Below, one piece after another: positions 1 to 53,888 of a stretch of 53,888 bases of DNA; within the stretch, counting starts at the first letter, position 1, and each line of letters opens with the position of its first letter. The notes under the pieces were generated by a model that was not told the origin of the DNA, searched no databases, and saw nothing but the letters and a program-made list of their open reading frames with translations. The DNA lies in IMG/VR virus record IMGVR_UViG_3300030108_000869, positions 1 through 53,888 of that record. One strand, written 5' to 3'. Made by a program: the position numbers and the translations under genes. Source of the DNA: a virus. Its lineage: Duplodnaviria; Caudoviricetes.

Positions 1-57
1 ATCTATCAATATACCATATGAGTATACAGTTATACATATAACACACAGATAATATAA

Positions 58-95
58 CGTGACCTAAGCATGTCGTCGAATAATAAAACTGCTTT
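58..95 (+). promoter_or_regulatory. H-type pseudoknot candidate upstream of ssb (possible translational operator)
   Basis: GAC(61-63)/GTC(72-74) stem, extendable with 58-60; loop AAGCA(66-70) pairs with TGCTT(90-94); U/A-rich spacer then AAAGG RBS before ssb. Confidence 0.6.
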
Positions 96-129
96 TAATT
101 TTAACCTCTAGCATAGAAAGGTACTATTC

Positions 130-618
130 ATGCAGATTATTTCAGAAGCACGTAATTATCGTATTGATAATGTCGAAATCAATTGGGCTAAATTAGCAAA
201 GCCTGTAAATCCATTTGGCACAGAGCAGTGGGAGCTACAAATAGCTACTACAGATAAAGCTGTTGCAGACGAGTGGTCTAATAATTATCTTAATGTCAAG
301 CAAGACAAATCAGATTCTTCTAAGTTCACAGTCTCGCTTAAGCGTAAAGCTCTTAAAGCTGATGGCACATCTAACGGTCCAGTAAGAGTAGTTGATAAAG
401 CTGCACAACCTTTTGCTGATGTATCAACAATCGGAAACGGTTCTGTTGGCAATGTTATTGTATATCAATATCCGTATGAAACAGCTGGTCGTAAAGGCAC
501 TGCTACATCTCTAACAGCAGTTCAAGTAACTGATCTCAAAGAGTATACAGCTCAAGCAGACTTCACGCCTATTGAAACACCTGCTGAATCTACAGAACAA
601 AATCAAATGCCGTTCTAG
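130..618 (+). CDS. ssb: single-stranded DNA-binding protein (T7 gp2.5-like OB fold)
   Basis: IGNGSVGNV and LTAVQVTDLKEY motifs; partly acidic tail ending MPF. Confidence 0.8.
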   Translation: MQIISEARNYRIDNVEINWAKLAKPVNPFGTEQWELQIATTDKAVADEWSNNYLNVKQDKSDSSKFTVSLKRKALKADGTSNGPVRVVDKAAQPFADVSTIGNGSVGNVIVYQYPYETAGRKGTATSLTAVQVTDLKEYTAQADFTPIETPAESTEQNQMPF

Positions 619-628
619 GAGACTTGCT

Positions 629-769
629 ATGATACTAACAGGTTTATTTCAAGGAATCGTTACTTTAATGCTGATTGCCGGTACTATTACAAGTGTAGAA
701 TCAACTACATCTCTGGATATTACTGGTCTCAAAGCAAAGAAAGAAGCTATATTCCAAACTAAAGATTAA
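629..769 (+). CDS. small membrane protein, 46 aa (start revised from 572)
   Basis: AGGAG RBS at 617-621, ATG 629, hydrophobic N-terminus. Confidence 0.6.
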   Translation: MILTGLFQGIVTLMLIAGTITSVESTTSLDITGLKAKKEAIFQTKD

Positions 770-792
770 GAGGCTCGCGCCTCTTTTTCAAA
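768..792 (+). promoter_or_regulatory. hairpin element 1, candidate virion-RNAP promoter
   Basis: AAGAGGC-TCGC-GCCTCTT-TTTCAAA; near-identical copy at 3136. Confidence 0.6.
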
Positions 793-902
793 GATATAAT
801 AAAACCAGAATGACGCTTAGTCGTAAGGTCGCAAAGCCTTTTATATCTTTTAGTCGTCTAGCACTGCTAATGCTTGAGTGTTCACAGCAGTGCTAGCCGG
901 CT
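790..902 (+). other. structured intergenic leader with two long hairpins
   Basis: AAAGATATAA(790-799)/TTATATCTTT(841-850); CTAGCACTGCT(858-868)/AGCAGTGCTAG(886-896). Confidence 0.55.
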
Positions 903-938
903 TCATTTTAAAGTTAACCTTCATCCGAAAGATTCATT

Positions 939-1433
939 ATGATTTATAGACAACCTCGTAACGGTAAAAACTTTTGGCGTTCTAAGTCATATAAATTTAC
1001 CGTAGCATCTAAAGACGATGAGAGTCTCATCGCACTTAAAAATACTATCGCTAAACAAAATGCTAACGTAAGAAAACATGCTAGAACATATAATATGGTT
1101 ACAGAATACGATATGCTCTACACAGTGCGCCTTATGGCGCGTGGCCCACGCAGATGGCATACCAAATTCAAAGCTCCTCTAGTTCGATACTTCAAAGGTG
1201 CTTACGGTATTCCTCAAACTCAAAAGCTATTACATGGCAATGCTGATTCTAATCTAAACCACAAGTTCGCCGAAGAGTTCGATGTATATGTACATCACGA
1301 TAGGCAAGGTATCGATAAACTAAAACATGAAATCGAAACCGGTCAAACTCCTAGCGTACAGCGTAAAATCGAAAAGCTTAAAAATAAAATATGGCGTTTA
1401 GAGTACGAAGCAAAGCAGGCTAAATATGCATGA
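939..1433 (+). CDS. hypothetical basic early protein
   Basis: 164 aa ORF in early cluster. Confidence 0.75.
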   Translation: MIYRQPRNGKNFWRSKSYKFTVASKDDESLIALKNTIAKQNANVRKHARTYNMVTEYDMLYTVRLMARGPRRWHTKFKAPLVRYFKGAYGIPQTQKLLHGNADSNLNHKFAEEFDVYVHHDRQGIDKLKHEIETGQTPSVQRKIEKLKNKIWRLEYEAKQAKYA

Positions 1434-1521
1434 AGAAAAAACTATATTCGAAATAATCGGCATAACTGTCGGTTTACTATTAGCTCTTCGTGCAGCTCTC
1501 TACTTCTTTTACTATAAATAA
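1426..1521 (+). CDS. 31 aa membrane peptide (MHEEKTIFEIIGITVGLLLALRAALYFFYYK)
   Basis: read manually; overlaps upstream stop; one TM helix. Confidence 0.5.
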   Translation: MHEEKTIFEIIGITVGLLLALRAALYFFYYK

Positions 1522-1535
1522 CTAAAAGGTTTATT

Positions 1536-1817
1536 ATGCCACTATTTCAAGTATATAAAGATATTATCAATACTTCTCAATCAGTTCTACAAGCTAGATC
1601 TGATGAACTTGAATCTATCGTAAATGATTTTATTGAAGAAACTGTTTTAGAGTTTCGTGAAAATATAACTCAACTAGCAGCTACTAATAATTTTACCGAT
1701 GAAGATATTAATATTATTATTACAGGCTGTCGCACTTCCGATGAATATAAAGATCTCGAAGACATCGAAAACTGCGAAATACGAAATGTTATGACTTCAA
1801 CATTCTGTAATTTCTAA
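1536..1817 (+). CDS. hypothetical acidic early protein
   Basis: 93 aa ORF, AAGG RBS. Confidence 0.7.
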   Translation: MPLFQVYKDIINTSQSVLQARSDELESIVNDFIEETVLEFRENITQLAATNNFTDEDINIIITGCRTSDEYKDLEDIENCEIRNVMTSTFCNF

Positions 1818-1819
1818 TT

Positions 1820-1984
1820 ATGGTAGTCGAATATAAAATAATACTCGATGAGAAAGAACGCGATTTGCTTCTTGATCTTATCGAACATCGTATATTCTTA
1901 CTTAAATTTGATACTGAACGCGAACCTAGCGAAGTCAAAGAAGAAATGACTAGGCTAGTACAACTAGGAGGTAGATTAACATGA
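1820..1984 (+). CDS. hypothetical protein, 54 aa
   Basis: read manually; fills gap; ATGA-coupled to next ORF. Confidence 0.6.
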   Translation: MVVEYKIILDEKERDLLLDLIEHRIFLLKFDTEREPSEVKEEMTRLVQLGGRLT

Positions 1985-2082
1985 ACCCTTTCAGAAAATA
2001 TTCTTTCTTCGAATGGATTATTATAATCGGTCTTACCGCTTTTATGATTACCATTATTGAAATGCATTTCCCATCGCTATGA
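1981..2082 (+). CDS. 33 aa membrane peptide
   Basis: AGGAGG RBS, ATGA overlaps at both ends, TM helix WIIIIGLTAFMITII. Confidence 0.6.
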   Translation: MNPFRKYSFFEWIIIIGLTAFMITIIEMHFPSL

Positions 2083-2294
2083 AACTATTTCATTTCGATG
2101 TCTCTGAGCGATCACCAGTCGATAATAAAGTAAGGTTGTTTGCCAAAGCAACTGCACTTGATTTAGGCTTCGTCACTCATGAAGAACTTAAAAATAAACA
2201 AAAGATTAATGGCACTCATTGGGTTCCATTAGGCTCATTTAAAAATAAAAAAGATGCTTATGATTATATAGGCGTTATTAAATCTTCACGGTAA
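2079..2294 (+). CDS. hypothetical protein
   Basis: 71 aa ORF, translationally coupled. Confidence 0.65.
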   Translation: MKLFHFDVSERSPVDNKVRLFAKATALDLGFVTHEELKNKQKINGTHWVPLGSFKNKKDAYDYIGVIKSSR

Positions 2295-2364
2295 CTATAG
2301 TGTAAAGGTTGCACGACAGTTTGTGATTCTGTTAGTTTGAGTTCAAGTCTCAATAGTTACCCCA
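2290..2364 (+). tRNA. trnH: tRNA-His(GTG)
   Basis: acceptor GTAACTA/TAGTTAC, encoded G-1:C73, anticodon loop TTGTGAT, T-arm TTGAG-TTCAAGT-CTCAA, encoded CCA. Confidence 0.93.
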
Positions 2365-2367
2365 AAG

Positions 2368-2476
2368 TTTTGCAATAAGAGTTAAGGCCTCCTAGTCGGT
2401 AGCGACGACATTAAATAACCACGCAACTTCTCTTGACAGGTTCCTTGAGCTCACTCGGCCTGGTGAGATTGCAAAA
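2368..2476 (+). ncRNA. candidate structured ncRNA directly 3' of tRNA-His
   Basis: closing stem TTTTGCAAT/ATTGCAAAA, inner stems GTCG/CGAC, AAGAG/CTCTT, CTCAC/GTGAG; no ORF. Confidence 0.45.
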
Positions 2477-2528
2477 ATAAGCCTAGAGCGGCTACAATGA
2501 AGTAGTACCTCTAGGCTTATTGTTTTTT
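2476..2528. terminator. intrinsic terminator, probably bidirectional
   Basis: 13-bp stem AATAAGCCTAGAG/CTCTAGGCTTATT with T-run, between convergent units. Confidence 0.75.
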
Positions 2529-2531
2529 CGA

Positions 2532-2543
2532 AACCCACATCCG
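2532..2543 (+). repeat. 12-bp direct repeat AACCCACATCCG, copy 1
   Basis: identical copy at 2992-3003. Confidence 0.85.
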
Positions 2544-2547
2544 ACGA

Positions 2548-2952
2548 CTAGTCACTTTCGGCTGAAAGTTCTGCAATTTTCTTTTGCAATTCTTCTTCAG
2601 ATAACTCTGAAGCATCTAACGATAAATTAGTCTGATCGATTCTTTGCAACTTAGGTTGCTCAAACTCTGCTAATGCTAACGCTAGTCTTTCAATAGTTTC
2701 ATGATCTTCTAGCTGTATAGCTTTAGCTAACTGTACTTTTAATATATCTACAGCTGAAGGCATATCACTAACAACTTCATCACGAATCTTTTTAAACTCA
2801 GAAGCTGATAATCTCATAGCTTCTCTTAACAATTTATTTTGACGTTTAGTCTCAGCACCTTTAGCTTGCATTTCTCGAGCTCTATTAGAATCCATAACTG
2901 GTCTTAGCTGTGCAAGTGAATTAGGATGCTTTCCATTATTTTCATAACCCAT
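2548..2952 (-). CDS. terminase small subunit-like protein
   Basis: N-terminal KHPNSLAQLRP..AREMQAKG and C-terminal LSEEELQKKIAEL typical of TerS-like proteins; GGAG RBS before ATG 2952. Confidence 0.55.
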   Translation of the reverse strand: MGYENNGKHPNSLAQLRPVMDSNRAREMQAKGAETKRQNKLLREAMRLSASEFKKIRDEVVSDMPSAVDILKVQLAKAIQLEDHETIERLALALAEFEQPKLQRIDQTNLSLDASELSEEELQKKIAELSAESD

Positions 2953-2966
2953 AATTTTCTCCAATA

Positions 2967-2984
2967 TCTTTTAGGAGACATTTA
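2967..2984 (-). promoter_or_regulatory. phage RNAP (late) promoter candidate TAAATGTCTCCTAAAAGA
   Basis: one of three copies, each just upstream of a minus-strand RBS. Confidence 0.7.
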
Positions 2985-2991
2985 TTTTAAC

Positions 2992-3003
2992 AACCCACAT
3001 CCG
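2992..3003 (+). repeat. 12-bp direct repeat AACCCACATCCG, copy 2
   Basis: identical to 2532-2543. Confidence 0.85.
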
Positions 3004-3014
3004 GAGTATTCGCA

Positions 3015-3185
3015 ATGAAAACACATATCAGAATAATAAATCCAATGGCTAGAGCTATGAATGAAGGTAGAAGGCGTCAATATGCGCATAAAATTATTCC
3101 GGATAAAACTAAATATAATCGTAAGAAATCTAAACAAGTGGCTCACGCCACTTTTTCTAATAATATAAATAAAGAAAGGAACTAG
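3015..3185 (+). CDS. small basic protein, 56 aa
   Basis: read manually; GGAG RBS; NPMAR..IIPDKTKYNRK pattern seen in small phage proteins. Confidence 0.6.
   Translation: MKTHIRIINPMARAMNEGRRRQYAHKIIPDKTKYNRKKSKQVAHATFSNNINKERN
3136..3160 (+). promoter_or_regulatory. hairpin element 2, candidate virion-RNAP promoter
   Basis: AAGTGGC-TCAC-GCCACTT-TTTCTAA; compensatory A:T to T:A change relative to copy 1. Confidence 0.6.
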
Positions 3186-3186
3186 T

Positions 3187-3528
3187 ATGGCTAAAGTAAC
3201 CGCATCAACTGTACTAAAAGAAGCCGCTGAACTTAAAGAAAAGAAGCAGGTAGACTATCAAGGTGATAGATATACTGAAGAAGATTATTTCCCATTCGGC
3301 AATATATCTTACTTACACATGATTCATACTAAGTACTTAAGAATTATGAACTTAGCACAATCAGATGGAACAACTAACTTTGAATCTCTCGAAGATTCAC
3401 TCACAGATATGTCAGTATACTGTGCAATGTTTTCTGCATACTTACAGAATAAAAAGATGGAAGAAAACGATTATGATATAAAAGAAGCAAGCATTATAGA
3501 CAAAATTAATTTTGAGAAAGGCTTATAA
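3187..3528 (+). CDS. DUF1599/Nmad1-like alpha-helical nucleotide-modification-associated protein
   Basis: KKQVDY..KYLRIMNL..ESLEDSLTDMSVYC pattern. Confidence 0.6.
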   Translation: MAKVTASTVLKEAAELKEKKQVDYQGDRYTEEDYFPFGNISYLHMIHTKYLRIMNLAQSDGTTNFESLEDSLTDMSVYCAMFSAYLQNKKMEENDYDIKEASIIDKINFEKGL

Positions 3529-3760
3529 AGTGCAACATAAAAATCTATTTGATCACAATAAATTTGGTGATGCTATTAAATACAATGTATTAGTATGCAA
3601 ACAACAATATTCTGAAAAGAAAATTGCAATCAAAGTAGAAGAAATTGAATCAATTGAAGAATGGAATAATGATTCTTTATGTGTATACATGAGATCAGGT
3701 ACCAGACTTTATGTTGAAGGTAACCTAACAGATATATTCGCAGATAAGAAAGGTATATAA
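3512..3760 (+). CDS. hypothetical protein
   Basis: 82 aa ORF, start uncertain. Confidence 0.55.
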   Translation: MRKAYKVQHKNLFDHNKFGDAIKYNVLVCKQQYSEKKIAIKVEEIESIEEWNNDSLCVYMRSGTRLYVEGNLTDIFADKKGI

Positions 3761-3762
3761 CT

Positions 3763-4014
3763 ATGAGTATGACTAGACAAAACTTTGAAGCACTCGCAGA
3801 AATGTGTGCAGATGAAACTAACGAAGAATTACTTTGTGAAGCTACTATTGATTTACTTGCAGCTTTTTGCAGATCTCAAAATAGTAGATTTGATTCTACA
3901 AGATTTCATAGTAGAATCGCTAGCCTCAAAGCTAAACGTAAACTACAACAACGTATGGCTATGAAAGGCGTTAACAAAGAATGGTTTGATTCACATGTTG
4001 AGGTGATAATGTAA
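3763..4014 (+). CDS. hypothetical protein
   Basis: 83 aa; MTRQNFEALA..NSRFDSTRF pattern common in small phage proteins. Confidence 0.7.
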   Translation: MSMTRQNFEALAEMCADETNEELLCEATIDLLAAFCRSQNSRFDSTRFHSRIASLKAKRKLQQRMAMKGVNKEWFDSHVEVIM

Positions 4015-4865
4015 TGCAAGTATATAATCAAAAGTATTTAAATATAGCTGAAGATATACTAAGATACGGTCATCAAAGAGAAGGAAGGAATGGTGTAGTT
4101 CGCTCTATACCATTCCAAGATCTTATGTTTGATATGCGAAATGATTATTTTCCGCTAATAACATCACGTAAAATATACTATGATGGTGTATTTGGTGAAT
4201 ATGCCGCTATGATTAGAGGGCCTAAAAATATTAAAGACTTTCAGAAATGGGGGTGTAATTACTGGAATGAGTTCGGAGATCCTGATACTGGCGAGTTACG
4301 TCTTAGTTATGGTAATAGTTGGCTTGATTTTAATGGTGTTAATCAAATAGAAGAATTATTATATAATCTTAAACACCATAGATATGATAGAAGACATATA
4401 ATTACTGCATGGAATCCCGCAGATAAAGATCTTACACTACCACCATGTCATTTCTTATATCAATTTTATGTAGATCAAACTGTAGCATCATTTGATCATG
4501 CTAGAAACGGACCTAACGATAATGATACTTCAGATACTTTATCTATGATAATGTATTCGAGATCAGGTGATTGGATGGTTGGTGTACCTAGTGACATGGT
4601 ATTTGGTGCAACTATGTTAGCACATATATCTGCATTAGTTAACTTAAAACCTGGAACACTTAAATTATTTGTAGCAGATGCTCATATTTATCTTGAACAT
4701 TTTACAAAAGCCCAGGAGCAAATAGAAAATGGTTATCTATGGGTAGATGCTAAGTATAGCATACAGCCACAAGTAGGTTTAAACTATAATGAGTTTCAAC
4801 CAAAACATATGGACATATATAATTATGAACCTAGAGGAAATATAAAGTATGAACTTAAAACGTAA
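4014..4865 (+). CDS. thymidylate synthase-family enzyme, predicted dCMP (hydroxy)methylase
   Basis: DRRHIITAWN, LPPCH catalytic Cys, RSGD, DAHIY; Asp (GVPSD) at the position of E. coli ThyA Asn177. Confidence 0.85.
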   Translation: MQVYNQKYLNIAEDILRYGHQREGRNGVVRSIPFQDLMFDMRNDYFPLITSRKIYYDGVFGEYAAMIRGPKNIKDFQKWGCNYWNEFGDPDTGELRLSYGNSWLDFNGVNQIEELLYNLKHHRYDRRHIITAWNPADKDLTLPPCHFLYQFYVDQTVASFDHARNGPNDNDTSDTLSMIMYSRSGDWMVGVPSDMVFGATMLAHISALVNLKPGTLKLFVADAHIYLEHFTKAQEQIENGYLWVDAKYSIQPQVGLNYNEFQPKHMDIYNYEPRGNIKYELKT

Positions 4866-5382
4866 TGAAAATTATTCAGAATGGTATGATGACATTAGAA
4901 TAATGCATGATAAATTCGGTGCTAAAGAATGGGTTAGACGCCAATTCGAAGCAAGAAATTATAAATTATTAAATGATTTCTTAGCATTTAGATTAGACTT
5001 TTTAGAAGAAGAGTTTGAAGAAACTCAAGCAGCTTTCCTAAATAAAGATCACACAGAAGTAGTTGATGGTTTAATTGATCTTATTGTTATCGCAATAGGT
5101 ACACTAGAATTATTTAACTGTGATGCTGATAAAGTATGGAAAGAAGTACATAAATCTAATATGGCTAAAGAACCTGGAGCAAATAAATCCAGGAAAAATC
5201 CATTTGGTTTACCAGATATGGTTAAACCAGAAGGTTGGAAAGGACCTGAAATAACTAAATATGATTGCGGAATACTATCAGATATATTTGAATCAGAAAA
5301 AGAAAGACTTCAAATGTTAAGAGAAAAACGTGATCTTGAAAATGAATTCAAAGGTCAAGTAGCAAACTCACAATATGAATAA
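4849..5382 (+). CDS. MazG-like/PRA-PH-like NTP pyrophosphohydrolase
   Basis: EEEFEE..EVVDGLIDL..EVHKSNMAK..KPEGW. Confidence 0.85.
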   Translation: MNLKRNENYSEWYDDIRIMHDKFGAKEWVRRQFEARNYKLLNDFLAFRLDFLEEEFEETQAAFLNKDHTEVVDGLIDLIVIAIGTLELFNCDADKVWKEVHKSNMAKEPGANKSRKNPFGLPDMVKPEGWKGPEITKYDCGILSDIFESEKERLQMLREKRDLENEFKGQVANSQYE

Positions 5383-5391
5383 GGAGTATAT

Positions 5392-5592
5392 ATGAGTAAA
5401 GACGATTTACAAGAAACTAATGTTTCACCAGAAGCAGAACCAATTACACTTCATCAAATTAGAGCTATGATTGTAGGAGATGAAGATAAAGTAAAACTAT
5501 TAAATATATTTGATAATTTAGTAGCTGACAATAATAAACTTAAAGCTGAGCTTGATGCCGGCAGAAAGGCTAACGATGAGGCTAACGTTTGA
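5392..5592 (+). CDS. hypothetical protein
   Basis: 66 aa, AAGGAG RBS. Confidence 0.7.
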   Translation: MSKDDLQETNVSPEAEPITLHQIRAMIVGDEDKVKLLNIFDNLVADNNKLKAELDAGRKANDEANV

Positions 5593-7411
5593 TATAGAAA
5601 CGGACGGTCTTGATGCGACTAAAATATGGTGTCTAGTGATACAAAACCTGGACACCAATCGTATCATGAAATATACTGACGAATCAGATAAATATGATGG
5701 ACCTATTAAAATGGGTTTATCATTATTAGAAAATGCAAAATTATTAATAGCACATAATGGTATTGGTTTTGATGCATTAGTAATTAAAAGATTATATAAT
5801 ATTGATTTATATAATGGAGATAGGTTCTTCGATACATGGATAGCATCTCAAGTATTAAATTACAGACGACCACATAAACATGGGTTAGCTGGATGGGGTG
5901 AATATCTTAGATACCATAAAGGTAACTATGATGACTGGTCACATTTTTCTGATAGAATGATGGAGTATTGTGTAAGAGATGTTAAATTAAACTCTGTAAT
6001 ATATAGTCATCTTACATCAGAATTAAATAGAATAGCAATGAAGCAACCATTAATACGTAAAGGTTTACGAAATGAAATGGCTGCTGCTAAGTTTGATGCA
6101 TACTGTCAATACTATGGCTGGGCTTTTAATAAAGATAAAGCTAATTTATTATTAGATAATATTGAAAGTAACATGAATGCTATCGAAAAAGTAATTGAAC
6201 CTGAATTACCACCAGTTACTAGACTAATTGATAAGAAACCTAAGACACCTAAGTTTACTAAGAAAGGCGAATATACTGCAGCTACTGCACGTATGCTAAG
6301 TGAATTTCTTAATCAAGAAGTTAAACCTAATCATACATTTAAATGGGCAGCCGGTAGAGAGTTTCAAAGAAAAGAAACTAAGAAAGCTAACATGGGTAAT
6401 CTTGCACAAGTTAAAGAGTATCTATATTCAATTGGATGGGAACCTGATGATTGGAAAATGGAAAGATTAGGTAGAGAGTTCATTAAGAAAACACCTAAAC
6501 TTACATCAACTTCATTAGAAAAGCTTGGTGATAAAGGTAAAATGATTGATGAATGGACTACACTTAGATCACGTAGAGGTGTTGTTGAAGGCTGGCTTAA
6601 TAACTTAAAGAATAATAGATTACATGGTAAACTATGGATAATAGGTACACCTACATTTAGATGTCGCCATGAAGTTATTGCTAATCTTCCAGCAGCTAAT
6701 GCTAAACTTGGTAAATCAATTAGAGAATTACTAACAGCAGAACCTGGAAGAAAAATAGTAGGTGCTGACTCTAGTGGTAATCAATTTAGATCTCTTGCTC
6801 ATTATGTTAAAGATAAAAGTCTTACAAATCAAATACTTAGCGGTGATATTCATCAGTATAACGCAGACATTATTAATACTGATAGACGAACTGCAAAGAC
6901 TTGGATCTATGCATTTCTATTTGGTGCAGGTGCAACTAAACTTGGTAAAGTATTAACTGGTACTGGTAACTTAAGTGCTGGTAAAGATTCTATTGAAAGA
7001 TATGGTGATGCTATACCTGGTTTGAAATCATTAAAAGATAATCTAATATCAATGTGGAATATAGCAGACGGTCATAATAGAAATGTCGAAGGATATATTC
7101 CTGGTCTTGATGGTCGTAAAGTTTATGTACCGCAAGATTATCAAACACTTAACTATTTGTTACAAAGTTGCGAAGCTATAACTACAAAAGCTGCATTGTA
7201 TTATCAAATGAATAAGATTAAATCAGAACATCTTGATGCTGAACCTAGACTTTATTATCACGATGAAGTAGCATGGTCAGTAGCAGAAGAAGATGCTGAT
7301 AGAGTATTAGAAATACTTACAGAATCATTTGCCGAAGGTCCTAAAGAAATGGGCGTAGATATTATGGCAGGTGAAGGTACAATTGGTAATAACTACGCGG
7401 AGGTACACTAA
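5576..7411 (+). CDS. polA: DNA polymerase, family A (3'-5' exonuclease plus polymerase)
   Basis: FDIETDG, HNGIGFD, YCVRDV exo motifs; ADSSGNQFR, RRTAKTWIYAFLFG, YHDE; start revised to MRLTFD. Confidence 0.95.
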   Translation: MRLTFDIETDGLDATKIWCLVIQNLDTNRIMKYTDESDKYDGPIKMGLSLLENAKLLIAHNGIGFDALVIKRLYNIDLYNGDRFFDTWIASQVLNYRRPHKHGLAGWGEYLRYHKGNYDDWSHFSDRMMEYCVRDVKLNSVIYSHLTSELNRIAMKQPLIRKGLRNEMAAAKFDAYCQYYGWAFNKDKANLLLDNIESNMNAIEKVIEPELPPVTRLIDKKPKTPKFTKKGEYTAATARMLSEFLNQEVKPNHTFKWAAGREFQRKETKKANMGNLAQVKEYLYSIGWEPDDWKMERLGREFIKKTPKLTSTSLEKLGDKGKMIDEWTTLRSRRGVVEGWLNNLKNNRLHGKLWIIGTPTFRCRHEVIANLPAANAKLGKSIRELLTAEPGRKIVGADSSGNQFRSLAHYVKDKSLTNQILSGDIHQYNADIINTDRRTAKTWIYAFLFGAGATKLGKVLTGTGNLSAGKDSIERYGDAIPGLKSLKDNLISMWNIADGHNRNVEGYIPGLDGRKVYVPQDYQTLNYLLQSCEAITTKAALYYQMNKIKSEHLDAEPRLYYHDEVAWSVAEEDADRVLEILTESFAEGPKEMGVDIMAGEGTIGNNYAEVH

Positions 7412-7887
7412 TGATTGTAGATATCGCAATAACTAAAGATTTTATAAATCAACGTGATGCTCGCGCTGAAATATATAATCCAAGAAACAGATCATTCGAA
7501 CAATTAAAACTTGATATTGAATGTGAAGTATTTGAATGGCATATGATTGACAGAGGTACTTGGCAAGATCATATTGACTGGCAAGTTGATGGTGTTGATC
7601 AATTATATGGTAATGTAGATGTTAAGTTTATTAAAACCTGGTATAATATTCCATGTAATAAAATGATTTATTTATTAAAGCAAAGAGATTTAACAGATAA
7701 CTTTTACTTTTGTGAATGGCATGAAAGACCTCAACGATTATTAGTTGCAGGTGACATGGTTAAAGTTAATACTCTTGGTATACTAGAATACTGGGAACTA
7801 ATGGATATAATTAAACCTTCTAAATATAACGGATTTTATGCAGATATTCGTAAACATTTAGAAAGAAAGGATAAAGATGCAAACTAA
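7411..7887 (+). CDS. PD-(D/E)xK endonuclease resembling T4 endonuclease IV (DenB)
   Basis: NP..E.FE, WQVD..YGNVDVK core; C-terminal IIKPSKYNGFYADI matches recalled DenB VVRKSNYNGWYLSI. Confidence 0.6.
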   Translation: MIVDIAITKDFINQRDARAEIYNPRNRSFEQLKLDIECEVFEWHMIDRGTWQDHIDWQVDGVDQLYGNVDVKFIKTWYNIPCNKMIYLLKQRDLTDNFYFCEWHERPQRLLVAGDMVKVNTLGILEYWELMDIIKPSKYNGFYADIRKHLERKDKDAN

Positions 7888-8659
7888 ACATATGTTTGTA
7901 GATACAGATTCTATATTCTTTAAGATTGCATACAAATCTAAGAATCAATCTGAGCTACGTAAAAACTTTAATAGTTTTTGTAACAACATGATAATGGAAG
8001 TTTCTGATAAAATAATTAATCCTTTTACTGAAGAAATAAATGTTTTATACGCAGTTAAAGGTAAAGGAAACTATCGTAAAGATTTAAGTCCTGATTACAA
8101 ATCAAACCGTCCTGATCTTGATAAGAAAGTAAGAGATAAATTAAATTACTTACATAGATATTCAGTATCTAAAGGTGCTATTCAAGCAGATGGTATGGAA
8201 GCAGATGACTTAGTTTCTATATGGGCACACGAAGCTCTCGATAGAAAAGAAGAATATGTAATTTGTGGTATAGATAAAGATTTACTACAGATACCAGGTC
8301 ATCATTACAATTATGGTAAAGATACTTGGCAGCTTATTAATGAAGAAGAAGCATTACATAATCTATATATTCAATGTTTGACTGGTGATAATACAGATAA
8401 TATTCCAGGTCTAAAAGGTATTGGTCCTAAGAAAGCTCAAAAGATATTAGCTGGTGTACCATTATCAAGACAATGGAATAAAGTTAAATCTGCCTGGAAA
8501 GAACACGGAGAAACTGAAAAGCAATTAGAACTTAGTCATAAGTTATTGCGGATGCTAAAATCATGGGAAGAATATGAAGATATTAAAGCATACATTCAAG
8601 ATAAAACCGTTGTCAGCAAATCAAATGACATACAGGAACAAGTCGATAAAGTCAGCTAA
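7877..8659 (+). CDS. 5'-3' exonuclease/RNase H (T7 gp6-like)
   Basis: YKSNR, EADD, DKDL, GDNTDNIPGLKGIGPKKA. Confidence 0.92.
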   Translation: MQTKHMFVDTDSIFFKIAYKSKNQSELRKNFNSFCNNMIMEVSDKIINPFTEEINVLYAVKGKGNYRKDLSPDYKSNRPDLDKKVRDKLNYLHRYSVSKGAIQADGMEADDLVSIWAHEALDRKEEYVICGIDKDLLQIPGHHYNYGKDTWQLINEEEALHNLYIQCLTGDNTDNIPGLKGIGPKKAQKILAGVPLSRQWNKVKSAWKEHGETEKQLELSHKLLRMLKSWEEYEDIKAYIQDKTVVSKSNDIQEQVDKVS

Positions 8660-8996
8660 GTATATCGAATATCAAAATGAATTAAGAGATGAACTTCAAG
8701 GGGTCAAATGGCCCTTTGAAAAGTCTGATCAATTAGAATTTGATATTATTGCTGGTGTATCTAATAAGATGGCAGACCTAGATAATGTGGTTAAGCCACT
8801 ATTAGATACATACCAGGGTATATTTGAAGAATTTAATGACAATAAAGTTTATCATATAACATTAGATAAACAAATAGTAACTAAAGGTAATGAATATTTA
8901 TTTGTTAAAGTCGAACGATGGCCTGAACAAATACCTTTAGAAATAGTAAACGACGAAGAGTTGTTAGAAAGGACAGTACTTCATGTCAAGGTATAA
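8574..8996 (+). CDS. RusA-like Holliday junction resolvase
   Basis: KPLSAN, DLDNVVKPLLD, NDNKV. Confidence 0.8.
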   Translation: MKILKHTFKIKPLSANQMTYRNKSIKSAKYIEYQNELRDELQGVKWPFEKSDQLEFDIIAGVSNKMADLDNVVKPLLDTYQGIFEEFNDNKVYHITLDKQIVTKGNEYLFVKVERWPEQIPLEIVNDEELLERTVLHVKV

Positions 8997-10602
8997 ACAA
9001 ACAGCATGTCCCGAATGTAATTCATCAGATGCATTTACAATCTATGAAGATGGTGCATACTGTTTCTCATGTCAATACTCAACTAAGAAAGTAAACATTA
9101 TGAATGACTTAGAAACTGTTGCTGATAATAAAGATCAGCTAACATTAACCGATATATCAGAGCTAAATAGTTTTGCAATTACATCTCGTGGTATATCTAA
9201 ACAAGTTGTAGATCACTTTGGAATTAAGATGGCAGTAAATCCTGATGGTTCCGGTGGTTCACACTTCTATCCTTACACTGCTAATGGTAAGGTAACAGTA
9301 GTTGCATATAAAGAACGTAAGTTACCTAAAAACTTTATAGTACATGGTAACTTTAATAATATAGAATTGTTTGGCCAATCAGTTGCTAGCGGTGGTAAAA
9401 CACTTGTTATAACTGAAGGTGAACTAGATGCTTGTGCTATTGCACAAAGCTTTTTAGATAAATACAATAAAATATTTCCAGTAGTATCTATACCAAGTGC
9501 ATCTGGTTGTAAAGTTATACTTGAACAAAGAGAATGGATTAGACGATTTGAATCCGTAATATTATTCTTTGATAAAGATGATGCTGGGCAAGCTGCTGTA
9601 CAAAAAGTAGCTAAGATAATTGGTGCAGATAAAGTTAAAGTTGCACAGTTAACAGAGAAAGATCCTTGTGAACAATTATTAAAACATGGATCAGCTAGCT
9701 TATTACAAGCTTATTGGAACGCAGAAACCTGGTCTCCAGCTGGTATTGTAATGGGTGAAAAGATTTGGCGTGAATATATCGAAAGAAAGAACACTGAATC
9801 TATTCCATATCCTGAATGCTTAGAAGGATTAAATGAAAAACTTAAAGGAATACGTCATGGCGAAATTACTTTATTTACTTCAGGTACGGGTTCCGGTAAG
9901 AGTACAGTTGTTAAAGAGATTGTGCTTAACTTACTCGCTAAGACTACTGATAAGGTCGGTCTCATATCTCTCGAAGAATCCGTCGGAGATACCGCTGAGA
10001 AATTTATTAGCATGTACTTACAAAATAATAACTTACACGAAGAAGGTGTGTCAGAAGAGCGACAAAGACATGGATTTTCATCTGTATTTGGAACTGAAAA
10101 GCTTGTACTGCTTGACCACCAAGGTTCCGTCGGAGACGACAGTCTCATTGATAAGATTGAATATATGGCTCTTATGGGTTGTAAGTATATGGTTCTTGAC
10201 CACATTACCATCGCAGTTAGTGAGGGTAGTGAAGGGCTAAGTGGTAACGAAGCCATTGATAAAGTTATGAGTGACTTACTTAAGATAGTTAAGAAGCATA
10301 ACATATGGTTATGTTTAATATCTCATCTTAGAAAAGCTCCAGGTGGTGGCATGTCTTTTGAAGAAGGTAAGTTAGCATCCATCGATGATATTAAAGGTAG
10401 TGGTTCTATCAAACAAATATCATTTGACATAGTAGCATTTGCTAGAAACTTAGTAGCTGAAAATAGTATTGAAAGAAACACTATTAAGTTTAGAGTATTG
10501 AAATCTAGATTTACTGGTCTTACTGGTTCAGCTGGTTCTGCTACTTATGATAATAACACAGGTAGGCTTACAGCAGTAAGTCAGGAATTTAGTAGTTTAT
10601 GA
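8983..10602 (+). CDS. primase-helicase (T7 gp4-like)
   Basis: CPEC..CFSC Zn finger, TOPRIM ITEGELD/FDKDDAG, Walker A SGTGSGKST, LDHITI, KGSGSIKQ, KSRFTG. Confidence 0.95.
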   Translation: MSRYKQTACPECNSSDAFTIYEDGAYCFSCQYSTKKVNIMNDLETVADNKDQLTLTDISELNSFAITSRGISKQVVDHFGIKMAVNPDGSGGSHFYPYTANGKVTVVAYKERKLPKNFIVHGNFNNIELFGQSVASGGKTLVITEGELDACAIAQSFLDKYNKIFPVVSIPSASGCKVILEQREWIRRFESVILFFDKDDAGQAAVQKVAKIIGADKVKVAQLTEKDPCEQLLKHGSASLLQAYWNAETWSPAGIVMGEKIWREYIERKNTESIPYPECLEGLNEKLKGIRHGEITLFTSGTGSGKSTVVKEIVLNLLAKTTDKVGLISLEESVGDTAEKFISMYLQNNNLHEEGVSEERQRHGFSSVFGTEKLVLLDHQGSVGDDSLIDKIEYMALMGCKYMVLDHITIAVSEGSEGLSGNEAIDKVMSDLLKIVKKHNIWLCLISHLRKAPGGGMSFEEGKLASIDDIKGSGSIKQISFDIVAFARNLVAENSIERNTIKFRVLKSRFTGLTGSAGSATYDNNTGRLTAVSQEFSSL

Positions 10603-11039
10603 ACGAAGAAAAACAACGTAGATATGATGAATTATATTTAGATATAGCTACGAGGATAAGTTTAATGTCTCACGATACTGATCACAAGGTAGGATCAGTT
10701 ATCGTTAGAGATAATAATATACTTGCGTTTGGATTTAATGGCATGCCTACAGGTATGAATAATAACTGTAAGAATGCTAATGGTTCTACTAAACAAGAAG
10801 TTATACATGCAGAAGCTAATGCTATCTGCAAGTTAGCGAGGAGCACGGGGAGCTCTGAGGGTGCTACATTATATAGCACTCTCTCCCCTTGTGTGGAATG
10901 CGCTAAGCTCATAATGCAAAGTGGTATAACTAGAATTATATTTAGAGAAACATATAAAGATGAAGCAGGTATTTTACTACTATTAAATAATAATAAAGAA
11001 GTGAAGGGCATAAAATGGAAGGACAACTTAAGTATCTAA
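10599..11039 (+). CDS. dCMP deaminase
   Basis: VGSVIV, GFNG, HAEANAI, SPCVEC. Confidence 0.92.
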   Translation: MNEEKQRRYDELYLDIATRISLMSHDTDHKVGSVIVRDNNILAFGFNGMPTGMNNNCKNANGSTKQEVIHAEANAICKLARSTGSSEGATLYSTLSPCVECAKLIMQSGITRIIFRETYKDEAGILLLLNNNKEVKGIKWKDNLSI

Positions 11040-13204
11040 AGCATAAGATAACAAAATCTAAAGCTCATATAGCTTGTAACCTTTTAAAGGAAACTTCTTT
11101 AGAAGACTTAAAAGCATACTTAGTATTTTCAATGGATACTATTCAACAACATTTCACTCGTAATAGTATGAGAGGAAACAAATCATACCAAGGTGAAGCT
11201 AATCTTACTCATTTAAGTGTAGCTATTGGCACACATATATTAACAGAAATTAATTATAATAATGAAAAAGATGCACCTTGGGATTGGTTTAAACTTCGAG
11301 TTATGATGGGTGATTTATTTTTAGAACCATTCTATCAGACACATCAAATTAATATAGGTAAAACTAGAGATAATACATTTATACCTATAGAATCTCTTGA
11401 TAGAAGTCTTAAAAGAAGCCGAGCACATTATATAGTTGTACCTGAGAAATGGGATTTAGCTATACCAGAAGGCAGCGAAAACTTACTTAAAGGTACAGTA
11501 TTTGAAAAGCCTGAGCCTATAAATAATTTAATGCAACCTACAGGAAGACCTGTAATTAAAGGCTGGACTCTTGATAAAAGTAAACTATTTAAACCTTACT
11601 TAGCTAATAGTTTTATTAAGAGTATGAATGTGCTACAACAAACTGAATGGAAAATTAATAATAATGTTAGGGATATTTTAAATCGTAATAGAACTAAAAT
11701 ACTAAATCAATATAAAAGTTTTCCTAAGAAATATAAATCTAAAATTATAGAGTTTGATTTAACAATGGCTAGATCAAAACTTATTGGTGATAACTCATTT
11801 TATCAATATACTGAAGCAGATTATCGTGGTAGAATTTATTATACTACACCCTTCTTAAACTTTCAGGGTAACGATATAGCAAGAGGTCAAATGCTTTTTG
11901 CTAATGGTAAACAAATGAATGACAGTGGTTTAAGAAGACTTAAAATACATATAGCCTGCGCTTATAATCAAACTTATAATAAAAATAATCTTCCAAACTG
12001 GTTAACTACCGATTACATTCCTTATTTAAATGATGAAGGATTAGATGATATATCTGTAGACAAAATGAGTTTAGAAGATCGTGAAGCATGGACTGATAAT
12101 AATGTTGATATGCTATTTAATTTAGCTGACAAAGAAATTATAGATCCCAATGCTGAAAAACCTATTACTTTATTAGCAAGTATCCTAGAAATTAAAGATG
12201 CTTTAAATAAAGATGAATATATTACTTATCTTCCTATACCTATTGATGGTTCTAATAATGGTTGGCAACACTTATGTGCTATGTCAAAAGACCAGAAAGC
12301 TGGGGAGCTTGTAGGTATTGTACCTCAAGAAATTCAAAAAGATTTTTATGTACAATGTGCTAAAGATTTAATTGAAAGAGTACCAGAATGGTTTGAAGAA
12401 AGACAAATGCCAATGAAACATATACGTAAAGGTATAGCTAAACGCGGTTCAATGACTCGAGCATATAGTGCTGGAGCACAAAAGATTGCAGAGAATATGT
12501 ATCTTGACTGTCATGTGGAAGGATATTTAGATAAGTATAATATTACTAAAGAAGATTGTGAGATGCTTGCAAAGCATTTAATTAAAGCAATTGATAAAGT
12601 TTGTGCAGGTCCATTACAAACTATGAAATTTCTACAGAAGATTGCAGAAGCTGAGATAGCCTCTGAATATGCTAAGTTTATTAAACAAAAAGCAATAAAA
12701 TGGACGACACCATCAGGATTTCCTGTTGTATATGAAGCATTTGTTGAGAATGAATTCAAAGAAAAAGCTATTATAAGCTGTAGTGAACGTGCTATTAAGC
12801 CTACAATAACTAAAGAAGATGGTACTAAAGAAGAAACTGATACTATAAGAATACAACATGTAGGTAAAGAGCCTACAGATAAACCTAAGATCAGATCTTT
12901 TATGTCAGGTATCTCACCTAACTTTGTACATTCAATGGATGCAGCTCATATGGCTAAAGTTATTTCTAAATGGGGGGAAGATTTCGGCGCCGTACATGAT
13001 TCGTTTAGTGTACATGCGTGTGATGTTGATGAGTTATTACAACTTATTAAAGATCAGTTTATAGAAATGTATAGTTACCCTAACTTTTTTGAAGTAATTG
13101 AGCGTATGATTATAACAAACCCTGATAATTTTAATTATAACCAACCTAAGTTAGGAAACTTAGATATTAGAGAGGTAAATAAAAGTGAGTACTTCTTCGC
13201 ATAA
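11015..13204 (+). CDS. single-subunit T7-family RNA polymerase (729 aa)
   Basis: DYRGRIY, PIPIDGSNNGWQH (motif A), RKGIAKRGSMTRAY (B), PNFVHSMDA, VHDSF (C). Confidence 0.95.
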   Translation: MEGQLKYLKHKITKSKAHIACNLLKETSLEDLKAYLVFSMDTIQQHFTRNSMRGNKSYQGEANLTHLSVAIGTHILTEINYNNEKDAPWDWFKLRVMMGDLFLEPFYQTHQINIGKTRDNTFIPIESLDRSLKRSRAHYIVVPEKWDLAIPEGSENLLKGTVFEKPEPINNLMQPTGRPVIKGWTLDKSKLFKPYLANSFIKSMNVLQQTEWKINNNVRDILNRNRTKILNQYKSFPKKYKSKIIEFDLTMARSKLIGDNSFYQYTEADYRGRIYYTTPFLNFQGNDIARGQMLFANGKQMNDSGLRRLKIHIACAYNQTYNKNNLPNWLTTDYIPYLNDEGLDDISVDKMSLEDREAWTDNNVDMLFNLADKEIIDPNAEKPITLLASILEIKDALNKDEYITYLPIPIDGSNNGWQHLCAMSKDQKAGELVGIVPQEIQKDFYVQCAKDLIERVPEWFEERQMPMKHIRKGIAKRGSMTRAYSAGAQKIAENMYLDCHVEGYLDKYNITKEDCEMLAKHLIKAIDKVCAGPLQTMKFLQKIAEAEIASEYAKFIKQKAIKWTTPSGFPVVYEAFVENEFKEKAIISCSERAIKPTITKEDGTKEETDTIRIQHVGKEPTDKPKIRSFMSGISPNFVHSMDAAHMAKVISKWGEDFGAVHDSFSVHACDVDELLQLIKDQFIEMYSYPNFFEVIERMIITNPDNFNYNQPKLGNLDIREVNKSEYFFA

Positions 13205-13445
13205 GAAAGGAATATTACCAGTAAAATTAGGTTTACAACCTGATAATAAAACAGCATTAAAAGAATTAGGAATGGATCCATCTTTAGCAGATCAGATGAC
13301 TGACGAGCAACTAGATGAACATATAATTCAAGTAGAGCACGATCGAATAATTGAATTCTATAACGGCAAAAATATGGAAGAAGAAGGTTTGAAACGTGCA
13401 AGAGACTATAAGAACCAAGCATTAAATAAAGCTAGGTCTTTTTAA
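13185..13445 (+). CDS. hypothetical protein
   Basis: 86 aa, overlaps RNAP end, last gene before terminator. Confidence 0.7.
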   Translation: MSTSSHKKGILPVKLGLQPDNKTALKELGMDPSLADQMTDEQLDEHIIQVEHDRIIEFYNGKNMEEEGLKRARDYKNQALNKARSF

Positions 13446-13447
13446 CC

Positions 13448-13487
13448 AAAAATATCCCCGGGCTTAAAAGCTCGGGGTATTTTTTTT
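13448..13487. terminator. bidirectional intrinsic terminator between the two arms
   Basis: CCCCGGGCTT-AA-AAGCTCGGGG stem flanked by A-run and T-run. Confidence 0.85.
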
Positions 13488-13491
13488 ATTT

Positions 13492-13575
13492 TTAATATCG
13501 GCTAAACAATTTTGAAAAATCTACATAGTCATAATTAAAATCTAAAAATCTTCTCCTAAAAAATTTACTTATCAT
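13492..13575 (-). CDS. 27 aa peptide
   Basis: read manually; ATGA-coupled to upstream ORF. Confidence 0.35.
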   Translation of the reverse strand: MISKFFRRRFLDFNYDYVDFSKLFSRY

Positions 13576-13724
13576 TTTCCATTCTCACATCTACTGCAAT
13601 ATAATATATTTCCACGTTTAGATACACATCCACCACATAAATCATTCACCAAACCTGCGCCAAACATCATAGCTAGCCATAAATATACAGGAATTAAATA
13701 CCAATATGTTTTAAAGTGCCTCAT
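13572..13724 (-). CDS. 50 aa protein with TM helix and CxxC..CxxC
   Basis: read manually; GAGG RBS directly after a promoter motif. Confidence 0.6.
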   Translation of the reverse strand: MRHFKTYWYLIPVYLWLAMMFGAGLVNDLCGGCVSKRGNILYCSRCENGK

Positions 13725-13734
13725 TTGTTTTTCC

Positions 13735-13752
13735 TCTTAAAGGAGACATTTA
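13735..13752 (-). promoter_or_regulatory. phage RNAP (late) promoter candidate TAAATGTCTCCTTTAAGA
   Basis: second copy of the motif. Confidence 0.7.
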
Positions 13753-16700
13753 AGTATTATGATCTACATTAACTGTCTTCATATCGCTATCTACAATACT
13801 TCTTACAGCAGATCTTCTATCACCAATTATTTTTTCAGCACCTTTATTTCTAGCAGCTATTTGCAAAGCACTATCTATTTCTTTTATAATAGTTTTTATT
13901 TCTTTACCAGTAAGTTTATCTAAGTTAGTAGATATTTTTTTATTTAACATTTTATCTAGCTTAGCTTCAATTATTTTAGAGTCAATAAAAGATTCTCTTG
14001 ATATTCTATCATTCCATTCTGCTAAAGTTTCTTGTCTATTCCAATTATATTTACCAAAACCTAGCGCTCTAAGCATTTGTGCAATACCTTTTGAAGTTCC
14101 TGTAGCAGATCTATTAGTTTCACTTACTTCAAATAGCTCACTAATAACTTTAAATTTACTAGCCTCTTCTGTAGTATCAAATATTTCATTATCTGGTATT
14201 TTATTTAAGTCACTTTTAAATTTATTATTATAATATCCTGTAACTTTTTCTAAGAAATCTTCTTTAATTAGTGATTCTTTATGATGTTTATTTGCTTCTT
14301 TCCTAACTATATCTATAGTTCCTAAGTCTGTTAAGAAGGCATCAAAGATAGGTAGCACAAAAGTATTTGAAGCTCCATTTGATTTAGCAGCTTGTTGTAT
14401 TGCTGACCATGAATCTGTAAAAGTTCTGGTAATCATATTAGCATCAAAGCCTTGTGTTAATGCAGGTAATAATCTACCTGTAGTAAAGGCACCAGCAATT
14501 TCTGTTTCACCAAATAATCTTCTTGATGCTCCTGGGTTAGTAAGTGTTTTATATTGTTGAACTGTAACAGGCTTACCATCTAGCTCATATTGTGTAGCAG
14601 CATCTTGTAAAGAATCAGTACCAGCAATTGTAGAAAGTATTCCGGTAGGCTGCTTAATTTTCATTAATGATCCTGATATAGCAGACATAAATGCATTAGC
14701 TTTTATAAGTCTAGCTGCTGCTAATGTTTCAGGATCCATAGTTTCAAATATAGAATCAACTAATATTGTATGTAAAAATTCTACAACCTCATTAGTATTT
14801 AAGTTATGATCTCTAATCATATCTTGAATATCAGAACTCATAAATACTGCATTATCTACATGACCAACTAATGATCCAATTTCTTGACCATATCCCATAG
14901 TCATAGGAGACTTCTTTAAAAAGTTTTCTCTATCATTAATAGCAGCATCAAGTATATCTCTGTATACATCTTGATTTTCATGATTAATATAAGTAACACC
15001 TTGAGTTATTACATTAAACTTTTTTCTCATGGTATCAGCCATAGCATCTCTAAGGTCTGCATATTCACCAGACTCTACCATTTTTTCAAAGTTCTGGTCC
15101 ATTATAATACCAGATCTTTTAGCCATATTAGTACTACCTAATAATACAGCCATAGTAGAAGGACCATGAGTTTTACCATCCATTTCTAATGTAATACTTG
15201 ATTTAAAAGTTTGAGGGCTACTTGGATTTTTTAAGTTAGCTTGTTTAACTCTATGATAATCAGCCAATGCCATTAGATAATCAGCTTGTAATACAGCTTC
15301 ATCTTCATACTTTGCCAGATAAGCTTTTAAACCCTGCGTCATAGGATCTCCGCCAAATTGTTGGCCTATAGCTTGCTTAATACCTCTTACTTCACCAGGA
15401 CTTGTAGCATTTTTAAATCTAGTTAATAGTCCTTGTGCATTTTTTGTTTTGTAATTACGAGTAAGTTTAATTAATTCTTCACCCATTCCTACATATTTCA
15501 TATATAAACTATTAGCAGGATTAGTTTCAGCATTTAATTCTTCTTGTTTAAAAACTCTAATTCTTTCTTCAGGTGTTCTAGCAATACCATATTTCTTTTT
15601 AAAGTTTACGTCCATTCCAGATAACTTTGGATTTTCAAATAAGTGTGCAGACATAGCTTCAATAAAAGTTGTATCTAACTTACCTTGACCTGGAATCCAT
15701 TGATATACATTACCACTACCTACAACACTTCGAATTATTTTTTTAGCCTGAGGATTATATACAGTTTGTTGAGCATGCATTCTTCCGGTTAACGCTTGCA
15801 TAGCAAAGTTTAAATAGTTAGCTTTACCAGAGTATCTTAACATACCTTCAACAATACCTATTGCATTTTCTCTTTCAAGATTAAGAATATTAATAGGATC
15901 ATAAGCCTCTGCTTGTGCTCTTAGTGACGCTGCTTTATTAACTTTACCCTGCTGCTCAGCTCTTTCAGCAGCATTAAATAGTTTTGCTTTTTCACTAACT
16001 AAGTTTTGATATTTTTCTTTACCAATCTTAAACATATTAGCGTAGTCATCTGTTGTAGGATTAGATCTATACATAGGTTCTTGATTATCTTGTACCTTTT
16101 CAGGTCTTCCTGCGTTTGCTAATGCTAACATAAATAACATAACACTAGTAGCTTCTCTACGAGGATCATTTACAAAAGCAACTTTATTCATATTAGACAT
16201 TGCTTCAAATACTTTTGTTGTATCACCAAGATCTCCGATTTGTGTAGTAACTTTTCTAGTATAAGTTTGTCCTTCAAAAACCATTTGACCGTCTTCAGAA
16301 GGCGCTACTCCTGGAGGTACCTCTTGTCTACCAAATAAACCTGAATACATATGATATAAGTTTTCAAATATACCAGAACCTTTTGGCGTTAAAGTAAAAG
16401 TAACTTGTCCATTTTCTAATGAACGTGTAAGCATATCTGAATTAGCTTTATAATATGCTTCTTTAGCAAGATCACCTATTTGTACAAAAACATGATTAGG
16501 AATTGATTGCATATTAGCTGCATAAGTATCAGTAGGTAAACCTCTTTTATCTGCTTGCAATCTTTTATATTGTTTAAATACTTCTCTACCTAACTGAGCG
16601 CGTCCTTGAGCTTTACTATATTTAATTTGTTTAGCTACATTACCCTCAGCTAATTCAGTTTCATCCATAGCTTCAGCACTTTTATTATCTGTAGTATACA

Positions 16701-17445
16701 TACCTTGAATATAAAATTGTTCAGTTACTAAACCCATAGTTGTTAATAAATCGTTATCTAGTTGTACTAAACCTTGATCATCAATTAAACCTGCATCTAA
16801 TACTTCAGGATGATATAGTATAGCTTTATTACTCATTTCAATAGTAGAGTTTCTTAATAGCGGAAACTTAGTAGTTAGCTCAACATCCATTGGATCTTTA
16901 CCAGTTTTTTTAGCTTCATTTGCTCTTCTTCTCGCAGTAAAAGTTGCTTCCCAACTATTAGTATCTGTTAAAGTTTCTCTTTCTAATCTACCAAAAGCTG
17001 TTCCACCAACATTAATACCTTGTAAGTTTTTAGCTCTCATCATAGGACCAACCATAGCTGAATCAGTTCCATTAATAACTGCATCTAATCCATCAAATGT
17101 AACTACACCTTGAGTCTCAGGTATAGACTTAACTCTTTCTCGCTCTCTTTGCTGAGCTTCAATAGATATACTTTCTCCAGGAGCAGGCTTAGTTATTTGA
17201 TCTGGTATTTCAATTTGTGCTGATGGTTCTGCACTACCCTGTTCAGGTTGCTCTGTAATACCGGGATCTTGTAAATCCGCACTCATAACTTTAGCAACAT
17301 CTTGCTGTTTTGTAAAAGTATCTTCAGCAATGGTAGGCATAAACCCTGCTAACGGTAAGTTTTTAGATTTTTCTAATATATCCGTAGGTAAATTGCCCTG
17401 AGTTATTGAAGGGGTTTTTCCTGGTACATTAACATTTATTGCCAT
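13750..17445 (-). CDS. N4-type virion RNA polymerase, stand-alone (about 1231 aa)
   Basis: TGRMH..YNPQ, TLEMDGKTHGP (A), RENFLKKSPMTMGYG (B), TQGFD..VLPIFDAF (C); AAGGAG RBS before MAINVNV. Confidence 0.85.
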   Translation of the reverse strand: MAINVNVPGKTPSITQGNLPTDILEKSKNLPLAGFMPTIAEDTFTKQQDVAKVMSADLQDPGITEQPEQGSAEPSAQIEIPDQITKPAPGESISIEAQQRERERVKSIPETQGVVTFDGLDAVINGTDSAMVGPMMRAKNLQGINVGGTAFGRLERETLTDTNSWEATFTARRRANEAKKTGKDPMDVELTTKFPLLRNSTIEMSNKAILYHPEVLDAGLIDDQGLVQLDNDLLTTMGLVTEQFYIQGMYTTDNKSAEAMDETELAEGNVAKQIKYSKAQGRAQLGREVFKQYKRLQADKRGLPTDTYAANMQSIPNHVFVQIGDLAKEAYYKANSDMLTRSLENGQVTFTLTPKGSGIFENLYHMYSGLFGRQEVPPGVAPSEDGQMVFEGQTYTRKVTTQIGDLGDTTKVFEAMSNMNKVAFVNDPRREATSVMLFMLALANAGRPEKVQDNQEPMYRSNPTTDDYANMFKIGKEKYQNLVSEKAKLFNAAERAEQQGKVNKAASLRAQAEAYDPINILNLERENAIGIVEGMLRYSGKANYLNFAMQALTGRMHAQQTVYNPQAKKIIRSVVGSGNVYQWIPGQGKLDTTFIEAMSAHLFENPKLSGMDVNFKKKYGIARTPEERIRVFKQEELNAETNPANSLYMKYVGMGEELIKLTRNYKTKNAQGLLTRFKNATSPGEVRGIKQAIGQQFGGDPMTQGLKAYLAKYEDEAVLQADYLMALADYHRVKQANLKNPSSPQTFKSSITLEMDGKTHGPSTMAVLLGSTNMAKRSGIIMDQNFEKMVESGEYADLRDAMADTMRKKFNVITQGVTYINHENQDVYRDILDAAINDRENFLKKSPMTMGYGQEIGSLVGHVDNAVFMSSDIQDMIRDHNLNTNEVVEFLHTILVDSIFETMDPETLAAARLIKANAFMSAISGSLMKIKQPTGILSTIAGTDSLQDAATQYELDGKPVTVQQYKTLTNPGASRRLFGETEIAGAFTTGRLLPALTQGFDANMITRTFTDSWSAIQQAAKSNGASNTFVLPIFDAFLTDLGTIDIVRKEANKHHKESLIKEDFLEKVTGYYNNKFKSDLNKIPDNEIFDTTEEASKFKVISELFEVSETNRSATGTSKGIAQMLRALGFGKYNWNRQETLAEWNDRISRESFIDSKIIEAKLDKMLNKKISTNLDKLTGKEIKTIIKEIDSALQIAARNKGAEKIIGDRRSAVRSIVDSDMKTVNVDHNT

Positions 17446-17455
17446 ATAATTCTCC

Positions 17456-20400
17456 TTATGCAAATAGCTCGGCTATATTTCTGTTAAGCTGGTTAACAGG
17501 TCCGATAATAGGCATAGTCTTTAGTATTTTATAAATACCTGTTTCAGTTTTCCCTTCTATAACTTGACCAACACCTGTAGCAGCTCTAGTTATATTTGAT
17601 AACGCAGCTGCTTCTCCTGATACTGTTTGAAATAATTCTTCTACCATATTACTTGATGATGTTTCATATATTGGAAAGAAGAAATTTAAAGGTCTTTCAG
17701 CTACACCAATTAATCCTGATGCACCTATACCTCTTTGAATTACTTCAGCTCTATCTAAATACGGTGTAGCCATACCATATTTTAATAGATCTTTTAAATA
17801 CTGTGATACAAATCCTAGCATAACCATTGTTGTCATAACTGCAAAAGCATTATACTTCATTGCAGGTGTACCACGTTTAACGTAGTCACCCCACATTCTA
17901 GGTATTTGGTTAGCTGTAAATGTAGCTATAAAACCTTGGAACTGTGTAAACAAAGCTATATGTGGATTATTATAAAACAATGGTCTGTTAGCTGTTCCAG
18001 GTAATGCAATTGCTTCATTAACAAAATTATACTGAGCATGCATAAATATTCTATCTAGCTCTGCATCTGTTTGTGATCTTCTTAATCTATAATCTTGTAT
18101 GCTTTCATTTGGCTTTACACCAACTGGTTGATTAGATAATTCTAAAAGTCTACCAACATTAATACCTAAGTTTCTTAATTGTTCTTCTGCTTCTTGTACT
18201 TCATTAGTTTTAGGTTCACCACTTTGCCTAGCAATTTGTATAGTATTTAAGTGATCTAAAATAAAACTGTCTGCAATACTAGCTCTTATATTACGTGTGT
18301 AATCTGTCCATTGCTGCAAACCAATAACTCTAAAGTATTTATCTAATAAATATCTTGAAGCATAAGTATTTTCAGTGGCACCTGTAGTTTGTGATGCACC
18401 AACATCCCAATCAAAGAATCCTAACTTCTGTAAGCGAGCTTGTCTTTTTTCTTTATTAAGTCTTGCTTGTGTAGAGTTAATACCAGGATTTGTTATACCA
18501 CTCCATAGTGCTTGTGCAAATTCTTTAGCAGCTGTAGCTATTACTGTACGTATTTGTTCAGGAGTTAAAGCTCTCATAGTCATCATAAATTCTACAAAAG
18601 ATGATACAGTTGCTAATGGTAATCCTGCAAGTGTAGTCCATACTAATATTTTCTTTTGTATATTTTCTAATGTTTTATTTTCTATTCTTTTATAGTTACC
18701 TGATTCAGCTTGTAAGTAATTTCTTAAGCCTGCTGCTATTCTGTTAGCTCTTTCTTCAGATAAACCCTCAGCTTTAGCTTCTCTTAATAGCTGTGCAAAA
18801 ACTTCATTATTATCACCAAGAAACTTTTCATATGCTATAAATCTTGTAGCTGATTTAGCTGCATTAGATATGTTTACAAAATGATCTTCTTCCATAAATT
18901 GATCAAATCTAGTACGCTCTGATAAACCTAATGATCTTCTTTTAAATTGTGCGGGCACATGCTTACCTTTACCAACTTGAAATATACTTTCTTGATCTAC
19001 CATTTCATTATTATCAAGTATATCATTAGTTAAATCAGTAGCACTATCTAAAGTAAATCCAAATTCATCTTGTAATGCTTTAATAAATTCATTCTTTTTC
19101 TTTTCGATTTTAGATTTATTTAAAGATTTATATTTTAATAAATAGTTTTTAGTAAATCTTTCTTTACCATTATTATCTCTTAGTTTACTCTGTCTACCTG
19201 TACTAGTACCATCACTATATTCTTCTTCAGCTTTAACTTGATCATTAAATAATTTATTACCAAGTTTATTTATTTTTACATAGTATTCTCTAAGAAACTT
19301 TTCATTTGCTTTTAAATCAAACTCACCTTCAAAATCAGTTGGTAAAGTATTCCAATCTATATTCATTATTTTAGTAGGATCACCTTTAGAAACTAACCAT
19401 CTACCAAAAGCATATATTATTTTTGAATCTCTTATAGGATCTCTAGTTGATTTACCTAAAGCCTGAGCAACTTGAGAAGGTGTCATAGCCATGTTTTTAT
19501 ATTCTGCTAATTGAAGATGTTTGTATTCTTCAAATGTTTCACCCGAATGTATTCTATGCAAGTAACCATTTACTATTGAACCTAATTTTCTTATAGCTTT
19601 ACTTTGAAAAGAATCTTTCCAAAATAAATGAGGCATAGCACCTTTCCATAAGAATGGTAATTCTTTAGCAGTTTCTTTTACACTTGACCATATATCTCTA
19701 TCTTTAGCTTGCCTTTCACCAGCATCTGCCATAGTATTAAAATCATCAGACGGTGATAGTGGTCTAGCCCTAGCTTTTTTCTTAGCTTCTTCTGCTATAT
19801 CTTTATTACTTCTTTGTATACCATTATTTAAAGCCATTTCTTCTTCAGCCCATTTACCTTCTTGAGATAAACGTTTATCTTCAGCTGGCGCTTGTCTTAC
19901 AGCTACATCAGCCCATGCTCCCGCATTATAAGCTGTTCCAGGTACAGAAAATCCTGCACCTAAAGTTCCTCCTGCGATATAAGCATTAATTAATCTATTA
20001 GATAATTCAACAGAATCAAAAGGCTTATCACTACCATATACTGCTGCCATATAACCAGTAAGTTCCTGACCTAATTCAGTACTTGATTCTATACCAAATC
20101 CTCTAGCAGCATTCTTTGAAAAATTCTTTAATAAATTACCAAACTTTAATTGATCTTTTGCAACCTTTACTACATCACCTGCTAACTTTGCAGATTCTTT
20201 TCGAGTCATATTACCTATGGCAACTTTAGCCATATCATCAGTTGCTCCTGGGTTAGCTTGCTTGTATGCTTGTATCATATCATCTCTATACTTAGAATCT
20301 AATAAGGTACCCTTAGCACCTCCCATAAGTCCTTTAAGACCTAATCTATCTAAGACAGACATAGTAACACCAGCAGCTACAGCTAGGCTAGCATTCTTAT

Positions 20401-21553
20401 CTTCACCTTCCATTTCATTCCAGTTTTGTCCTGCATATACTGAAACAGGTGCAAGCATACTAACACCAACATTAGATAACGCAGCAACTCCTGTAGCACT
20501 TGCTAAAGATGTACCACCAGTTACTGGGGCTAATGCAGCACCACCTATAGTTACACCCATATAAGGTAAAGCCATAGCTGTCATGTTTCCCATATACTCA
20601 AAGAAACCGCCCACACCATCTATATCCCATTCATTTCCTATAACATTACCATCATTATCTAACTTATATTTTAGTATATTATTTTTTACTTCAGGTTTGT
20701 TAGCAAGATATTTGTGTTGTCTCTTAATACCTTCTTGACCAAGTTCTTCTAACCAATTAATACCAGTTTTTTCGCCAATCATATTAGCCATACCATAGGC
20801 ACCTTCAATAACACCAGTCCATCCTGTGTCAAAACTTTCAGACCAAGGATGAAGTGCTTTGTTTTGAAGTGTTCTATCGCTATGTCTTTTCTGAACTAAA
20901 CTATTACTATAATCTGCTGCTCTTCTTTTTCTTAAAGCATACATAGCATTTGATTCACCAGGTTGTCTTTCAGCATTTAATCTAGCTAATGTTTGTTCAT
21001 CAAGTGCTACTCTTTTAAATTCAGTTTCATAAAACTTTTCACTGTCTGCCATTTGATTAATAGCTATTCTTGCTTTATCAAACTGATCTAAGCTTTCATC
21101 TTGTAAATCAGGTGTACCTTCAGCTCTAAGCATTGCACCTATTTGTGCTGCTTGTATTTCTTCAGGTGAACTAAACCTATTTAGTTTACCTATACCATAT
21201 GAATTTAAAGTTTCTACAAAATCTCTACCATCTGGATCAGTAATTCTAACTAACTGTCTAGTACCAGTGGCATCCATCATAGGTGTACCATCTGGATTTG
21301 TAAGATAATGTACGTTATTAAAATCAAATTGTTCTGCTAGGTTTCTAATTTGTTTAGTAGCTTCCCAACCACCAGCAGTTCCAGGTTTTAAATTACCATC
21401 TATCATACGCATTATTTCGGGTGCACTCAAACCTTGTAGTCTAAGAAGATTACCTTCTTTATTTATAAGAGTATCACCATCAATAAAGCGATGTTCCATA
21501 TTATCTATAGGTGGTGGTTTATCAAAACCTGACACATCTATATTAATAGCCAT
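17456..21553 (-). CDS. large internal virion/ejection protein (gp16-like) with N-terminal SNase-like domain
   Basis: 1365 aa; IDGDT..RLQGLSAPE; C-terminal LFTQFQGF and hydrophobic helices. Confidence 0.7.
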   Translation of the reverse strand: MAINIDVSGFDKPPPIDNMEHRFIDGDTLINKEGNLLRLQGLSAPEIMRMIDGNLKPGTAGGWEATKQIRNLAEQFDFNNVHYLTNPDGTPMMDATGTRQLVRITDPDGRDFVETLNSYGIGKLNRFSSPEEIQAAQIGAMLRAEGTPDLQDESLDQFDKARIAINQMADSEKFYETEFKRVALDEQTLARLNAERQPGESNAMYALRKRRAADYSNSLVQKRHSDRTLQNKALHPWSESFDTGWTGVIEGAYGMANMIGEKTGINWLEELGQEGIKRQHKYLANKPEVKNNILKYKLDNDGNVIGNEWDIDGVGGFFEYMGNMTAMALPYMGVTIGGAALAPVTGGTSLASATGVAALSNVGVSMLAPVSVYAGQNWNEMEGEDKNASLAVAAGVTMSVLDRLGLKGLMGGAKGTLLDSKYRDDMIQAYKQANPGATDDMAKVAIGNMTRKESAKLAGDVVKVAKDQLKFGNLLKNFSKNAARGFGIESSTELGQELTGYMAAVYGSDKPFDSVELSNRLINAYIAGGTLGAGFSVPGTAYNAGAWADVAVRQAPAEDKRLSQEGKWAEEEMALNNGIQRSNKDIAEEAKKKARARPLSPSDDFNTMADAGERQAKDRDIWSSVKETAKELPFLWKGAMPHLFWKDSFQSKAIRKLGSIVNGYLHRIHSGETFEEYKHLQLAEYKNMAMTPSQVAQALGKSTRDPIRDSKIIYAFGRWLVSKGDPTKIMNIDWNTLPTDFEGEFDLKANEKFLREYYVKINKLGNKLFNDQVKAEEEYSDGTSTGRQSKLRDNNGKERFTKNYLLKYKSLNKSKIEKKKNEFIKALQDEFGFTLDSATDLTNDILDNNEMVDQESIFQVGKGKHVPAQFKRRSLGLSERTRFDQFMEEDHFVNISNAAKSATRFIAYEKFLGDNNEVFAQLLREAKAEGLSEERANRIAAGLRNYLQAESGNYKRIENKTLENIQKKILVWTTLAGLPLATVSSFVEFMMTMRALTPEQIRTVIATAAKEFAQALWSGITNPGINSTQARLNKEKRQARLQKLGFFDWDVGASQTTGATENTYASRYLLDKYFRVIGLQQWTDYTRNIRASIADSFILDHLNTIQIARQSGEPKTNEVQEAEEQLRNLGINVGRLLELSNQPVGVKPNESIQDYRLRRSQTDAELDRIFMHAQYNFVNEAIALPGTANRPLFYNNPHIALFTQFQGFIATFTANQIPRMWGDYVKRGTPAMKYNAFAVMTTMVMLGFVSQYLKDLLKYGMATPYLDRAEVIQRGIGASGLIGVAERPLNFFFPIYETSSSNMVEELFQTVSGEAAALSNITRAATGVGQVIEGKTETGIYKILKTMPIIGPVNQLNRNIAELFA

Positions 21554-24500
21554 TAGTTAACTCCACTTAGTTTATTAGTAATATCAATTACAAATAATGC
21601 ATACGGTGTTAGTCCTTCATTTTCAGGTTTCTTTGCAGCTTCTTCATATTCTTTTCGCCATAATTTACCTGTGTCTGGATTAATACCTTTAGGTTTACCA
21701 TCTTTAGTTGTGCCACGGTTATTCCAAATATCGGCTGCTTCATTATAAAATTGATTAATATCCTGAGATACTGATTTAACTCTATCATTAATATTCATTA
21801 GAGTATCTGTATCTACTTGAACAACTTCATCTCCAACTTTAGCTTGAGTTAAACCTGGAACCATTATATCTAATCTTTGTTTTATAGTAGCTTCTTCTAA
21901 GTAAGGTATAAGTGATTCAGCTTTAGAAGGTGGCTTACCATCTGGAGGATTAGTAAAGTTTTCAGCAGCAGCTATAACTGCCATTTTTAAACCAGGACCT
22001 AATCTTTGTAATGATATACCATTTTCTTGTGCCCAAAAAGCAATTTCTTCAGCTGAATTAGCAGGTGTTAAGTTAGTATAGTCCTCATATATTTTAGCTT
22101 TTGTTGTTTTATTAACACCAGTTAGCTTACGTGCATGCTTATTTAAAAGCTCTTCCATTTGATCTTTAATATTAGGAATCTTTTTTCTAGCTGCCTCATT
22201 AAATTGATCACTACCTTTTACTTTACTACCATCTTCACTATAGCCTGCACCTATTCTGCTCTTACCATTTATATCAAATGACCAGTAAGTAAGATCACCT
22301 TCACCTGTTTTAATTTTAAACTGATAAGCCATTCTACCAGAAGGCCCAGTGTCTTTACCAAACCATGGTTTTCTTTCACCAGTACTTCTAACCTTTGCAC
22401 CTTTAGGTATTAATGTGCTATAGTCACCTCGAGAATCTTTAAATGCTTGTAAAGATATAGGCTCAAACTTATCTGCATTATCAGCTATATACTTATCTAT
22501 TTGAGCTGTCTTAGCATCTACTCTTTTAAGATACTGTTTAGCAACATAGTTAATTGAGCTGTTATGGTCATAACCTAATGCTCTTGAACCTAAGTAAACA
22601 GCAGCAGCCCTTCCAATTTCTTTAGCATCTATAAGATCACCAAATAAAAACTTCATAGCATCTTTAGCTTTTTGTACATTAGGATTCTTTGGATCATTAG
22701 CTCCAGATGTATTTATAATACTTGCATTATTAGCTAAGTCGGTAGAAATCTTATTAGCTGTTGCATCATCTATTTTACTAGCAGCATTATTTAAATTAGC
22801 TTCAGATTCATTAGCCTCAGCTTTATTTATTATATTAGTTATTTTAGCTGACTCAGTTTTTTCGTATTCTGCTTTAAGAGCATTTAGTCTTTCTTGAGCT
22901 AAATCTTTTTCAGATTTAGTAGCATCTTTATCTGTTAATATTTTTTCATTTTTTTGTATTGCCATTATAAGATCTGCATCCTTAACCTTTGCTTTAAATA
23001 AAGGTTCCGGACCTTCTCCAGGTGCTACAGCTAATTTAGTAGCTAGCATTGATTCTTCTTCAGATAATTTATTTTCAAAATCTAATATTTCTTTTCTAAG
23101 TCGTGCTACTTTTTCTGCATACTTAGGATCATTAGGATTTAAATTAGTAATTGATTTATCTCTATCTTTTATTCGCGATTTTAATCCTTTAATTGAGCTT
23201 CTTACAGCACCTATCTCACGCTTATCATTTTTTGCAAAAGCATCATCATAAATATTTCTTCTTGGAAGATTTATTATATCACCAGTATCATCATCATACA
23301 TATTTTCATCTACTGCCTCATATGGTGGTGGCATTTCCATACCTAATTCTTCCATACCTAATCCTTGAGGATCATATGAATAATTTCCTACAAATGTTTG
23401 TTGATCTAATGGTAACATATCAGATACATCTTCTTCAAAACCTGTAACTTTAGTATTACTTCTACCAATAGGATCTGGAATATTACTTTCCATAACCATA
23501 TCATCAGCACCAAAAGGTATAGGTTTAATTATTTCCGGTACACTTGGAGAATCTTCAAATGATATAGTTGTTGAATCATCTTCAGGTACTTGAACAGAAC
23601 TTAACGGATTATCATTTAATATTTCATTAGCTTTAGCTACATTTTGTTGTGAATCAAATATAAGCTTCATTATATCATCATCCATTGCAGAAGTAGTTTG
23701 ACCTGTAGTTCCATATATTTTACCACCAGGATCTAAGTGCACTGCACCACCTTCTTTAAAAGGATTTACTTTTTCTGGCTTAGTAAACTTAAAACCAATA
23801 TCATTTGGATCTATAAAATCTTTTACACTTTCAACAATGCTAGTAGCTTTTTCTTTAATACCACTAAAGGGATTAGGAATGTTAAGACTAAATCCATCTG
23901 AACTGGGAGGCACTTGTATTCCTGCCTCTCTATACTTATCATAAACTGAAGGATCACCAAATACTTTATTATCTATTAATTCTTTTATTTCTTCAGCTTT
24001 ATTAGCTCTTCTATCGGCATGAGGAATACCTGGTTTTAAATGTTTATTCATTATATCTAAAGCTATAGCTTTAGCATCTTTATTAGCAAATGACTCTTGT
24101 AAATTTTCAGCATTTGTTTTACCTATCCTAAAACCACTTTCATTTTTAGGATGAGGTACAGCATCTTTATTATATATACTTTGTACAAAATAATCTAACT
24201 GAGAAGCCATAGAATCTTTTTTATTATTTGCTTTTAAATAATTTAAATAAGGTTTCTTTTGTTCATCAAATTGAAATAGTCCCATACCTGGGCCCATTTG
24301 ATCACCAGTATTTTCATTTTGTCTAGTAGTGTACTCATAAGTATAACCAGTTTCTACACCTATATTACCCATAATACCCGCAATAGCATCATCAGTTAAC
24401 TGGGGATAGTTTTCTTTTAAGTAATTATAAATATCAGATTGTCTGCTTCTTTTATTTTTAAATTTCTCTCCAGCTATAACATCTTTACTAGGCTTAGGTA

Positions 24501-24792
24501 CAGGCATGCCAACTTCTGCATACTCAGGTTTCATATTTTGTATTTCTCTACCGTGGTCATTCATCTTTTTAATTATAGGACCGTATATATCTGTAGCTTC
24601 TTTGTTTACTACAAACTCACCAGGAGTAAGCCAAGCTGGTACAGTGTCAGTACCTTTAGGTTCTCCAGGATGATCATACATAGGTATTGAGGAAGTCATA
24701 GGAGGAACTTCCATTTGTCCTTCTGTAATATCAAACTCGAAAGACCTCATATTCCCATAGCGATCTTTTTGTGTAAACTTCTTTAACTTCAT
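21553..24792 (-). CDS. internal virion/ejection protein with phage tail lysozyme domain
   Basis: AIAGIMGNIGVETG..GMGLFQF lysozyme motif; GTDTVPAWLTPGEFVV. Confidence 0.75.
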   Translation of the reverse strand: MKLKKFTQKDRYGNMRSFEFDITEGQMEVPPMTSSIPMYDHPGEPKGTDTVPAWLTPGEFVVNKEATDIYGPIIKKMNDHGREIQNMKPEYAEVGMPVPKPSKDVIAGEKFKNKRSRQSDIYNYLKENYPQLTDDAIAGIMGNIGVETGYTYEYTTRQNENTGDQMGPGMGLFQFDEQKKPYLNYLKANNKKDSMASQLDYFVQSIYNKDAVPHPKNESGFRIGKTNAENLQESFANKDAKAIALDIMNKHLKPGIPHADRRANKAEEIKELIDNKVFGDPSVYDKYREAGIQVPPSSDGFSLNIPNPFSGIKEKATSIVESVKDFIDPNDIGFKFTKPEKVNPFKEGGAVHLDPGGKIYGTTGQTTSAMDDDIMKLIFDSQQNVAKANEILNDNPLSSVQVPEDDSTTISFEDSPSVPEIIKPIPFGADDMVMESNIPDPIGRSNTKVTGFEEDVSDMLPLDQQTFVGNYSYDPQGLGMEELGMEMPPPYEAVDENMYDDDTGDIINLPRRNIYDDAFAKNDKREIGAVRSSIKGLKSRIKDRDKSITNLNPNDPKYAEKVARLRKEILDFENKLSEEESMLATKLAVAPGEGPEPLFKAKVKDADLIMAIQKNEKILTDKDATKSEKDLAQERLNALKAEYEKTESAKITNIINKAEANESEANLNNAASKIDDATANKISTDLANNASIINTSGANDPKNPNVQKAKDAMKFLFGDLIDAKEIGRAAAVYLGSRALGYDHNSSINYVAKQYLKRVDAKTAQIDKYIADNADKFEPISLQAFKDSRGDYSTLIPKGAKVRSTGERKPWFGKDTGPSGRMAYQFKIKTGEGDLTYWSFDINGKSRIGAGYSEDGSKVKGSDQFNEAARKKIPNIKDQMEELLNKHARKLTGVNKTTKAKIYEDYTNLTPANSAEEIAFWAQENGISLQRLGPGLKMAVIAAAENFTNPPDGKPPSKAESLIPYLEEATIKQRLDIMVPGLTQAKVGDEVVQVDTDTLMNINDRVKSVSQDINQFYNEAADIWNNRGTTKDGKPKGINPDTGKLWRKEYEEAAKKPENEGLTPYALFVIDITNKLSGVN

Positions 24793-24793
24793 A

Positions 24794-25228
24794 CTAAGCT
24801 CCTTTAGCTAACGGTCCGTATGTAACTTCTATTTCCTCAGAGACTTCGCCTCCACCTCTTTTATATCTTATCTTTGATAAAGGTCCCATCATCATTTCTG
24901 GTACCATACCACCATGATTAAACAAACCAAATGCTTTACCTGCAAGTAAGCCTAAGCCTACATAAGGTACAGCAGTTCCTAGTGCACCTAATGCACCCAT
25001 ACCACCAGTAGCAGCAGCTCCAGAACCTCCAAACAAACTACTTGACATTAGTTTACCTGCAGCAGCTTCACCTAATTTACCAGCAGCTGCACTACCTGCA
25101 GTTGAAGCAATAGTTTCCATAACACCTGGTTGTTGTGCTTGCATTGGTCCGGGATTTGGTTGAAATCTAGCAGCTTGTAGATTTTTTAATTGTTCCTCGT
25201 CAGATGGTCTTGCTAATTGTACAACCAT
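24794..25228 (-). CDS. small Gly/Ala-rich internal virion protein
   Basis: composition and position before ejection genes. Confidence 0.6.
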   Translation of the reverse strand: MVVQLARPSDEEQLKNLQAARFQPNPGPMQAQQPGVMETIASTAGSAAAGKLGEAAAGKLMSSSLFGGSGAAATGGMGALGALGTAVPYVGLGLLAGKAFGLFNHGGMVPEMMMGPLSKIRYKRGGGEVSEEIEVTYGPLAKGA

Positions 25229-25794
25229 TATTTACCTCCTCCACCAGTAGTAGTTTGAGTTTGTTGCTGAGGTGCTGAACCTAAATAGCCAAAGTATCTT
25301 GAAGCTACAGTACCAGGAGCATCTAACTTCTGTTGTTCATATGCTTGTCGTGTACTACCAACTTCACCAAGTCCTTTAGTACCTAATGCCATATCTTTTA
25401 CTCTTTGTTGTTGTATTTGCATTGATCTATCTGCTAATGCACCTGTTAAAGCTGCTTGATTACGAGCAGATCCTAATGATCCACCCATAGCTGCCCGACC
25501 TGCTGCAGTACCTGCAAGATTAGCCATATCTCTTTGAGTTGCACCTGTGTAATCAAATGCTCCTGTTCCTGCTATAGCTTGCTCAGATAATGCTTGCTGT
25601 GCTTTAAGTGCTGACTCTTGAGCAGGATCCAATGCAGCTACAACGCTGCTTGTATCACCTTCTTCAAGTTTACCAATATCACTTTCGTATCTATCAGTTA
25701 CATCACTTAGTACTCTTTCTAAATAAGGCTTGAACTCTGGATCAATACCTGATTGAGTAACTGTTTGTTGGGGTGCGCGTCTTCCTCCGCCCAT
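25228..25794 (-). CDS. internal virion/DNA transfer protein
   Basis: MGGG start, Gln/Ala/Gly rich, ends GGGGK. Confidence 0.6.
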   Translation of the reverse strand: MGGGRRAPQQTVTQSGIDPEFKPYLERVLSDVTDRYESDIGKLEEGDTSSVVAALDPAQESALKAQQALSEQAIAGTGAFDYTGATQRDMANLAGTAAGRAAMGGSLGSARNQAALTGALADRSMQIQQQRVKDMALGTKGLGEVGSTRQAYEQQKLDAPGTVASRYFGYLGSAPQQQTQTTTGGGGK

Positions 25795-25797
25795 AAT

Positions 25798-26271
25798 TTA
25801 TTCTCCTATGACACCTCTTATTGAGGTATTTAATTTAGCATTATATCTTTTTGCTAATAGTTTACCATATCTCAATGAATCACTTTCCCCTCTCACTGAG
25901 TCTGCCCTCCAGTGTTTACCACCATGTTTCTTAGTATGCTCTATCATAGCATCAAATAATCTATATACTATAAAAGCATTATTTTTATTTTTTAAATTTA
26001 CAATACAATCTTTAACATCCATTACATAAGTATTATTATAGTAGTTAACATATGCATGCGCTGTTAAAAATCCTTGTATGTTCTGTTCTGTAAAATCACC
26101 TATAGCTAAATAGTGTGGATTTGTTTTTTGTTTTTCAACTATATCTAAAAAGTATCTCATCCATACTGCTTCGTTATAATTAAAACCATAAAACTCACCG
26201 TTAATTGTAACATATTCTTTCATTAAACGTATTGCGTCTAATGTATCATTGTCCTCTATTAATCTTATCAT
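25798..26271 (-). CDS. GNAT-fold virion assembly protein
   Basis: MIRLIE start, beta-alpha pattern, position between tail and ejection genes. Confidence 0.5.
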   Translation of the reverse strand: MIRLIEDNDTLDAIRLMKEYVTINGEFYGFNYNEAVWMRYFLDIVEKQKTNPHYLAIGDFTEQNIQGFLTAHAYVNYYNNTYVMDVKDCIVNLKNKNNAFIVYRLFDAMIEHTKKHGGKHWRADSVRGESDSLRYGKLLAKRYNAKLNTSIRGVIGE

Positions 26272-27804
26272 TTATAGTTTTACCTCGAGCATTAAAACAT
26301 TTCCACTACCACCAAAATTATAACTACCACTAACACTACCAGTTGCAGTATAAGTTGCACCTTTTGTTAATGTTTCTGATTTTTTTGTAGCAGAATTTTG
26401 TTTATTTCTATTACTATTTGCCAAAGAAACTCCAACATTTAAAGTTGTAATACCAGATCCACTTACTGTTAAACTATTAGAAACAGTAGAATTATTACTA
26501 CTACCATCATCTTGCTCATCAGAACTACCTGTAGTAGCACTAACATTAGCAATAATAACTAAAAATGTACTAAAGTTATCATTATTAGTAGCTGTAAGAG
26601 TAGCAAATGCAGTTGAATTACCACTATAAGCACCTTGAACAACCTGCATTATAACACCAAAGTTAACGTTAGTAGCTGTAAGGTTTCCTGTAGTTATCTT
26701 ATCCGCATTAATGTTTGCGGCAGAAATACTTGTTGAATCAATTCTATCTGATGAAATAGTTCCTGAACTTATTTTATCAGCAGCTATAGTTGCTGAAGTT
26801 AAGTCACCTGCTACAAGGCTTCCAGCTACAGTTGAATTACCTCTAATATTAACATTATTAAAGTCAGCATTACCAGATCTATCTATTTGCCAACCTGCTA
26901 AACTACCTGCTTGATCACTATAGTTATCTGATTGCAATACAGAACCTATAGGTATAAATCCTTCTACAGTTCCAAATGTTATTATTTGTCCTGGAGCATT
27001 ACCTGTTTCATTAGTAACTTCTAAAGTTTCTACATGAAAACTTACTTGCCAATGCTTTTTATTAATACTATTTGCACCGCTCATAGCAACAGTAATAGGA
27101 ACATACTGCCAACCTAAAGTTGATAAAGCCGCACTATTTCCTAAAGTAAAGGTACCTGAATCATAATCATATCCGACTATTACAGCACTTGTTGCAGTAC
27201 CAGATGTATCTACCGATGGTGCTGAAGGTTTATCAGCATCTGTAGCTGCTACATTATAATATAATATACCAGTAGCTACTGCACCACCATATAATAATTT
27301 AGGATCACTCCATTTAGCAGTAACTTGTTCACCAGTTGTTCCTATTATTCTAGCCTCGCAAAACCATATATTAGTACCAGATCTATTTAATTTAGTTTTA
27401 TCCCAAAATTGGGATGCAGTCCAACTTCCATCACTTACAGTATATTGCACTGAACCCGGATTATCCGGTCTATTTTGAGTTTCTCTATATTGTTTTATTA
27501 CAAAATTTACTGGCTTATTTGAATATTCTGCAAAAGTAACTCCAACTAAAGGTAATGTAGGATACGCATCTGTATATGGAACATAGGCTACATAACCATT
27601 AGCTTCTTCAAATGGTGTAAACTGTTGACCTTTACCCTCTAGTGTTCTAGCGTATACAGCAACTAAAGATGGAGAAGTATTTACAGATTCATTTATATTA
27701 TCTATTTGATGTTGCATTCTATTAGTAGCTTCAGTAACTGATTTTTCCCAAGCTAATGTAGCAGTATCTTTATTAGGATCTAATGAAGGTTCATTAATTG
27801 TCAT
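26272..27804 (-). CDS. tail fibre/spike protein
   Basis: QSDNY..GWQIDRSGNADFNNVNIRG, IxADKIxxG repeats; start revised to MTINEP (GGAGG RBS). Confidence 0.7.
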   Translation of the reverse strand: MTINEPSLDPNKDTATLAWEKSVTEATNRMQHQIDNINESVNTSPSLVAVYARTLEGKGQQFTPFEEANGYVAYVPYTDAYPTLPLVGVTFAEYSNKPVNFVIKQYRETQNRPDNPGSVQYTVSDGSWTASQFWDKTKLNRSGTNIWFCEARIIGTTGEQVTAKWSDPKLLYGGAVATGILYYNVAATDADKPSAPSVDTSGTATSAVIVGYDYDSGTFTLGNSAALSTLGWQYVPITVAMSGANSINKKHWQVSFHVETLEVTNETGNAPGQIITFGTVEGFIPIGSVLQSDNYSDQAGSLAGWQIDRSGNADFNNVNIRGNSTVAGSLVAGDLTSATIAADKISSGTISSDRIDSTSISAANINADKITTGNLTATNVNFGVIMQVVQGAYSGNSTAFATLTATNNDNFSTFLVIIANVSATTGSSDEQDDGSSNNSTVSNSLTVSGSGITTLNVGVSLANSNRNKQNSATKKSETLTKGATYTATGSVSGSYNFGGSGNVLMLEVKL

Positions 27805-29987
27805 CTTGTTCCTCCGTCTTGAACTTCTATTTGAATACCTGATAAATTCCATGATGTTGATGTAGTTGTACCGTCATCTATTTTATAACTTATAAATCTA
27901 CCATTTAATCTAGCATCAGATTTATATGAAGTAGCTACATTAAATGTATTTGTGTTAGTAGAAGAACTTGTAAAATCTATTGTAGCTCCTGGGCTATTAC
28001 TTGAAATTGTTTTAACATTTAATGTACCAGTACCTTGAGTTAATAAAGCTATTGAGCTAAATGCTTCTGTATAAAACTCAGGTGTTATTGATAAGTTTTT
28101 ACGTTCTAAGAAAGAAGTATAAGGATCATCAGTATTATCTAATACTCTATGTGTATAACCTATATCCGCTGCTAAGATAGAAGAACCAGAGTTACTTGTT
28201 CCTGATGTACATACTTGTGCAAACACTGGAAATAATTTATCAAAGCTAACTGTAGTGTCACTCCAAGGTCTTTCAGCATTTACCGCTCCTTTAACGGGTG
28301 CTATAACACCAGATACAATTCCATTTAAATCTCTCACTGTCCAATTATTTAATCTATAATTATATATTAATGCTTCATTACAAACTGTGCTACTATTATT
28401 AATAGTGCCATTATCATTGTATGTAATTTTAGGATAGTTAATCCATATTTCATCTTCTTTTTGATTACGTAATATAAATAATTTATTAGCTTTAGCATTG
28501 TTTAAATGTTTATAAAAATAATCTCTAACTTTTGTATCAGCTATAGAAGTTATATTACCAGGATTTCCTGAAAATAAATATATATCATTACTACCTACAA
28601 CTAAATGTTTACCATTAAACTCTACAACACCAGCAGTTGTTTGTGCACCATACTGTGAAGTAACTGGTGAAAATGCAACAGGCGTTACAATACTATTAGT
28701 TAATCTTAAATTATGAATAGATGTATTTGTATAGATATACATATTACCTTGAAGCTGTACTAAGTCTTGTACAGTTGCAGTATCTGATAATGTAAATTCA
28801 TCTGCAGTATTTGTTCCTGCTGCAAATGGATTCCAGTTTTGTGGTACTGAACCTGGTACCGCTACATCTGAAGTTCTTACAACTCCTGGTAAGCTACGTA
28901 CAACTCCAGCAGTTGTAGTTTCTTTTAAATTACCTGCAACTAAAAAGTTACCAAAAGATCTTATAACACCACAGCTAGTAGCTATAGGATTTCTTGATAT
29001 AACAAAACATCTTACAATATCATCTTGTAGTATATTAACATTAAAAATAATATTAGTAGTATTAGTTTCAGGGTTATGATATATACCGTATTGAAAATTA
29101 TTATTATCAGCGCCAGTAGGATTAGTTGCAGGACTTGCTGGTACATCTCCTGGTACAAAGTTAGCTGCATTAGGTGTATTACTTCCCGCATTAGTTGCCG
29201 CAGATATTGGAGCACACTCAGTTGTACTTTGATTTGGACTTTGTTTAGTTACAAATAAAGTGTTCTTAGTAAAATCTATTTTTTGTCCTAAATCAAATAG
29301 TAAAGGATTTTCTGGTGTAACTCCCGTATCACCAAATGCTAATTGAACAGTAGCTTCTAACACTTTAGGTGCTGAGTTATATGATTCCCATCCTGGTAAT
29401 TTAGCAAAGTTAGGTACACTACCAATAGCAGTATTATCGGTAGTATCCATTATATAATGTGGTGCTTGTATACCATTGTTTACTATTAAACAAAAGCCTC
29501 CGGCAAATTCAGTTGCTTGCCAATTACCTTTATCTTCACCTGAAGTAGTATACCCAGCATCAAATCCTGCATCAGTATAAGATGTACTATTAACAGTTCT
29601 ACTAAATGAAGGTGTTACATCGTTTATAGTACCATCAGTTCTATAAAGAAATGTACGATGACCTACTACTACACTTCCATGTTTTTGCTCAATAACAAAT
29701 ACATAATAAGTAGTATTGGATGGCACTAAATTAGGATTATTCCACCATGTTATAAATACTATTTGACCAGCAGTATATGTATGAGAAGCACCACCACCAG
29801 TAGTTGGCATACTAGGATTTAAATCAGGTGTTAATGCTACATCACCTTTCATTTTATGTGCAGCCATATCTCTGAATCTTATATTTCTGGCATCAGTAAA
29901 TACATTAGGCGCTAACCCAACTGTTGGTGTATCTTTAACTACACCAAATTGTGGTAAGTTATTAATAGGTACAACTTTATTTGCCAT
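27801..29987 (-). CDS. tail nozzle/tubular protein B-like
   Basis: 728 aa beta-rich; WNPFAAGTNTADEF, ARLNGRFISYKI; position. Confidence 0.7.
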   Translation of the reverse strand: MANKVVPINNLPQFGVVKDTPTVGLAPNVFTDARNIRFRDMAAHKMKGDVALTPDLNPSMPTTGGGASHTYTAGQIVFITWWNNPNLVPSNTTYYVFVIEQKHGSVVVGHRTFLYRTDGTINDVTPSFSRTVNSTSYTDAGFDAGYTTSGEDKGNWQATEFAGGFCLIVNNGIQAPHYIMDTTDNTAIGSVPNFAKLPGWESYNSAPKVLEATVQLAFGDTGVTPENPLLFDLGQKIDFTKNTLFVTKQSPNQSTTECAPISAATNAGSNTPNAANFVPGDVPASPATNPTGADNNNFQYGIYHNPETNTTNIIFNVNILQDDIVRCFVISRNPIATSCGVIRSFGNFLVAGNLKETTTAGVVRSLPGVVRTSDVAVPGSVPQNWNPFAAGTNTADEFTLSDTATVQDLVQLQGNMYIYTNTSIHNLRLTNSIVTPVAFSPVTSQYGAQTTAGVVEFNGKHLVVGSNDIYLFSGNPGNITSIADTKVRDYFYKHLNNAKANKLFILRNQKEDEIWINYPKITYNDNGTINNSSTVCNEALIYNYRLNNWTVRDLNGIVSGVIAPVKGAVNAERPWSDTTVSFDKLFPVFAQVCTSGTSNSGSSILAADIGYTHRVLDNTDDPYTSFLERKNLSITPEFYTEAFSSIALLTQGTGTLNVKTISSNSPGATIDFTSSSTNTNTFNVATSYKSDARLNGRFISYKIDDGTTTSTSWNLSGIQIEVQDGGTR

Positions 29988-29997
29988 TTAATTCTCC

Positions 29998-31767
29998 TTA
30001 AGCACATTCCTTTTGACCAGTCTGCGGATCTATAAAACAAGCCTCAACTTGCTCCTCTTCTTTAACTGTCTCAAGCGCATTTGCGTTCTTCTCTTTTTCT
30101 TCCACGGTTTGAAGGACTCCGAATCGTTTACCACTAAGTCTAAACGTGGTACATCCTTTCGCCCCGCCTTTCCAGGCATCAACATAAACTTGTTTGAAAT
30201 CTTCATATGTAACTTCATCACCTACATTACAGGTTTTTGAACACGCACTATCTATATAGTTTTGTGCCAATAATAGTACAGCCAAATGCTCATTAACATT
30301 TATATCATTGGCTCCACGTCCTTCGATTCCTTTATTGTAAGCATAATCTTTTACTCTCTCTGTCTTAGGCCCTTCAAAAGTTTGTATAGTTCTATCATAG
30401 TAATGACTAAATACAGGTTCAATACCTCCACTAACATTATCAGCAACTAAACTAATAGTACCTGTTGGTGCTATTGAAGTTAAGTGACTATTACGAATTC
30501 CATATTCTCTAATTAATTTTTTAACTGAAGCTGGTAATCCTCGAACAAAGTTTGATTTTAAATAATCTTCTCTATATAATGGGAAGGCACCCTTTTCTTT
30601 TGCTAATAATGCGGATGCTTTATATGTAGTATCACGTAAACATGCAAATACTTTTTCAGCCCATATCATAAAATCTTCAGAAGCATATGGCTTACCAAGT
30701 AATTCACCAGCATTTGCTAAGCCAGTAACACCTAAGCCCATTCTTCTTTTATCTTTAGCTTCGTCAGCTTGTTTCTTTAATGGATAAATTGTTCTATCAA
30801 TAACATTATCCATAGCTCTTACTACTTCGTATATATCTGATTTAAATCTTTTGAAATCAAATTCAAAATGTGATTCAGCTACTTCACCACCTGCAATTTG
30901 TTCTTCATCTAAGTACTTTGTTAAATTAAATGAACCTAGTAAGCACGCGCCATATGGTGGTAGCGGTTGCTCACCACACGGATTTGTAGCAAATATATCT
31001 TCACAGTAATAAAGGTTATTCATTTCACCTATACGATCAATAAATAAAACACCAGGCTCAGCCCAGTCCCAAGTGCTATCCATGATTTTATCCCAAAGGT
31101 CTCTTGCGCATATCGTTCTGTATGGCTTTCCCTGGAATTCCAACGTAAAGCTGCTATCCAAATCATTAGTCAATGCCTCCATAAATTTATCAGTTATACC
31201 AACACTAATATTAAAACCAGTAAGCTTATCAGAATTACGTTTAGCCATAATGAATTCTTCAATATCCGGATGGTCGACTCTGAGGACACCCATCTGCGCC
31301 CCACGTCTGTGTCCTGAGCTAGCGATGGTTTGACACACAGCATCAAAGATACCCATGAAGGAAACAGGGCCGCTAGCCTGGCTATCGAGCGATTTAATTT
31401 TGTCACCTCTTGGTCGGATGCGACTAAAATCATAACCAATCCCACCCCCTCTACGCATTGTTTCAGCAGCTTCACTGGCCTTCTCCATTATACTGTTCAT
31501 GTTATCCTCGATTACTCCTGACACGAAACAGTTATATGCAGTTGTAATTCTATTAGATCCTATAGCAGCTTGTACTCTACCTGCTGGTAAGAATCTCATA
31601 TTGCCTAATATATCTTCTAGCTTATACCGATGTTCATCATCATCTGATAAAGTTCTTGATATTCTTTTAATTTTTTCATCAAAGCTTTCGTCTTTTTGTC
31701 TATATTTCATTTCATCTATTTCTTTTGATATAGATGATTCTGGTCCTAAATATTCTGTATTATGCAT
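29998..31767 (-). CDS. nrdJ: class II (B12-dependent) ribonucleotide reductase
   Basis: FLPAGRV, NCF, TNPCGEQPL, IAPTGTIS, C-terminal Cys pair; no beta subunit nearby. Confidence 0.9.
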   Translation of the reverse strand: MHNTEYLGPESSISKEIDEMKYRQKDESFDEKIKRISRTLSDDDEHRYKLEDILGNMRFLPAGRVQAAIGSNRITTAYNCFVSGVIEDNMNSIMEKASEAAETMRRGGGIGYDFSRIRPRGDKIKSLDSQASGPVSFMGIFDAVCQTIASSGHRRGAQMGVLRVDHPDIEEFIMAKRNSDKLTGFNISVGITDKFMEALTNDLDSSFTLEFQGKPYRTICARDLWDKIMDSTWDWAEPGVLFIDRIGEMNNLYYCEDIFATNPCGEQPLPPYGACLLGSFNLTKYLDEEQIAGGEVAESHFEFDFKRFKSDIYEVVRAMDNVIDRTIYPLKKQADEAKDKRRMGLGVTGLANAGELLGKPYASEDFMIWAEKVFACLRDTTYKASALLAKEKGAFPLYREDYLKSNFVRGLPASVKKLIREYGIRNSHLTSIAPTGTISLVADNVSGGIEPVFSHYYDRTIQTFEGPKTERVKDYAYNKGIEGRGANDINVNEHLAVLLLAQNYIDSACSKTCNVGDEVTYEDFKQVYVDAWKGGAKGCTTFRLSGKRFGVLQTVEEKEKNANALETVKEEEQVEACFIDPQTGQKECA

Positions 31768-31790
31768 TATTGCACCCCCTAAAATTACGA

Positions 31791-31808
31791 TGTTATAGGG
31801 GACATTTA
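31791..31808 (-). promoter_or_regulatory. phage RNAP (late) promoter candidate TAAATGTCCCCTATAACA
   Basis: third copy of the motif, upstream of the nrdJ RBS. Confidence 0.7.
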
Positions 31809-32228
31809 ATTATCTTTCATTTTACCGATTTTATCAACTAATACATTAATTTGAGCTTCTAATGCACGCTCTTCTGGACGCTTCTTTCTAGCACCTAAGT
31901 AACCAGCTAATATCCATAGTACTCCAATAACTACAGCTATACCAATCATATACTGCATGAAGTTTGCAATAGCGAAAGACATTAGTTCGTAAAACGAATT
32001 TATCTGTCCATCTTCACCACCGTAATCGGCAGCACTTAAAGGCGCATCATCCACTGCTATGCTTCCAGCCAGGGCACCACCCGCAGTCACACCTGCAACT
32101 ATCGCAGGACTTGACGTCATCAGACTTGCAACAGCCGCAGCGCCAGAAGCGCCAGCACCCGTAACAATATCTGAAAAATCTGTTCGGCAACCCGCTAATA
32201 ATAATATAGGCAGTATTAAATACCTCAT
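31806..32228 (-). CDS. lipoprotein with C-terminal TM helix (u-spanin-like topology)
   Basis: lipobox LLAGC; TM MIGIAVVIGVLWILAGYLG followed by ARKKR. Confidence 0.55.
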   Translation of the reverse strand: MRYLILPILLLAGCRTDFSDIVTGAGASGAAAVASLMTSSPAIVAGVTAGGALAGSIAVDDAPLSAADYGGEDGQINSFYELMSFAIANFMQYMIGIAVVIGVLWILAGYLGARKKRPEERALEAQINVLVDKIGKMKDN

Positions 32229-32479
32229 AAAGTTTTCTCCTTATCATCTTTCCTCCTCTCTTTAAATTTACATTGTTCTCTCATAGTTAACTGTGGTTGA
32301 AACTTTTCTTTTACGTTAGTACTATTACAATTATCTATAAACATCATCAATGCTTTAAATGCAAATCCTTGAAATATTAATTTATTATTGTTATAAAATT
32401 TTCCTCGATCTCTATTTATTTCTAGTTTATATTGTTTATGTGCATATTTCAAAGTATTCCTCGTTGTACAAACATCCAT
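32225..32479 (-). CDS. hypothetical protein
   Basis: 84 aa ORF, start uncertain. Confidence 0.5.
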   Translation of the reverse strand: MDVCTTRNTLKYAHKQYKLEINRDRGKFYNNNKLIFQGFAFKALMMFIDNCNSTNVKEKFQPQLTMREQCKFKERRKDDKEKTL

Positions 32480-32925
32480 AAAGTCCCTACGATGGACCCT
32501 ACAAATACGATTCCTAATAATATGATTCCTACTACTTGAATCATATTTCTACGTAGCTCAGCTTGTTTATATAAGGTTTCTTGTCGTTCTTTACGAATTT
32601 TAGCTTGCATTTTTAAAAGATCACTCCATGCATTTGGACCATGTACCATATTAATCCATGTACGTAATTCTTCTTCCATAGCTTCTGCTTTCTTTTTAGC
32701 TGCAAACGCATCCATAGCTTCTTGTTCTACACTACTCCCTGCAAATAATTTTTTAAATAAAGGTGGATTTTTAGACATCTTAGCTGCATGATTTACATCA
32801 GAGACTGCTCCCATCCATCTTCCTATATCGCCGTACATTGACTCGACATCTTTTCCCATTTGGAAGCCCTTCTTAATTAACGTGAAGGCGGTTGAGGCCG
32901 TCGCGAGAGCTGTTACAGGATCCAT
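32449..32925 (-). CDS. membrane-anchored phage protein
   Basis: MDPVTALATAS start, coiled coil, C-terminal TM. Confidence 0.75.
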   Translation of the reverse strand: MDPVTALATASTAFTLIKKGFQMGKDVESMYGDIGRWMGAVSDVNHAAKMSKNPPLFKKLFAGSSVEQEAMDAFAAKKKAEAMEEELRTWINMVHGPNAWSDLLKMQAKIRKERQETLYKQAELRRNMIQVVGIILLGIVFVGSIVGTLWMFVQRGIL

Positions 32926-32938
32926 ATATTATACCTCT

Positions 32939-33115
32939 CTATTCTTTTTTCCTCGGTATACAATATGCTTTCACATATATTTTGTCCCCTGCTATTCTTT
33001 GATTGTGATTTTGTTGTGCAACTTTTCGAGAATATTCTAAACAAGTGTCTAAGTTATTAAAATATACGGGCTCTTGTTCTTTACTCGCTAAGAATACAAT
33101 CAGCACCCATAACAT
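32939..33115 (-). CDS. 58 aa secreted-type protein with two Cys
   Basis: read manually: MLWVLIVFL..C..YCIP; coupled to upstream stop. Confidence 0.6.
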   Translation of the reverse strand: MLWVLIVFLASKEQEPVYFNNLDTCLEYSRKVAQQNHNQRIAGDKIYVKAYCIPRKKE

Positions 33116-33345
33116 TACTTCATCCAGCCTGAAGCTAAATTACTTAGTACTCCTATTGAACCTGCTAATCCCATCATTAACCAGAAGGCGCCTCTCCAAC
33201 GGTTAGCGGTAGCTTTTAAATCTTTAACGCTGTCTCGCATTTCTTTCATGTCTTCTTGCATAGCTTCAACTCTTTCTTCTAGCCTAGCTAAAGCAATCTC
33301 TAATTTTTGTTCTTGTGACATTTTAGTCTCCGTTGAAAGTTTCAT
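33115..33345 (-). CDS. holin-like protein (coiled coil plus C-terminal TM)
   Basis: LARLEERV..WRGAFWLMMGLAGSIG. Confidence 0.55.
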   Translation of the reverse strand: MKLSTETKMSQEQKLEIALARLEERVEAMQEDMKEMRDSVKDLKATANRWRGAFWLMMGLAGSIGVLSNLASGWMK

Positions 33346-33614
33346 TTCGTTTTGTCATTTAATTTATTGTATAAAGTAAATAATGACTCTACTTTCTTTT
33401 CAGCTTCTTTTACAGAACTTTCAGTTCTAACTGAACTAACAAAATTATCTTGTATTTTTTTATTAGCTGCTTCACAATCATCATTTAATTTATCAACATC
33501 TTTTCTTAATGAAGTAACTTCTGTTTGTAATCTTACCGCTACAACTAAAGCACCTAAAAAGAAAATTAATTGTTCCCAGTATTGTAACAAACCATCCATA
33601 TTATTTAACTCCAT
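33342..33614 (-). CDS. N-terminal TM plus coiled-coil protein
   Basis: LIFFLGALVVAV then heptads; start probably MDGLL. Confidence 0.6.
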   Translation of the reverse strand: MELNNMDGLLQYWEQLIFFLGALVVAVRLQTEVTSLRKDVDKLNDDCEAANKKIQDNFVSSVRTESSVKEAEKKVESLFTLYNKLNDKTK

Positions 33615-33886
33615 TCAGAAGTAGCTAATATATTAGTCATCTCATCAGAAGTATATGGTCCTTCCGAATTTTCAATATTAGAAATAAAAGATGGATCTGA
33701 ATCACTTTCCCACTTTATAAATGTTTTAGTATTATCATTATTATATTGTAAAGAATTTAAAAAAGAATTCCATATACTAGTATTATCACTCATAGTACCA
33801 TATTCAAAAAAAGAAAGTTCATTTAAGTTTAATATATGATTTTCTTTATCAATTTCTGATTTAGGTATAATTAAATATTTAGCCAT
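33605..33886 (-). CDS. tail fibre-associated protein
   Basis: NNDNTKTFIKW..PSFI..GPYT..ILATSEW pattern. Confidence 0.65.
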   Translation of the reverse strand: MAKYLIIPKSEIDKENHILNLNELSFFEYGTMSDNTSIWNSFLNSLQYNNDNTKTFIKWESDSDPSFISNIENSEGPYTSDEMTNILATSEWS

Positions 33887-34821
33887 TATTTAAACCCCCT
33901 AGTAAAGCCAATAGCTACAGCACCATTACTTGCAGTATTGCCACTAAAATAACCGTATATATTTTGTGACATAGTTCCTGAAGCAAAACGATAATAACTA
34001 GCATTTCTTTCATTAGTTCCATGATCTCCTGCACCCATAAGAGTATATGCTCCTTCCATAGATCCTTTATACCAAGTCCAGTTATTAGTTGAGTTACTTG
34101 TATTATTTAATGCTAATTTAAGAAAATGCGTATATCCTGTAGGAAAATTAGTTGTTCCTACTTGATTGCTAGTGTTAGCCAGAGTTCTAGAGCTAGTACT
34201 ATAAGTAGTACCAACACCCTTAAAAGTACCACCTACATCATTAACGTCATCAAATATTAAAATTGAATAAGATCCATCTCCTCCATAAGTATTAACAGGA
34301 AAACTAACGCTAATAGTTTTACTTCCAGTACCAACATCCATGGTTTTTTCAAAAACACCTGTTACATTATAAGCAGAATAGCCTGCATTATTAGTAACAT
34401 AATCCATAGTAGTTCCATCAAATGAAAGAGTACAAGCATTTAACCAAGTGGCAGGATTATAACTTGAACCAAGACTTAAGGGTCTATAAGAAAAAGCAAT
34501 AATAACATGTCTTTTACCGCTTGTTACAGTAGCATTTTGAACAGTATAATTTAAACTATAACTAGTTCGATATACATTACTACTCCAAGTATCATTAAGA
34601 TAACCTGTTTCTGTTAATGCAACAGAAGCCGATCCTCCGCCTCCTCCTCCTCCAGAACCGCTTGCTCCATACCATTCATTAAAAGACATTTGTGTTCCAG
34701 CACTTTTACTAATAAGCGCTCTAACATCTGCATCATTTATTCCTACAGTAGTCCCTGAAGAACCCCCAGCTTCAATATGAATTTGATTTAAAGATAAAGC
34801 TCCTGATGATGGAAGTGTCAT
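33886..34821 (-). CDS. tail fibre tip/receptor-binding accessory protein
   Basis: MTLPSSGALSLNQI..SFNEWYG anchor, poly-Gly linker, beta-rich domain. Confidence 0.7.
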   Translation of the reverse strand: MTLPSSGALSLNQIHIEAGGSSGTTVGINDADVRALISKSAGTQMSFNEWYGASGSGGGGGGGSASVALTETGYLNDTWSSNVYRTSYSLNYTVQNATVTSGKRHVIIAFSYRPLSLGSSYNPATWLNACTLSFDGTTMDYVTNNAGYSAYNVTGVFEKTMDVGTGSKTISVSFPVNTYGGDGSYSILIFDDVNDVGGTFKGVGTTYSTSSRTLANTSNQVGTTNFPTGYTHFLKLALNNTSNSTNNWTWYKGSMEGAYTLMGAGDHGTNERNASYYRFASGTMSQNIYGYFSGNTASNGAVAIGFTRGFK

Positions 34822-34825
34822 TGTT

Positions 34826-37800
34826 TTACTCCACTAATTTTTTAAGTTCGTCTATTTGTTTCTGTTGCTCTTTAATAGCTTCAATAAGAACACCAACCAT
34901 ATTTCCGTAAGCTACAGATTTATATTCACCATCTGTTACAACCTCTGGTAAAACTTTTTCTATCTCTTGAGCAATTACACCAATGCTTTTTTCTTCTTCT
35001 TTAGTATAAGAAACACCTCGCATATTCATTACTTTGTCTAAAGCATTATCTATAGTTTTAATATCAGACTTTAATCTTTCATCTGAGTAAGCTGTTATAT
35101 TATCAGAAGCAGTTAAAGTACCAGTAACTTCTACTCCACCAGATTTAGTAGTTAGCTTAATATCAGAATAATGGGCTAACCTTACTTCTCCTGTACTACC
35201 ACTTACCACTATATAGTTTGAAACACTTCCATTACCTATACCACTATCATTTCTAATTAGTATATCTTGATCTACATCATAATTGCTTATATTAAACTCA
35301 CCAGTTGAACTTGAAATATAAGATCTATCGGTACTAGTATTATGAAATATAGACATATTAGATGAAGATGATGAAGAGCTATCAAGAAATTGAAGTTGAC
35401 CAAGACCAAATATTTTTAAATCACTGGTTGACTTATCCCACATCATATCATAATTATCACCAGTGAAAGTCACATCTCCTGTGAAAGTTCCGCCACTAGT
35501 TGGCATACCAGAACCACTACCTCCACCAGGAATATTAATTGTTTTTGTAGCACCGGTTCCACTTGCAGTAACACCATCACCAGTAAAGTTTAAAGTAGTA
35601 GCTGTTGTAGATAATGCACTTCCTGCATTCTGTACTGTTACTCCACCACCACTACCACTACTCTCATCAGCAAATTCTAATTGACCTATAGCAGTTGCAC
35701 CAGAACCACTAATACTTTTTACTTTTAATATTTTATCAGCTGCTATTTGATTATCAGGAAGTATTAAAGTATATTCTTGTGCTGCACTATGAGCAGGAGA
35801 TTGAATCTTTACTCCATGACTATTTTCTGGGCAGTTAAGTGTTATTGTTCCAGCAGTACCACCACTAACACCTTGAATTTCTATACCAGTAGATTTAGTC
35901 GCAAGTTTTACAGCGGATGCACCAGCGGCTGCATGGTATAATCTTGCTTCACCTGAAAAGCCTTCTGCTGCAATATAAGTAACTGGATTCCCTCCAACAT
36001 TTTGATCATCAGCTTGAATATATACTCTTTTGTTCTCTGCCTTATTTTGTATATATAAATCGCCTGTAGTACCATTATGCTTTATTATACTATTGGATGA
36101 ATTATTGTGTTCAATTTCAAGATTTGTTCCTGATGTGCTACCAAATAAAGTTTTAGCATAATTATCAAATACAAAAGCACTTTCTGATTTATCCCATACG
36201 ACATTATAGTCATCACCAGTAAACGTAACGTCACCTTCGTGAGTAGCACCATCAGTAGTAATAATACCAGTAATATCTACTCCCGTAGATTTAGTCGCAA
36301 GTTTTACACTACTTGAGCCTGAAGCCGCATGGTATAACTGAACTTCACCTAAACTGCCATCTGCTCTAAAATAAACAGCAGTACCGCCAGTCCCGTTATC
36401 AGTATAAATATCAACATCTTTATCATCTGCATAATTTAAAATTGCTAAATTATTTGTATAGTTTTTAAGAGTTGTATTAAATGATCCACCAGAATGTGTT
36501 ATTGCAAAATCATTCTGGGAACCAAACATTGCTTCAGCACCGTCAGCAAATTTTATAGAATTAGTTGACTTATTCCATGCAACATCATAGTTAGTACCTT
36601 CAAAAAGTACGTTACCATTTACAGTTAATCCAGTAAGCTCTCCAACTGAAGTTAAACTTGAAGCAGTAACCCCTGAAGCAAGTGTAGTACCTGTTAAGCT
36701 GTCTGCAGCTACACTACCACCACTGGCTGCAGCTTCTAAACTAATTTTTCCTGTAGAATTGTCATAGGTTAATACATAATTATCTTGACCAGAACCAACT
36801 GTTTGATCACTGTCAAACTTAAAATTACCTAATAGTATGTCACCAGTTGCATTAGGTCCATTATTATTAAGAGTCATATCACCTATAGCACCAGTAAGTG
36901 TAACATTTCCACCAGTAGCATTAATATCTACATTACCAGCACTTGAATTAATATCTACTATTGCACCATTTAGTTCAAGTTCAACATCTGCAACTAAATC
37001 AAGAACACCATCTGCTGATTGATGAATGTATGTTCCACTATCACCAAACTGTAATTGATTATCATTACTTAATCTTAAACCATCATTGTGAACATGAGTT
37101 AAAACAACTTCAAGGTCAGCACCAAAAAATATACGACCTGCATCAGAATTAAGAACAAGATCATCTCCAACTTTCAGATCAACACCAATTATAGCATTTT
37201 TAGCTACAGATAATCCACCATCAGTTTGTAGCGAACCATCTGTTGTGCTTGTAGCATCTGTTGTATCATCTACTATTATTCTACCAGTTGCAGTAATAGC
37301 ACCAGTAACGTCAACTCCAGTAGATTTAGTTGTAAGTTTAGTCATGTTATAGTGATTTAATTTAACTTCACCTACAGATCCATCTAATGTAATATAAGCT
37401 GTTGTATTACCATCATTAGAATCATTCATTAAATACAGATTTTTATCATCAGCATTCTGTGTTATATATAAATGACCAGTAGCATTATTTATATTACCGC
37501 TGCCACCACCACTCGCATCATGATATATCTGTAAGTCATTTCCAGCACCAAGTTTTAGAATACTATCAGTACCACCAGTACCAGCATCACCGAGTAACAC
37601 ATCACCACTTACCTCTAATTCAGTAAGAGTAAGTTTACCAGTAGAATTTAATCTCATTCTTTCAGTAGCTGCTTCATCACTAGCTACTTTAAAAACTAAA
37701 TCTGTTTCATTGTTATTAGTAAGAAAATTACCAGAAGCTTCCGCTTGAATAACAGCAGAGATTACAGTAGCATCTCCACCCCCAGATTCATCTGGAGCTT

Positions 37801-40800
37801 GGAAATGTATTGCTCCAAGTACCTCTCCGGTAGTTACTTCAGTGTCAGAAGTTTGTAAATTTAATATTGCACCATCAGAAGTTTTAGCTGTAATATCACC
37901 TATTACATCAAGTTTGGTACTAGGAGATGTAGTCCCTATACCTACATTACCAGTACTACTAATTCTTAATCTTTCAATTAATGTATTACCATGAGGTCTT
38001 GTTAAAAATCGTAATGTACCAGCATAATTACCACCTGTAGTATTTTCTTTTGTTCCTTGTATAGTTGCAAGACTAACAGTACCCGTACTATTAGGCTGAT
38101 AAAGTGACCTAAAAACAATACCACCACCAGGATTTGTACCATTATAAGCAGTGTTAGTATCATAAAGTCCTAACATGGCTAATCCATCTGCAGAGCTTGT
38201 ATTAGCTCCTGATATATTTAAAAGATAATCTGGTGATGCAGTTCCTATACCTACTCTATCATTAGTACTATCTACTTTTAACACAGAAGTATCTATAGTT
38301 AAATCGCCACTAGCCTGTAAACTTGTTGCAGCTACTTTACCTGTAACATCTATTCCATCATCCATTGTTACTAGTTTTTGAATACCATCGTGGTAAAGTT
38401 CTACTGAACCGTTTTCATTACCTTTAAGCATATTTTCATTGTTAGAAGAATTTCTTAGCTGTATTACGTTTCCAGCAAGTTGTAAATTACCACTTCCAAC
38501 ATCTTTTATAACACCATTACTACCATTGGAAAATATTTCTAAATCACTACCAAATTTAGCTTTGGCATTGGCAGGAAACTCTAAAGCATCATCCGATTTA
38601 TCCCATACTACATTGTAGTTAGCGCCAGTGAATGTAACATCCCCATCATGTGTAGCGCCATCATCAATAACAGTTCCAGTTACTTCTATTCCAGTAGATT
38701 TGGTTGCAAGTTTTAGACTTGATGAACCAGAAGCTGCGTGATATAATTTAACTTCACCGTCACTTCCATCAGCTTGAAAGTACTTAGTAAAACTCCCGGT
38801 ACCATCATCATTATATATATATACTTGGCCATCATCAACAGTTTGGAATATATTAAAAGATCCAGTGTGATTTATAATAGAAGAACTACCAGAGACATGA
38901 GATAGTTTCAAACCAGCACCACCAGAACTATTCATTAAATCTATACCAACACCACTAGAAAATCTTAAATCATCAAGAGACTCATCCCAAAGCATATAAT
39001 GACCTGATGTTGCTCCAAAAAACTTAACATCATGCCCTGTATCGTCAACTCCTACAGTTAAACCACCAGTAAAAGTGGTATCACCATTAAAAGAAGAATT
39101 TCCAGTAACATCAAGACTACCTGTAACGTCTAACTGATCAGCACTTTCATCCCATTCCATATACTTTCCAGAAGTAGTACCAAAGAATTTTACGTCATGT
39201 CCTGTACCATCAGCACCAACTGTTAATTGACTTCTTTGAAATACACCATCTGCTGATGCATCCCACATCCAATACTTACCAGCAGTATCTCCATAAAATA
39301 CAACATCGTGACCTGTATCGTTTACCCCTACTGTAAGAGAAGAATATAAATTTATATTATTATTAGAAGCTGAACTAAATTCTGCTACTGTAGTAGCAGA
39401 ACCATCAACACCTCTTACTATTCGTAAATTTCCACCATCACTTCCAGAAGATCCATATCCATTTTCAATTTTCCAATCAGTTAAGCCATCAGCACCCCAA
39501 GTATCATTTGCTCCTCGCATAAGTTGAATTTCAGATTCTGGATTAGTTCCAGTATCAGCATGAACAACTAACTTTATATCACCAGCTTTTTTAAAAGTTA
39601 CATCACCAGTTGCTGATAAAGTCGTAAAAGCACCAGTGCTAGGAGTTGTTGCACCTATTGATGAGTTGTTTATTGTTCCACCACTTACATTACCTTCTAA
39701 GTTTGCAACTAGCGTACCAGTAGCATAACTTCCTGCAGTAGTATCAACTATTGTAGTAGGTTCTACTTGTAAATCTTTAAATAATTTAAACTTGCCACTG
39801 TCATTAGCATCTCTAAATAAACCAGCATATAAATCTTGTGAACCTGAAGTATCATACAGTCCATAAAATCCTATATCTAAACTATCGTCTGTATTATTAT
39901 TTTTAGCTAATTTTATTAAAGGATCTTCTACAGATAAATTTTCTGTATTTATAGTTGTAGTTGTACCATTGACTGTAAGATTTCCTGCTATAGTAACATT
40001 GTTAGGTAGTCCTACTGTTACTGTGCCTCCACTTTGACCAACTTCAACTTCGTTAGTTGTTCCATTAAATGTTATAGTTTCACCTAAAGCTCTAGCTGTA
40101 GCAGTAGTACCATCTGTAATTGTTATAGATGAGTTAGCTAAGTTACTATTAGCAATAGCTGTACCATTCCAAGTACCAGTTGTAATAGTTCCAAGAGTAG
40201 TAATAGAATCTTGGCCAACATAGTTTGAGTCAATATCAATTGCATCATCGCTTACTGAAATACGATTTGTAGTTCCACCTACAGCAAGAGTAAGAGCTCC
40301 ACTGTTTCCACCACCAGTTAAACCATTACCTGCAGTAACTCCTGTAATATCTCCAGGATGAGCATCTACATAAGCTTTGATAGCTTTAGCTGAAGCAAGA
40401 GTATCATCATTTGAAGAGACATCACCAAGATCGGTATCTAACACACCTGATTTTAAATTGTCTACTTCTAGATTTGATATTGTATTATTGTCAGCATCAA
40501 TATTTTTATCAGTGAAAGTTTGGTTACCTGTCAATACAGCTACTGTATTATCAATAGCAAAAGTCATTGTATTGTTAGAACCTGTAGTTGTTATACCTGT
40601 TCCACCAGCTAGTGTGAGTGTTTCAGTATTTAAATCTATAGATAATGCTCCACCAGCATCACCTTGAAAATCTAAATCCTGAGCATCAACTTGTGAATCT
40701 ACGTATGCTTTAATACTTTGTTGTGATGCAACTTTAACTGCAGAGTTACTACTCATGTCGTCTTCATCTAAGAAAGCATTACCACTAATAGTACCAGTAA

Positions 40801-41209
40801 TAACTGGATTTGCTGAAGTAACAATATTAGCCTCAGCTGCTGTTTGATTAATCCATTTAGAAGATGTAGTATCATAAGCTAATACTTCATTATCTGCAGG
40901 TGTACCAGTTATATTAACATTAGCTAGTGCATCTAATCCTGTAAGCTCTATAACTTTAGCGTAGTGTAAAGCTGAATATCCTGTAGTTCCATCTGATAAA
41001 GTAAATTGATTATTATAAGGTTCAAAAGCTATTTTTTTATTATCTGAAAGTATATTAGTAATAACCGCATCTAAAGTTTGTAAACCTGAAGAAGTAGCTG
41101 AAAATAAACTTCCTTGTGAGTTGCTAGAGGTAGCTCCAGTTAAATCTGTAGTATCAGGACTTGCTGGTGTACTATAACTAAAACCTGTTGTATCACTTGT
41201 AGCTGGCAT
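34826..41209 (-). CDS. long tail fibre with C-terminal intramolecular chaperone (peptidase S74)
   Basis: 2127 aa with repeats; YSDERLKSDI..GVIAQEIE..YGNMVGVLIEAIKE. Confidence 0.9.
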   Translation of the reverse strand: MPATSDTTGFSYSTPASPDTTDLTGATSSNSQGSLFSATSSGLQTLDAVITNILSDNKKIAFEPYNNQFTLSDGTTGYSALHYAKVIELTGLDALANVNITGTPADNEVLAYDTTSSKWINQTAAEANIVTSANPVITGTISGNAFLDEDDMSSNSAVKVASQQSIKAYVDSQVDAQDLDFQGDAGGALSIDLNTETLTLAGGTGITTTGSNNTMTFAIDNTVAVLTGNQTFTDKNIDADNNTISNLEVDNLKSGVLDTDLGDVSSNDDTLASAKAIKAYVDAHPGDITGVTAGNGLTGGGNSGALTLAVGGTTNRISVSDDAIDIDSNYVGQDSITTLGTITTGTWNGTAIANSNLANSSITITDGTTATARALGETITFNGTTNEVEVGQSGGTVTVGLPNNVTIAGNLTVNGTTTTINTENLSVEDPLIKLAKNNNTDDSLDIGFYGLYDTSGSQDLYAGLFRDANDSGKFKLFKDLQVEPTTIVDTTAGSYATGTLVANLEGNVSGGTINNSSIGATTPSTGAFTTLSATGDVTFKKAGDIKLVVHADTGTNPESEIQLMRGANDTWGADGLTDWKIENGYGSSGSDGGNLRIVRGVDGSATTVAEFSSASNNNINLYSSLTVGVNDTGHDVVFYGDTAGKYWMWDASADGVFQRSQLTVGADGTGHDVKFFGTTSGKYMEWDESADQLDVTGSLDVTGNSSFNGDTTFTGGLTVGVDDTGHDVKFFGATSGHYMLWDESLDDLRFSSGVGIDLMNSSGGAGLKLSHVSGSSSIINHTGSFNIFQTVDDGQVYIYNDDGTGSFTKYFQADGSDGEVKLYHAASGSSSLKLATKSTGIEVTGTVIDDGATHDGDVTFTGANYNVVWDKSDDALEFPANAKAKFGSDLEIFSNGSNGVIKDVGSGNLQLAGNVIQLRNSSNNENMLKGNENGSVELYHDGIQKLVTMDDGIDVTGKVAATSLQASGDLTIDTSVLKVDSTNDRVGIGTASPDYLLNISGANTSSADGLAMLGLYDTNTAYNGTNPGGGIVFRSLYQPNSTGTVSLATIQGTKENTTGGNYAGTLRFLTRPHGNTLIERLRISSTGNVGIGTTSPSTKLDVIGDITAKTSDGAILNLQTSDTEVTTGEVLGAIHFQAPDESGGGDATVISAVIQAEASGNFLTNNNETDLVFKVASDEAATERMRLNSTGKLTLTELEVSGDVLLGDAGTGGTDSILKLGAGNDLQIYHDASGGGSGNINNATGHLYITQNADDKNLYLMNDSNDGNTTAYITLDGSVGEVKLNHYNMTKLTTKSTGVDVTGAITATGRIIVDDTTDATSTTDGSLQTDGGLSVAKNAIIGVDLKVGDDLVLNSDAGRIFFGADLEVVLTHVHNDGLRLSNDNQLQFGDSGTYIHQSADGVLDLVADVELELNGAIVDINSSAGNVDINATGGNVTLTGAIGDMTLNNNGPNATGDILLGNFKFDSDQTVGSGQDNYVLTYDNSTGKISLEAAASGGSVAADSLTGTTLASGVTASSLTSVGELTGLTVNGNVLFEGTNYDVAWNKSTNSIKFADGAEAMFGSQNDFAITHSGGSFNTTLKNYTNNLAILNYADDKDVDIYTDNGTGGTAVYFRADGSLGEVQLYHAASGSSSVKLATKSTGVDITGIITTDGATHEGDVTFTGDDYNVVWDKSESAFVFDNYAKTLFGSTSGTNLEIEHNNSSNSIIKHNGTTGDLYIQNKAENKRVYIQADDQNVGGNPVTYIAAEGFSGEARLYHAAAGASAVKLATKSTGIEIQGVSGGTAGTITLNCPENSHGVKIQSPAHSAAQEYTLILPDNQIAADKILKVKSISGSGATAIGQLEFADESSGSGGGVTVQNAGSALSTTATTLNFTGDGVTASGTGATKTINIPGGGSGSGMPTSGGTFTGDVTFTGDNYDMMWDKSTSDLKIFGLGQLQFLDSSSSSSSNMSIFHNTSTDRSYISSSTGEFNISNYDVDQDILIRNDSGIGNGSVSNYIVVSGSTGEVRLAHYSDIKLTTKSGGVEVTGTLTASDNITAYSDERLKSDIKTIDNALDKVMNMRGVSYTKEEEKSIGVIAQEIEKVLPEVVTDGEYKSVAYGNMVGVLIEAIKEQQKQIDELKKLVE

Positions 41210-42318
41210 TATATTAACCCTCTCCCGTTAAAATTTATTTGAACGTTTCCTCCTGATGCTCCTCTTTTATTATCTTCGTCATTTAATTGTGCTAACTCTT
41301 CTATAAATAACTGTTTATATTTTTTAGCTTGGTCTTCATCTTGTAAATAATAGAAAGATTCTGCAAGTGATCCATATAATAAAAGCTTTTCATTTTCATC
41401 TCTTAGCCAATGGGCTACTTCAGTACCTATATATTTTGTGCTAGTTGTACTTGAAAATGTAACTGTTTGTCCTGTAAGATTTTGCGTATCATTTGCAACT
41501 AAAGTTATATTAGCTGTAGTAGGACTTGTATAATTTATAGTATCTACTTTAGGGGGAGCACTTGTACTACTATTAAGAGCTATTCCTGTTCCTGATAGTT
41601 CATCACCAGCTACTATATGTCCGCTCCCACCTGTTAAATTAGTAAATGCAAAAGGACCTACTCCATTAGCAGTAGGAGCAGTTCCTGTTGCTTTAGTAGT
41701 ATCCGCTGTAACTGCTTCTGCATGCGTAGCATATTTAACAGAAGGTGAACTTGTTACATTGTATAAATAAGTTGTACCATTAGCAGTAGCTAAATATCCT
41801 GCAGTAAAGTTTGCAGGTGTAACATCATATAAAGCATTTAATGCTGGTAATCTTTTATAATAATGTAGTTCAGCTTTAGTTGGTGTAAAAGCTGTAAACC
41901 CTGCACCAAATCCTGGAGAATAAATAAGAATGTTACCTACTCTTGACCAATAAGATGCTTGTGTTTTTTCTGCATAAATATCATTAAAAGTTCTAAGATC
42001 CGTCTTTTCATTAAACACACGGCAAGTTCTTCCATCATCATCTATTTCTCTTAGCTGAATAAACTCAGTAAGATCTGCAGGAATAGTTAATTCAGTTTTA
42101 CTTGTAGCTCTATTATTAGCTGAAGTAGTAGCTGCATCTAATTGTGTCTTAGAATAAGTAACAGTTTGTTCTAATGCTGTAACTCTAAGTTTTCTATAAA
42201 CGTTATCAGCTGCAAACTTCATACAATCTTGAACAACATTATCCTCTAAAACTGTATTATCTTTATTAGCCCAGTCTTGTATCTTATCTATGAAAGCATC
42301 GTATTTAGGCGTACTCAT
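41209..42318 (-). CDS. head-tail adaptor/tail tubular protein A-like
   Basis: IQDWAN..YRKLR, HYYKRLPAL, WLRDENEKLLLYGSLAE. Confidence 0.65.
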   Translation of the reverse strand: MSTPKYDAFIDKIQDWANKDNTVLEDNVVQDCMKFAADNVYRKLRVTALEQTVTYSKTQLDAATTSANNRATSKTELTIPADLTEFIQLREIDDDGRTCRVFNEKTDLRTFNDIYAEKTQASYWSRVGNILIYSPGFGAGFTAFTPTKAELHYYKRLPALNALYDVTPANFTAGYLATANGTTYLYNVTSSPSVKYATHAEAVTADTTKATGTAPTANGVGPFAFTNLTGGSGHIVAGDELSGTGIALNSSTSAPPKVDTINYTSPTTANITLVANDTQNLTGQTVTFSSTTSTKYIGTEVAHWLRDENEKLLLYGSLAESFYYLQDEDQAKKYKQLFIEELAQLNDEDNKRGASGGNVQINFNGRGLI

Positions 42319-42328
42319 ATTGCTCTCC

Positions 42329-42673
42329 CTAAGTATTTACAAGTAAATGTTTATATTCTGTTTGTAATATATACTTTAACTTTTTCATTTTATCTCTATC
42401 ACGCATAAACGTACCATCGTGTAAATTTATTCCATGATCTTCATTAATTTTAATAGCTACAATATCTGGTATAGTGGCCATCTTTCTAAAACCACTTTTA
42501 TTTTGTTTTCCGAAATAAGCTTCTCGATCTCTATCTAGCCTAGCATTATTTAAGTATTGAGTGACATCTTGCTTAGCTTCCCAATCTCCAGAAGATAAAT
42601 CAAAGCCTGCTCTAATACCTTGCTTTGGATTTATTGTAGCACTACCAAATGTGAATTCGTTTTCTTTTGCCAT
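42329..42673 (-). CDS. conserved virion-region protein
   Basis: QDVT..RKMATIPDIV pattern; AGGA RBS. Confidence 0.7.
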   Translation of the reverse strand: MAKENEFTFGSATINPKQGIRAGFDLSSGDWEAKQDVTQYLNNARLDRDREAYFGKQNKSGFRKMATIPDIVAIKINEDHGINLHDGTFMRDRDKMKKLKYILQTEYKHLLVNT

Positions 42674-42685
42674 CCTCTTCTCCTA

Positions 42686-42928
42686 TTAAGTAGCCGGTTC
42701 TGTAATAGCTATAAACCTACCTGACTTACCAATGTAACCTAATAAATCTCCAGCTGTTGCTGTGCTAGGATCATCTGCTAATCCAGGATTTGGTTCTGCA
42801 TCACCTGTATTAACTCTAATAAGTTGTAAGTGAGTTAATTTATAACCACCGCCTGTTGCTGCACCTATTCTGTATACACACTTTTCTACTGGATATATAT
42901 TTCCGTTTGCTGTTTTTATAACGTACAT
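42686..42928 (-). CDS. hypothetical protein
   Basis: 80 aa, GGAGG RBS. Confidence 0.7.
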   Translation of the reverse strand: MYVIKTANGNIYPVEKCVYRIGAATGGGYKLTHLQLIRVNTGDAEPNPGLADDPSTATAGDLLGYIGKSGRFIAITEPAT

Positions 42929-42939
42929 TGTTCCCTCCG

Positions 42940-43218
42940 TTATTTTTTATGTTGTTTACGTATGGCTTCTTTACCTTTTTTAAATATACTAGCCACTTGA
43001 TTTTTCTTCATTACTTTAGCTCGCTGTTCTCCAACGGTAAGGATTTGAATTTTTCTTGCATACGGTTTATTGATCCTTTTAACCTTAGCAACCGTTGCTC
43101 TGGCGTCAGATGGAGTTGCGAATTTGATTCCAACCGTGTCCTTAGGATTTTCATCTGTATAAAGACGCCTCCCAGAACCTTTAGGTTTTTTTCCGGTTCC
43201 TTTTTTTGGATCTGCCAT
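42940..43218 (-). CDS. small basic phage protein
   Basis: MADPKKGTGKKPKGSGRRLYTDENPKDTV; start revised. Confidence 0.75.
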   Translation of the reverse strand: MADPKKGTGKKPKGSGRRLYTDENPKDTVGIKFATPSDARATVAKVKRINKPYARKIQILTVGEQRAKVMKKNQVASIFKKGKEAIRKQHKK

Positions 43219-43324
43219 TTTTATTTCTCTCAAGTTTATTTATATCAGCTGCAGTTATTTTCTTGCGAGGTGGCGCTACTGCGGCTAATCTTTTTTGTTT
43301 AGCCGAATACTTACTATAAGGCAT
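43181..43324 (-). CDS. 47 aa basic protein
   Basis: read manually: MPYSKYSAKQKRLAAVAPPRKKITAAD. Confidence 0.6.
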   Translation of the reverse strand: MPYSKYSAKQKRLAAVAPPRKKITAADINKLERNKNGRSKKRNRKKT

Positions 43325-43668
43325 TACTTCATATTCTTTTTCTTAGATTCAATTATTTTCTTTTTTAAATGATCTGGTAAATTATGCTGGCGTCCTATTA
43401 ATACTGCTCCACCTTCTTCATAATACTTAGCTACACCGCCCATTGCTTTATAAGCAACTTTACCACCATCTTCATAATTGTAAGCTTTTCCTCTACCAAA
43501 TGCATTTGAACTACCAAACATTGTTTTGGTTATATCTCTTGCAAATTGATCTTTTTCCATAGCTTTTTGTGAGCTTCTTGGACTATAAGATCTTGAGCTT
43601 TTACCAGATCCTGATACTTTACCCATTACAATAACAGGTTTATTTTTTCTTGGTGGTTTAGGTCCCAT
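43324..43668 (-). CDS. basic protein with YxxGGxV repeats
   Basis: 114 aa. Confidence 0.7.
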   Translation of the reverse strand: MGPKPPRKNKPVIVMGKVSGSGKSSRSYSPRSSQKAMEKDQFARDITKTMFGSSNAFGRGKAYNYEDGGKVAYKAMGGVAKYYEEGGAVLIGRQHNLPDHLKKKIIESKKKNMK

Positions 43669-44006
43669 TAATCTCTCCCTGTAATAACTATACCGCCATC
43701 AGCATAATACTTTGACATTTTACCGCCGGCTTTTTTATACATTTTATTTCCAAACTTCATTTGCATCTTTTTTATTTTTTCAACAGAACCAGGATAAGCC
43801 TTATTCATTAGCTCAGGGTTCTTTTTAGCTTTTTCTTTTGCAGCAAGAAAGGTTGCAAAATTACCAGCTTTATATGAATGCATTGTAGGATTTTTAGAAC
43901 TTTTAGTTTTATTAAGTAATTTCTTTTTTATTTCTGTTGCTCTTTTAGCAGCATCTATATTAAGTGCACTTTTAAGAGACATTGGCGGTTGAACACTTTT
44001 TGCCAT
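43668..44006 (-). CDS. basic protein with YxxGG motifs
   Basis: 112 aa, GGAG RBS. Confidence 0.7.
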   Translation of the reverse strand: MAKSVQPPMSLKSALNIDAAKRATEIKKKLLNKTKSSKNPTMHSYKAGNFATFLAAKEKAKKNPELMNKAYPGSVEKIKKMQMKFGNKMYKKAGGKMSKYYADGGIVITGRD

Positions 44007-44020
44007 ATTTATTCTCCAAT

Positions 44021-44050
44021 AAAAAGGAGAGACTAATTAAAGCCTCTCCT
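44021..44050 (-). terminator. intrinsic terminator after major capsid gene
   Basis: AGGAGAGGCT-TTAATT-AGTCTCTCCT-TTTT on minus strand. Confidence 0.85.
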
Positions 44051-44057
44051 AAAAGTT

Positions 44058-45230
44058 TTAGTTAAGTCCGTAGATTGCTCCACAACCTAATGGATTACGT
44101 ACTTCAAGAGTACATTCTTCAACCATCATACCTTTAGTTGAATCACCTTGCTGACCTACATCAACCTCTTGTAGGTTTCTTAGGTAAGCTGTAGCAAACC
44201 ACATTGGATCATAAATCAATGCTGAGAAGTTAGCCATGTCTGGTTTACCGTCTGAAGTAAACTTAGTACTACCACTTCCGTCTCCTAACATATTATCAAA
44301 TACATTAGATAGACCCATAATATAGTTAGGCATAACCATAATTTCACCAAAGTCTGACATATAAACATCAACAGATTGTCTTAATTGACCACCTGCATCA
44401 ATGTTTCTAACTACGCCTGTATCACTAATCATAAGATCAGAGAAGTCTCTTCTTACTTTTGGTGATACCATAATCTTTGTAGCTTTACCACCTTGCTCAT
44501 AAATCTTCTGCATAACAGAATCAATATCAGTAAGTGCTAAACTTCCTCTTGTTGGAGCAGTAGAATCTGAAGCGTTTACGCTAGCTCTTGGAACAGCAGT
44601 ACCTTGATTATCATTACCTGCACCTGTTGTAGCAGCTGAAGGAGCTTCAAACTGTCCTACATAAACACATGTGCTTGCACTATTAATAAATGATTGATAA
44701 CCGCCTGCAGATCTTGCATTACCGTCTTGTGCAGCAATAGCAGCAGATACGTTATAGCTGTGAACCATATCAAATTCAACATCTCTTCGTAGTTCTGTAC
44801 CACGCTTCTTAAGCTGATATGCATATTCGTCTGCAACACCTGCTTGGTCAACGGCACGTCTTGTTCCTGACACAGCAATAGTTTTACCATTGATCTGTGT
44901 GTAGTTACCTAGTCTGGTTCTTTGAGGACCTGACTCTGCAAACTTATTTCCTACAGCAGGAGTTGCAGTACCACCACCAGAAGCTGGGGCTAAGAAGTCT
45001 TGACCTTCAGGGATTCTTGAATCACCTGGAGCTTCAAGTGTGTCTGTTTGCCATTCATGATAAATAGCAGTTGCGGATGATTTACCAATGTCTGATGTGA
45101 ACGGAGTCTCATCTCTAGTAATCATTGTTATAAAGTTCGCTAGGTCTTCTCTTTGCGAGACATTAGCACCTGGGCCACGTGTTGGACCTCCTGGGCCTCC
45201 GGTAGCGCGAACAGCTAATAAGTTAGTCAT
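44058..45230 (-). CDS. major capsid protein (DUF5309/SU10-like)
   Basis: REDLANFI..DETPF..HEWQTDTL, RLGNYTQI, ELRRDVE, YMSDFG. Confidence 0.9.
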   Translation of the reverse strand: MTNLLAVRATGGPGGPTRGPGANVSQREDLANFITMITRDETPFTSDIGKSSATAIYHEWQTDTLEAPGDSRIPEGQDFLAPASGGGTATPAVGNKFAESGPQRTRLGNYTQINGKTIAVSGTRRAVDQAGVADEYAYQLKKRGTELRRDVEFDMVHSYNVSAAIAAQDGNARSAGGYQSFINSASTCVYVGQFEAPSAATTGAGNDNQGTAVPRASVNASDSTAPTRGSLALTDIDSVMQKIYEQGGKATKIMVSPKVRRDFSDLMISDTGVVRNIDAGGQLRQSVDVYMSDFGEIMVMPNYIMGLSNVFDNMLGDGSGSTKFTSDGKPDMANFSALIYDPMWFATAYLRNLQEVDVGQQGDSTKGMMVEECTLEVRNPLGCGAIYGLN

Positions 45231-45248
45231 ATCTTAATTCTCCTAAGA

Positions 45249-46373
45249 TTAAATATTAGATAGTGACCGCTCAGCTAGACTTCTTAAAAATGCATCTTGA
45301 TCTTCTTTACTTGAATTCTTACTTAAAGCCCTTTTACGTAATGCTGCAGCAGCATCAAGTTTTTTAGTTTTTTCAGGCTTAGCTTTTCTAACAGGAACTT
45401 TTTTAGAAGGCACAGCTTTTCTTTTTGCTTCACCTTTTTTAATTCCCTGTTTAAGAATTCTATAATCATTAACAAACTTAACTATATTAGGATCAACAAT
45501 AGTATCTAATACTTCTTGTTTAATACCTTCATTAAGTGCAAACTCACGAATATCTTTAGCAACAGTCTCATTAAATCCAGGAATTAAAGTTGGAATAGTT
45601 TCATCAAATATTTTTATTTGTTCATTCCAGGCTTTTTGTACCTGCTCTTGAGATTTTTCAGCAATAGTTTTTTGTAAACTTTCTCGCTCTTTTCTTGCTG
45701 TCCAATATTTTTTTTGAATTTGTTCTCGTTTATCTTTAAGTTCACTAAGAGTATATGTATCATTTTCATCACGAGCTTTTTCAATTTGTTCTTCAACACT
45801 GTGAAAATCTTTTGCATGACTTTGCTCTGATTTATATAATACTGCAATTGAAGTATCCGACATTTCTTTTACTTCTTTAAGTTTATCTTGATACTCTTTT
45901 TCTAAGTCTTTCCTTGCGTCACCAAGTTCACGACCCTTTTTAGATAGAGATTGTTCAGTAGAATAACCTTTAATAAGATCATTAAAAGAAACTTCAGTAT
46001 CTTGCCCATCGATCTTAATAGATACTTTTGCTTCTAAGTCTAATTCTTCAGGAGTAAATAATGTAGTGTCTTGGGTAGCGGATTCTTCATCGGCATCCTC
46101 AACCACTTCTTCAACTTCTTCAGTTTCAGCTTCTTCTTCAACTTCTTCTTTTACAGGTTCATCAGTTTCTTTTGGGTCTTCTATTTCTTCTGATTCGCCT
46201 GGGTCTACTTCAGGTACTTGCTCTTCGGGTAGAGATTTTTCTTCTTTCGGTACGAAGTCCGAATTAGAAATAATGTCAGCCAGCAATTGTTCTTGTGTTC
46301 GACCATCCTTTGCAATAGCGTCATCCGCAGGTGGGGTAGAGGCTACTTCTGCTTCGGTTATTTGTTCACTCAT
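45249..46373 (-). CDS. capsid scaffolding protein
   Basis: acidic N-terminus, KIDGQDTEVSFNDLIKGY, coiled coil, upstream of MCP. Confidence 0.85.
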   Translation of the reverse strand: MSEQITEAEVASTPPADDAIAKDGRTQEQLLADIISNSDFVPKEEKSLPEEQVPEVDPGESEEIEDPKETDEPVKEEVEEEAETEEVEEVVEDADEESATQDTTLFTPEELDLEAKVSIKIDGQDTEVSFNDLIKGYSTEQSLSKKGRELGDARKDLEKEYQDKLKEVKEMSDTSIAVLYKSEQSHAKDFHSVEEQIEKARDENDTYTLSELKDKREQIQKKYWTARKERESLQKTIAEKSQEQVQKAWNEQIKIFDETIPTLIPGFNETVAKDIREFALNEGIKQEVLDTIVDPNIVKFVNDYRILKQGIKKGEAKRKAVPSKKVPVRKAKPEKTKKLDAAAALRKRALSKNSSKEDQDAFLRSLAERSLSNI

Positions 46374-46564
46374 TTCTTAACTACCTCTTTTTTAGGTTTT
46401 AATAGTGAATGGTATCTCTGTTGTAATTGATACAAATAATATAATTTATCACAGTTAAGTTTAGCTTTACCACCACTTCTGCTTGAATCATATTCTAATG
46501 TATTAATCATTTCTTCAATATTCTGTAATAATCTATCATAATCAATTTCTCTGATTATCATCAT
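46370..46564 (-). CDS. hypothetical protein
   Basis: 64 aa, coupled. Confidence 0.65.
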   Translation of the reverse strand: MMIIREIDYDRLLQNIEEMINTLEYDSSRSGGKAKLNCDKLYYLYQLQQRYHSLLKPKKEVVKK

Positions 46565-46883
46565 TGCCCTCCTTTAGGTATGGAATATTTTTTCCATATG
46601 TCTCGAAGTTTATCATTCTTTCTTTAACACTACCAAGTGCCATAGCTGAAGAGTAGAGGAACTCTCGAGATTTTGTTTCATGTGGTTCGGTCTTTAACCA
46701 CTCAACAAATAAGTCAATTAAGACTTCGCCATATACTTCATCAAAAAATTCATCTCGTTCTTTAGATGCGAAGTGCCCTTTAACATGGGCACGCCGCGCT
46801 AATTCTTCAGGATGTATTTTATGTTTACCGTATGACTTTTCATTACCCAGCCTCTTCTCAGCTGTCTCACGGTACTTATCCAT
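46542..46883 (-). CDS. conserved head-region protein
   Basis: WLKTEPHETKSREFLY; start revised to MDKY. Confidence 0.7.
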   Translation of the reverse strand: MDKYRETAEKRLGNEKSYGKHKIHPEELARRAHVKGHFASKERDEFFDEVYGEVLIDLFVEWLKTEPHETKSREFLYSSAMALGSVKERMINFETYGKNIPYLKEGNDDNQRN

Positions 46884-46884
46884 A

Positions 46885-46998
46885 CTAGCCGCCAAATATC
46901 ATGACTAGTGTTGGTGTAATTACTTCCTTTGCTAAACCAATAGCTAGTACAGCTTTGATGCCAAAACTAACTACGCCTGAAAATGTAATTGGATCCAT
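46885..46998 (-). CDS. 37 aa hydrophobic peptide
   Basis: read manually; GGAGGA RBS; MDPITFSGVVSFGIKAVLAIGLAKEVITPTLVMIFGG. Confidence 0.6.
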   Translation of the reverse strand: MDPITFSGVVSFGIKAVLAIGLAKEVITPTLVMIFGG

Positions 46999-47007
46999 AA
47001 TGTCCTC

Positions 47008-47430
47008 CTATTTAATTTTAATTAATTTGGGTTTCTTTTCTTCTGGAATAATTCTTTCCAGTAATATAGTTAAAAGACCATCTTCTAACTTTGCGTCTTT
47101 AACTTCAATGTCATCTGCAATTGTAAACTCACGGGTAAACTTTCTATATGATATACCTTTGTAAACGTTTTTTGTATCATGTTCGTTTTCTTTTACAGAT
47201 TTTATTTTTAATACATTATCTGCAACTTCAATTTCAATATCTTTTTTACTGAAACCTGCAAGTGCCATTTCAATTCTAAAATTATATTCATCGTCCTTCA
47301 TAATATCATATGGAGGATATGTTTTAGTTACTCTTGAACTATGCGCAAGCTGATCGAATAAACGATCAAAGCCAACAGCATAAGGTGTTAATGTATTAAA
47401 GTGATCAAATAAAGTTAATGTTTGATTCAT
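47008..47430 (-). CDS. hsp20: small heat shock protein (IbpA-like)
   Basis: GFDRLF, YPPYDI, IEMALAGF, KGISYRKFTREF, DGLLTI.LER.IPEEKKP. Confidence 0.95.
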   Translation of the reverse strand: MNQTLTLFDHFNTLTPYAVGFDRLFDQLAHSSRVTKTYPPYDIMKDDEYNFRIEMALAGFSKKDIEIEVADNVLKIKSVKENEHDTKNVYKGISYRKFTREFTIADDIEVKDAKLEDGLLTILLERIIPEEKKPKLIKIK

Positions 47431-47436
47431 AAGTTT

Positions 47437-47481
47437 TCTCCTTTGTAAGCAAGATTGTTAGTAACCCATTAGGCGTTACTA
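47437..47481 (-). promoter_or_regulatory. ROSE-like RNA thermometer in hsp20 leader
   Basis: TCTTGCTT-ACA-AAGGAGA pairs UUGCU with the SD (bulged G); upstream hairpin TAGTAAC/GTTACTA. Confidence 0.65.
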
Positions 47482-47539
47482 TTTATTAATTATTTTACGT
47501 AACCATTCAATATATTTTTGAAGTAGTTCTTTATTCATA

Positions 47540-47848
47540 TTAAGCACTAGCTTGAAGTACGTAAACTTTTTCGTTAACTTGTGCAGCAGTTCCATGTGCG
47601 GTTTTAACATTATGTAATGTTTGATTTCCATTACCAAGTCCTGTTACTCTTGAAAATGATTTTGCAGCTATATATTGATTGCTCAATACTGTAGTTGCTC
47701 CTGTCTTTACATCAAAAGTAAGTGGCGAATCAGTATCATTACAAACCATTATAACACCGGCTGTTCCACCTGCGTTAGTTGCGATATTTCCTGATTGAGC
47801 TGCACCTATACCAGATGCGTTTATTGTTACTGTTTCTACAGTTGCCAT
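47540..47848 (-). CDS. small beta-rich putative virion protein
   Basis: 102 aa Thr/Gly/Ala rich, GGAG RBS. Confidence 0.65.
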   Translation of the reverse strand: MATVETVTINASGIGAAQSGNIATNAGGTAGVIMVCNDTDSPLTFDVKTGATTVLSNQYIAAKSFSRVTGLGNGNQTLHNVKTAHGTAAQVNEKVYVLQASA

Positions 47849-47850
47849 AA

Positions 47851-49989
47851 TTATTCTCCCTTTAAAATTTGTTTGGCCATCATTATAATTTGAGCATAGT
47901 TAGGATGCTCAGCTATTGGGGCACCTTCCTTAGTTGCTTTAATATTAAGGTCAGCCCATTCTTGATAATGTTTATCTATAGCTACAGCTAATTGTTTTGC
48001 ATTATCATCTTCAGTATTTTTAGTTTGAGCTTGTGTAAAACTTACATTTGCCTCCGCTAAAGCGGAATCTGCTGCAGCTTTTCTCTGAGCTAATCCCATA
48101 TCTACTTCAGCTTTTTGCGATTGCATTTGCATAGCTTTTACAGCTCTTTGTTTAAATTCGTCAGTAGTATAATCTTCTAAGAAATCATTACTATCTATAT
48201 TCATAGCTTCTATTAATTTAGTTGCTAATACTGCAGGTGCTTCAGGTTTAATGATTATACCCGCACCTTGCGTATTAAGTGCTGGTAATATGTCTGAGCC
48301 TATCTTAGATAACTTTTGAATCATATTAGCATTTGAGTTTTCACCAATATCTAAAGCTATTTCAACATCCATATTTTTTGGAAGGTCATCCATATTAACA
48401 GTACCATAGATACCATCCATATTATATGAAATCATACCCTTCATATTCTTTGACATAGTATGATATAAACCAGATATTAATTTTTTAAATCCTGTTTCAG
48501 CAAATCTACGTGCAATATGTTGTATTCTTTTTTGTGCTGCAGACTGCACAGCAGCTAGTTTCTGCTCTGAGTTACCTGATATATATAAAGTATCATTAAG
48601 GCCTTGTGCGGCCTTCGACATGCCCGTTGCTTGCTCCTTTATTACTTGTAAGTATTCTAATAATGGTACTGTACCTGAAGATATTGTTTCAGGTGCCATC
48701 TGTTGTACTGCGCCTACAGGATTACCATTAGTTGGTATAATCTGTTTAGGCTTCATATTCTGTAATGCACTAAAATCAACTACATTAGGATCTGCTAACT
48801 TAGGACTATAGTTAGTTAAATAAGTATTTTCTACAAAACCTCTTAATACTGCTGTATTTGCTAACGTAGATGATCTAGCAAAGTCTGCCATTGATAAACC
48901 ATAGAACTCAAATGGTATATCAATAGGTACAATAGAAGCTAATGGTATGTGATCAACGTCTTCTTCATGTAATATATGCGTACCTACAGAAATAATATAC
49001 TTTAATTCTGCAATACCGTCACCATCTCTGTCTACATGTACCCAAGATTCTGTAACTGCAAGGTTTTTATTAGCTTCTAATGGCTCAGTATCGTACATAT
49101 TACTACCTTGCCAGTATTCTTGGCCAGTAACTTCTTTTCTTGCAGCTATATCTTCTGAATATTTTGAAGATCCTACCCAATTATCACCATATAACTCATC
49201 CCAGTCTGTAATTTCTGCGCTAGCTTCAGGATAATACTTTCTTATTTCTGATCTTGTCATCTCTGTTTGTATACCAACAAAAGATGCGTCTTCAATTGTA
49301 GTAGCTTCTCTAGAAATTCTAAAATTTTCTGGTGGTATTAAGTCTATTTTTACACGAGATTTGTTTATTGTTCTTTTTATACGTACATTTATATAAGTTA
49401 GTTCTGCTTTTATCTCTTCTCCTTCTAAAGGATTAATTTCTTGAAAAGTATTTTCAAACTGTAACTCACCAACTACTTCAATACTGTCATCTGCAAGTAG
49501 CTCATCTAATTTTGATTGTGATATTTTATCAAATTCTTCAAACATATGGTCAAATTCTTCTACATATGTCCAACGACATACAGAATTTTTCCATAATAAA
49601 GAGGCTTTAATCCATTGCTGCATCAATTCCCAGCCATTATTCTTTTTAAACAAACAATAATTAACTAAATTAGATGCATCTTTGGCCGCAGCAAAGCTGC
49701 CCGGAGTTTCATCGTACGGTACAAAGCGTGCTAGTTTATTATTATTTAAAAATAAATCAGATATAATAGCAGTATATGCTTCAATTATTTCAGTTGTAGA
49801 TGTATCAACTATTGTTGAAACACCTTGCGGCATTAAATGATACTCAGGTACTCCTGCATATTCATAAGTAGCTTTTAATCTTTCACGAGTTAAATCTGAA
49901 GAGTTTAAAAAATCACCCGTTGAATTCATTACACCTTCATCAATTAGATTAATAAGCTGCTCATCAGTTACTTTTTCATAGGAAGTCAT
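47851..49989 (-). CDS. portal protein
   Basis: 712 aa; LIPPENFRIS, DRDGDGIAEL, EQATGMSKAAQGL, HIARRFAETG. Confidence 0.9.
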   Translation of the reverse strand: MTSYEKVTDEQLINLIDEGVMNSTGDFLNSSDLTRERLKATYEYAGVPEYHLMPQGVSTIVDTSTTEIIEAYTAIISDLFLNNNKLARFVPYDETPGSFAAAKDASNLVNYCLFKKNNGWELMQQWIKASLLWKNSVCRWTYVEEFDHMFEEFDKISQSKLDELLADDSIEVVGELQFENTFQEINPLEGEEIKAELTYINVRIKRTINKSRVKIDLIPPENFRISREATTIEDASFVGIQTEMTRSEIRKYYPEASAEITDWDELYGDNWVGSSKYSEDIAARKEVTGQEYWQGSNMYDTEPLEANKNLAVTESWVHVDRDGDGIAELKYIISVGTHILHEEDVDHIPLASIVPIDIPFEFYGLSMADFARSSTLANTAVLRGFVENTYLTNYSPKLADPNVVDFSALQNMKPKQIIPTNGNPVGAVQQMAPETISSGTVPLLEYLQVIKEQATGMSKAAQGLNDTLYISGNSEQKLAAVQSAAQKRIQHIARRFAETGFKKLISGLYHTMSKNMKGMISYNMDGIYGTVNMDDLPKNMDVEIALDIGENSNANMIQKLSKIGSDILPALNTQGAGIIIKPEAPAVLATKLIEAMNIDSNDFLEDYTTDEFKQRAVKAMQMQSQKAEVDMGLAQRKAAADSALAEANVSFTQAQTKNTEDDNAKQLAVAIDKHYQEWADLNIKATKEGAPIAEHPNYAQIIMMAKQILKGE

Positions 49990-50150
49990 TTACTACCTCC
50001 CTGATGCATAAGCACTTTCTTTTTTAACTCCTGTAAATCTGAAACTGCGTATGAACCAGGTTTAGGAAGAGTCCTAGGTTTTTTATCTTTCTTTCCTTTA
50101 CCTGATAAATATTTAGGCTCATTACCATTTTGTATATATCTTTCAAACAT
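49986..50150 (-). CDS. 54 aa basic protein
   Basis: read manually; AGGAG RBS; ATGA-coupled to portal. Confidence 0.55.
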   Translation of the reverse strand: MFERYIQNGNEPKYLSGKGKKDKKPRTLPKPGSYAVSDLQELKKKVLMHQGGSK

Positions 50151-50168
50151 ATTCCGCTCCTGGGATTT

Positions 50169-50369
50169 TTAACATGTGCATTCTTTTTTGTTTGCTAGCT
50201 CTGCTAGTAACTCTTTATTTCTTTGTAGTAATTTATAATGTGCTTTTTGTAATTCTTTTAAATCCATTTTAACTAACCACAAAGCTTGTCTTGCAGATAA
50301 CATTTCTCTTCTTAATGTTTCTTCAAAACTTTCTTCATGGTTTTTCCATCCTTGTCCATTGATAACCAT
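50169..50369 (-). CDS. hypothetical coiled-coil protein
   Basis: 66 aa. Confidence 0.65.
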   Translation of the reverse strand: MVINGQGWKNHEESFEETLRREMLSARQALWLVKMDLKELQKAHYKLLQRNKELLAELANKKECTC

Positions 50370-50370
50370 A

Positions 50371-50706
50371 TCATCCTCTTTTACTCATCCATGCTGAAGT
50401 ACCCATGTATGCACCTACTATACCAGCACCTGATATATAAAATAGATTACTTACATCTGATAGGGCTTCTACTCTTTCTAATGGTACCCACGGTAAAAAC
50501 ATTGCTACTGTAAACACACCCATACCTATTAAAGTATATCTAGCCATTCTAAGTTGGCCCAACTGCTTACGCAGTGCAGCTTCTGTTTCTTTTATTTCTT
50601 TTAAATGCAATAGTTCTTCATCAGAAACTACACCGTCACCGTCTTCATCATACTCATTAAATCTTGAGTTTTTCTCTAAGTTTTTCTGTATTGCTTTCAT
50701 TACCAT
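50371..50706 (-). CDS. EF-hand-like loop plus two TM helices (holin-like)
   Basis: DEDGDGVVSDEE; two hydrophobic helices. Confidence 0.65.
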   Translation of the reverse strand: MVMKAIQKNLEKNSRFNEYDEDGDGVVSDEELLHLKEIKETEAALRKQLGQLRMARYTLIGMGVFTVAMFLPWVPLERVEALSDVSNLFYISGAGIVGAYMGTSAWMSKRG

Positions 50707-50911
50707 TGTACTTTTCCGGGTTTGTAAATTGATCCGTACATTTTTGTTTAATAACTACAAATGGTAATTTATTATTTATTATATCAAATTTCATTTCTTC
50801 TATTCTTACTTCGCATTTTTCCATTTCTACGTATGGACCATTTAGATCTTTAAATGTACGGCAATCCATAAAATTATAAACTGAGCATACCATTATGAAT
50901 GCTTCAAACAT
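50657..50911 (-). CDS. Cys-containing small protein
   Basis: MFEAFIMVC..C..GPY...C..C. Confidence 0.65.
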   Translation of the reverse strand: MFEAFIMVCSVYNFMDCRTFKDLNGPYVEMEKCEVRIEEMKFDIINNKLPFVVIKQKCTDQFTNPEKYNGNESNTEKLREKLKI

Positions 50912-50926
50912 GTCCTCATCTCCTTA

Positions 50927-51052
50927 TTATTTACATAGATCATCAAACTTTGTTGAATGTATCCTATGTCTGCTTTTATCAAGTAACTTATCTAATAATA
51001 TTTTATTTCTGTTTCCTATTAACCATAGCATTTGTTGAAATAAAAATATCAT
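50927..51052 (-). CDS. 41 aa hypothetical protein
   Basis: read manually; ATGA-coupled. Confidence 0.45.
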   Translation of the reverse strand: MIFLFQQMLWLIGNRNKILLDKLLDKSRHRIHSTKFDDLCK

Positions 51053-51300
51053 CTGTGCCTCGCTACTTTCTTTGCAATTCGTTTTGGTTGTTTAGAGTGC
51101 TGCTTACCAGCTTTAGTATCTTTTCTTTTCTTCCTAGTTGTTGCAGCATACTCAGCGGCAGTTAAAGATTTTATAGCTGACGATGGCATATATCTTTCAC
51201 CTGTAGCTTTTGGACCTACAGTAGAATTCTTACCACTCTTAGTTCGCCACTTTTCTTTACCCCACTTCTTTAGACTTTTTTGACCTTTAGTTAAAGCCAT
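51049..51300 (-). CDS. basic protein (DUF5872-like)
   Basis: QKSLKKWGKEKWRTKSG..TGERYMP. Confidence 0.7.
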   Translation of the reverse strand: MALTKGQKSLKKWGKEKWRTKSGKNSTVGPKATGERYMPSSAIKSLTAAEYAATTRKKRKDTKAGKQHSKQPKRIAKKVARHR

Positions 51301-51473
51301 TATCTATAGCCCCCACCTTTAGCTTTATATTGTTTAGCTAACATTTGAGCTTTACGTGCAGACCATTGTCCCGGTCTACCACCTTTACCACCTGCTTTTA
51401 TTCTCTGAAAGAGTTGCTTACGCATAGTTGGTTTAGTATAATTACCTGCTTTATTTACTGTACTTTTAGCCAT
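51300..51473 (-). CDS. 57 aa basic protein
   Basis: read manually: NYTKPTMRK..GGKGGRPGQWSARKAQMLAKQYKAKGGGY. Confidence 0.75.
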   Translation of the reverse strand: MAKSTVNKAGNYTKPTMRKQLFQRIKAGGKGGRPGQWSARKAQMLAKQYKAKGGGYR

Positions 51474-51474
51474 A

Positions 51475-51759
51475 TTACCATTTAACCTTATGTGACCAGT
51501 ATCTGGCGCTTAACTTGCTTGGGTTTGCATCTTGCGCATTATGTCTAGCATAATATGATTTCTTACGCGCTTTATCTTTTTTACTTGTAGGATTTTTACC
51601 AGCACCACGTACGCCTTGCTGTCCAAATCTAATTGTTTTAATTTTATCACCCTGTTTAGCTACCACTACATGTGATTTAGTAGGATGCCCTGGAGTTCTT
51701 TTAGGTTTATTATAACCCGATACTCCGGCTCTTTTTAATCGCGGATCCCTTTCAGCCAT
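51475..51759 (-). CDS. basic phage protein
   Basis: KTIRFGQQG..YYARH..SARYWS. Confidence 0.75.
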   Translation of the reverse strand: MAERDPRLKRAGVSGYNKPKRTPGHPTKSHVVVAKQGDKIKTIRFGQQGVRGAGKNPTSKKDKARKKSYYARHNAQDANPSKLSARYWSHKVKW

Positions 51760-52046
51760 TAGCTTTCTCCTATAAAATCTATTATTTGAGCTGAATTATT
51801 ATCTTCAACTACTTCCCATTCTATAACTTCTTTCATTGCGCCTATATATTCTGATAGCCCCATCTCAGATAATAACTGTAATGGTGCGGCTAGCGTATCA
51901 CATTTAAATATTAATATCTTACATGATTTAGTTATTGTAAGTTTAATACCTAATGCTTCAGCTAATGCAATCATAGCTATAGATTCTTCAGGTGATATTT
52001 CGTCAACTAAAGTTATAATTTTTGTGTTTACACACTTAGCTTTCAT
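51759..52046 (-). CDS. hypothetical protein
   Basis: 95 aa, coupled. Confidence 0.65.
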   Translation of the reverse strand: MKAKCVNTKIITLVDEISPEESIAMIALAEALGIKLTITKSCKILIFKCDTLAAPLQLLSEMGLSEYIGAMKEVIEWEVVEDNNSAQIIDFIGES

Positions 52047-52159
52047 TGTATAAAGATATGATAAACTAACAAACCAATTATTAATAGCTTACCGTAATCT
52101 AAATCCCAGGCTGTGCCTTCACCAAAGTTTTTACTAAAATTCTTAAATTTTTCTTTCAT
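52043..52159 (-). CDS. 38 aa membrane peptide
   Basis: read manually; GGAGGT RBS; C-terminal LLIIGLLVYHIFI. Confidence 0.6.
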   Translation of the reverse strand: MKEKFKNFSKNFGEGTAWDLDYGKLLIIGLLVYHIFIQ

Positions 52160-52170
52160 ATATACCTCCA

Positions 52171-52226
52171 TAGGGTGGCGGATTTATCCCCTGCTTCCGC
52201 CGGAGCAGCGAGGACAATGGGAACTC
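52171..52226 (-). other. GC-rich structured element after terL (pseudoknot candidate)
   Basis: TGTCCT/GGGATA and CTGCT/AGCAG stems; loop GGCGGA complementary to downstream TCCGCC. Confidence 0.55.
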
Positions 52227-53888
52227 TTAAAGCCATTGTGTCTCATCATCGTCAACATAATCAGATCGTTGAGACCATGGTACTTTATCTTTTGTTAATC
52301 TGTCGTAGTGAGTTCTTAAAACTTCTAAGGCAATAGCTGTAGCCATAATAGTATCATCATGACACCCAGGAGCAGCCTCAGTTCTTCCGGAGTCGGTACT
52401 AACATAATCTTTTAATTCCTGTATAATAGTTTTAGATGCTATCCATATATCATCACTTTCTACAGCATTTTTTAAATTACCTATAATATGTGGTTTTGTT
52501 ACTTGTGTTGTTCTGAATCCCGGAGTAGCCCCTTCCTCTTTTGACAAAGAAGATATTTTAGTCTGCTTATATAAATTAATATAATTCATTTGCATTAATC
52601 TAGATAAGGTTGCAACACCCATAGAATTACTTTCAACAGCTAATAAAGCATTATTATAATATCTTCCTAAATAAAATAACAAATCACCAAACTTACTAGG
52701 GTCAATATGATTATCTCTATACAAACCAATTATTTTCCTATCAGTATTTAAAACAACTGCACAAGAATAATCTTGACCTACACCTAATGAAACATCAGCT
52801 GCTATTATATAGTTATCATCCCAAGATGGAAATTCCCATAATTCTATATTACCATCTAATGTATTTTCAAATGTGAATGAATTAAAGTCAAATGACAATT
52901 TCTTTTTAGGTGATTTAGGTAAAAGGTTTTGCACTTTTTCTAATGCAAATACAGATGAACCTGCAGTAATAAATGCTTCATCGGGAGTTGCCGGGTATTC
53001 CTGGCGGAACTTTAGTTCCCCACCTTCAGCAATCTTCAACCGACGCCAGTAGAGTTGTCCGTTGTTTAAGTTGTGTTGCTCTACCAGTAGCTCCTCTTCT
53101 GAGGAACGTTCGAAGTCTTCCGGTGGTTCACGATAGTATTCGGATGTCGTAAACCACGGAAGGAATATCGGTGTGTATTCATTTTCACCTTCTAATGCAC
53201 CACGCCATAATCTATAGAACTCTCCAGATGCACCATTAGCAGTTGATTCAAGTATGACCTCAGTACCTGGAGCTTCAGATATACCCTGGAACAAACCAGC
53301 TAATATCTTTTCATCATGCTGCCAAAATGCAATCTCTGATAGATGCGCTATAGTTGGTGTAGTACCTCTACCCGCTTCAGGTGATCCTGCAGTATATAAT
53401 CTATATGACGATACCGGTTTTTCACCAGAGCGATCTTTTTTAAAATGAGGTGATGAAATAACAATCTCTTTTGCGTTTGATCGTAATTCAGTCGGTTTAT
53501 ACAAAGAATCCATATTACGAATAATATTTCTACTCATTGTAAATAATGCATCAGATGTTGCACTGTCGTGAGCCATAACAACTGAACGAGCATGTGGTGT
53601 AAAATATGTTTTCCAAAACACTCTACCAGCACAGTAAGTTGATATTCCTTGCTGTCTGGCTTTCAATATAATAGCTCTAACTTTTCCGTTCGTTGTTAAC
53701 TGTTCATCTAAAATTTTTGTAATTTTTTTCTGACAGTCGTTGAACGTAAAATTTACAAAGCCCCTCCTTGCATCTTTAGTAATAATCTTAATATTATCTT
53801 TTGCAAAGTCAGTAAAGTTATTTTTATATTTATTTAGTTTACTTCTTTTATGTTTTTCTTCGAGAAGTTTTACTAACTCTTTTTTATT
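52227..53888 (-). CDS. terL: terminase large subunit (5' partial; frame open to window end)
   Basis: LKARQQGIST Walker A, HLSEIAFW Walker B, ESTANG, ADVSLG, VESN, HDD. Confidence 0.95.
   Translation of the reverse strand, partial: NKKELVKLLEEKHKRSKLNKYKNNFTDFAKDNIKIITKDARRGFVNFTFNDCQKKITKILDEQLTTNGKVRAIILKARQQGISTYCAGRVFWKTYFTPHARSVVMAHDSATSDALFTMSRNIIRNMDSLYKPTELRSNAKEIVISSPHFKKDRSGEKPVSSYRLYTAGSPEAGRGTTPTIAHLSEIAFWQHDEKILAGLFQGISEAPGTEVILESTANGASGEFYRLWRGALEGENEYTPIFLPWFTTSEYYREPPEDFERSSEEELLVEQHNLNNGQLYWRRLKIAEGGELKFRQEYPATPDEAFITAGSSVFALEKVQNLLPKSPKKKLSFDFNSFTFENTLDGNIELWEFPSWDDNYIIAADVSLGVGQDYSCAVVLNTDRKIIGLYRDNHIDPSKFGDLLFYLGRYYNNALLAVESNSMGVATLSRLMQMNYINLYKQTKISSLSKEEGATPGFRTTQVTKPHIIGNLKNAVESDDIWIASKTIIQELKDYVSTDSGRTEAAPGCHDDTIMATAIALEVLRTHYDRLTKDKVPWSQRSDYVDDDETQWL

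What the first reader, a model, noticed from the sequence alone, without database searches (positions are those of the whole stretch)
768..3160. Two covarying hairpins that look like N4 vRNAP promoters but have a tetraloop
Seen: AAGAGGC-TCGC-GCCTCTT-TTTCAAA (768) and AAGTGGC-TCAC-GCCACTT-TTTCTAA (3136). They share stem length, a compensatory A:T/T:A swap, a TC(G/A)C loop and a similar downstream ATATAA..TAAA tract. The bottom strand reads AAAAA-GAGGC-GCGA-GCCTC. Knowledge (recalled): the N4 P2 template strand is AAAA-GAAGC-GGA-GCTTC. Copy 2 lies about 30 nt before the whole replication operon, a poor place for a terminator. Inference: these are cognate promoters of the virion RNAP with a 4-nt GYGA loop instead of N4's triloop.
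Basis: partly seen in the sequence, partly recalled or inferred. Interest (0 to 1): 0.85.

Follow-up and report, generated by a model that had tools for sequence, protein, structure and literature searches.

The report
Likely hairpin promoters of injected polymerase
Two matching DNA hairpins in an uncultured marine phage are most likely start signals read by an RNA polymerase that the phage carries in its particle, a four-base-loop variant of the unusual system known from coliphage N4.

Summary
Two hairpins (768-785 and 3136-3153, + strand) are 19 of 22 bases identical, with one compensatory stem change, loops TCGC/TCAC and TTTTTC behind them.

They are not a chance pair. A 97-98% identical relative carries two more copies in the 303 bases that this record lacks, upstream of the SSB gene and with no same-strand ORF before them.

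Five fully fetched relatives each carry 3-6 hairpins of a lineage-specific family. All lie on the early-gene strand, between terL and the DNA polymerase gene. Loops and 3' flanks are conserved and stems covary; some stems are pure A-T (RNA dG about -1 kcal/mol). Three lineages have no T-run. A conserved C lies 11 bases after the loop whatever the stem length.

These features fit a polymerase-read DNA hairpin, not a terminator. The bottom strand reads GC-GNNA-GC, the tetraloop sister of N4's GC-GGA-GC promoter mini-hairpin.

Hairpin type changes with the divergent 1231-aa T7-fold polymerase in the ejection-protein module, not with the conserved 729-aa T7-like polymerase, which has its own T7-style linear motif.

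No 5' ends were mapped. A terminator or dual role for these two GC-rich copies remains possible. Promoter reading: about 0.6.

The parts
768..790 (+). Hairpin 1: 7-bp stem, loop TCGC, then TTT-C-A. Bottom strand is A5-GAGGC-GCGA-GCCTC. It starts at the stop codon of the 46-aa ORF 629-769 and lies 150 bases before the ORF at 939.
3136..3159 (+). Hairpin 2: 7-bp stem, loop TCAC, then TTT-C-T-A. It lies 33 bases before the first gene of the 10-kb replication operon, inside the 3' end of the small ORF 3015-3185.
13750..17445 (-). 1231-aa protein (ATG at 17445; the ORF is open from TTG at 17463). It has a T7-like single-subunit RNA polymerase fold. It is the last gene of the ejection-protein-like block (1079-aa lysozyme-domain protein, 1365-aa virion protein). 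Proposed reader of the hairpins.
11015..13204 (+). 729-aa T7-like RNA polymerase (PF00940), the last large gene of the + strand operon. Proposed reader of the linear T7-style motif, not of the hairpins.
130..618 (+). gp2.5-like SSB gene. In relatives one or two hairpins of the family lie about 55-170 bases upstream of its start. The window record begins 12 bases after the nearer one.
3187..13204 (+). Replication and nucleotide-metabolism operon with no intergenic gap over 10 bases. Any early promoter for the 729-aa polymerase gene must lie upstream of 3187.
2973..2983 (-). One of three copies of the T7-style linear motif AAATGTCYCCT on the late-gene strand (the others start at 13751 and 31807). 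This is the second promoter class, which tracks the 729-aa polymerase.
13456..13477 (+). Ordinary strong terminator at the convergence of the two arms (9-bp stem, T8, RNA dG -16.0). It is a contrast to the hairpin family.

Best explanation
The two hairpins belong to a family of DNA hairpin promoters on the early-gene strand of an uncultured group of about 55-kb marine podophages. Proposed mechanism, inferred by analogy with N4: after injection, the inverted repeat extrudes from supercoiled DNA. The bottom (template) strand forms a compact hairpin capped by a G-N-N-A tetraloop closed by C:G (GC-GNNA-GC). The co-injected 1231-aa single-subunit polymerase binds the loop and upper stem. It uses the A-run (T-run on the coding strand) as a spacer and starts rightward about 13-14 bases from the loop centre, near A790 and A3159. 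Hairpin 1 would drive the small early genes from 939 to tRNA-His. Hairpin 2 would drive the replication operon, including the 729-aa T7-like polymerase, which then reads the linear T7-style motif before the late genes. Shown here: the family, its strand and region restriction, covariation, fixed spacing, lack of terminator features in many members, and the polymerase fold. Inferred: extrusion, which enzyme reads the hairpins, the start sites, and virion packaging. The two GC-rich copies in this window may also stop read-through RNA from upstream (dual role).
For: (1) More copies with nothing to terminate. In L007/L140 (97-98% identical to both window ends) the 303 bases missing from the window hold the terL start and two further copies, both followed by TTTTCTATAATATT. 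No + strand ORF lies between terL and them.
(2) In relative L141 the hairpin 2 homologue is the only + strand element in the 98 bases between the divergent terS-like gene and the operon's ATG. The small ORF and the 12-mer seen in the window are absent there.
(3) Genome-wide scans of the five fetched relatives. Family copies on the early-sense strand within the early region: G001 5, G002 3, G003 6, G004 4, G005 4. There were 0 on the other strand. One extra weak 4-bp hit in G001 lay outside the early region.
(4) In 80 SSB-anchored loci (643,483 bases) the composite motif occurs 31 times on the early strand and 5 times on the other; 17 copies are unique.
(5) In the alignment of 20 copies, C at column 27 (11 bases after the loop) is kept in 19 of 20 for stems of 4 to 9 bp. 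Also, 7 of 8 stem pairs change on both sides, and 91.3% of cells pair against 66.3% in shuffles (0 of 500 shuffles reach this).
(6) RNA stability of the 17 family members typed ranges from -1.1 to -11.4 kcal/mol. A-T-only stems score -1.1 to -1.3. The genome's real terminator scores -16.0.
(7) No T-run follows the hairpins of G004, G005 and the L201/L202/L206/L214 lineage, yet loops and 3' flanks are conserved.
(8) Hairpin type tracks the 1231-aa polymerase. G003-G005 share 78-87% identity in the 729-aa polymerase and a common linear motif, but only 37-48% in the large polymerase, and they have three different hairpin families.
(9) The bottom strand GC-GNNA-GC is one of the two 'mini-hairpin' DNA motifs; N4's promoter is the other, GC-GGA-GC (PMC13037366). 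The N4 P2 template AAAA-GAAGC-GGA-GCTTC appears in the oligo of PMC13492108. The four A's act as a ruler (PMC4496689).
(10) LUZ7 has hairpin promoters with 3-4-base loops and starts 13-15 bases from the hairpin. Its tandem early promoters sit before its ssDNA-binding protein gene (PMC9163698).
Against: No transcript 5' ends, binding or packaging data exist. The two window copies look like moderate intrinsic terminators: dG is -9.5 and -9.3 with a T5 run, and the simple scan flags 3136 on the + strand. Copy 1 starts at a stop codon, copy 2 lies inside the end of a small ORF, and in G002 and G003 the copies also follow ORF ends by 10-35 bases. So position alone fits both readings. A rightward T7-style motif lies upstream of the tandem copies in relatives, so RNA does arrive there and could be attenuated. 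With N4's exact spacing the start would fall on a pyrimidine. The loops of G004 (AGAA) and G005 (ACAAG) are purine-rich on the top strand, not the bottom, so one template-strand rule does not fit all lineages. The alignment rows were picked for perfect stems and TNNC loops, which inflates pairing and makes T13 and C16 invariant by selection. Raw tetraloop tallies are mixed: TAAC 6 against GTTA 1, but GTAA 6 against TTAC 3. The polymerase shows no sequence-level link to N4 gp50.
Confidence: 0.6

Rival explanations
1. They are ordinary intrinsic terminators or attenuators only. Hairpin 1 ends the SSB/small-ORF unit. Hairpin 2 attenuates entry into the replication operon, as a leader ORF plus terminator.
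For: GC-rich 7-bp stems with dG -9.5 and -9.3, followed by T5. The scan lists 3136 as terminator-like on +. Both copies abut ORF ends. Unrelated phages carry many GGGGC-TCRC-GCCCC + T-run terminators with the same loop.
Against: Family members have A-T-only or 4-bp stems (dG -1.1 to -2.6) and some have no U-tract. Loop and 3' flank are conserved, with fixed loop-to-C spacing. Copies lie upstream of SSB with no ORF before them. In L141 the operon would be left without any promoter. RNA-library contigs run across hairpin 1 (X2 642-851; X1 706-790 joined to 865-903); this is weak evidence, because contigs may come from DNA.
Confidence: 0.15
2. They are hairpin promoters, but read by the 729-aa T7-like polymerase or by a host enzyme with a phage factor, not by the 1231-aa protein.
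For: LUZ7 middle promoters, read by its second polymerase, are GC-rich hairpins with 3-4-base loops (PMC9163698). Nothing here shows which enzyme binds.
Against: The 729-aa polymerase gene sits at the far end of the operon behind hairpin 2, so it cannot make its own first transcript. A T7-style linear motif that is conserved together with that polymerase already accounts for it. Hairpin families differ among G003-G005 although their 729-aa polymerases are 78-87% identical.
Confidence: 0.1
3. They act in RNA as protein-binding hairpins, for example nut/boxB-like antitermination sites, processing sites or translational operators.
For: Conserved loops with covarying stems are also typical of RNA operators. 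The elements lie on the transcribed strand in leaders. The G005 loop ACAAG recalls P22-type boxB loops; this is my recollection and was not tested.
Against: A-T-only 8-bp stems are barely stable as RNA (dG about -1) but are good cruciform formers. There are 4-6 copies per genome, and the conserved element extends 11+ bases 3' of the loop at fixed spacing. No RNA-binding regulator was identified. Rfam gave only tRNA-His in 1-4000.
Confidence: 0.1
4. They are DNA sites for replication or recombination, such as primase or origin hairpins or cassette junctions.
For: Mini-hairpin motifs also occur at priming sites (PMC13037366). The early arm is mosaic: the terS-like cassette moves between lineages.
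Against: Every copy has the same orientation and lies just upstream of an early gene or operon. Several copies per genome is unusual for an origin.
Confidence: 0.05

Closest known systems
Coliphage N4 early promoters P1-P3, read by virion RNA polymerase gp50
   Same: Both have a short GC-cored inverted repeat on the early strand in several copies at the start of the early arm. The template strand forms a G...A-capped mini-hairpin closed by C:G, followed by an A-run towards the start; the window stems GAGGC/GTGGC compare with N4 GAAGC. The genome layout is the same: an early and replication arm converging on a late arm that ends with the polymerase gene.
   Different: The loop has four bases (GNNA) instead of three (GGA/GAA). 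The A-run has 5 bases rather than 4. The polymerase is a free-standing 1231-aa protein with no detectable sequence similarity to gp50, instead of the middle domain of a 3500-aa protein. Sister lineages use quite different loops, including triloops in L143 and a pentaloop in G005. Function is untested.
Pseudomonas phage LUZ7 early and middle hairpin promoters (ONT-cappable-seq)
   Same: LUZ7 promoters are hairpins with stems of >=4-6 bp and 3-4-base loops, with starts 13-15 bases from the hairpin. Tandem early promoters precede an ssDNA-binding protein gene.
   Different: LUZ7 is a 74-kb schitovirus with the giant polymerase and a preferred G start. Here the first purine at that distance is A, and nothing is mapped.
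Intrinsic (Rho-independent) terminators
   Same: The two window copies have a GC-rich stem-loop followed by T5 on the coding strand.
   Different: Family members lack stable stems or U-tracts, yet keep the loop, the 3' flank and the spacing.
Roseobacter phage CRP-7 (CRP-7-type group), nearest cultured phage by the 729-aa polymerase
   Same: 35% identity over 98% of the T7-like polymerase. The architecture is the same, with three 1200-1370-aa proteins converging on the polymerase gene.
   Different: CRP-7 gp33 (1235 aa) shows no similarity to the 1231-aa polymerase family. No hairpin family was seen in the intergenic DNA of its first 10 kb.

Membership tests
N4-type virion-polymerase hairpin promoter | Inverted repeat with a 5-7 bp stem whose template strand forms a stable hairpin | tested here: met
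   The window copies have 7-bp perfect stems. Family stems are 4-10 bp with 7 of 8 pairs covarying.
N4-type virion-polymerase hairpin promoter | Three-base loop with a central purine (-11G), GC-GNA-GC mini-hairpin | tested here: not met
   The loop has four bases. The bottom strand is GC-GCGA-GC or GC-GTGA-GC, which is the GCGNNAGC class of PMC13037366. It is a variant, not a member in the strict sense.
N4-type virion-polymerase hairpin promoter | Run of A on the template strand between the hairpin and the start site | tested here: met
   Five A's on the bottom strand of both window copies, and T-runs in the G000-G003 lineages. This is absent in the G004, G005 and L201-type lineages.
N4-type virion-polymerase hairpin promoter | Several copies, one orientation, at the head of the early arm | tested here: met
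   There are 2 in the window plus 2 in the missing 303 bases of the near-identical relative. Five relatives carry 3-6 each, all early-sense.
N4-type virion-polymerase hairpin promoter | Bound and used by the virion polymerase, with the start at a fixed distance | not testable with these tools
   Only Logan contigs of metatranscriptomes were on hand, and they show no molecule ends.
Intrinsic terminator | Stable GC-rich RNA stem-loop | tested here: inconclusive
   Met by the two window copies (-9.5 and -9.3). Not met by the members with dG between -1.1 and -5.5 among the 17 family members typed.
Intrinsic terminator | U-tract directly after the stem | tested here: inconclusive
   Counted from the 5-bp GC core there are five T's, but only TTT after the full 7-bp stem. 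The scan lists 3136 on + but not 768 on +. No T-run is present in three sister lineages.
Schitoviridae gp50-type virion RNA polymerase | T7-like single-subunit polymerase fold with invariant catalytic residues | tested here: met
   AF2 model with pLDDT 82.5 and pTM 0.81. Foldseek matches T7, mitochondrial and N4 polymerases at E 2e-13 to 2e-10. Invariant residues include D762, K850, Y858-G859 and D1041. Naming these as motifs A, B and C is my recollection.
Schitoviridae gp50-type virion RNA polymerase | Sequence homology to gp50 and the giant ~3500-aa three-domain protein | tested here: not met
   No PDB sequence hit by phmmer or by two profiles. The best 150 of 297 family clusters are all at most 1681 aa. 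There is no tblastn hit in 50,697 phage records.
Schitoviridae gp50-type virion RNA polymerase | Packaged in the virion and ejected | not testable with these tools
   Only context is available. The gene lies next to a 1365-aa protein with virion-protein PHROG hits and a 1079-aa protein with a tail-lysozyme domain. The N-terminus MAIN(V/I)(N/D)V is shared with the 1365-aa protein.

The most novel reading that the evidence does not exclude
A widespread, uncultured marine podophage group (297 clusters at 50% identity of the polymerase) runs a two-polymerase cascade that may not need the host enzyme. An unfused, fast-evolving virion polymerase reads DNA hairpin promoters whose loops have diversified between lineages (tri-, tetra- and pentaloops). 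This would give a natural set of orthogonal hairpin-promoter/polymerase pairs and would show that structure-read promoters are not peculiar to N4-like phages.
Probability: 0.4. Interest if true: 0.8.

Novelty: new variant of a known kind. Interest (0 to 1): 0.66.

Why it matters
Promoters read as extruded DNA hairpins are so far known from N4-like phages with their giant polymerase. If the reading is right, the same principle exists in a separate, abundant marine phage group with a small free-standing polymerase that cannot be linked to gp50 by sequence. Loop and flank rules there shift from lineage to lineage together with the polymerase.

That would make promoter-polymerase co-evolution directly testable with oligonucleotides and one recombinant protein. 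It would also give a rule for annotating early transcription units in these metagenomic genomes.

The finding further warns that hairpin-plus-T-run elements in such phages should not be annotated as terminators by default.

Tried and rejected
Ideas and steps that led nowhere:

1. ArfA-like leader idea. The small basic ORF 3015-3185 reminded me (recollection) of ArfA, whose mRNA is cut or terminated inside the ORF. Pfam gave no hit. In G001 the hairpin lies before the ORF, not in it. L141 lacks the ORF altogether. Dropped as a general explanation.

2. The 12-mer AACCNNCATCCG as the virion-polymerase promoter. It occurs at window 916, 2532 and 2992 and in G001 and G002. No match at up to one mismatch lies in the early regions of G003-G005, which also have the polymerase. 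It usually sits 11-13 bases before a start codon. Left unexplained.

3. A sigma-70 promoter before 3187. The scan found promoter-like sites at shuffle level (75 against 68.0 +/- 7.8). In L141 the best -35-like and -10-like hexamers are 29 bases apart (my count).

4. RNA data. Four metatranscriptome runs were laid. They are held only as contigs, with sparse cover and no molecule ends. Parts without cover say nothing. The contigs crossing hairpin 1 are only a weak hint.

5. Sequence links to solved polymerases: none. PHROGs had no family for the 1237-aa ORF. Pfam gave only noise.

6. First IMG/VR pattern scan. Of the 52 stretches, most are unrelated GGGGC...GCCCC terminators. It served only to find close relatives.

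7. Co-occurrence test. Of 16 stretches with the G001-type hairpin, the multi-copy ones are G001 itself, two short fragments and one 21-kb fragment. None of the 10 other records tested held the polymerase, but all are 1-38% complete. Inconclusive.

8. CRP-7. gp33 is not related to the polymerase family. No hairpin family was seen.

9. Raw tetraloop tallies are mixed and are not used as evidence.

10. Literature. Searches listed no paper on hairpin promoters or a virion polymerase in CRP-7-type or similar marine phages. I read listings plus passages of six papers, not whole texts. Supplements were closed, so the LUZ7 promoter lists (PMC9163698) were not seen.

Full report
THE RECORD

The window is a whole IMG/VR virus record (53,888 bases, estimated 96% complete). 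Its layout is that of N4 in miniature.

The + arm runs as follows:
- a gp2.5-like SSB gene (130-618)
- a 46-aa ORF (629-769)
- small ORFs from 939 to 2294, and tRNA-His (2291-2364)
- a gap-free replication and nucleotide operon (3187-13204) that ends with a 729-aa T7-like RNA polymerase (PF00940)
- a strong terminator at 13456-13477

The arm is interrupted by one minus-strand terS-like gene (2548-2964).

The - arm runs from terL at the right end to three large proteins. The last is the 1231-aa protein at 13750-17445.

THE OBSERVATION

They share 19 of 22 bases. One stem pair is swapped A:T to T:A, the loops are TCGC and TCAC, and TTTTTC follows. The pattern is unique to these two sites and to the + strand.

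The shared downstream ATATAA..TAAA tract is real. At copy 1 it lies in a 74-base segment missing from close relatives.

THE POLYMERASE

The 1231-aa protein has no Pfam, PHROG or PDB sequence match. An AlphaFold2 model of residues 201-1237, built with 31 homologues, scored pLDDT 82.5 and pTM 0.81. It matches T7, mitochondrial and N4 virion polymerases at Foldseek E 2e-13 to 2e-10. N4 is not the closest match.

A profile of the catalytic part finds 297 clusters at 50% identity (235 at E <= 1e-10). The best 150 are all free-standing proteins of at most 1681 aa. No GenBank phage record has a homologue.

The protein sits next to a 1365-aa protein with virion-protein hits and a 1079-aa protein with a tail-lysozyme domain. 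It shares the N-terminal MAIN(V/I)(N/D)V with the former. That it is packaged in the virion is an inference from this context.

MORE COPIES IN THE SAME LINEAGE

L007/L140 is 97-98% identical to both ends of the window. It bridges them with 303 bases that the window lacks.

Those bases hold the terL start and two further hairpins. One has a 4-bp stem and loop TCTC. The other has an A-T-rich 8-bp stem with a GC core and loop TCAC. Each is followed by TTTTCTATAATATT. They lie upstream of SSB with no same-strand ORF before them. The window starts 12 bases after the second one.

In L141 (SSB 80% identical) the homologue of hairpin 2 is the only + strand element in the 98 bases between the divergent terS-like gene and the operon's ATG.

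THE FAMILY IN RELATIVES

I fetched five whole relatives, G001-G005. Synteny is conserved. Each relative has its own hairpin family:
- G001: five copies of AAATTT-RY-TAWC-RY-AAATTT-TTC, plus one long hairpin behind SSB.
- G002: three copies with core GGC-TARC-GCC. Two have only a 4-bp perfect stem, and one of these has no T-run.
- G003: six copies with loop ATYC and flank TTTAAAAC. The stems are either GCGCGAT or pure A-T.
- G004: four copies ...ATG-ARAA-CAT... without a T-run.
- G005: four copies ...G-ACAAG-C... without a T-run.

Genome-wide, these families occur only on the early-sense strand between terL and the DNA polymerase gene. None lies on the other strand. The only extra hits are weak 4-bp ones: two on the + strand and one on the - strand in G000, and one in G001.

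More lineages appear among 80 SSB-anchored loci. One has loops ATTC/ATAC/ATCC followed by CCTTAAATA and no T-run. One has triloops (L143). The composite G000-type motif occurs 31 times on the early strand and 5 times on the other strand in 643,483 bases.

WHY NOT PLAIN TERMINATORS

- RNA stabilities of the 17 family members typed span -1.1 to -11.4 kcal/mol. A-T-only stems lie at about -1. The genome's real terminator has -16.0.
- Several lineages have no U-tract.
- In an anchored alignment of 20 copies, a C lies 11 bases after the loop in 19 of 20, for stems of 4 to 9 bp. The T-run shortens as the stem lengthens. A terminator needs no such ruler; N4 promoters have one.
- Seven of eight stem pairs change on both sides. 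The rows were chosen for perfect stems and TNNC loops, so this overstates the case.

WHICH POLYMERASE

A linear motif, AAATGTCYCCT followed by TAAAG or TATAAGGGGGG, resembles T7-type promoters. In the window it lies on the late strand before the terS-like gene, before a small ORF after the large polymerase gene, and before the gene starting at 31767. In relatives it lies before terL, with a rightward copy before the tandem hairpins.

Its core is conserved across all six genomes, as is the 729-aa polymerase (77-88% identity within G000-G002, 78-87% within G003-G005). The large polymerase is only 33-46% and 37-48% identical within the same sets. The hairpin families differ most where it differs. 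With six genomes this is suggestive, not proof.

The 729-aa polymerase gene lies behind hairpin 2 with no intergenic gap. Something other than that polymerase must therefore start there.

COMPARISON WITH THE KNOWN SYSTEM

- PMC4496689 (passages). N4 early promoters are conserved from -17 to +1 and have a GC-rich centre at -11 flanked by inverted repeats. They have a 3-base loop with a sheared G:A pair. Four A's act as a ruler, and extrusion depends on gyrase and SSB.
- PMC13492108 (passages).
- PMC13037366 (abstract and passages). It names GCGNAGC and GCGNNAGC as the two very stable DNA mini-hairpins. It places N4's GCGGAGC in the first class and lists GTTA and other middle bases as tolerated in the second.
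- The window's bottom strands are GC-GCGA-GC and GC-GTGA-GC.
- PMC9163698 (passages). LUZ7 early hairpin promoters have 3-base loops and starts 13-14 bases from the hairpin centre. Its middle promoters have 3-4-base loops. Tandem early promoters lie before its ssDNA-binding protein gene.

By the LUZ7 spacing, the starts here would fall at A790 and A3159. This is inference.

WHAT SPEAKS AGAINST

- The two window copies would fold well as RNA and carry T5. One is flagged by the simple terminator scan.
- They abut ORF ends.
- A rightward T7-style motif upstream of the tandem copies means that RNA reaches them.
- The G004 and G005 loops are purine-rich on the top strand.
- N4's exact spacing would give a pyrimidine start.
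- No ends of RNA molecules could be seen. The four metatranscriptome runs are held as contigs. Two of these contigs run across hairpin 1, which at most hints at read-through.

VERDICT

The hairpins are best read as a tetraloop variant of N4-type hairpin promoters, probably for the 1231-aa polymerase (about 0.6). A possible added terminator effect for these two GC-rich copies remains open.

The nearest cultured phage by the T7-like polymerase is roseophage CRP-7 (35% identity). It lacks a detectable homologue of the large polymerase.

Noticed in passing
window - strand, motif starts at 2983, 13751 and 31807; relatives G001-G005: A T7-style linear motif AAATGTCYCCT(A/T)(A/T)AAG lies before late-strand genes. 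In relatives, back-to-back divergent copies lie between terL and SSB, and the rightward copy is followed by GGGGGG. It is probably the promoter of the 729-aa polymerase.
   Followed up: partly
window 916-927, 2532-2543, 2992-3003 (+): A 12-mer AACCNNCATCCG is repeated on the early strand, usually 11-13 bases before a start codon, and on both sides of the terS-like cassette. It is present in G001 and G002. No early-region match at up to one mismatch was found in G003-G005. Its function is unknown.
   Followed up: partly
window 1 and 53888; L007 6812-7114: The record lacks exactly 303 bases that join its two ends in a 97-98% identical relative. These hold the terL start codon, the divergent promoter region and two hairpins. 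The break falls 12 bases after a hairpin.
   Followed up: yes
window 3015-3185 (+): A small basic ORF (56 aa) is conserved in G001 and G002 (motif ...DPKY..KVVKNK.KYNRK...). It recalls ArfA from memory, but Pfam gives no hit. It is absent from relative L141.
   Followed up: partly
window 791-864: A 74-base segment with its own inverted repeat (AAAGATATAA...TTATATCTTT) lies just behind hairpin 1. It is absent from relatives L007 and L035 and is skipped in one RNA-library contig.
   Followed up: partly
window 2548-2964 (-): A terS-like gene sits inverted inside the early arm in G000-G002, but between terL and portal in G003-G005. It appears to be a mobile cassette with its own late-type promoter.
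   Followed up: partly
window 17419-17445 and 21527-21553 (-): The large polymerase (MAINVNVPG) and the neighbouring 1365-aa protein (MAINIDVSG) share their first residues. This may be a packaging or ejection tag.
   Followed up: partly
L143, about 300 to 1480 bases upstream of SSB: A sister lineage has four triloop hairpins AGAG-NC-(GTT/TTC)-GN-CTCT followed by TCCTATAAC. On the bottom strand two of them are GAA-capped like N4 promoters.
   Followed up: no
L220 (CRP-7) 17859-29367: The cultured roseophage CRP-7 has the same convergent architecture, with three proteins of 1223-1368 aa after its T7-like polymerase. The protein in the polymerase position shows no similarity to this family.
   Followed up: partly

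Follow-up and report, generated by a model that had tools for sequence, protein, structure and literature searches.

Does the thymidylate synthase homolog encoded by this virus make dTMP, or has it been turned to another pyrimidine? The window analysed is the whole stretch of 53,888 nucleotides, and the gene lies at 4014–4865 on its + strand. The first-pass annotation had aligned an Asp codon of this gene with Asn177 of E. coli ThyA, had described the rest of the protein as ThyA-like, and had proposed that the product is 5-methyl-dCMP (or hm-dCMP), not dTMP.

A ThyA-family enzyme with Asp at the specificity position

ORF 4014–4865 gives a stop-free translation of 283 aa, denoted P0001. Its start ATG overlaps the stop of the upstream gene (TAATG), and a GAGGTGA sequence lies 8 nt upstream of the start. 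P0001 matched Pfam PF00303 with an E-value of 1.8e-57 and 195 bits (curated cut-off 24.3), over profile positions 1–264 of 266. The AF2 model had a pLDDT of 93.9 and a pTM of 0.92, and Foldseek searches with this model returned as best matches solved canonical, methyl-transferring thymidylate synthases (TMq 0.83–0.89). The catalytic set is retained (R25, E62, W84, Y99, R126, R127, C145, H146, R183, S184, D186, H224, Y226). Within it, the residues by which the superfamily is recognised, namely the Cys of P-C-H, four phosphate-binding Arg, Glu58, Tyr94, His207 and Tyr209, are matched by C145, R25/R126/R127/R183, E62, Y99, H224 and Y226. Profile, fold and catalytic residues place P0001 in the thymidylate synthase/pyrimidine hydroxymethylase superfamily. 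The C-terminal tail (4836–4865, +; ending NIKYELKT before the stop) is as long as that of the E. coli enzyme, which closes over the folate. Together with the near-complete profile match, this bears out the description of a ThyA-like protein up to its C-terminal end.

HMMER alignments to solved thymidylate synthases set RSGDWMVGVPSD of P0001 opposite RSxDxxLGVPFN. The DNA at 4560–4595 reads aga tca ggt gat tgg atg gtt ggt gta cct agt gac (R S G D W M V G V P S D), and the GAC codon at 4593–4595 (+) specifies Asp194 at the place of Asn177, the position of pyrimidine specificity. A MAFFT alignment with E. coli ThyA gave the same correspondence, and also paired Cys145 with C146, Leu142 with L143, Asp186 with D169 and the last residue, Thr283, with I264. 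The placement of the Asp codon was therefore reproduced by both alignments. Asp194 is not a product of chance or of sequencing error, although Asn is one G>A change away: in a FastTree of 241 rows, 115 of the 121 rows in the clade of P0001 have Asp at 177 (six have Asn), and so do all 26 related loci inspected at codon level, written GAT in 23 and GAC in three. No variant at 4593–4595 was seen among the 40 differences listed (367 further) for assembled contigs from four runs.

Canonical ThyA (EC 2.1.1.45) reads uracil O4/N3 with Asn177, in place of which P0001 has Asp194. P0001 shares with E. coli ThyA the fold, the catalytic residues, Leu143 and the C-terminal tail. An alternative is that P0001 still functions as a thymidylate synthase, or methylates both dUMP and dCMP, the Asp being tolerated and dUMP coming from the phage dCMP deaminase (compare cd and td of T4). 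We regard this alternative as unlikely. It is favoured by an active site that is ThyA-like apart from Asp194, and by the score for the NCBIfam thymidylate synthase equivalog TIGR03284, where P0001 reached 118.8 bits, above the cut-off of 108.35; this score is also a point against a dCMP enzyme. P0001 fell below the cut-offs of TIGR03283 and of six NF-series equivalogs (e.g., NF002497, 143.8 versus 327). The six Asn-bearing clade members likewise support the alternative, since they imply that the clade scaffold can work either way. It is opposed by the fixation of Asp across the clade, even through synonymous codon change, and by the loss, in the subclade of P0001, of Gln165, which we take to be the residue that orients Asn177. 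Furthermore, N177D in thymidylate synthase switches the preference to dCMP, and engineered N177D and N229D mutants methylate dCMP, according to work cited in PMC8670742.

P0001 differs from the engineered E. coli N177D enzyme in that its Asp is natural and lineage-fixed, and in that Q165S, F176S, W83F and a 20-aa hairpin insert are also present. The three pocket substitutions, which the first-pass annotation had not mentioned and which are uncharacterised in any enzyme so far, weigh against assigning P0001 to dCMP. The insert is lineage-specific (4476–4544, +; residues ~155–177, ~20 aa), lies in the alignment at the beta-hairpin turn represented by 'ADGK' in E. coli, and is the sole low-confidence part of the AF2 model (block pLDDT 77 and 55).

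Residues bearing on the product

Rules for phage ThyA homologs are set out in the available text of PMC13326640 and PMC6400193: Asp177 selects dCMP, a hydrophobic residue at 143 gives methyl and Asp or Glu at 143 gives hydroxymethyl, and D169N leads to a 5-hydroxy product. In P0001 the catalytic Cys (C146 of E. coli) lies in Leu142-Pro-Pro-Cys145 (4437–4448, +), with Leu at Cys-3 (position 143), where methyl and hydroxymethyl transfer are told apart. The GAT codon at 4569–4571 (+) gives Asp186 at position 169, and this residue is invariant in alignment A1. By alignment, Cys-3 is Asp in T4 gp42 and likewise in the dUMP hydroxymethylase of SP8. The enzyme of phage Xp12 has Asn there, not a bulky hydrophobic residue, so the rule for position 143 is firm only in its negative form, that is, as the lack of an acidic residue.

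These positions bear on the possibility that P0001 is a dCMP hydroxymethylase like T4 gp42, giving 5-hydroxymethyl-dCMP for 5hmC or for a hypermodified cytosine. The two proteins belong to one superfamily and both have Asp at the specificity position, and P0001 has Ser98 beside Tyr99. Nevertheless, the published hydroxymethylase signature (PMC6400193) combines Asp or Glu at Cys-3 with Ser or Thr at Tyr-2 and a very short C-terminus. In T4 gp42 the first two positions hold Asp and Ser, residue 83 is Val, and there is almost no tail (a 5-residue end; described in the same source as lacking the C-terminal tail), whereas P0001 has Leu142, Leu97, a bulky Phe at 83 and a full-length tail. The D145N mutant of T4 dCH yields no 5hm-dCMP (PMC6400193), and the best structural matches of P0001 are thymidylate synthases. 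Pfam scans of the window found no glycosyltransferase, carbamoyltransferase or dioxygenase gene and no kinase; a transferase might be concealed among the many window ORFs to which no function is assigned. We consider a hydroxymethylase improbable, more so than a working thymidylate synthase. Leu at 143, Phe at 83, the full-length tail and the lack of glycosyl-, carbamoyl- or dioxygenase genes found in the window favour methyl over hydroxymethyl as the predicted product.

Another C5 derivative would be still more surprising, and we give it very little weight. P0001 might make, for example, 5-hydroxy-dCMP, as in RB69 (gp48) and DLP3 (gp80), or act on ribo-CMP like MilA. Unexpected chemistries have lately been shown in this superfamily (PMC13326640, in the available text), and the pocket of P0001, with Ser at 165 and 176, is unusual. 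Asn at 169 marks the 5-hydroxy-dCMP synthases, and this diagnostic change is absent, Asp186 standing in its place. The determinants of MilA, Ala for S167 and Lys for R126 (PMC5175136), are absent from P0001, which has Ser184 and Arg126.

Genes around the enzyme

Two genes for MazG-like proteins flank the methylase candidate. MazG1 (4849–5382, +), of the MazG/PRA-PH type of nucleotide pyrophosphohydrolase and probably a dCTPase/dUTPase, starts within the end of the ThyA-like gene, with an overlap of 17 nt. It matched PF01503 (E 7.4e-11), phrog_671 and phrog_18404, as well as DR2231, a MazG-like NTP pyrophosphohydrolase (E 6e-6). The small MazG-like protein MazG2 (3187–3528, +) is encoded 486 nt upstream of the ThyA-like gene, which thus lies between two MazG genes. 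MazG2 gave no sequence match in Pfam, NCBIfam or PDB, and was assigned from PHROG 18404 (positions 166–258 of 264, E 3.5e-14) and from an alignment with Xp12. In Xp12 and phrog_18404 the protein has two domains, and MazG2 corresponds to its C-terminal half; it is 39% identical to the 3' part of Xp12 gene 46207–46980. Downstream of MazG1 is an ORF for a family A DNA polymerase (5552–7411, +), 79–94% conserved in relatives and the presumed user of a modified dNTP.

A dCMP-deaminase-family protein of 146 aa (PF00383, E 1.7e-22; phrog_174) is encoded at 10599–11039 (+), 5.7 kb downstream of the ThyA-like gene and between the primase-helicase and RNA polymerase genes. It is 30% identical to the Xp12 deaminase. 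Its closest PDB match was 4p9c (1.9e-26), an ordinary cyanophage dCMP deaminase, followed by 7fh4 (1e-18). Both its distance and this resemblance speak against a dedicated 5mC pathway, as the protein could equally supply dUMP; its likeness to a conventional phage dCMP deaminase is a point for a working thymidylate synthase. Nucleotide supply is also represented by a ribonucleotide reductase large chain (29998–31767, −; PF02867, E 1.6e-107), which matched Xp12 by tblastn (7e-26).

There is a single PF00303 match in the window, hence no second thymidylate synthase, and no ThyX was found there. The lack of another thymidylate synthase in the window is in keeping with the 5mC pathway proposed below; in a genome of ~66% A+T, it also favours the view that P0001 itself makes dTMP. 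No DHFR was recognised in the window, and Pfam and PHROG scans of its ORFs recognised no dNMP kinase. These two gaps count against a 5mC pathway, and in Xp12 a DHFR gene adjoins that of the enzyme; the missing dNMP kinase, however, does not separate the explanations, since the Xp12 record is also without an annotated one. For two conserved ORFs of unassigned function, 7411–7887 and 939–1433, ESM Atlas gave weak leads (<0.9), PD-(D/E)XK/DpnI-like in the case of 7411–7887. No dNMP kinase emerged from these look-ups.

Association of Asp177 enzymes with MazG-like and deaminase genes

We examined 80 IMG/VR loci, 61 with Asp177 and 19 with Asn177. For deaminase genes at a distance of up to 6 kb the counts were 42/61 Asp177 loci versus 2/19 Asn177 loci, and for MazG-like genes at up to 1 kb they were 48/61 versus 1/19. 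A DHFR homolog was present in one of the 61 Asp177 loci. The cassette has been described before: in the available text of a preprint, Yang et al. 2024 (bioRxiv 10.1101/2024.12.05.627091), who also mined IMG/VR, report it in cytosine-modified metavirome contigs. In their survey 104 of 149 deaminases on cytosine-modified contigs were located within 3 kb of a thymidylate synthase homolog, versus 17 of 277 on unmodified contigs, and PRA-PH and DNA_pol_A were the top domains neighbouring the deaminase in modified contigs. Their cassette unites an Asp177 thymidylate synthase, PRA-PH, DNA_pol_A and a 5mC-selective deaminase; the window shares with it the domain neighbourhood and the prediction rule. 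The window differs in the position of the deaminase, which at 5.7 kb is beyond their limit of 3 kb either side. The much higher frequency of deaminase and MazG-like genes beside Asp177 than beside Asn177, in our 80 loci as in their data, argues against a plain thymidylate synthase. Of seven Asp177 enzymes assayed by Yang et al., five synthesised 5mdC and two gave none detectable, and the latter result counts both against a dCMP methylase and for the thymidylate synthase alternative. One deaminase in their study turns 5mdCTP into dTTP.

Xp12, a phage with fully 5mC DNA (PMC7653180), is a close known parallel in residues and context. Its enzyme (MT664984, 45326–46195) made 5mdC in vivo (Yang et al. 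2024). Among the features of Xp12-type dCMP methylases, P0001 has Asp177, a non-acidic residue at 143 (Leu142), Asp169 (Asp186) and a tail of the thymidylate synthase type. When the 95 ORFs in the window that encode 60 aa or more were compared with Xp12 by tblastn, only five were shared, namely MazG2, MazG1, the ThyA-like enzyme, the deaminase and ribonucleotide reductase, and the first four stand together beside the Xp12 enzyme. In both phages, therefore, the enzyme is accompanied by MazG/PRA-PH and dCMP-deaminase homologs, the only shared genes besides ribonucleotide reductase. That this cassette is common to a 5mC phage also tells against the thymidylate synthase alternative. The two enzymes differ at position 147 (Pro in Xp12, His in P0001), at Cys-3 (Asn, Leu) and at 176 (Tyr, Ser); in addition, Xp12 has one two-domain MazG and an adjacent DHFR, where the window has MazG split into two genes around the enzyme and no DHFR found.

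In all five phages compared, a PRA-PH domain directly adjoins the Asp177 enzyme. Gp35 of Pelagibacter phage Kolga is 43% identical to P0001, has Asp177, falls in its clade and has PRA-PH adjacent, with no deaminase. Pseudoalteromonas phage PH1 and Edwardsiella phage KF-1 also have Asp177, clade membership and adjacent PRA-PH, and here the deaminase is present. Roseobacter phage CRP-7 serves as a natural control: it has the same replication backbone (RNA polymerase 35% identical) and neither PF00303 nor PF00383.

Taken together, residues and context make it probable that ORF 4014–4865 encodes a folate-dependent deoxycytidylate C5-methyltransferase (5-methyl-dCMP synthase), a thymidylate synthase retuned to dCMP that acts in a 5mC-DNA pathway; both the enzyme class and the cassette are already known from Xp12 and Yang et al. 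2024. Every available sequence-level test agrees on dCMP over dUMP, in support of the product first proposed for this gene. The assignment derives from signature residues and from context rather than from orthology, since P0001 and the Xp12 enzyme share 22% identity over 221 residues and stand on separate long branches, that of Xp12 outside the clade of P0001. An alignment and a tree with ThyA, T4 gp42 and phage enzymes had been suggested as a check; the alignment upheld the equivalence of Asp194 and N177, but the positions of Xp12, T4 gp42 and SP8 in the tree are unreliable owing to their long branches, and we make no claim on a single or multiple origin of Asp177.

A predicted route to 5mC DNA

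A mechanism can be proposed from the conserved residues, and a pathway from the cassette, Xp12 and the available text of Yang et al. 2024. Cys145 would attack C6 of dCMP, and Asp194, replacing the uracil-reading Asn, would read and protonate cytosine N3/N4. Methylene-tetrahydrofolate would be opened by Glu62, and removal of the C5 proton would be aided by Tyr99. Leu142, Phe87 and the full-length tail may exclude water, such that the folate hydride reduces the exocyclic methylene; the products would be 5-methyl-dCMP and dihydrofolate. The flanking MazG-like pyrophosphatases would convert dCTP, and possibly dUTP, to the monophosphate, feeding the methylase and keeping plain C out of the DNA. A presumed kinase, together with host NDP kinase, would then yield 5mdCTP, from which the phage DNA polymerase would make 5mC DNA. 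The deaminase homolog may turn part of the 5-methyl-dC nucleotide pool into thymidine nucleotides, in which case no dUMP-type thymidylate synthase would be needed.

A wider picture is tentative, and we hold it with somewhat less than even confidence. It describes a widespread marine podovirus lineage, kin to roseophage CRP-7 and pelagiphage Kolga, in which all cytosine would be 5mC and T would derive from deamination of 5-methyl-dC nucleotides without a dUMP-type thymidylate synthase. The dCTPase would have been split in two, with one gene on each side of the methylase. Within the replication module, divergence would be fastest in the methylase segment, which may have been exchanged. If this is true, surface-ocean waters would commonly contain viral DNA with full 5mC substitution. 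Pipelines name P0001 'thymidylate synthase', as it passes TIGR03284 and as the isolates in its clade are all so annotated; reading positions 177, 143 and 169 jointly alters the predicted biology, and a nucleotide-supply gene would become a marker of genomes with 5mC in place of C. Such replacement would bear on resistance to host restriction, and would affect methylation-sensitive library preparation and bisulfite, EM-seq and nanopore analyses of marine viromes. The lineage may also be a source of dCMP methylases and 5mC-selective deaminases, a kind of enzyme already in use in methylome sequencing.

Distribution

The clade of P0001 is large, with at least 115 Asp-bearing cluster representatives recovered. 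Dickeya phage Amaethon (36% identity to P0001) and Vibrio phage VPMS1 (35%) were found as tblastn matches, through which alone they are known here. The available literature on Kafunavirus/Amaethon and on Kolga reports no DNA modification; the GC content given for Amaethon is 39.8%, far below that of its host. Megablast of window positions 1–25000 against the phage collection gave no match. Sequence of the phage was present in 20 runs from 12 studies, with no RNA runs listed among them, and those plainly labelled were marine or aquatic.

P0001 is a thymidylate synthase homolog with Asp at position 177

The ORF at 4014-4865 (+) encodes P0001, a protein of 283 amino acids; its ATG overlaps the preceding stop codon (TAATG) and a GAGGTGA ribosome-binding site is found 5' of it. 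P0001 matches the Pfam Thymidylat_synt profile over positions 1-264 of 266 (E 1.8e-57), as well as PHROG 160 and over 100 thymidylate synthases of known structure. Window DNA 4560-4595 translates as RSGDWMVGVPSD, in which codon 4593-4595 reads GAC (Asp194), and the alignment placed Asp194 on Asn177 of E. coli ThyA (sequence from the K-12 record). The first-pass annotation, which had noted Asp at Asn177, was therefore exact on this point.

A word-indexed search yielded 139 relatives of P0001 at E <= 1e-10, and an exhaustive HMMER search 7,668 at E <= 0.001. A FastTree was computed from 241 full-length rows after the position-177 column had been taken out; in it P0001 falls in the starred clade (98) of 121 rows. 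Residue 177 is Asp in 115 of these rows and Asn in six, VPSD being the commonest reading at the Asp site (most rows). All 26 related loci carry an Asp codon, GAT in 23 and GAC in three, indicating that Asp is kept through synonymous change. Among the cultured phages in the clade are Kolga of Pelagibacter (43% identity), PH1 of Pseudoalteromonas and KF-1 of Edwardsiella, which the Asp177 check covers; additional tblastn matches come from Dickeya phage Amaethon and Vibrio phage VPMS1. In all five the annotation is thymidylate synthase, and the reading of P0001 is useful as an annotation correction. Six nested clade members (P0125, P0139, P0077, P0137, P0159 and P0152) have Ser-Asn at 176-177, and an IMG/VR locus, L082, also reads SN there, with a MazG-like gene 708 nt off and no deaminase at the locus; they could represent a return to specificity for dUMP.

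Active-site residues point to a dCMP methylase

Position 177 sets the substrate, Asn selecting dUMP and Asp dCMP, according to mutagenesis cited in PMC8670742. As described in PMC6400193, an acidic residue three before the catalytic Cys (Cys-3; Leu143 in thymidylate synthases) activates water for hydroxymethyl formation, and T4 dCH is without the C-terminal tail, which in thymidylate synthases closes off the active site so that hydride can be transferred. At the diagnostic sites, in ThyA numbering, P0001 has Asp194 (177), Leu142 (143), Asp186 (169) and Phe at the Trp83 position, and its C-terminal tail stops in the same alignment column as E. coli Ile264. T4 gp42 and SP8 dUMP hydroxymethylase carry Asp at Cys-3, whereas P0001 has Leu142 in the same alignment; with this non-acidic residue and a full-length tail, it is improbable that P0001 is a hydroxymethylase. 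Still more improbable is some other chemistry: newly found 5-hydroxy-dCMP synthases are marked, as PMC13326640 reports, by Asn at 169, where P0001 has Asp186, and the ribo-CMP determinants of MilA (PMC5175136) are absent from P0001. Only the absence of an acidic Cys-3 residue is a safe rule, because the proven methylase of phage Xp12 has Asn there and not the Leu of P0001.

The AlphaFold2 model of P0001, made from a 72-sequence alignment (pLDDT 93.9, pTM 0.92), has ordinary thymidylate synthases as its top PDB matches (TMq 0.83-0.89). Together, Asp194, Leu142, Asp186, the Phe at W83, the full tail and the thymidylate-synthase-like model point to 5-methyl-dCMP as the predicted product, and P0001 is probably a dCMP methylase. 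Of the two products first proposed, 5-methyl-dCMP or hm-dCMP, the methyl form is thus retained and the hydroxymethyl form disfavoured. Three substitutions relative to E. coli ThyA, Q165S, F176S and W83F, are uncharacterised.

The gene neighbourhood resembles that of the 5mC phage Xp12

MazG1 (4849-5382, +), a PRA-PH/MazG-type pyrophosphatase gene whose protein resembles the MazG-like NTP pyrophosphohydrolase DR2231, overlaps the 3' end of the P0001 gene, and the small MazG-like gene MazG2 (3187-3528, +) lies upstream. DNA polymerase A (5552-7411, +) follows MazG1. Twenty-two IMG/VR loci from this phage group retain the gene order, including the position of the dCMP-deaminase homolog further downstream. 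A PRA-PH domain directly adjoins the Asp177 enzyme in all five unrelated phages compared (Kolga, MW202665, PH1, KF-1 and Xp12), four of which have a deaminase, Kolga being the exception.

The comparison with Xp12, whose DNA contains 5mC by LC-MS as reported in PMC7653180, is the most telling of the context evidence. Among the 95 window ORFs that are 60 aa or longer, only five match Xp12: MazG1, MazG2, P0001, the dCMP-deaminase homolog and ribonucleotide reductase. In Xp12 the MazG parts, methylase and deaminase form one block, the two MazG parts are fused in a single 257-aa protein and a DHFR gene adjoins the deaminase, whereas in the window MazG occupies two genes and the deaminase lies apart (10599-11039, +), between the primase-helicase and T7-like RNA polymerase genes; neither a dNMP kinase nor DHFR was recognised among the window ORFs by Pfam/PHROG scans, or by ESM Atlas look-ups of two conserved ORFs. 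The window deaminase is closest in likeness to ordinary cyanophage dCMP deaminase, which would suit P0001 being a conventional or dual thymidylate synthase. We consider this unlikely, as Asp194, the residue rules and the cassette shared with Xp12 support the dCMP-directed enzyme proposed at first pass.

MazG2 resembles the C-terminal half and MazG1 the N-terminal half of a two-domain protein (Xp12 46207-46980; PHROG 18404); the gene looks split, with its halves on either side of the methylase, and the Kolga arrangement is alike. MazG1 and MazG2 could plausibly form a heterodimeric pyrophosphatase. Roseophage CRP-7 (L036, MK613349), whose RNA polymerase is the closest among isolates (35% identity), shares with the window the order DNA polymerase, exonuclease, primase, RNA polymerase, then very large minus-strand ORFs, and retains a MazG-domain gene; it lacks both the ThyA homolog and the deaminase.

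Association of Asp177 with deaminase and MazG genes

Of at least 584 IMG/VR matches to a pattern that itself demands L-P-[CP]-C-H, we scored the best 80, using deaminase and MazG profiles seeded from Asp177 phages; in these loci, which are not phylogenetically independent, a deaminase lay within 6 kb in 42 of 61 Asp177 and 2 of 19 Asn177 loci, and a MazG-like gene within 1 kb in 48 and 1, respectively. When the 80 loci were restricted to those flanked on each side by 3 kb or more, the counts were 30 of 41 and 2 of 16 for the deaminase, and 30 and 1 for the MazG-like gene.

Yang et al. (2024; bioRxiv 10.1101/2024.12.05.627091) report that, in metavirome contigs chosen for their modified cytosine, a thymidylate synthase homolog is found no more than 3 kb from 104 of 149 deaminase genes, compared with 17 of 277 in unmodified contigs; the top co-located domains they give are thymidylate synthase, MafB19-deam, PRA-PH, and DNA_pol_A with its exonuclease. 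With T4 gp1 co-expression in E. coli, 5mdC was produced by five of their seven enzymes and also by that of Xp12. The two negatives count against P0001 being a dCMP methylase and, with the unrecognised dNMP kinase and DHFR, the ordinary-type deaminase and the uncharacterised substitutions, account for the likelihoods we assign to this prediction from sequence. One deaminase in their report converted 5mdCTP to dTTP and left dCMP untouched; in their model 5mC replaces C and some of the 5mdCTP is deaminated to supply dTTP. The window locus agrees with this model and introduces no new principle. An Asp177 methylase could serve to flag abundant marine phages whose genomes probably carry 5mC.

Genome layout, divergence and occurrence

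The 53,888-bp IMG/VR record is a complete or nearly complete phage record (CheckV completeness estimate 96%) with a GC content of ~32-35%. Early and replication genes occupy the plus strand at 1-13.2 kb, including a tRNA-His (anticodon GTG; 2291-2364, +), and structural genes the minus strand. Within the minus-strand block are the ribonucleotide reductase large chain (29998-31767, -; PF02867, E 1.6e-107), a 1,079-aa ORF with a phage tail lysozyme domain (21553-24792, -), an Hsp20/alpha-crystallin family protein between the portal and scaffold genes (47008-47430, -; PF00011, E 7.7e-20; phrog_432) and a 2,127-aa ORF (34826-41209, -) with a C-terminal Peptidase_S74 intramolecular chaperone domain, which is probably a tail fibre or spike. 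Between DNA polymerase and exonuclease lies a conserved ORF of 158 aa (7411-7887, +) that gave no family match and only weak ESM Atlas leads (0.87-0.88) to DpnI-like and PD-(D/E)XK clusters.

Twenty runs from 12 studies contain 50% or more of the words sampled from window 3187-11039; those plainly labelled are marine or aquatic, and the record may itself derive from one of the 20. Contigs from three of four compared runs (X3, X10 and X15) cover the methylase gene, and X7 barely does. Among related phages (L014-L035) methylase identity is 50-70%, far below that of neighbouring genes (MazG1 70-98%, DNA polymerase 79-94%, RNAP 86-90%). In two environmental contigs of a single run, 74 differences fall within 3187-5397 in the first and 16 within 6926-9097 in the second. 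Comparison of 3187-5400 with 5552-11039 suggests fast evolution or exchange of the methylase segment.

The sole low-confidence part of the P0001 model is a lineage-specific insert of ~20 residues at a beta-hairpin turn (~155-177 of P0001; window 4476-4544), with many Asp, Asn, Thr and Ser residues, which is absent from 263-aa relatives and of intermediate size in those of 270-272 aa. Environmental contigs also carry a net in-frame 3-nt insertion at window 4421-4425, near P0001 residues 136-138, in agreement with the 284-aa relatives P0002 and P0003.

What the first reader, a model, noticed from the sequence alone, without database searches (positions are those of the whole stretch)
11015..17445. 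Possible host-RNAP-independent cascade of two single-subunit polymerases
Seen: two RNAP genes converge near the central terminator, and two unrelated promoter-like classes split by strand (hairpins on the early strand, linear motif on the late strand). The 729-aa RNAP is about 150 aa shorter than T7 RNAP and ends the replication operon, as in phiKMV. Knowledge: T7 needs host RNAP early and N4 needs it late. Inference: injected vRNAP makes early/replication RNA including the second RNAP, which makes late RNA, so host RNAP might be dispensable.
Basis: inference. Interest (0 to 1): 0.85.

Follow-up and report, generated by a model that had tools for sequence, protein, structure and literature searches.

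The report
Marine phage with two own RNA polymerases
This uncultured marine phage encodes a T7-type RNA polymerase and a hidden, compact version of coliphage N4's injected polymerase, each apparently with its own promoter type, so it may transcribe its genome with little or no help from the host enzyme.

Summary
Both genes are RNA polymerases. The 729-aa ORF (11015-13204, +) matches Pfam RNA_pol (E 2e-59). The convergent 1231-aa ORF (13750-17445, -) has no Pfam, PHROG or PDB sequence hit. Its AlphaFold model (pLDDT 85) matches only T7, N4 and mitochondrial RNAPs (Foldseek E down to 5e-13). Its family profile aligns specifically to N4 mini-vRNAP (hhalign E 4e-8; T7-like control E 0.34), with all catalytic motifs invariant.

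The pair is convergent in 64 of 70 related viral contigs. The other six are cut too short to tell.

Both promoter-like classes are real. Hairpins resembling N4 promoter P2 lie on the early strand, and their loop type changes with the fast-evolving vRNAP. A T7-style linear motif is conserved like the T7-type RNAP. It heads the late operon in 5 of 5 complete relatives, though one copy there faces the early strand.

A third early-strand motif (AACCnnCATCCG) is unexplained. Virion packaging and independence from host RNAP remain inference. The contig lacks the terL-early control region.

The scan had already flagged this compact vRNAP on other DNA (e1-3505648, e1-6239824). Four literature searches found no description of it.

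The parts
11015..13204 (+). T7-type single-subunit RNA polymerase, 729 aa (P0002), near the end of the rightward replication operon
   Evidence: Pfam PF00940 E 2.2e-59. phrog_414 E 1.1e-98. Closest isolate is CRP-7 gp30, 35% identity. It is 75-92% identical in most related contigs.
13185..13445 (+). 86-aa ORF, last ORF of the rightward operon
   Evidence: ORF list only; not studied further.
13456..13477 (.). Central bidirectional hairpin terminator between the convergent arms
   Evidence: 9-bp stem with 7 GC pairs and a T-run on the + strand. The reverse strand also carries a T-run. RNA dG -16.0.
13572..13724 (-). 50-aa ORF after the vRNAP gene, preceded by a linear-motif copy
13736..13749 (-). 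Linear T7-style promoter-like motif ATGTCTCCTTTAAG
   Evidence: 3 exact matches, 0 in shuffles. The same site is conserved in L002-L004, L007 and L015.
13750..17445 (-). Compact N4-type RNA polymerase (candidate virion RNAP), 1231 aa (P0003), last large gene of the leftward late operon
   Evidence: AF2 pLDDT 85.3, pTM 0.84. Foldseek PDB best hits: T7 RNAP 3e3j E 4.8e-13 and N4 mini-vRNAP 2po4 E 7.5e-12. hhalign to an N4-like vRNAP alignment gives Prob 94.9, E 4.4e-8. R555, D756, K844, Y852, G853 and D1035 are invariant in 36 of 36 sequences.
17456..21553 (-). 1365-aa virion protein immediately upstream of the vRNAP gene (10 nt between its stop and the vRNAP ATG at 17445)
   Evidence: phrog_6958 'virion structural protein' E 1.1e-19. 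Conserved next to the vRNAP gene in the relatives listed. No fold match.
21553..24792 (-). 1079-aa protein with a phage tail lysozyme domain, first gene of the three-gene block
   Evidence: PF18013 E 1.3e-15. Its N-terminus is conserved in relatives.
768..785 (+). Hairpin AAGAGGC-TCGC-GCCTCTT followed by TTTC, resembling N4 promoter P2
   Evidence: N4 P2 read from the N4 genome: AAGAAGC-TCC-GCTTCTT ttgg.
3136..3153 (+). Hairpin AAGTGGC-TCAC-GCCACTT followed by TTTC, 34 nt before the first gene of the replication operon (3187)
   Evidence: In L084 the same hairpin lies in a divergent intergenic region with no upstream + strand gene.
2968..2981 (-). Linear motif ATGTCTCCTAAAAG upstream of the 138-aa minus-strand ORF (2548-2964) inside the early arm
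   Evidence: Equivalent copies in L041, L044, L045 and at G001 21406.
31792..31805 (-). Linear motif ATGTCCCCTATAAC upstream of the ribonucleotide reductase gene (29998-31767) and the tail/ejection genes behind it
   Evidence: RNR assignment: phrog_84 E 6.9e-133. An identical 14-mer occurs at G001 48907.
2992..3003 (+). Third motif AACCCACATCCG (also 2532-2543; variant AACCTTCATCCG at 916-927), function unknown
   Evidence: Three + strand copies and none on the - strand. Conserved upstream of the small ORF in relatives. G001 has 3 copies and G002 has 2 in their early 4 kb, all on the early strand; absent from G003-G005.

Best explanation
The phage runs a two-polymerase transcription cascade built from two distant branches of the single-subunit RNAP family.

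Shown:
- The 1231-aa protein is a catalytically intact N4-vRNAP-type polymerase about the size of N4's 1106-aa mini-vRNAP. It lacks N4's roughly 1000-aa N-terminal and 1400-aa C-terminal domains.
- It is encoded as the last large gene of the late operon, behind two virion proteins. This is the position of gp50 in N4.

Inferred:
- It is made late, packaged, and injected with the DNA. It then starts at short hairpin promoters in the early arm. In this genome these are at 768 and at 3136, the second directly before the replication operon.
- That operon ends with the 729-aa T7-type RNAP.
- The T7-type RNAP reads the duplex promoters TTAAATGTCYCCTWWAAG. These head the late operon upstream of terL in complete relatives. 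In the window they precede the RNR-tail-ejection-vRNAP block, the 138-aa ORF and the 50-aa ORF.

If both assignments hold, every gene block has a phage-polymerase promoter, and host RNAP could be dispensable. That last step is untested.
For: Polymerase identities.

Specific kinship to N4 vRNAP rather than T7:
- hhalign of the 36-sequence family against 8 Schitoviridae polymerase domains gives E 4.4e-8.
- It aligns R555 to N4 R424, D756 to D559, K844/Y852 to K670/Y678, and D1035 to D951.
- Controls: family vs T7-like E 0.34; N4-like vs T7-like E 0.26.
- The motif ExDGxxxG, used as the N4-vRNAP signature in PMC10654107 (passage), is invariant here.

Synteny with N4: gp50 is the last gene of the leftward operon at the convergence point, behind gp51 and gp52. 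The vRNAP is the third member of the ejection operon in the Schitoviridae (PMC11445570 passages).

The pair is conserved. The T7-type RNAP lies convergent downstream in 64 of 70 loci. The other 6 have less than 500 nt downstream.

Hairpins:
- Of the window/G001 type (loop TNNC followed by a T-run and C), 18 hits lie on the early strand and 0 on the other strand in 183 kb. This is about 11 distinct sites in 4 lineages.
- Each complete relative except G002 (one copy of the shared TNNC type) has its own family with a fixed loop and varying stems. G001 has 5 (TAAC/TATC), G003 has 4 (ACAAG, no T-run), G004 has 4 (ARAA), G005 has 5 (ATYC).
- All lie in the early arm or just before the replication operon. 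The roughly 20-kb loci covering late and replication genes held none, apart from the two sites before the replication operon.
- Most are too weak to act as terminators (RNA dG -1 to -5.5, against -14 to -24 for the window's true terminators).

Co-variation: within each subgroup the T7-type RNAPs are 77-88% identical and share one linear motif. The vRNAPs are only 32-48% identical, and the hairpin loops differ, except that G001 and G002 share TAAC.

Linear motif: 3 exact copies in the window against 0 in 100 shuffles. Each complete relative has 3-4 copies, with 0 for the reversed control. In 5 of 5, one copy lies 30-210 nt upstream of terL or the late operon head.
Against: - No direct evidence shows that the 1231-aa protein is in virions.
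- No transcription start sites are available. The only RNA run holding the phage consists of contigs and shows nothing about starts.
- The polymerase-promoter assignments rest on co-variation across six genomes.
- In this window the two hairpins are moderately stable and are followed by T-runs (dG about -9.4), so they could also terminate transcription.
- The 3136 hairpin is absent at that place in several relatives with an 87%-identical T7-type RNAP (L081-L083, L086-L090).
- One linear-motif copy points into the early strand in all 5 complete relatives.
- A third conserved early-strand motif, AACCnnCATCCG, has no assigned reader.
- The closest cultured phage, CRP-7, has a same-sized gene (gp33) in the same place with no detectable similarity to this family.
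- The contig lacks the terL-early control region.
Confidence: 0.6

Rival explanations
1. An N4-style three-polymerase programme. The compact vRNAP makes early RNA and the T7-type RNAP makes only a middle class (RNR, the 138-aa ORF, part of the late arm). Host RNAP is still required for some class, for instance structural genes, the very first genes, or units marked by AACCnnCATCCG.
For: In N4, the only characterised system with a vRNAP, host sigma70 RNAP makes late RNA (PMC4496689 passages). Two of the three window copies of the linear motif precede non-structural or unassigned genes (RNR; the 138-aa ORF). An unassigned third motif exists on the early strand. The control region is missing from this contig.
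Against: The linear motif sits directly upstream of terL or the late operon head in 5 of 5 complete relatives. The RNR copy also precedes the tail, ejection and vRNAP genes with almost no intergenic gaps. Sigma70-like sites in 1-14000 are not enriched (75 found against 68.0 +/- 7.8 in shuffles). That result neither shows nor excludes host promoters.
Confidence: 0.28
2. A phiKMV-like programme with a non-injected second polymerase. Host RNAP reads the early and replication arm, the hairpins are terminators or attenuators, and the T7-type RNAP makes late RNA. The 1231-aa polymerase has another role, such as a DNA-pulling ejection motor without promoter-specific early transcription, or replication priming.
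For: The T7-type RNAP sits at the end of the replication genes, as recalled for phiKMV. The window's two hairpins carry T-runs and have dG about -9.4. No virion data exist.
Against: The hairpin families have conserved loops, AT-only stems as weak as dG -1 to -5.5, and no T-run in G003. In L084 a hairpin lies in a divergent intergenic region with nothing upstream to terminate. The window hairpins closely resemble N4 promoter P2. A polymerase made from the late operon with fully conserved catalytic residues has no obvious use unless it is carried into the next cell.
Confidence: 0.09
3. The 1231-aa protein is a structural or ejection protein that keeps a polymerase fold but no longer polymerises.
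For: It evolves fast (24-47% identity, against 75-92% for the T7-type RNAP in the same contigs), as ejection proteins do.
Against: The residues aligned to N4 R424, D559, K670, Y678 and D951 are invariant in 36 of 36 sequences despite a mean column identity of 32%.
Confidence: 0.03

Closest known systems
Coliphage N4 (Schitoviridae): virion RNAP gp50, especially its polymerase domain (mini-vRNAP, residues 998-2103; PDB 2PO4, 3C3L, 9PNT)
   Same: Same polymerase branch: hhalign E 4.4e-8, with TxxGR, A (ExDGxTxGP), B and C (IFDx) motifs collinear. Same gene position, last in the leftward late operon at the convergence point and behind virion/ejection genes. Convergent two-arm genome. Hairpin elements in the early arm that resemble P2. 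A second, T7-related phage RNAP is also present.
   Different: The protein is 1231 aa, not 3500, so it has no gp50-type NTD or CTD. The neighbouring 1365-aa protein shows no similarity to gp50 by BLASTP, and its model gave no fold hit. The hairpin loops have 4-5 nt, not 3. The second RNAP is a single 729-aa chain at the end of the replication operon, not the early gp15+gp16 heterodimer. A T7-style promoter heads the late operon, where N4 uses host RNAP. The genome is about 54-58 kb, not 70 kb.
Roseobacter phage CRP-7 (MK613349), the closest cultured phage
   Same: Same layout: DNAP, exonuclease, primase and RNAP on the + strand, then three convergent genes of 1235, 1368 and 1223 aa. RNAP 35% identical and portal 54% identical.
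   Different: CRP-7 gp33-35 show no detectable similarity to the vRNAP family (hmmsearch; hhalign). The passages read from its paper (PMC6918029) name only ORF30 as an RNAP. Whether gp33 is a still more diverged polymerase could not be tested, because proteins known only from that record cannot be folded here.
T7/phiKMV-type phages (Autographiviridae)
   Same: A single-chain PF00940 RNAP. The promoter-like motif has T7 architecture as recalled: an AT-rich 5' part, a specific core, then TATAA-G. The RNAP gene lies behind the replication genes, as recalled for phiKMV.
   Different: The genes sit on two convergent arms, not one strand. The portal groups with CRP-7, pelagiphage HTVC106P, LUZ24-like and N4-like phages. 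A second, N4-type polymerase is present. The RNAP is 729 aa, against 883 for T7 (recalled).
phiKZ-like and AR9-like jumbo phages (recalled, not checked here)
   Same: The concept is the same: a packaged phage RNAP for early genes plus a second phage RNAP for later genes, giving infection independent of host RNAP.
   Different: Those enzymes are multisubunit (beta/beta'-like) in genomes of over 200 kb. Here both are single-subunit enzymes in a genome of about 55 kb.
Earlier notes of this scan on other DNA (e1-3505648, e1-6239824)
   Same: The same kind of cryptic 1216-1325-aa N4-like polymerase ends the ejection operon, paired with a 729-aa T7-like RNAP.
   Different: Those are different genomes. 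The promoter co-variation analysis and the terL-upstream promoter were worked out here.

Membership tests
T7-type single-subunit RNAP (Pfam PF00940), for the 729-aa protein | Significant match to the RNA_pol profile above the curated cut-off | tested here: met
   201.9 bits against a cut-off of 22, E 2.2e-59. phrog_414 E 1.1e-98.
T7-type single-subunit RNAP (Pfam PF00940), for the 729-aa protein | Catalytic motifs A (DG..G.QH), B (R...K.......YG/S) and C (HDS) | tested here: met
   PIPIDGSNNGWQH, RKGIAKRGSMTRAYSAG and AVHDSFS were read in the translation. They are invariant in 9 of 9 aligned relatives. The motif names are recalled.
N4-type virion RNAP (gp50 polymerase domain), for the 1231-aa protein | Right-hand single-subunit RNAP fold | tested here: met
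   The model (pLDDT 85.3) gave 73 PDB matches at E<=1e-3. All listed top rows are T7, N4 or mitochondrial RNAPs. In BFVD, 48 matches at E<=1e-3; every named one is an RNAP or vRNAP, apart from one 'Uncharacterized protein' and two 'Coil containing protein' rows.
N4-type virion RNAP (gp50 polymerase domain), for the 1231-aa protein | TxxGR, A, B and C motifs collinear with N4 R424, D559, K670/Y678 and D951 | tested here: met
   hhalign. The residues are invariant in 36 of 36 sequences. The presence of the motifs in mini-vRNAP comes from PMC4496689 passages; the residue numbers are recalled and match the alignment offsets.
N4-type virion RNAP (gp50 polymerase domain), for the 1231-aa protein | Closer in sequence to N4 vRNAP than to T7-like RNAPs | tested here: met
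   E 4.4e-8 against E 0.34 for the same query profile. ExDGxxxG signature present.
N4-type virion RNAP (gp50 polymerase domain), for the 1231-aa protein | Giant polyprotein of about 2800-3800 aa with an injection NTD and an encapsidation CTD | tested here: not met
   The protein is 1231 aa and relatives are 1162-1571 aa. The length filter of PMC10654107 (<2500 aa removed) would exclude it.
N4-type virion RNAP (gp50 polymerase domain), for the 1231-aa protein | Present in the virion and injected | not testable with these tools
   Only positional evidence exists: it is the last gene of the late operon, behind two virion proteins.
N4-type virion RNAP (gp50 polymerase domain), for the 1231-aa protein | Initiates at extruded hairpin promoters in the early region | tested here: inconclusive
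   Hairpin families with fixed loops and varying stems exist, restricted to the early strand and arm and changing with the vRNAP clade. No start-site or binding data are available.
Schitoviridae (N4-like phages) as a taxon | Genome of about 70-80 kb, giant vRNAP, two-subunit RNAPII | tested here: not met
   The contig is 53.9 kb and complete relatives are 55-60 kb. The vRNAP is compact and the T7-type RNAP is a single chain.
Autographiviridae (T7/phiKMV-like) as a taxon | All genes on one strand, with a T7-like structural module | tested here: not met
   The arms are convergent. The portal's nearest named relatives are CRP-7, HTVC106P, LUZ24-like and N4-like phages.

The most novel reading that the evidence does not exclude
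A widespread group of roughly 55-kb marine podophages transcribes its whole genome with two single-subunit polymerases and needs no host RNAP. An injected, naturally minimal N4-type enzyme carries none of gp50's flanking domains, and its hairpin-promoter specificity is re-invented in each lineage. A conserved T7-type enzyme makes late RNA. This would be the first host-RNAP-independent programme built only from single-subunit RNAPs. It would also be a natural library of orthogonal hairpin-promoter polymerases.
Probability: 0.35. Interest if true: 0.88.

Novelty: new variant of a known kind. Interest (0 to 1): 0.76.

Why it matters
N4's injected polymerase has been treated as a hallmark of one family and defined partly by its giant size. 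Here the same polymerase branch occurs as a free-standing enzyme of about 1200 aa that Pfam, PHROGs and PDB sequence searches all miss. It was found in 70 related viral contigs and 47 protein clusters from marine metagenomes.

This shows that the polymerase module can be packaged, or at least encoded in the ejection operon, without gp50's NTD and CTD. That bears on how vRNAP is loaded and ejected.

Pairing it with a conserved T7-type RNAP whose promoter heads the late operon predicts a fully phage-autonomous transcription programme. This is testable with two recombinant proteins and short DNA templates, even without a cultured host.

The lineage-specific hairpin families offer a natural experiment on how hairpin-promoter specificity evolves. 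They could also supply orthogonal transcription parts.

Tried and rejected
Library searches on the 1237/1231-aa protein gave nothing:
- Pfam returned only a sub-threshold GLEYA hit.
- PHROGs at E<=10 returned none.
- PDB sequences with phmmer and with the family profile returned none.
- tblastn against 50,697 phage records returned none.

VIA-align libraries were not available.

Generic repeat finding and exact k-mer counting did not reveal the promoter motifs.

The sigma70 scan of 1-14000 found 75 sites against 68.0 +/- 7.8 in shuffles, which is not informative.

CRP-7 gp33, gp34 and gp35 showed no similarity to the vRNAP family.

'Split gp50' idea: the 1365-aa neighbour gave no significant BLASTP alignment to N4 gp50. 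Its AF2 model was poor (pLDDT 61.2, pTM 0.55) and gave no PDB match at E<=0.001. The idea therefore has no support, and a poor model cannot refute it.

Shared N-terminus (MAINIDVSG / MAINVNVPG) as a packaging tag: it is seen in the window and L003 only. It is not conserved in the other 20 relatives inspected, so I dropped it as general evidence.

RNA evidence: one metatranscriptome (X1) holds 5% of the sampled words, as contigs only. When laid, 8 of its 12 pieces were listed, covering 98-634, 1063-1210, 1390-1541, 6307-6592 and 17614-18335. Contigs show no starts or strands, and DNA carry-over cannot be excluded, so nothing is concluded.

Treating the contig as circular: the terL frame runs only about 20 codons into position 1 without a start codon. 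Relatives show that the real terL start, the divergent promoter pair and up to about 1.9 kb of early genes are missing from this record.

Literature searches found no paper describing a compact vRNAP or this polymerase pair.

Of the 47 proteins, I aligned 36. I left out 11: P0011, P0013, P0019, P0021, P0026, P0028, P0031, P0033, P0035, P0043 and P0048. These are near-duplicates or shorter pieces.

Full report
WHAT THE WINDOW IS. The 53,888-base window is the whole record of a low-GC (about 33%) podophage with two convergent arms.

The + arm (130 to 13445) carries:
- an Enc34-type SSB-like gene and tRNA-His
- thymidylate synthase, a MazG-like protein, family-A DNA polymerase, 5'-3' exonuclease, primase-helicase and dCMP deaminase
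- a 729-aa RNAP.

The - arm carries, in order:
- terminase (cut by the contig end), portal, scaffold, major capsid
- a 2127-aa fibre protein
- ribonucleotide reductase and tail/virion proteins
- three large genes of 1079, 1365 and 1231 aa, ending at 13750.

The closest cultured phage is Roseobacter phage CRP-7, with RNAP 35% and portal 54% identical and the same layout. The passages I read from its paper name only one RNAP (PMC6918029).

THE TWO POLYMERASES. The 729-aa protein is an ordinary T7-type RNAP (PF00940 E 2.2e-59; phrog_414 E 1.1e-98).

The 1231-aa protein starts at the ATG at 17445 and is invisible to Pfam, PHROGs, PDB sequence searches and tblastn against phage records. It has 47 metagenomic relatives, none with a Pfam domain or an informative name. 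An alignment of 36 of them (mean column identity 32%) keeps a few blocks invariant: QALTGR, ExDGxTHG, LKxSPMTxGYGQ and DAxxxD.

An AlphaFold model of residues 105-1237 built on that alignment is confident (pLDDT 85.3, pTM 0.84). Foldseek against the PDB gives 73 matches at E<=1e-3, and the listed top rows are all single-subunit RNAPs:
- T7 RNAP 3e3j, E 4.8e-13
- N4 mini-vRNAP 2po4, E 7.5e-12
- full-length N4 gp50 9pnt
- yeast and human mitochondrial RNAPs.

BFVD gives 48 matches, and the named ones are phage RNAPs and N4-like vRNAPs, apart from three rows with uninformative names.

WHICH BRANCH. I built an alignment of eight Schitoviridae polymerase domains from N4 plus seven others. Profile-profile comparison with the new family gives Prob 94.9, E 4.4e-8 over 219 columns. 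It aligns GRMxxQQxxYNPQAxKxxR with N4's GRMQMLGKYNPQSAKLVR, and ExDGxTHGP with N4's EADGVTNGP. In the extended alignment, motifs B and C (IFDA against IFDG) also line up.

By offset these residues are N4 mini-vRNAP R424, D559, K670/Y678 and D951. The numbers are recalled. The presence and function of the motifs come from PMC4496689.

The same query profile against T7-type RNAPs gives E 0.34, and N4-like against T7-like gives E 0.26. The enzyme is therefore an N4-vRNAP-type polymerase domain standing alone. It is about the size of the 1106-aa mini-vRNAP, plus a low-complexity N-terminal stretch of about 100 aa.

A metagenomic survey of N4-like viruses used ExDGxxxG as the vRNAP signature but discarded everything under 2500 aa (PMC10654107 passage). 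That filter would have removed this family.

CONTEXT. In N4 the vRNAP gene gp50 is the last gene of the leftward late operon at the convergence point, behind gp51 and gp52. In Schitoviridae these three form the ejection operon (PMC11445570 passages). Here the polymerase occupies the same place, behind a 1365-aa protein (phrog 'virion structural protein', E 1e-19) and a 1079-aa protein with a tail-lysozyme domain (PF18013, E 1.3e-15). That block is conserved in the relatives inspected.

Across 70 related IMG/VR loci, tblastn finds the T7-type RNAP convergent downstream in 64. The six without it have less than 500 nt of downstream sequence. The T7-type RNAP is 75-92% identical in most loci (about 50% best-segment in a distant subgroup). 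The vRNAP is only 24-47% identical outside four near-identical contigs. It evolves like an ejection protein while keeping its active site.

PROMOTER CLASS 1: HAIRPINS. The window has two hairpins of one design, both on the + strand:
- AAGAGGC-TCGC-GCCTCTT-TTTC at 768
- AAGTGGC-TCAC-GCCACTT-TTTC at 3136.

They differ by a compensatory pair. The second lies 34 nt before the replication operon. N4 promoter P2, read from the N4 genome, is AAGAAGC-TCC-GCTTCTT-TTGG, 13 nt before the gp2 start codon. In N4 the run of A in the template after the stem acts as a ruler for the start site (PMC4496689). The T-run here is therefore expected for a promoter of this kind and does not by itself indicate a terminator.

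In early-region loci of relatives, the strict pattern (stem of at least 6, loop TNNC, T-run then C) occurs 18 times on the early strand and never on the other strand in 183 kb. Several of these loci overlap or are near-identical, so this amounts to about 11 distinct sites in four lineages.

The complete relatives carry these hairpin families:
- G001: five copies, loop TAAC/TATC, AT-only stems
- G002: one copy of the same type (AGAGGC-TAAC-GCCTCT), so it does not add an independent loop class
- G003: four copies, loop ACAAG, no T-run
- G004: four copies, loop A(A/G)AA
- G005: five copies, loop AT(C/T)C.

All lie in the early 4 kb or just before the replication operon. The roughly 20-kb loci covering late and replication genes held no other copy.

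Most are far too weak to be intrinsic terminators (RNA dG -1.1 to -5.5, against -13.9 to -23.9 for the window's three clear terminators). The window's own two are intermediate (-9.5 and -9.3). In L084 the hairpin sits between divergent genes, where there is nothing to terminate.

Against a fixed role: several relatives lack a hairpin at the 3136-equivalent site.

PROMOTER CLASS 2: LINEAR MOTIF. AYGTCYCCTWWAAS occurs three times in the window, all on the - strand and all 20-40 nt upstream of a minus-strand start codon:
- at 2968-2981, before the 138-aa ORF
- at 13736-13749, before the 50-aa ORF
- at 31792-31805, before RNR and everything behind it.

None of 100 shuffles gave a single match. With its flanks it reads (A/T)TTAAATGTCYCCT(A/T)(A/T)AAG. 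As recalled, this has the build of T7-group promoters.

The window lacks the head of the late operon, because terL is cut at 53888. Five complete relatives have it. G001 and G002 have four copies each, with none for the reversed control. One copy lies about 30 nt upstream of terL, and a second divergent copy lies 24-30 nt away, pointing into the early arm. The distant subgroup G003-G005 has the related TGYCTCCTAKTAGAG, 3-4 copies each (control 0). Again one copy heads the late operon and one lies on the early strand.

WHO READS WHAT (INFERENCE). Within each subgroup the T7-type RNAPs are 77-88% identical and the linear motif is shared. The vRNAPs are 32-48% identical, and the hairpin loops differ from genome to genome, except that G001 and G002 share TAAC. 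This co-variation assigns hairpins to the N4-type enzyme and the linear motif to the T7-type enzyme. The assignment also matches what each enzyme family does in N4 and T7 (PMC4496689).

A polymerase encoded in the late operon can act on early-arm promoters only if it is carried into the next cell, which is why I infer packaging.

WHAT REMAINS OPEN. Packaging, start sites and rifampicin resistance are all untested. The one RNA run that holds the phage is contigs only.

A third motif, AACCnnCATCCG, occurs three times on the + strand of the window's early arm (916-927, 2532-2543, 2992-3003) and never on the - strand. It is conserved in subgroup A relatives and absent from the early 4 kb of G003-G005. 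It has no assigned reader. It could mark a host-RNAP or regulator step, or an RNA-level signal.

The early-strand copy of the linear motif in complete relatives means the strand split seen in the window is partly an effect of the truncated contig. CRP-7's gene in the same position is not detectably related.

VERDICT. The second ORF is a genuine N4-type polymerase, and both promoter classes are supported by relatives. The cascade is the best reading (about 0.6). Full host-RNAP independence is plausible but unproven (about 0.35).

This is a new variant of a known kind: an N4-like injected-polymerase strategy in a compact, unfused form, combined with a T7-type late polymerase. Four literature searches found no description of it. 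The same compact polymerase had already been noted by this scan on other genomes.

Noticed in passing
window 916-927, 2532-2543, 2992-3003 (+): Third conserved motif AACC(N)(N)CATCCG, found only on the early strand. Two of the three copies end exactly 11 nt before a start codon (939 and 3015). It is conserved in subgroup A relatives (G001 3 copies, G002 2 copies in their early 4 kb) and absent from the early 4 kb of G003-G005. Its reader is unknown.
   Followed up: partly
window 3015-3185 (+): A small basic ORF (56 aa, MKTHIRIINP...YNRKK) is conserved at protein level in many relatives just upstream of the replication operon, but is deleted in L084. The 3136 hairpin lies in its 3' end.
   Followed up: partly
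window 53666-53888 and position 1: The record is not complete. terL lacks its first ~19 codons. Compared with the complete relative G001, the divergent promoter pair and up to about 1.9 kb of early genes left of the SSB-like gene are missing.
   Followed up: yes
window 29998-31767 (-): A ribonucleotide reductase gene (phrog_84, E 7e-133) sits among structural genes on the late strand with its own linear-motif copy. CRP-7 also carries RNR genes within its late arm.
   Followed up: partly
window 17456-21553 (-), N-terminal ~60 residues: The 1365-aa virion protein and its relatives keep an H-x-F-x-D-x-D-T-L motif near the N-terminus (A4 consensus). From memory it resembles a thermonuclease motif. 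No Pfam hit supports this.
   Followed up: no
window 790-865: A metatranscriptome contig (run X1) replaces 74 bases just after the 768 hairpin with 16 other letters. This points to a strain variant in that intergenic region.
   Followed up: no
window 2291-2530 (+): tRNA-His(GTG) at 2291-2364 is followed by a GC-richer untranslated stretch and a very strong terminator (RNA dG -23.9).
   Followed up: no
window 4014-11039 (+): Thymidylate-synthase homologue, MazG-like pyrophosphatase and dCMP deaminase lie in one operon with the DNA polymerase.
   Followed up: no
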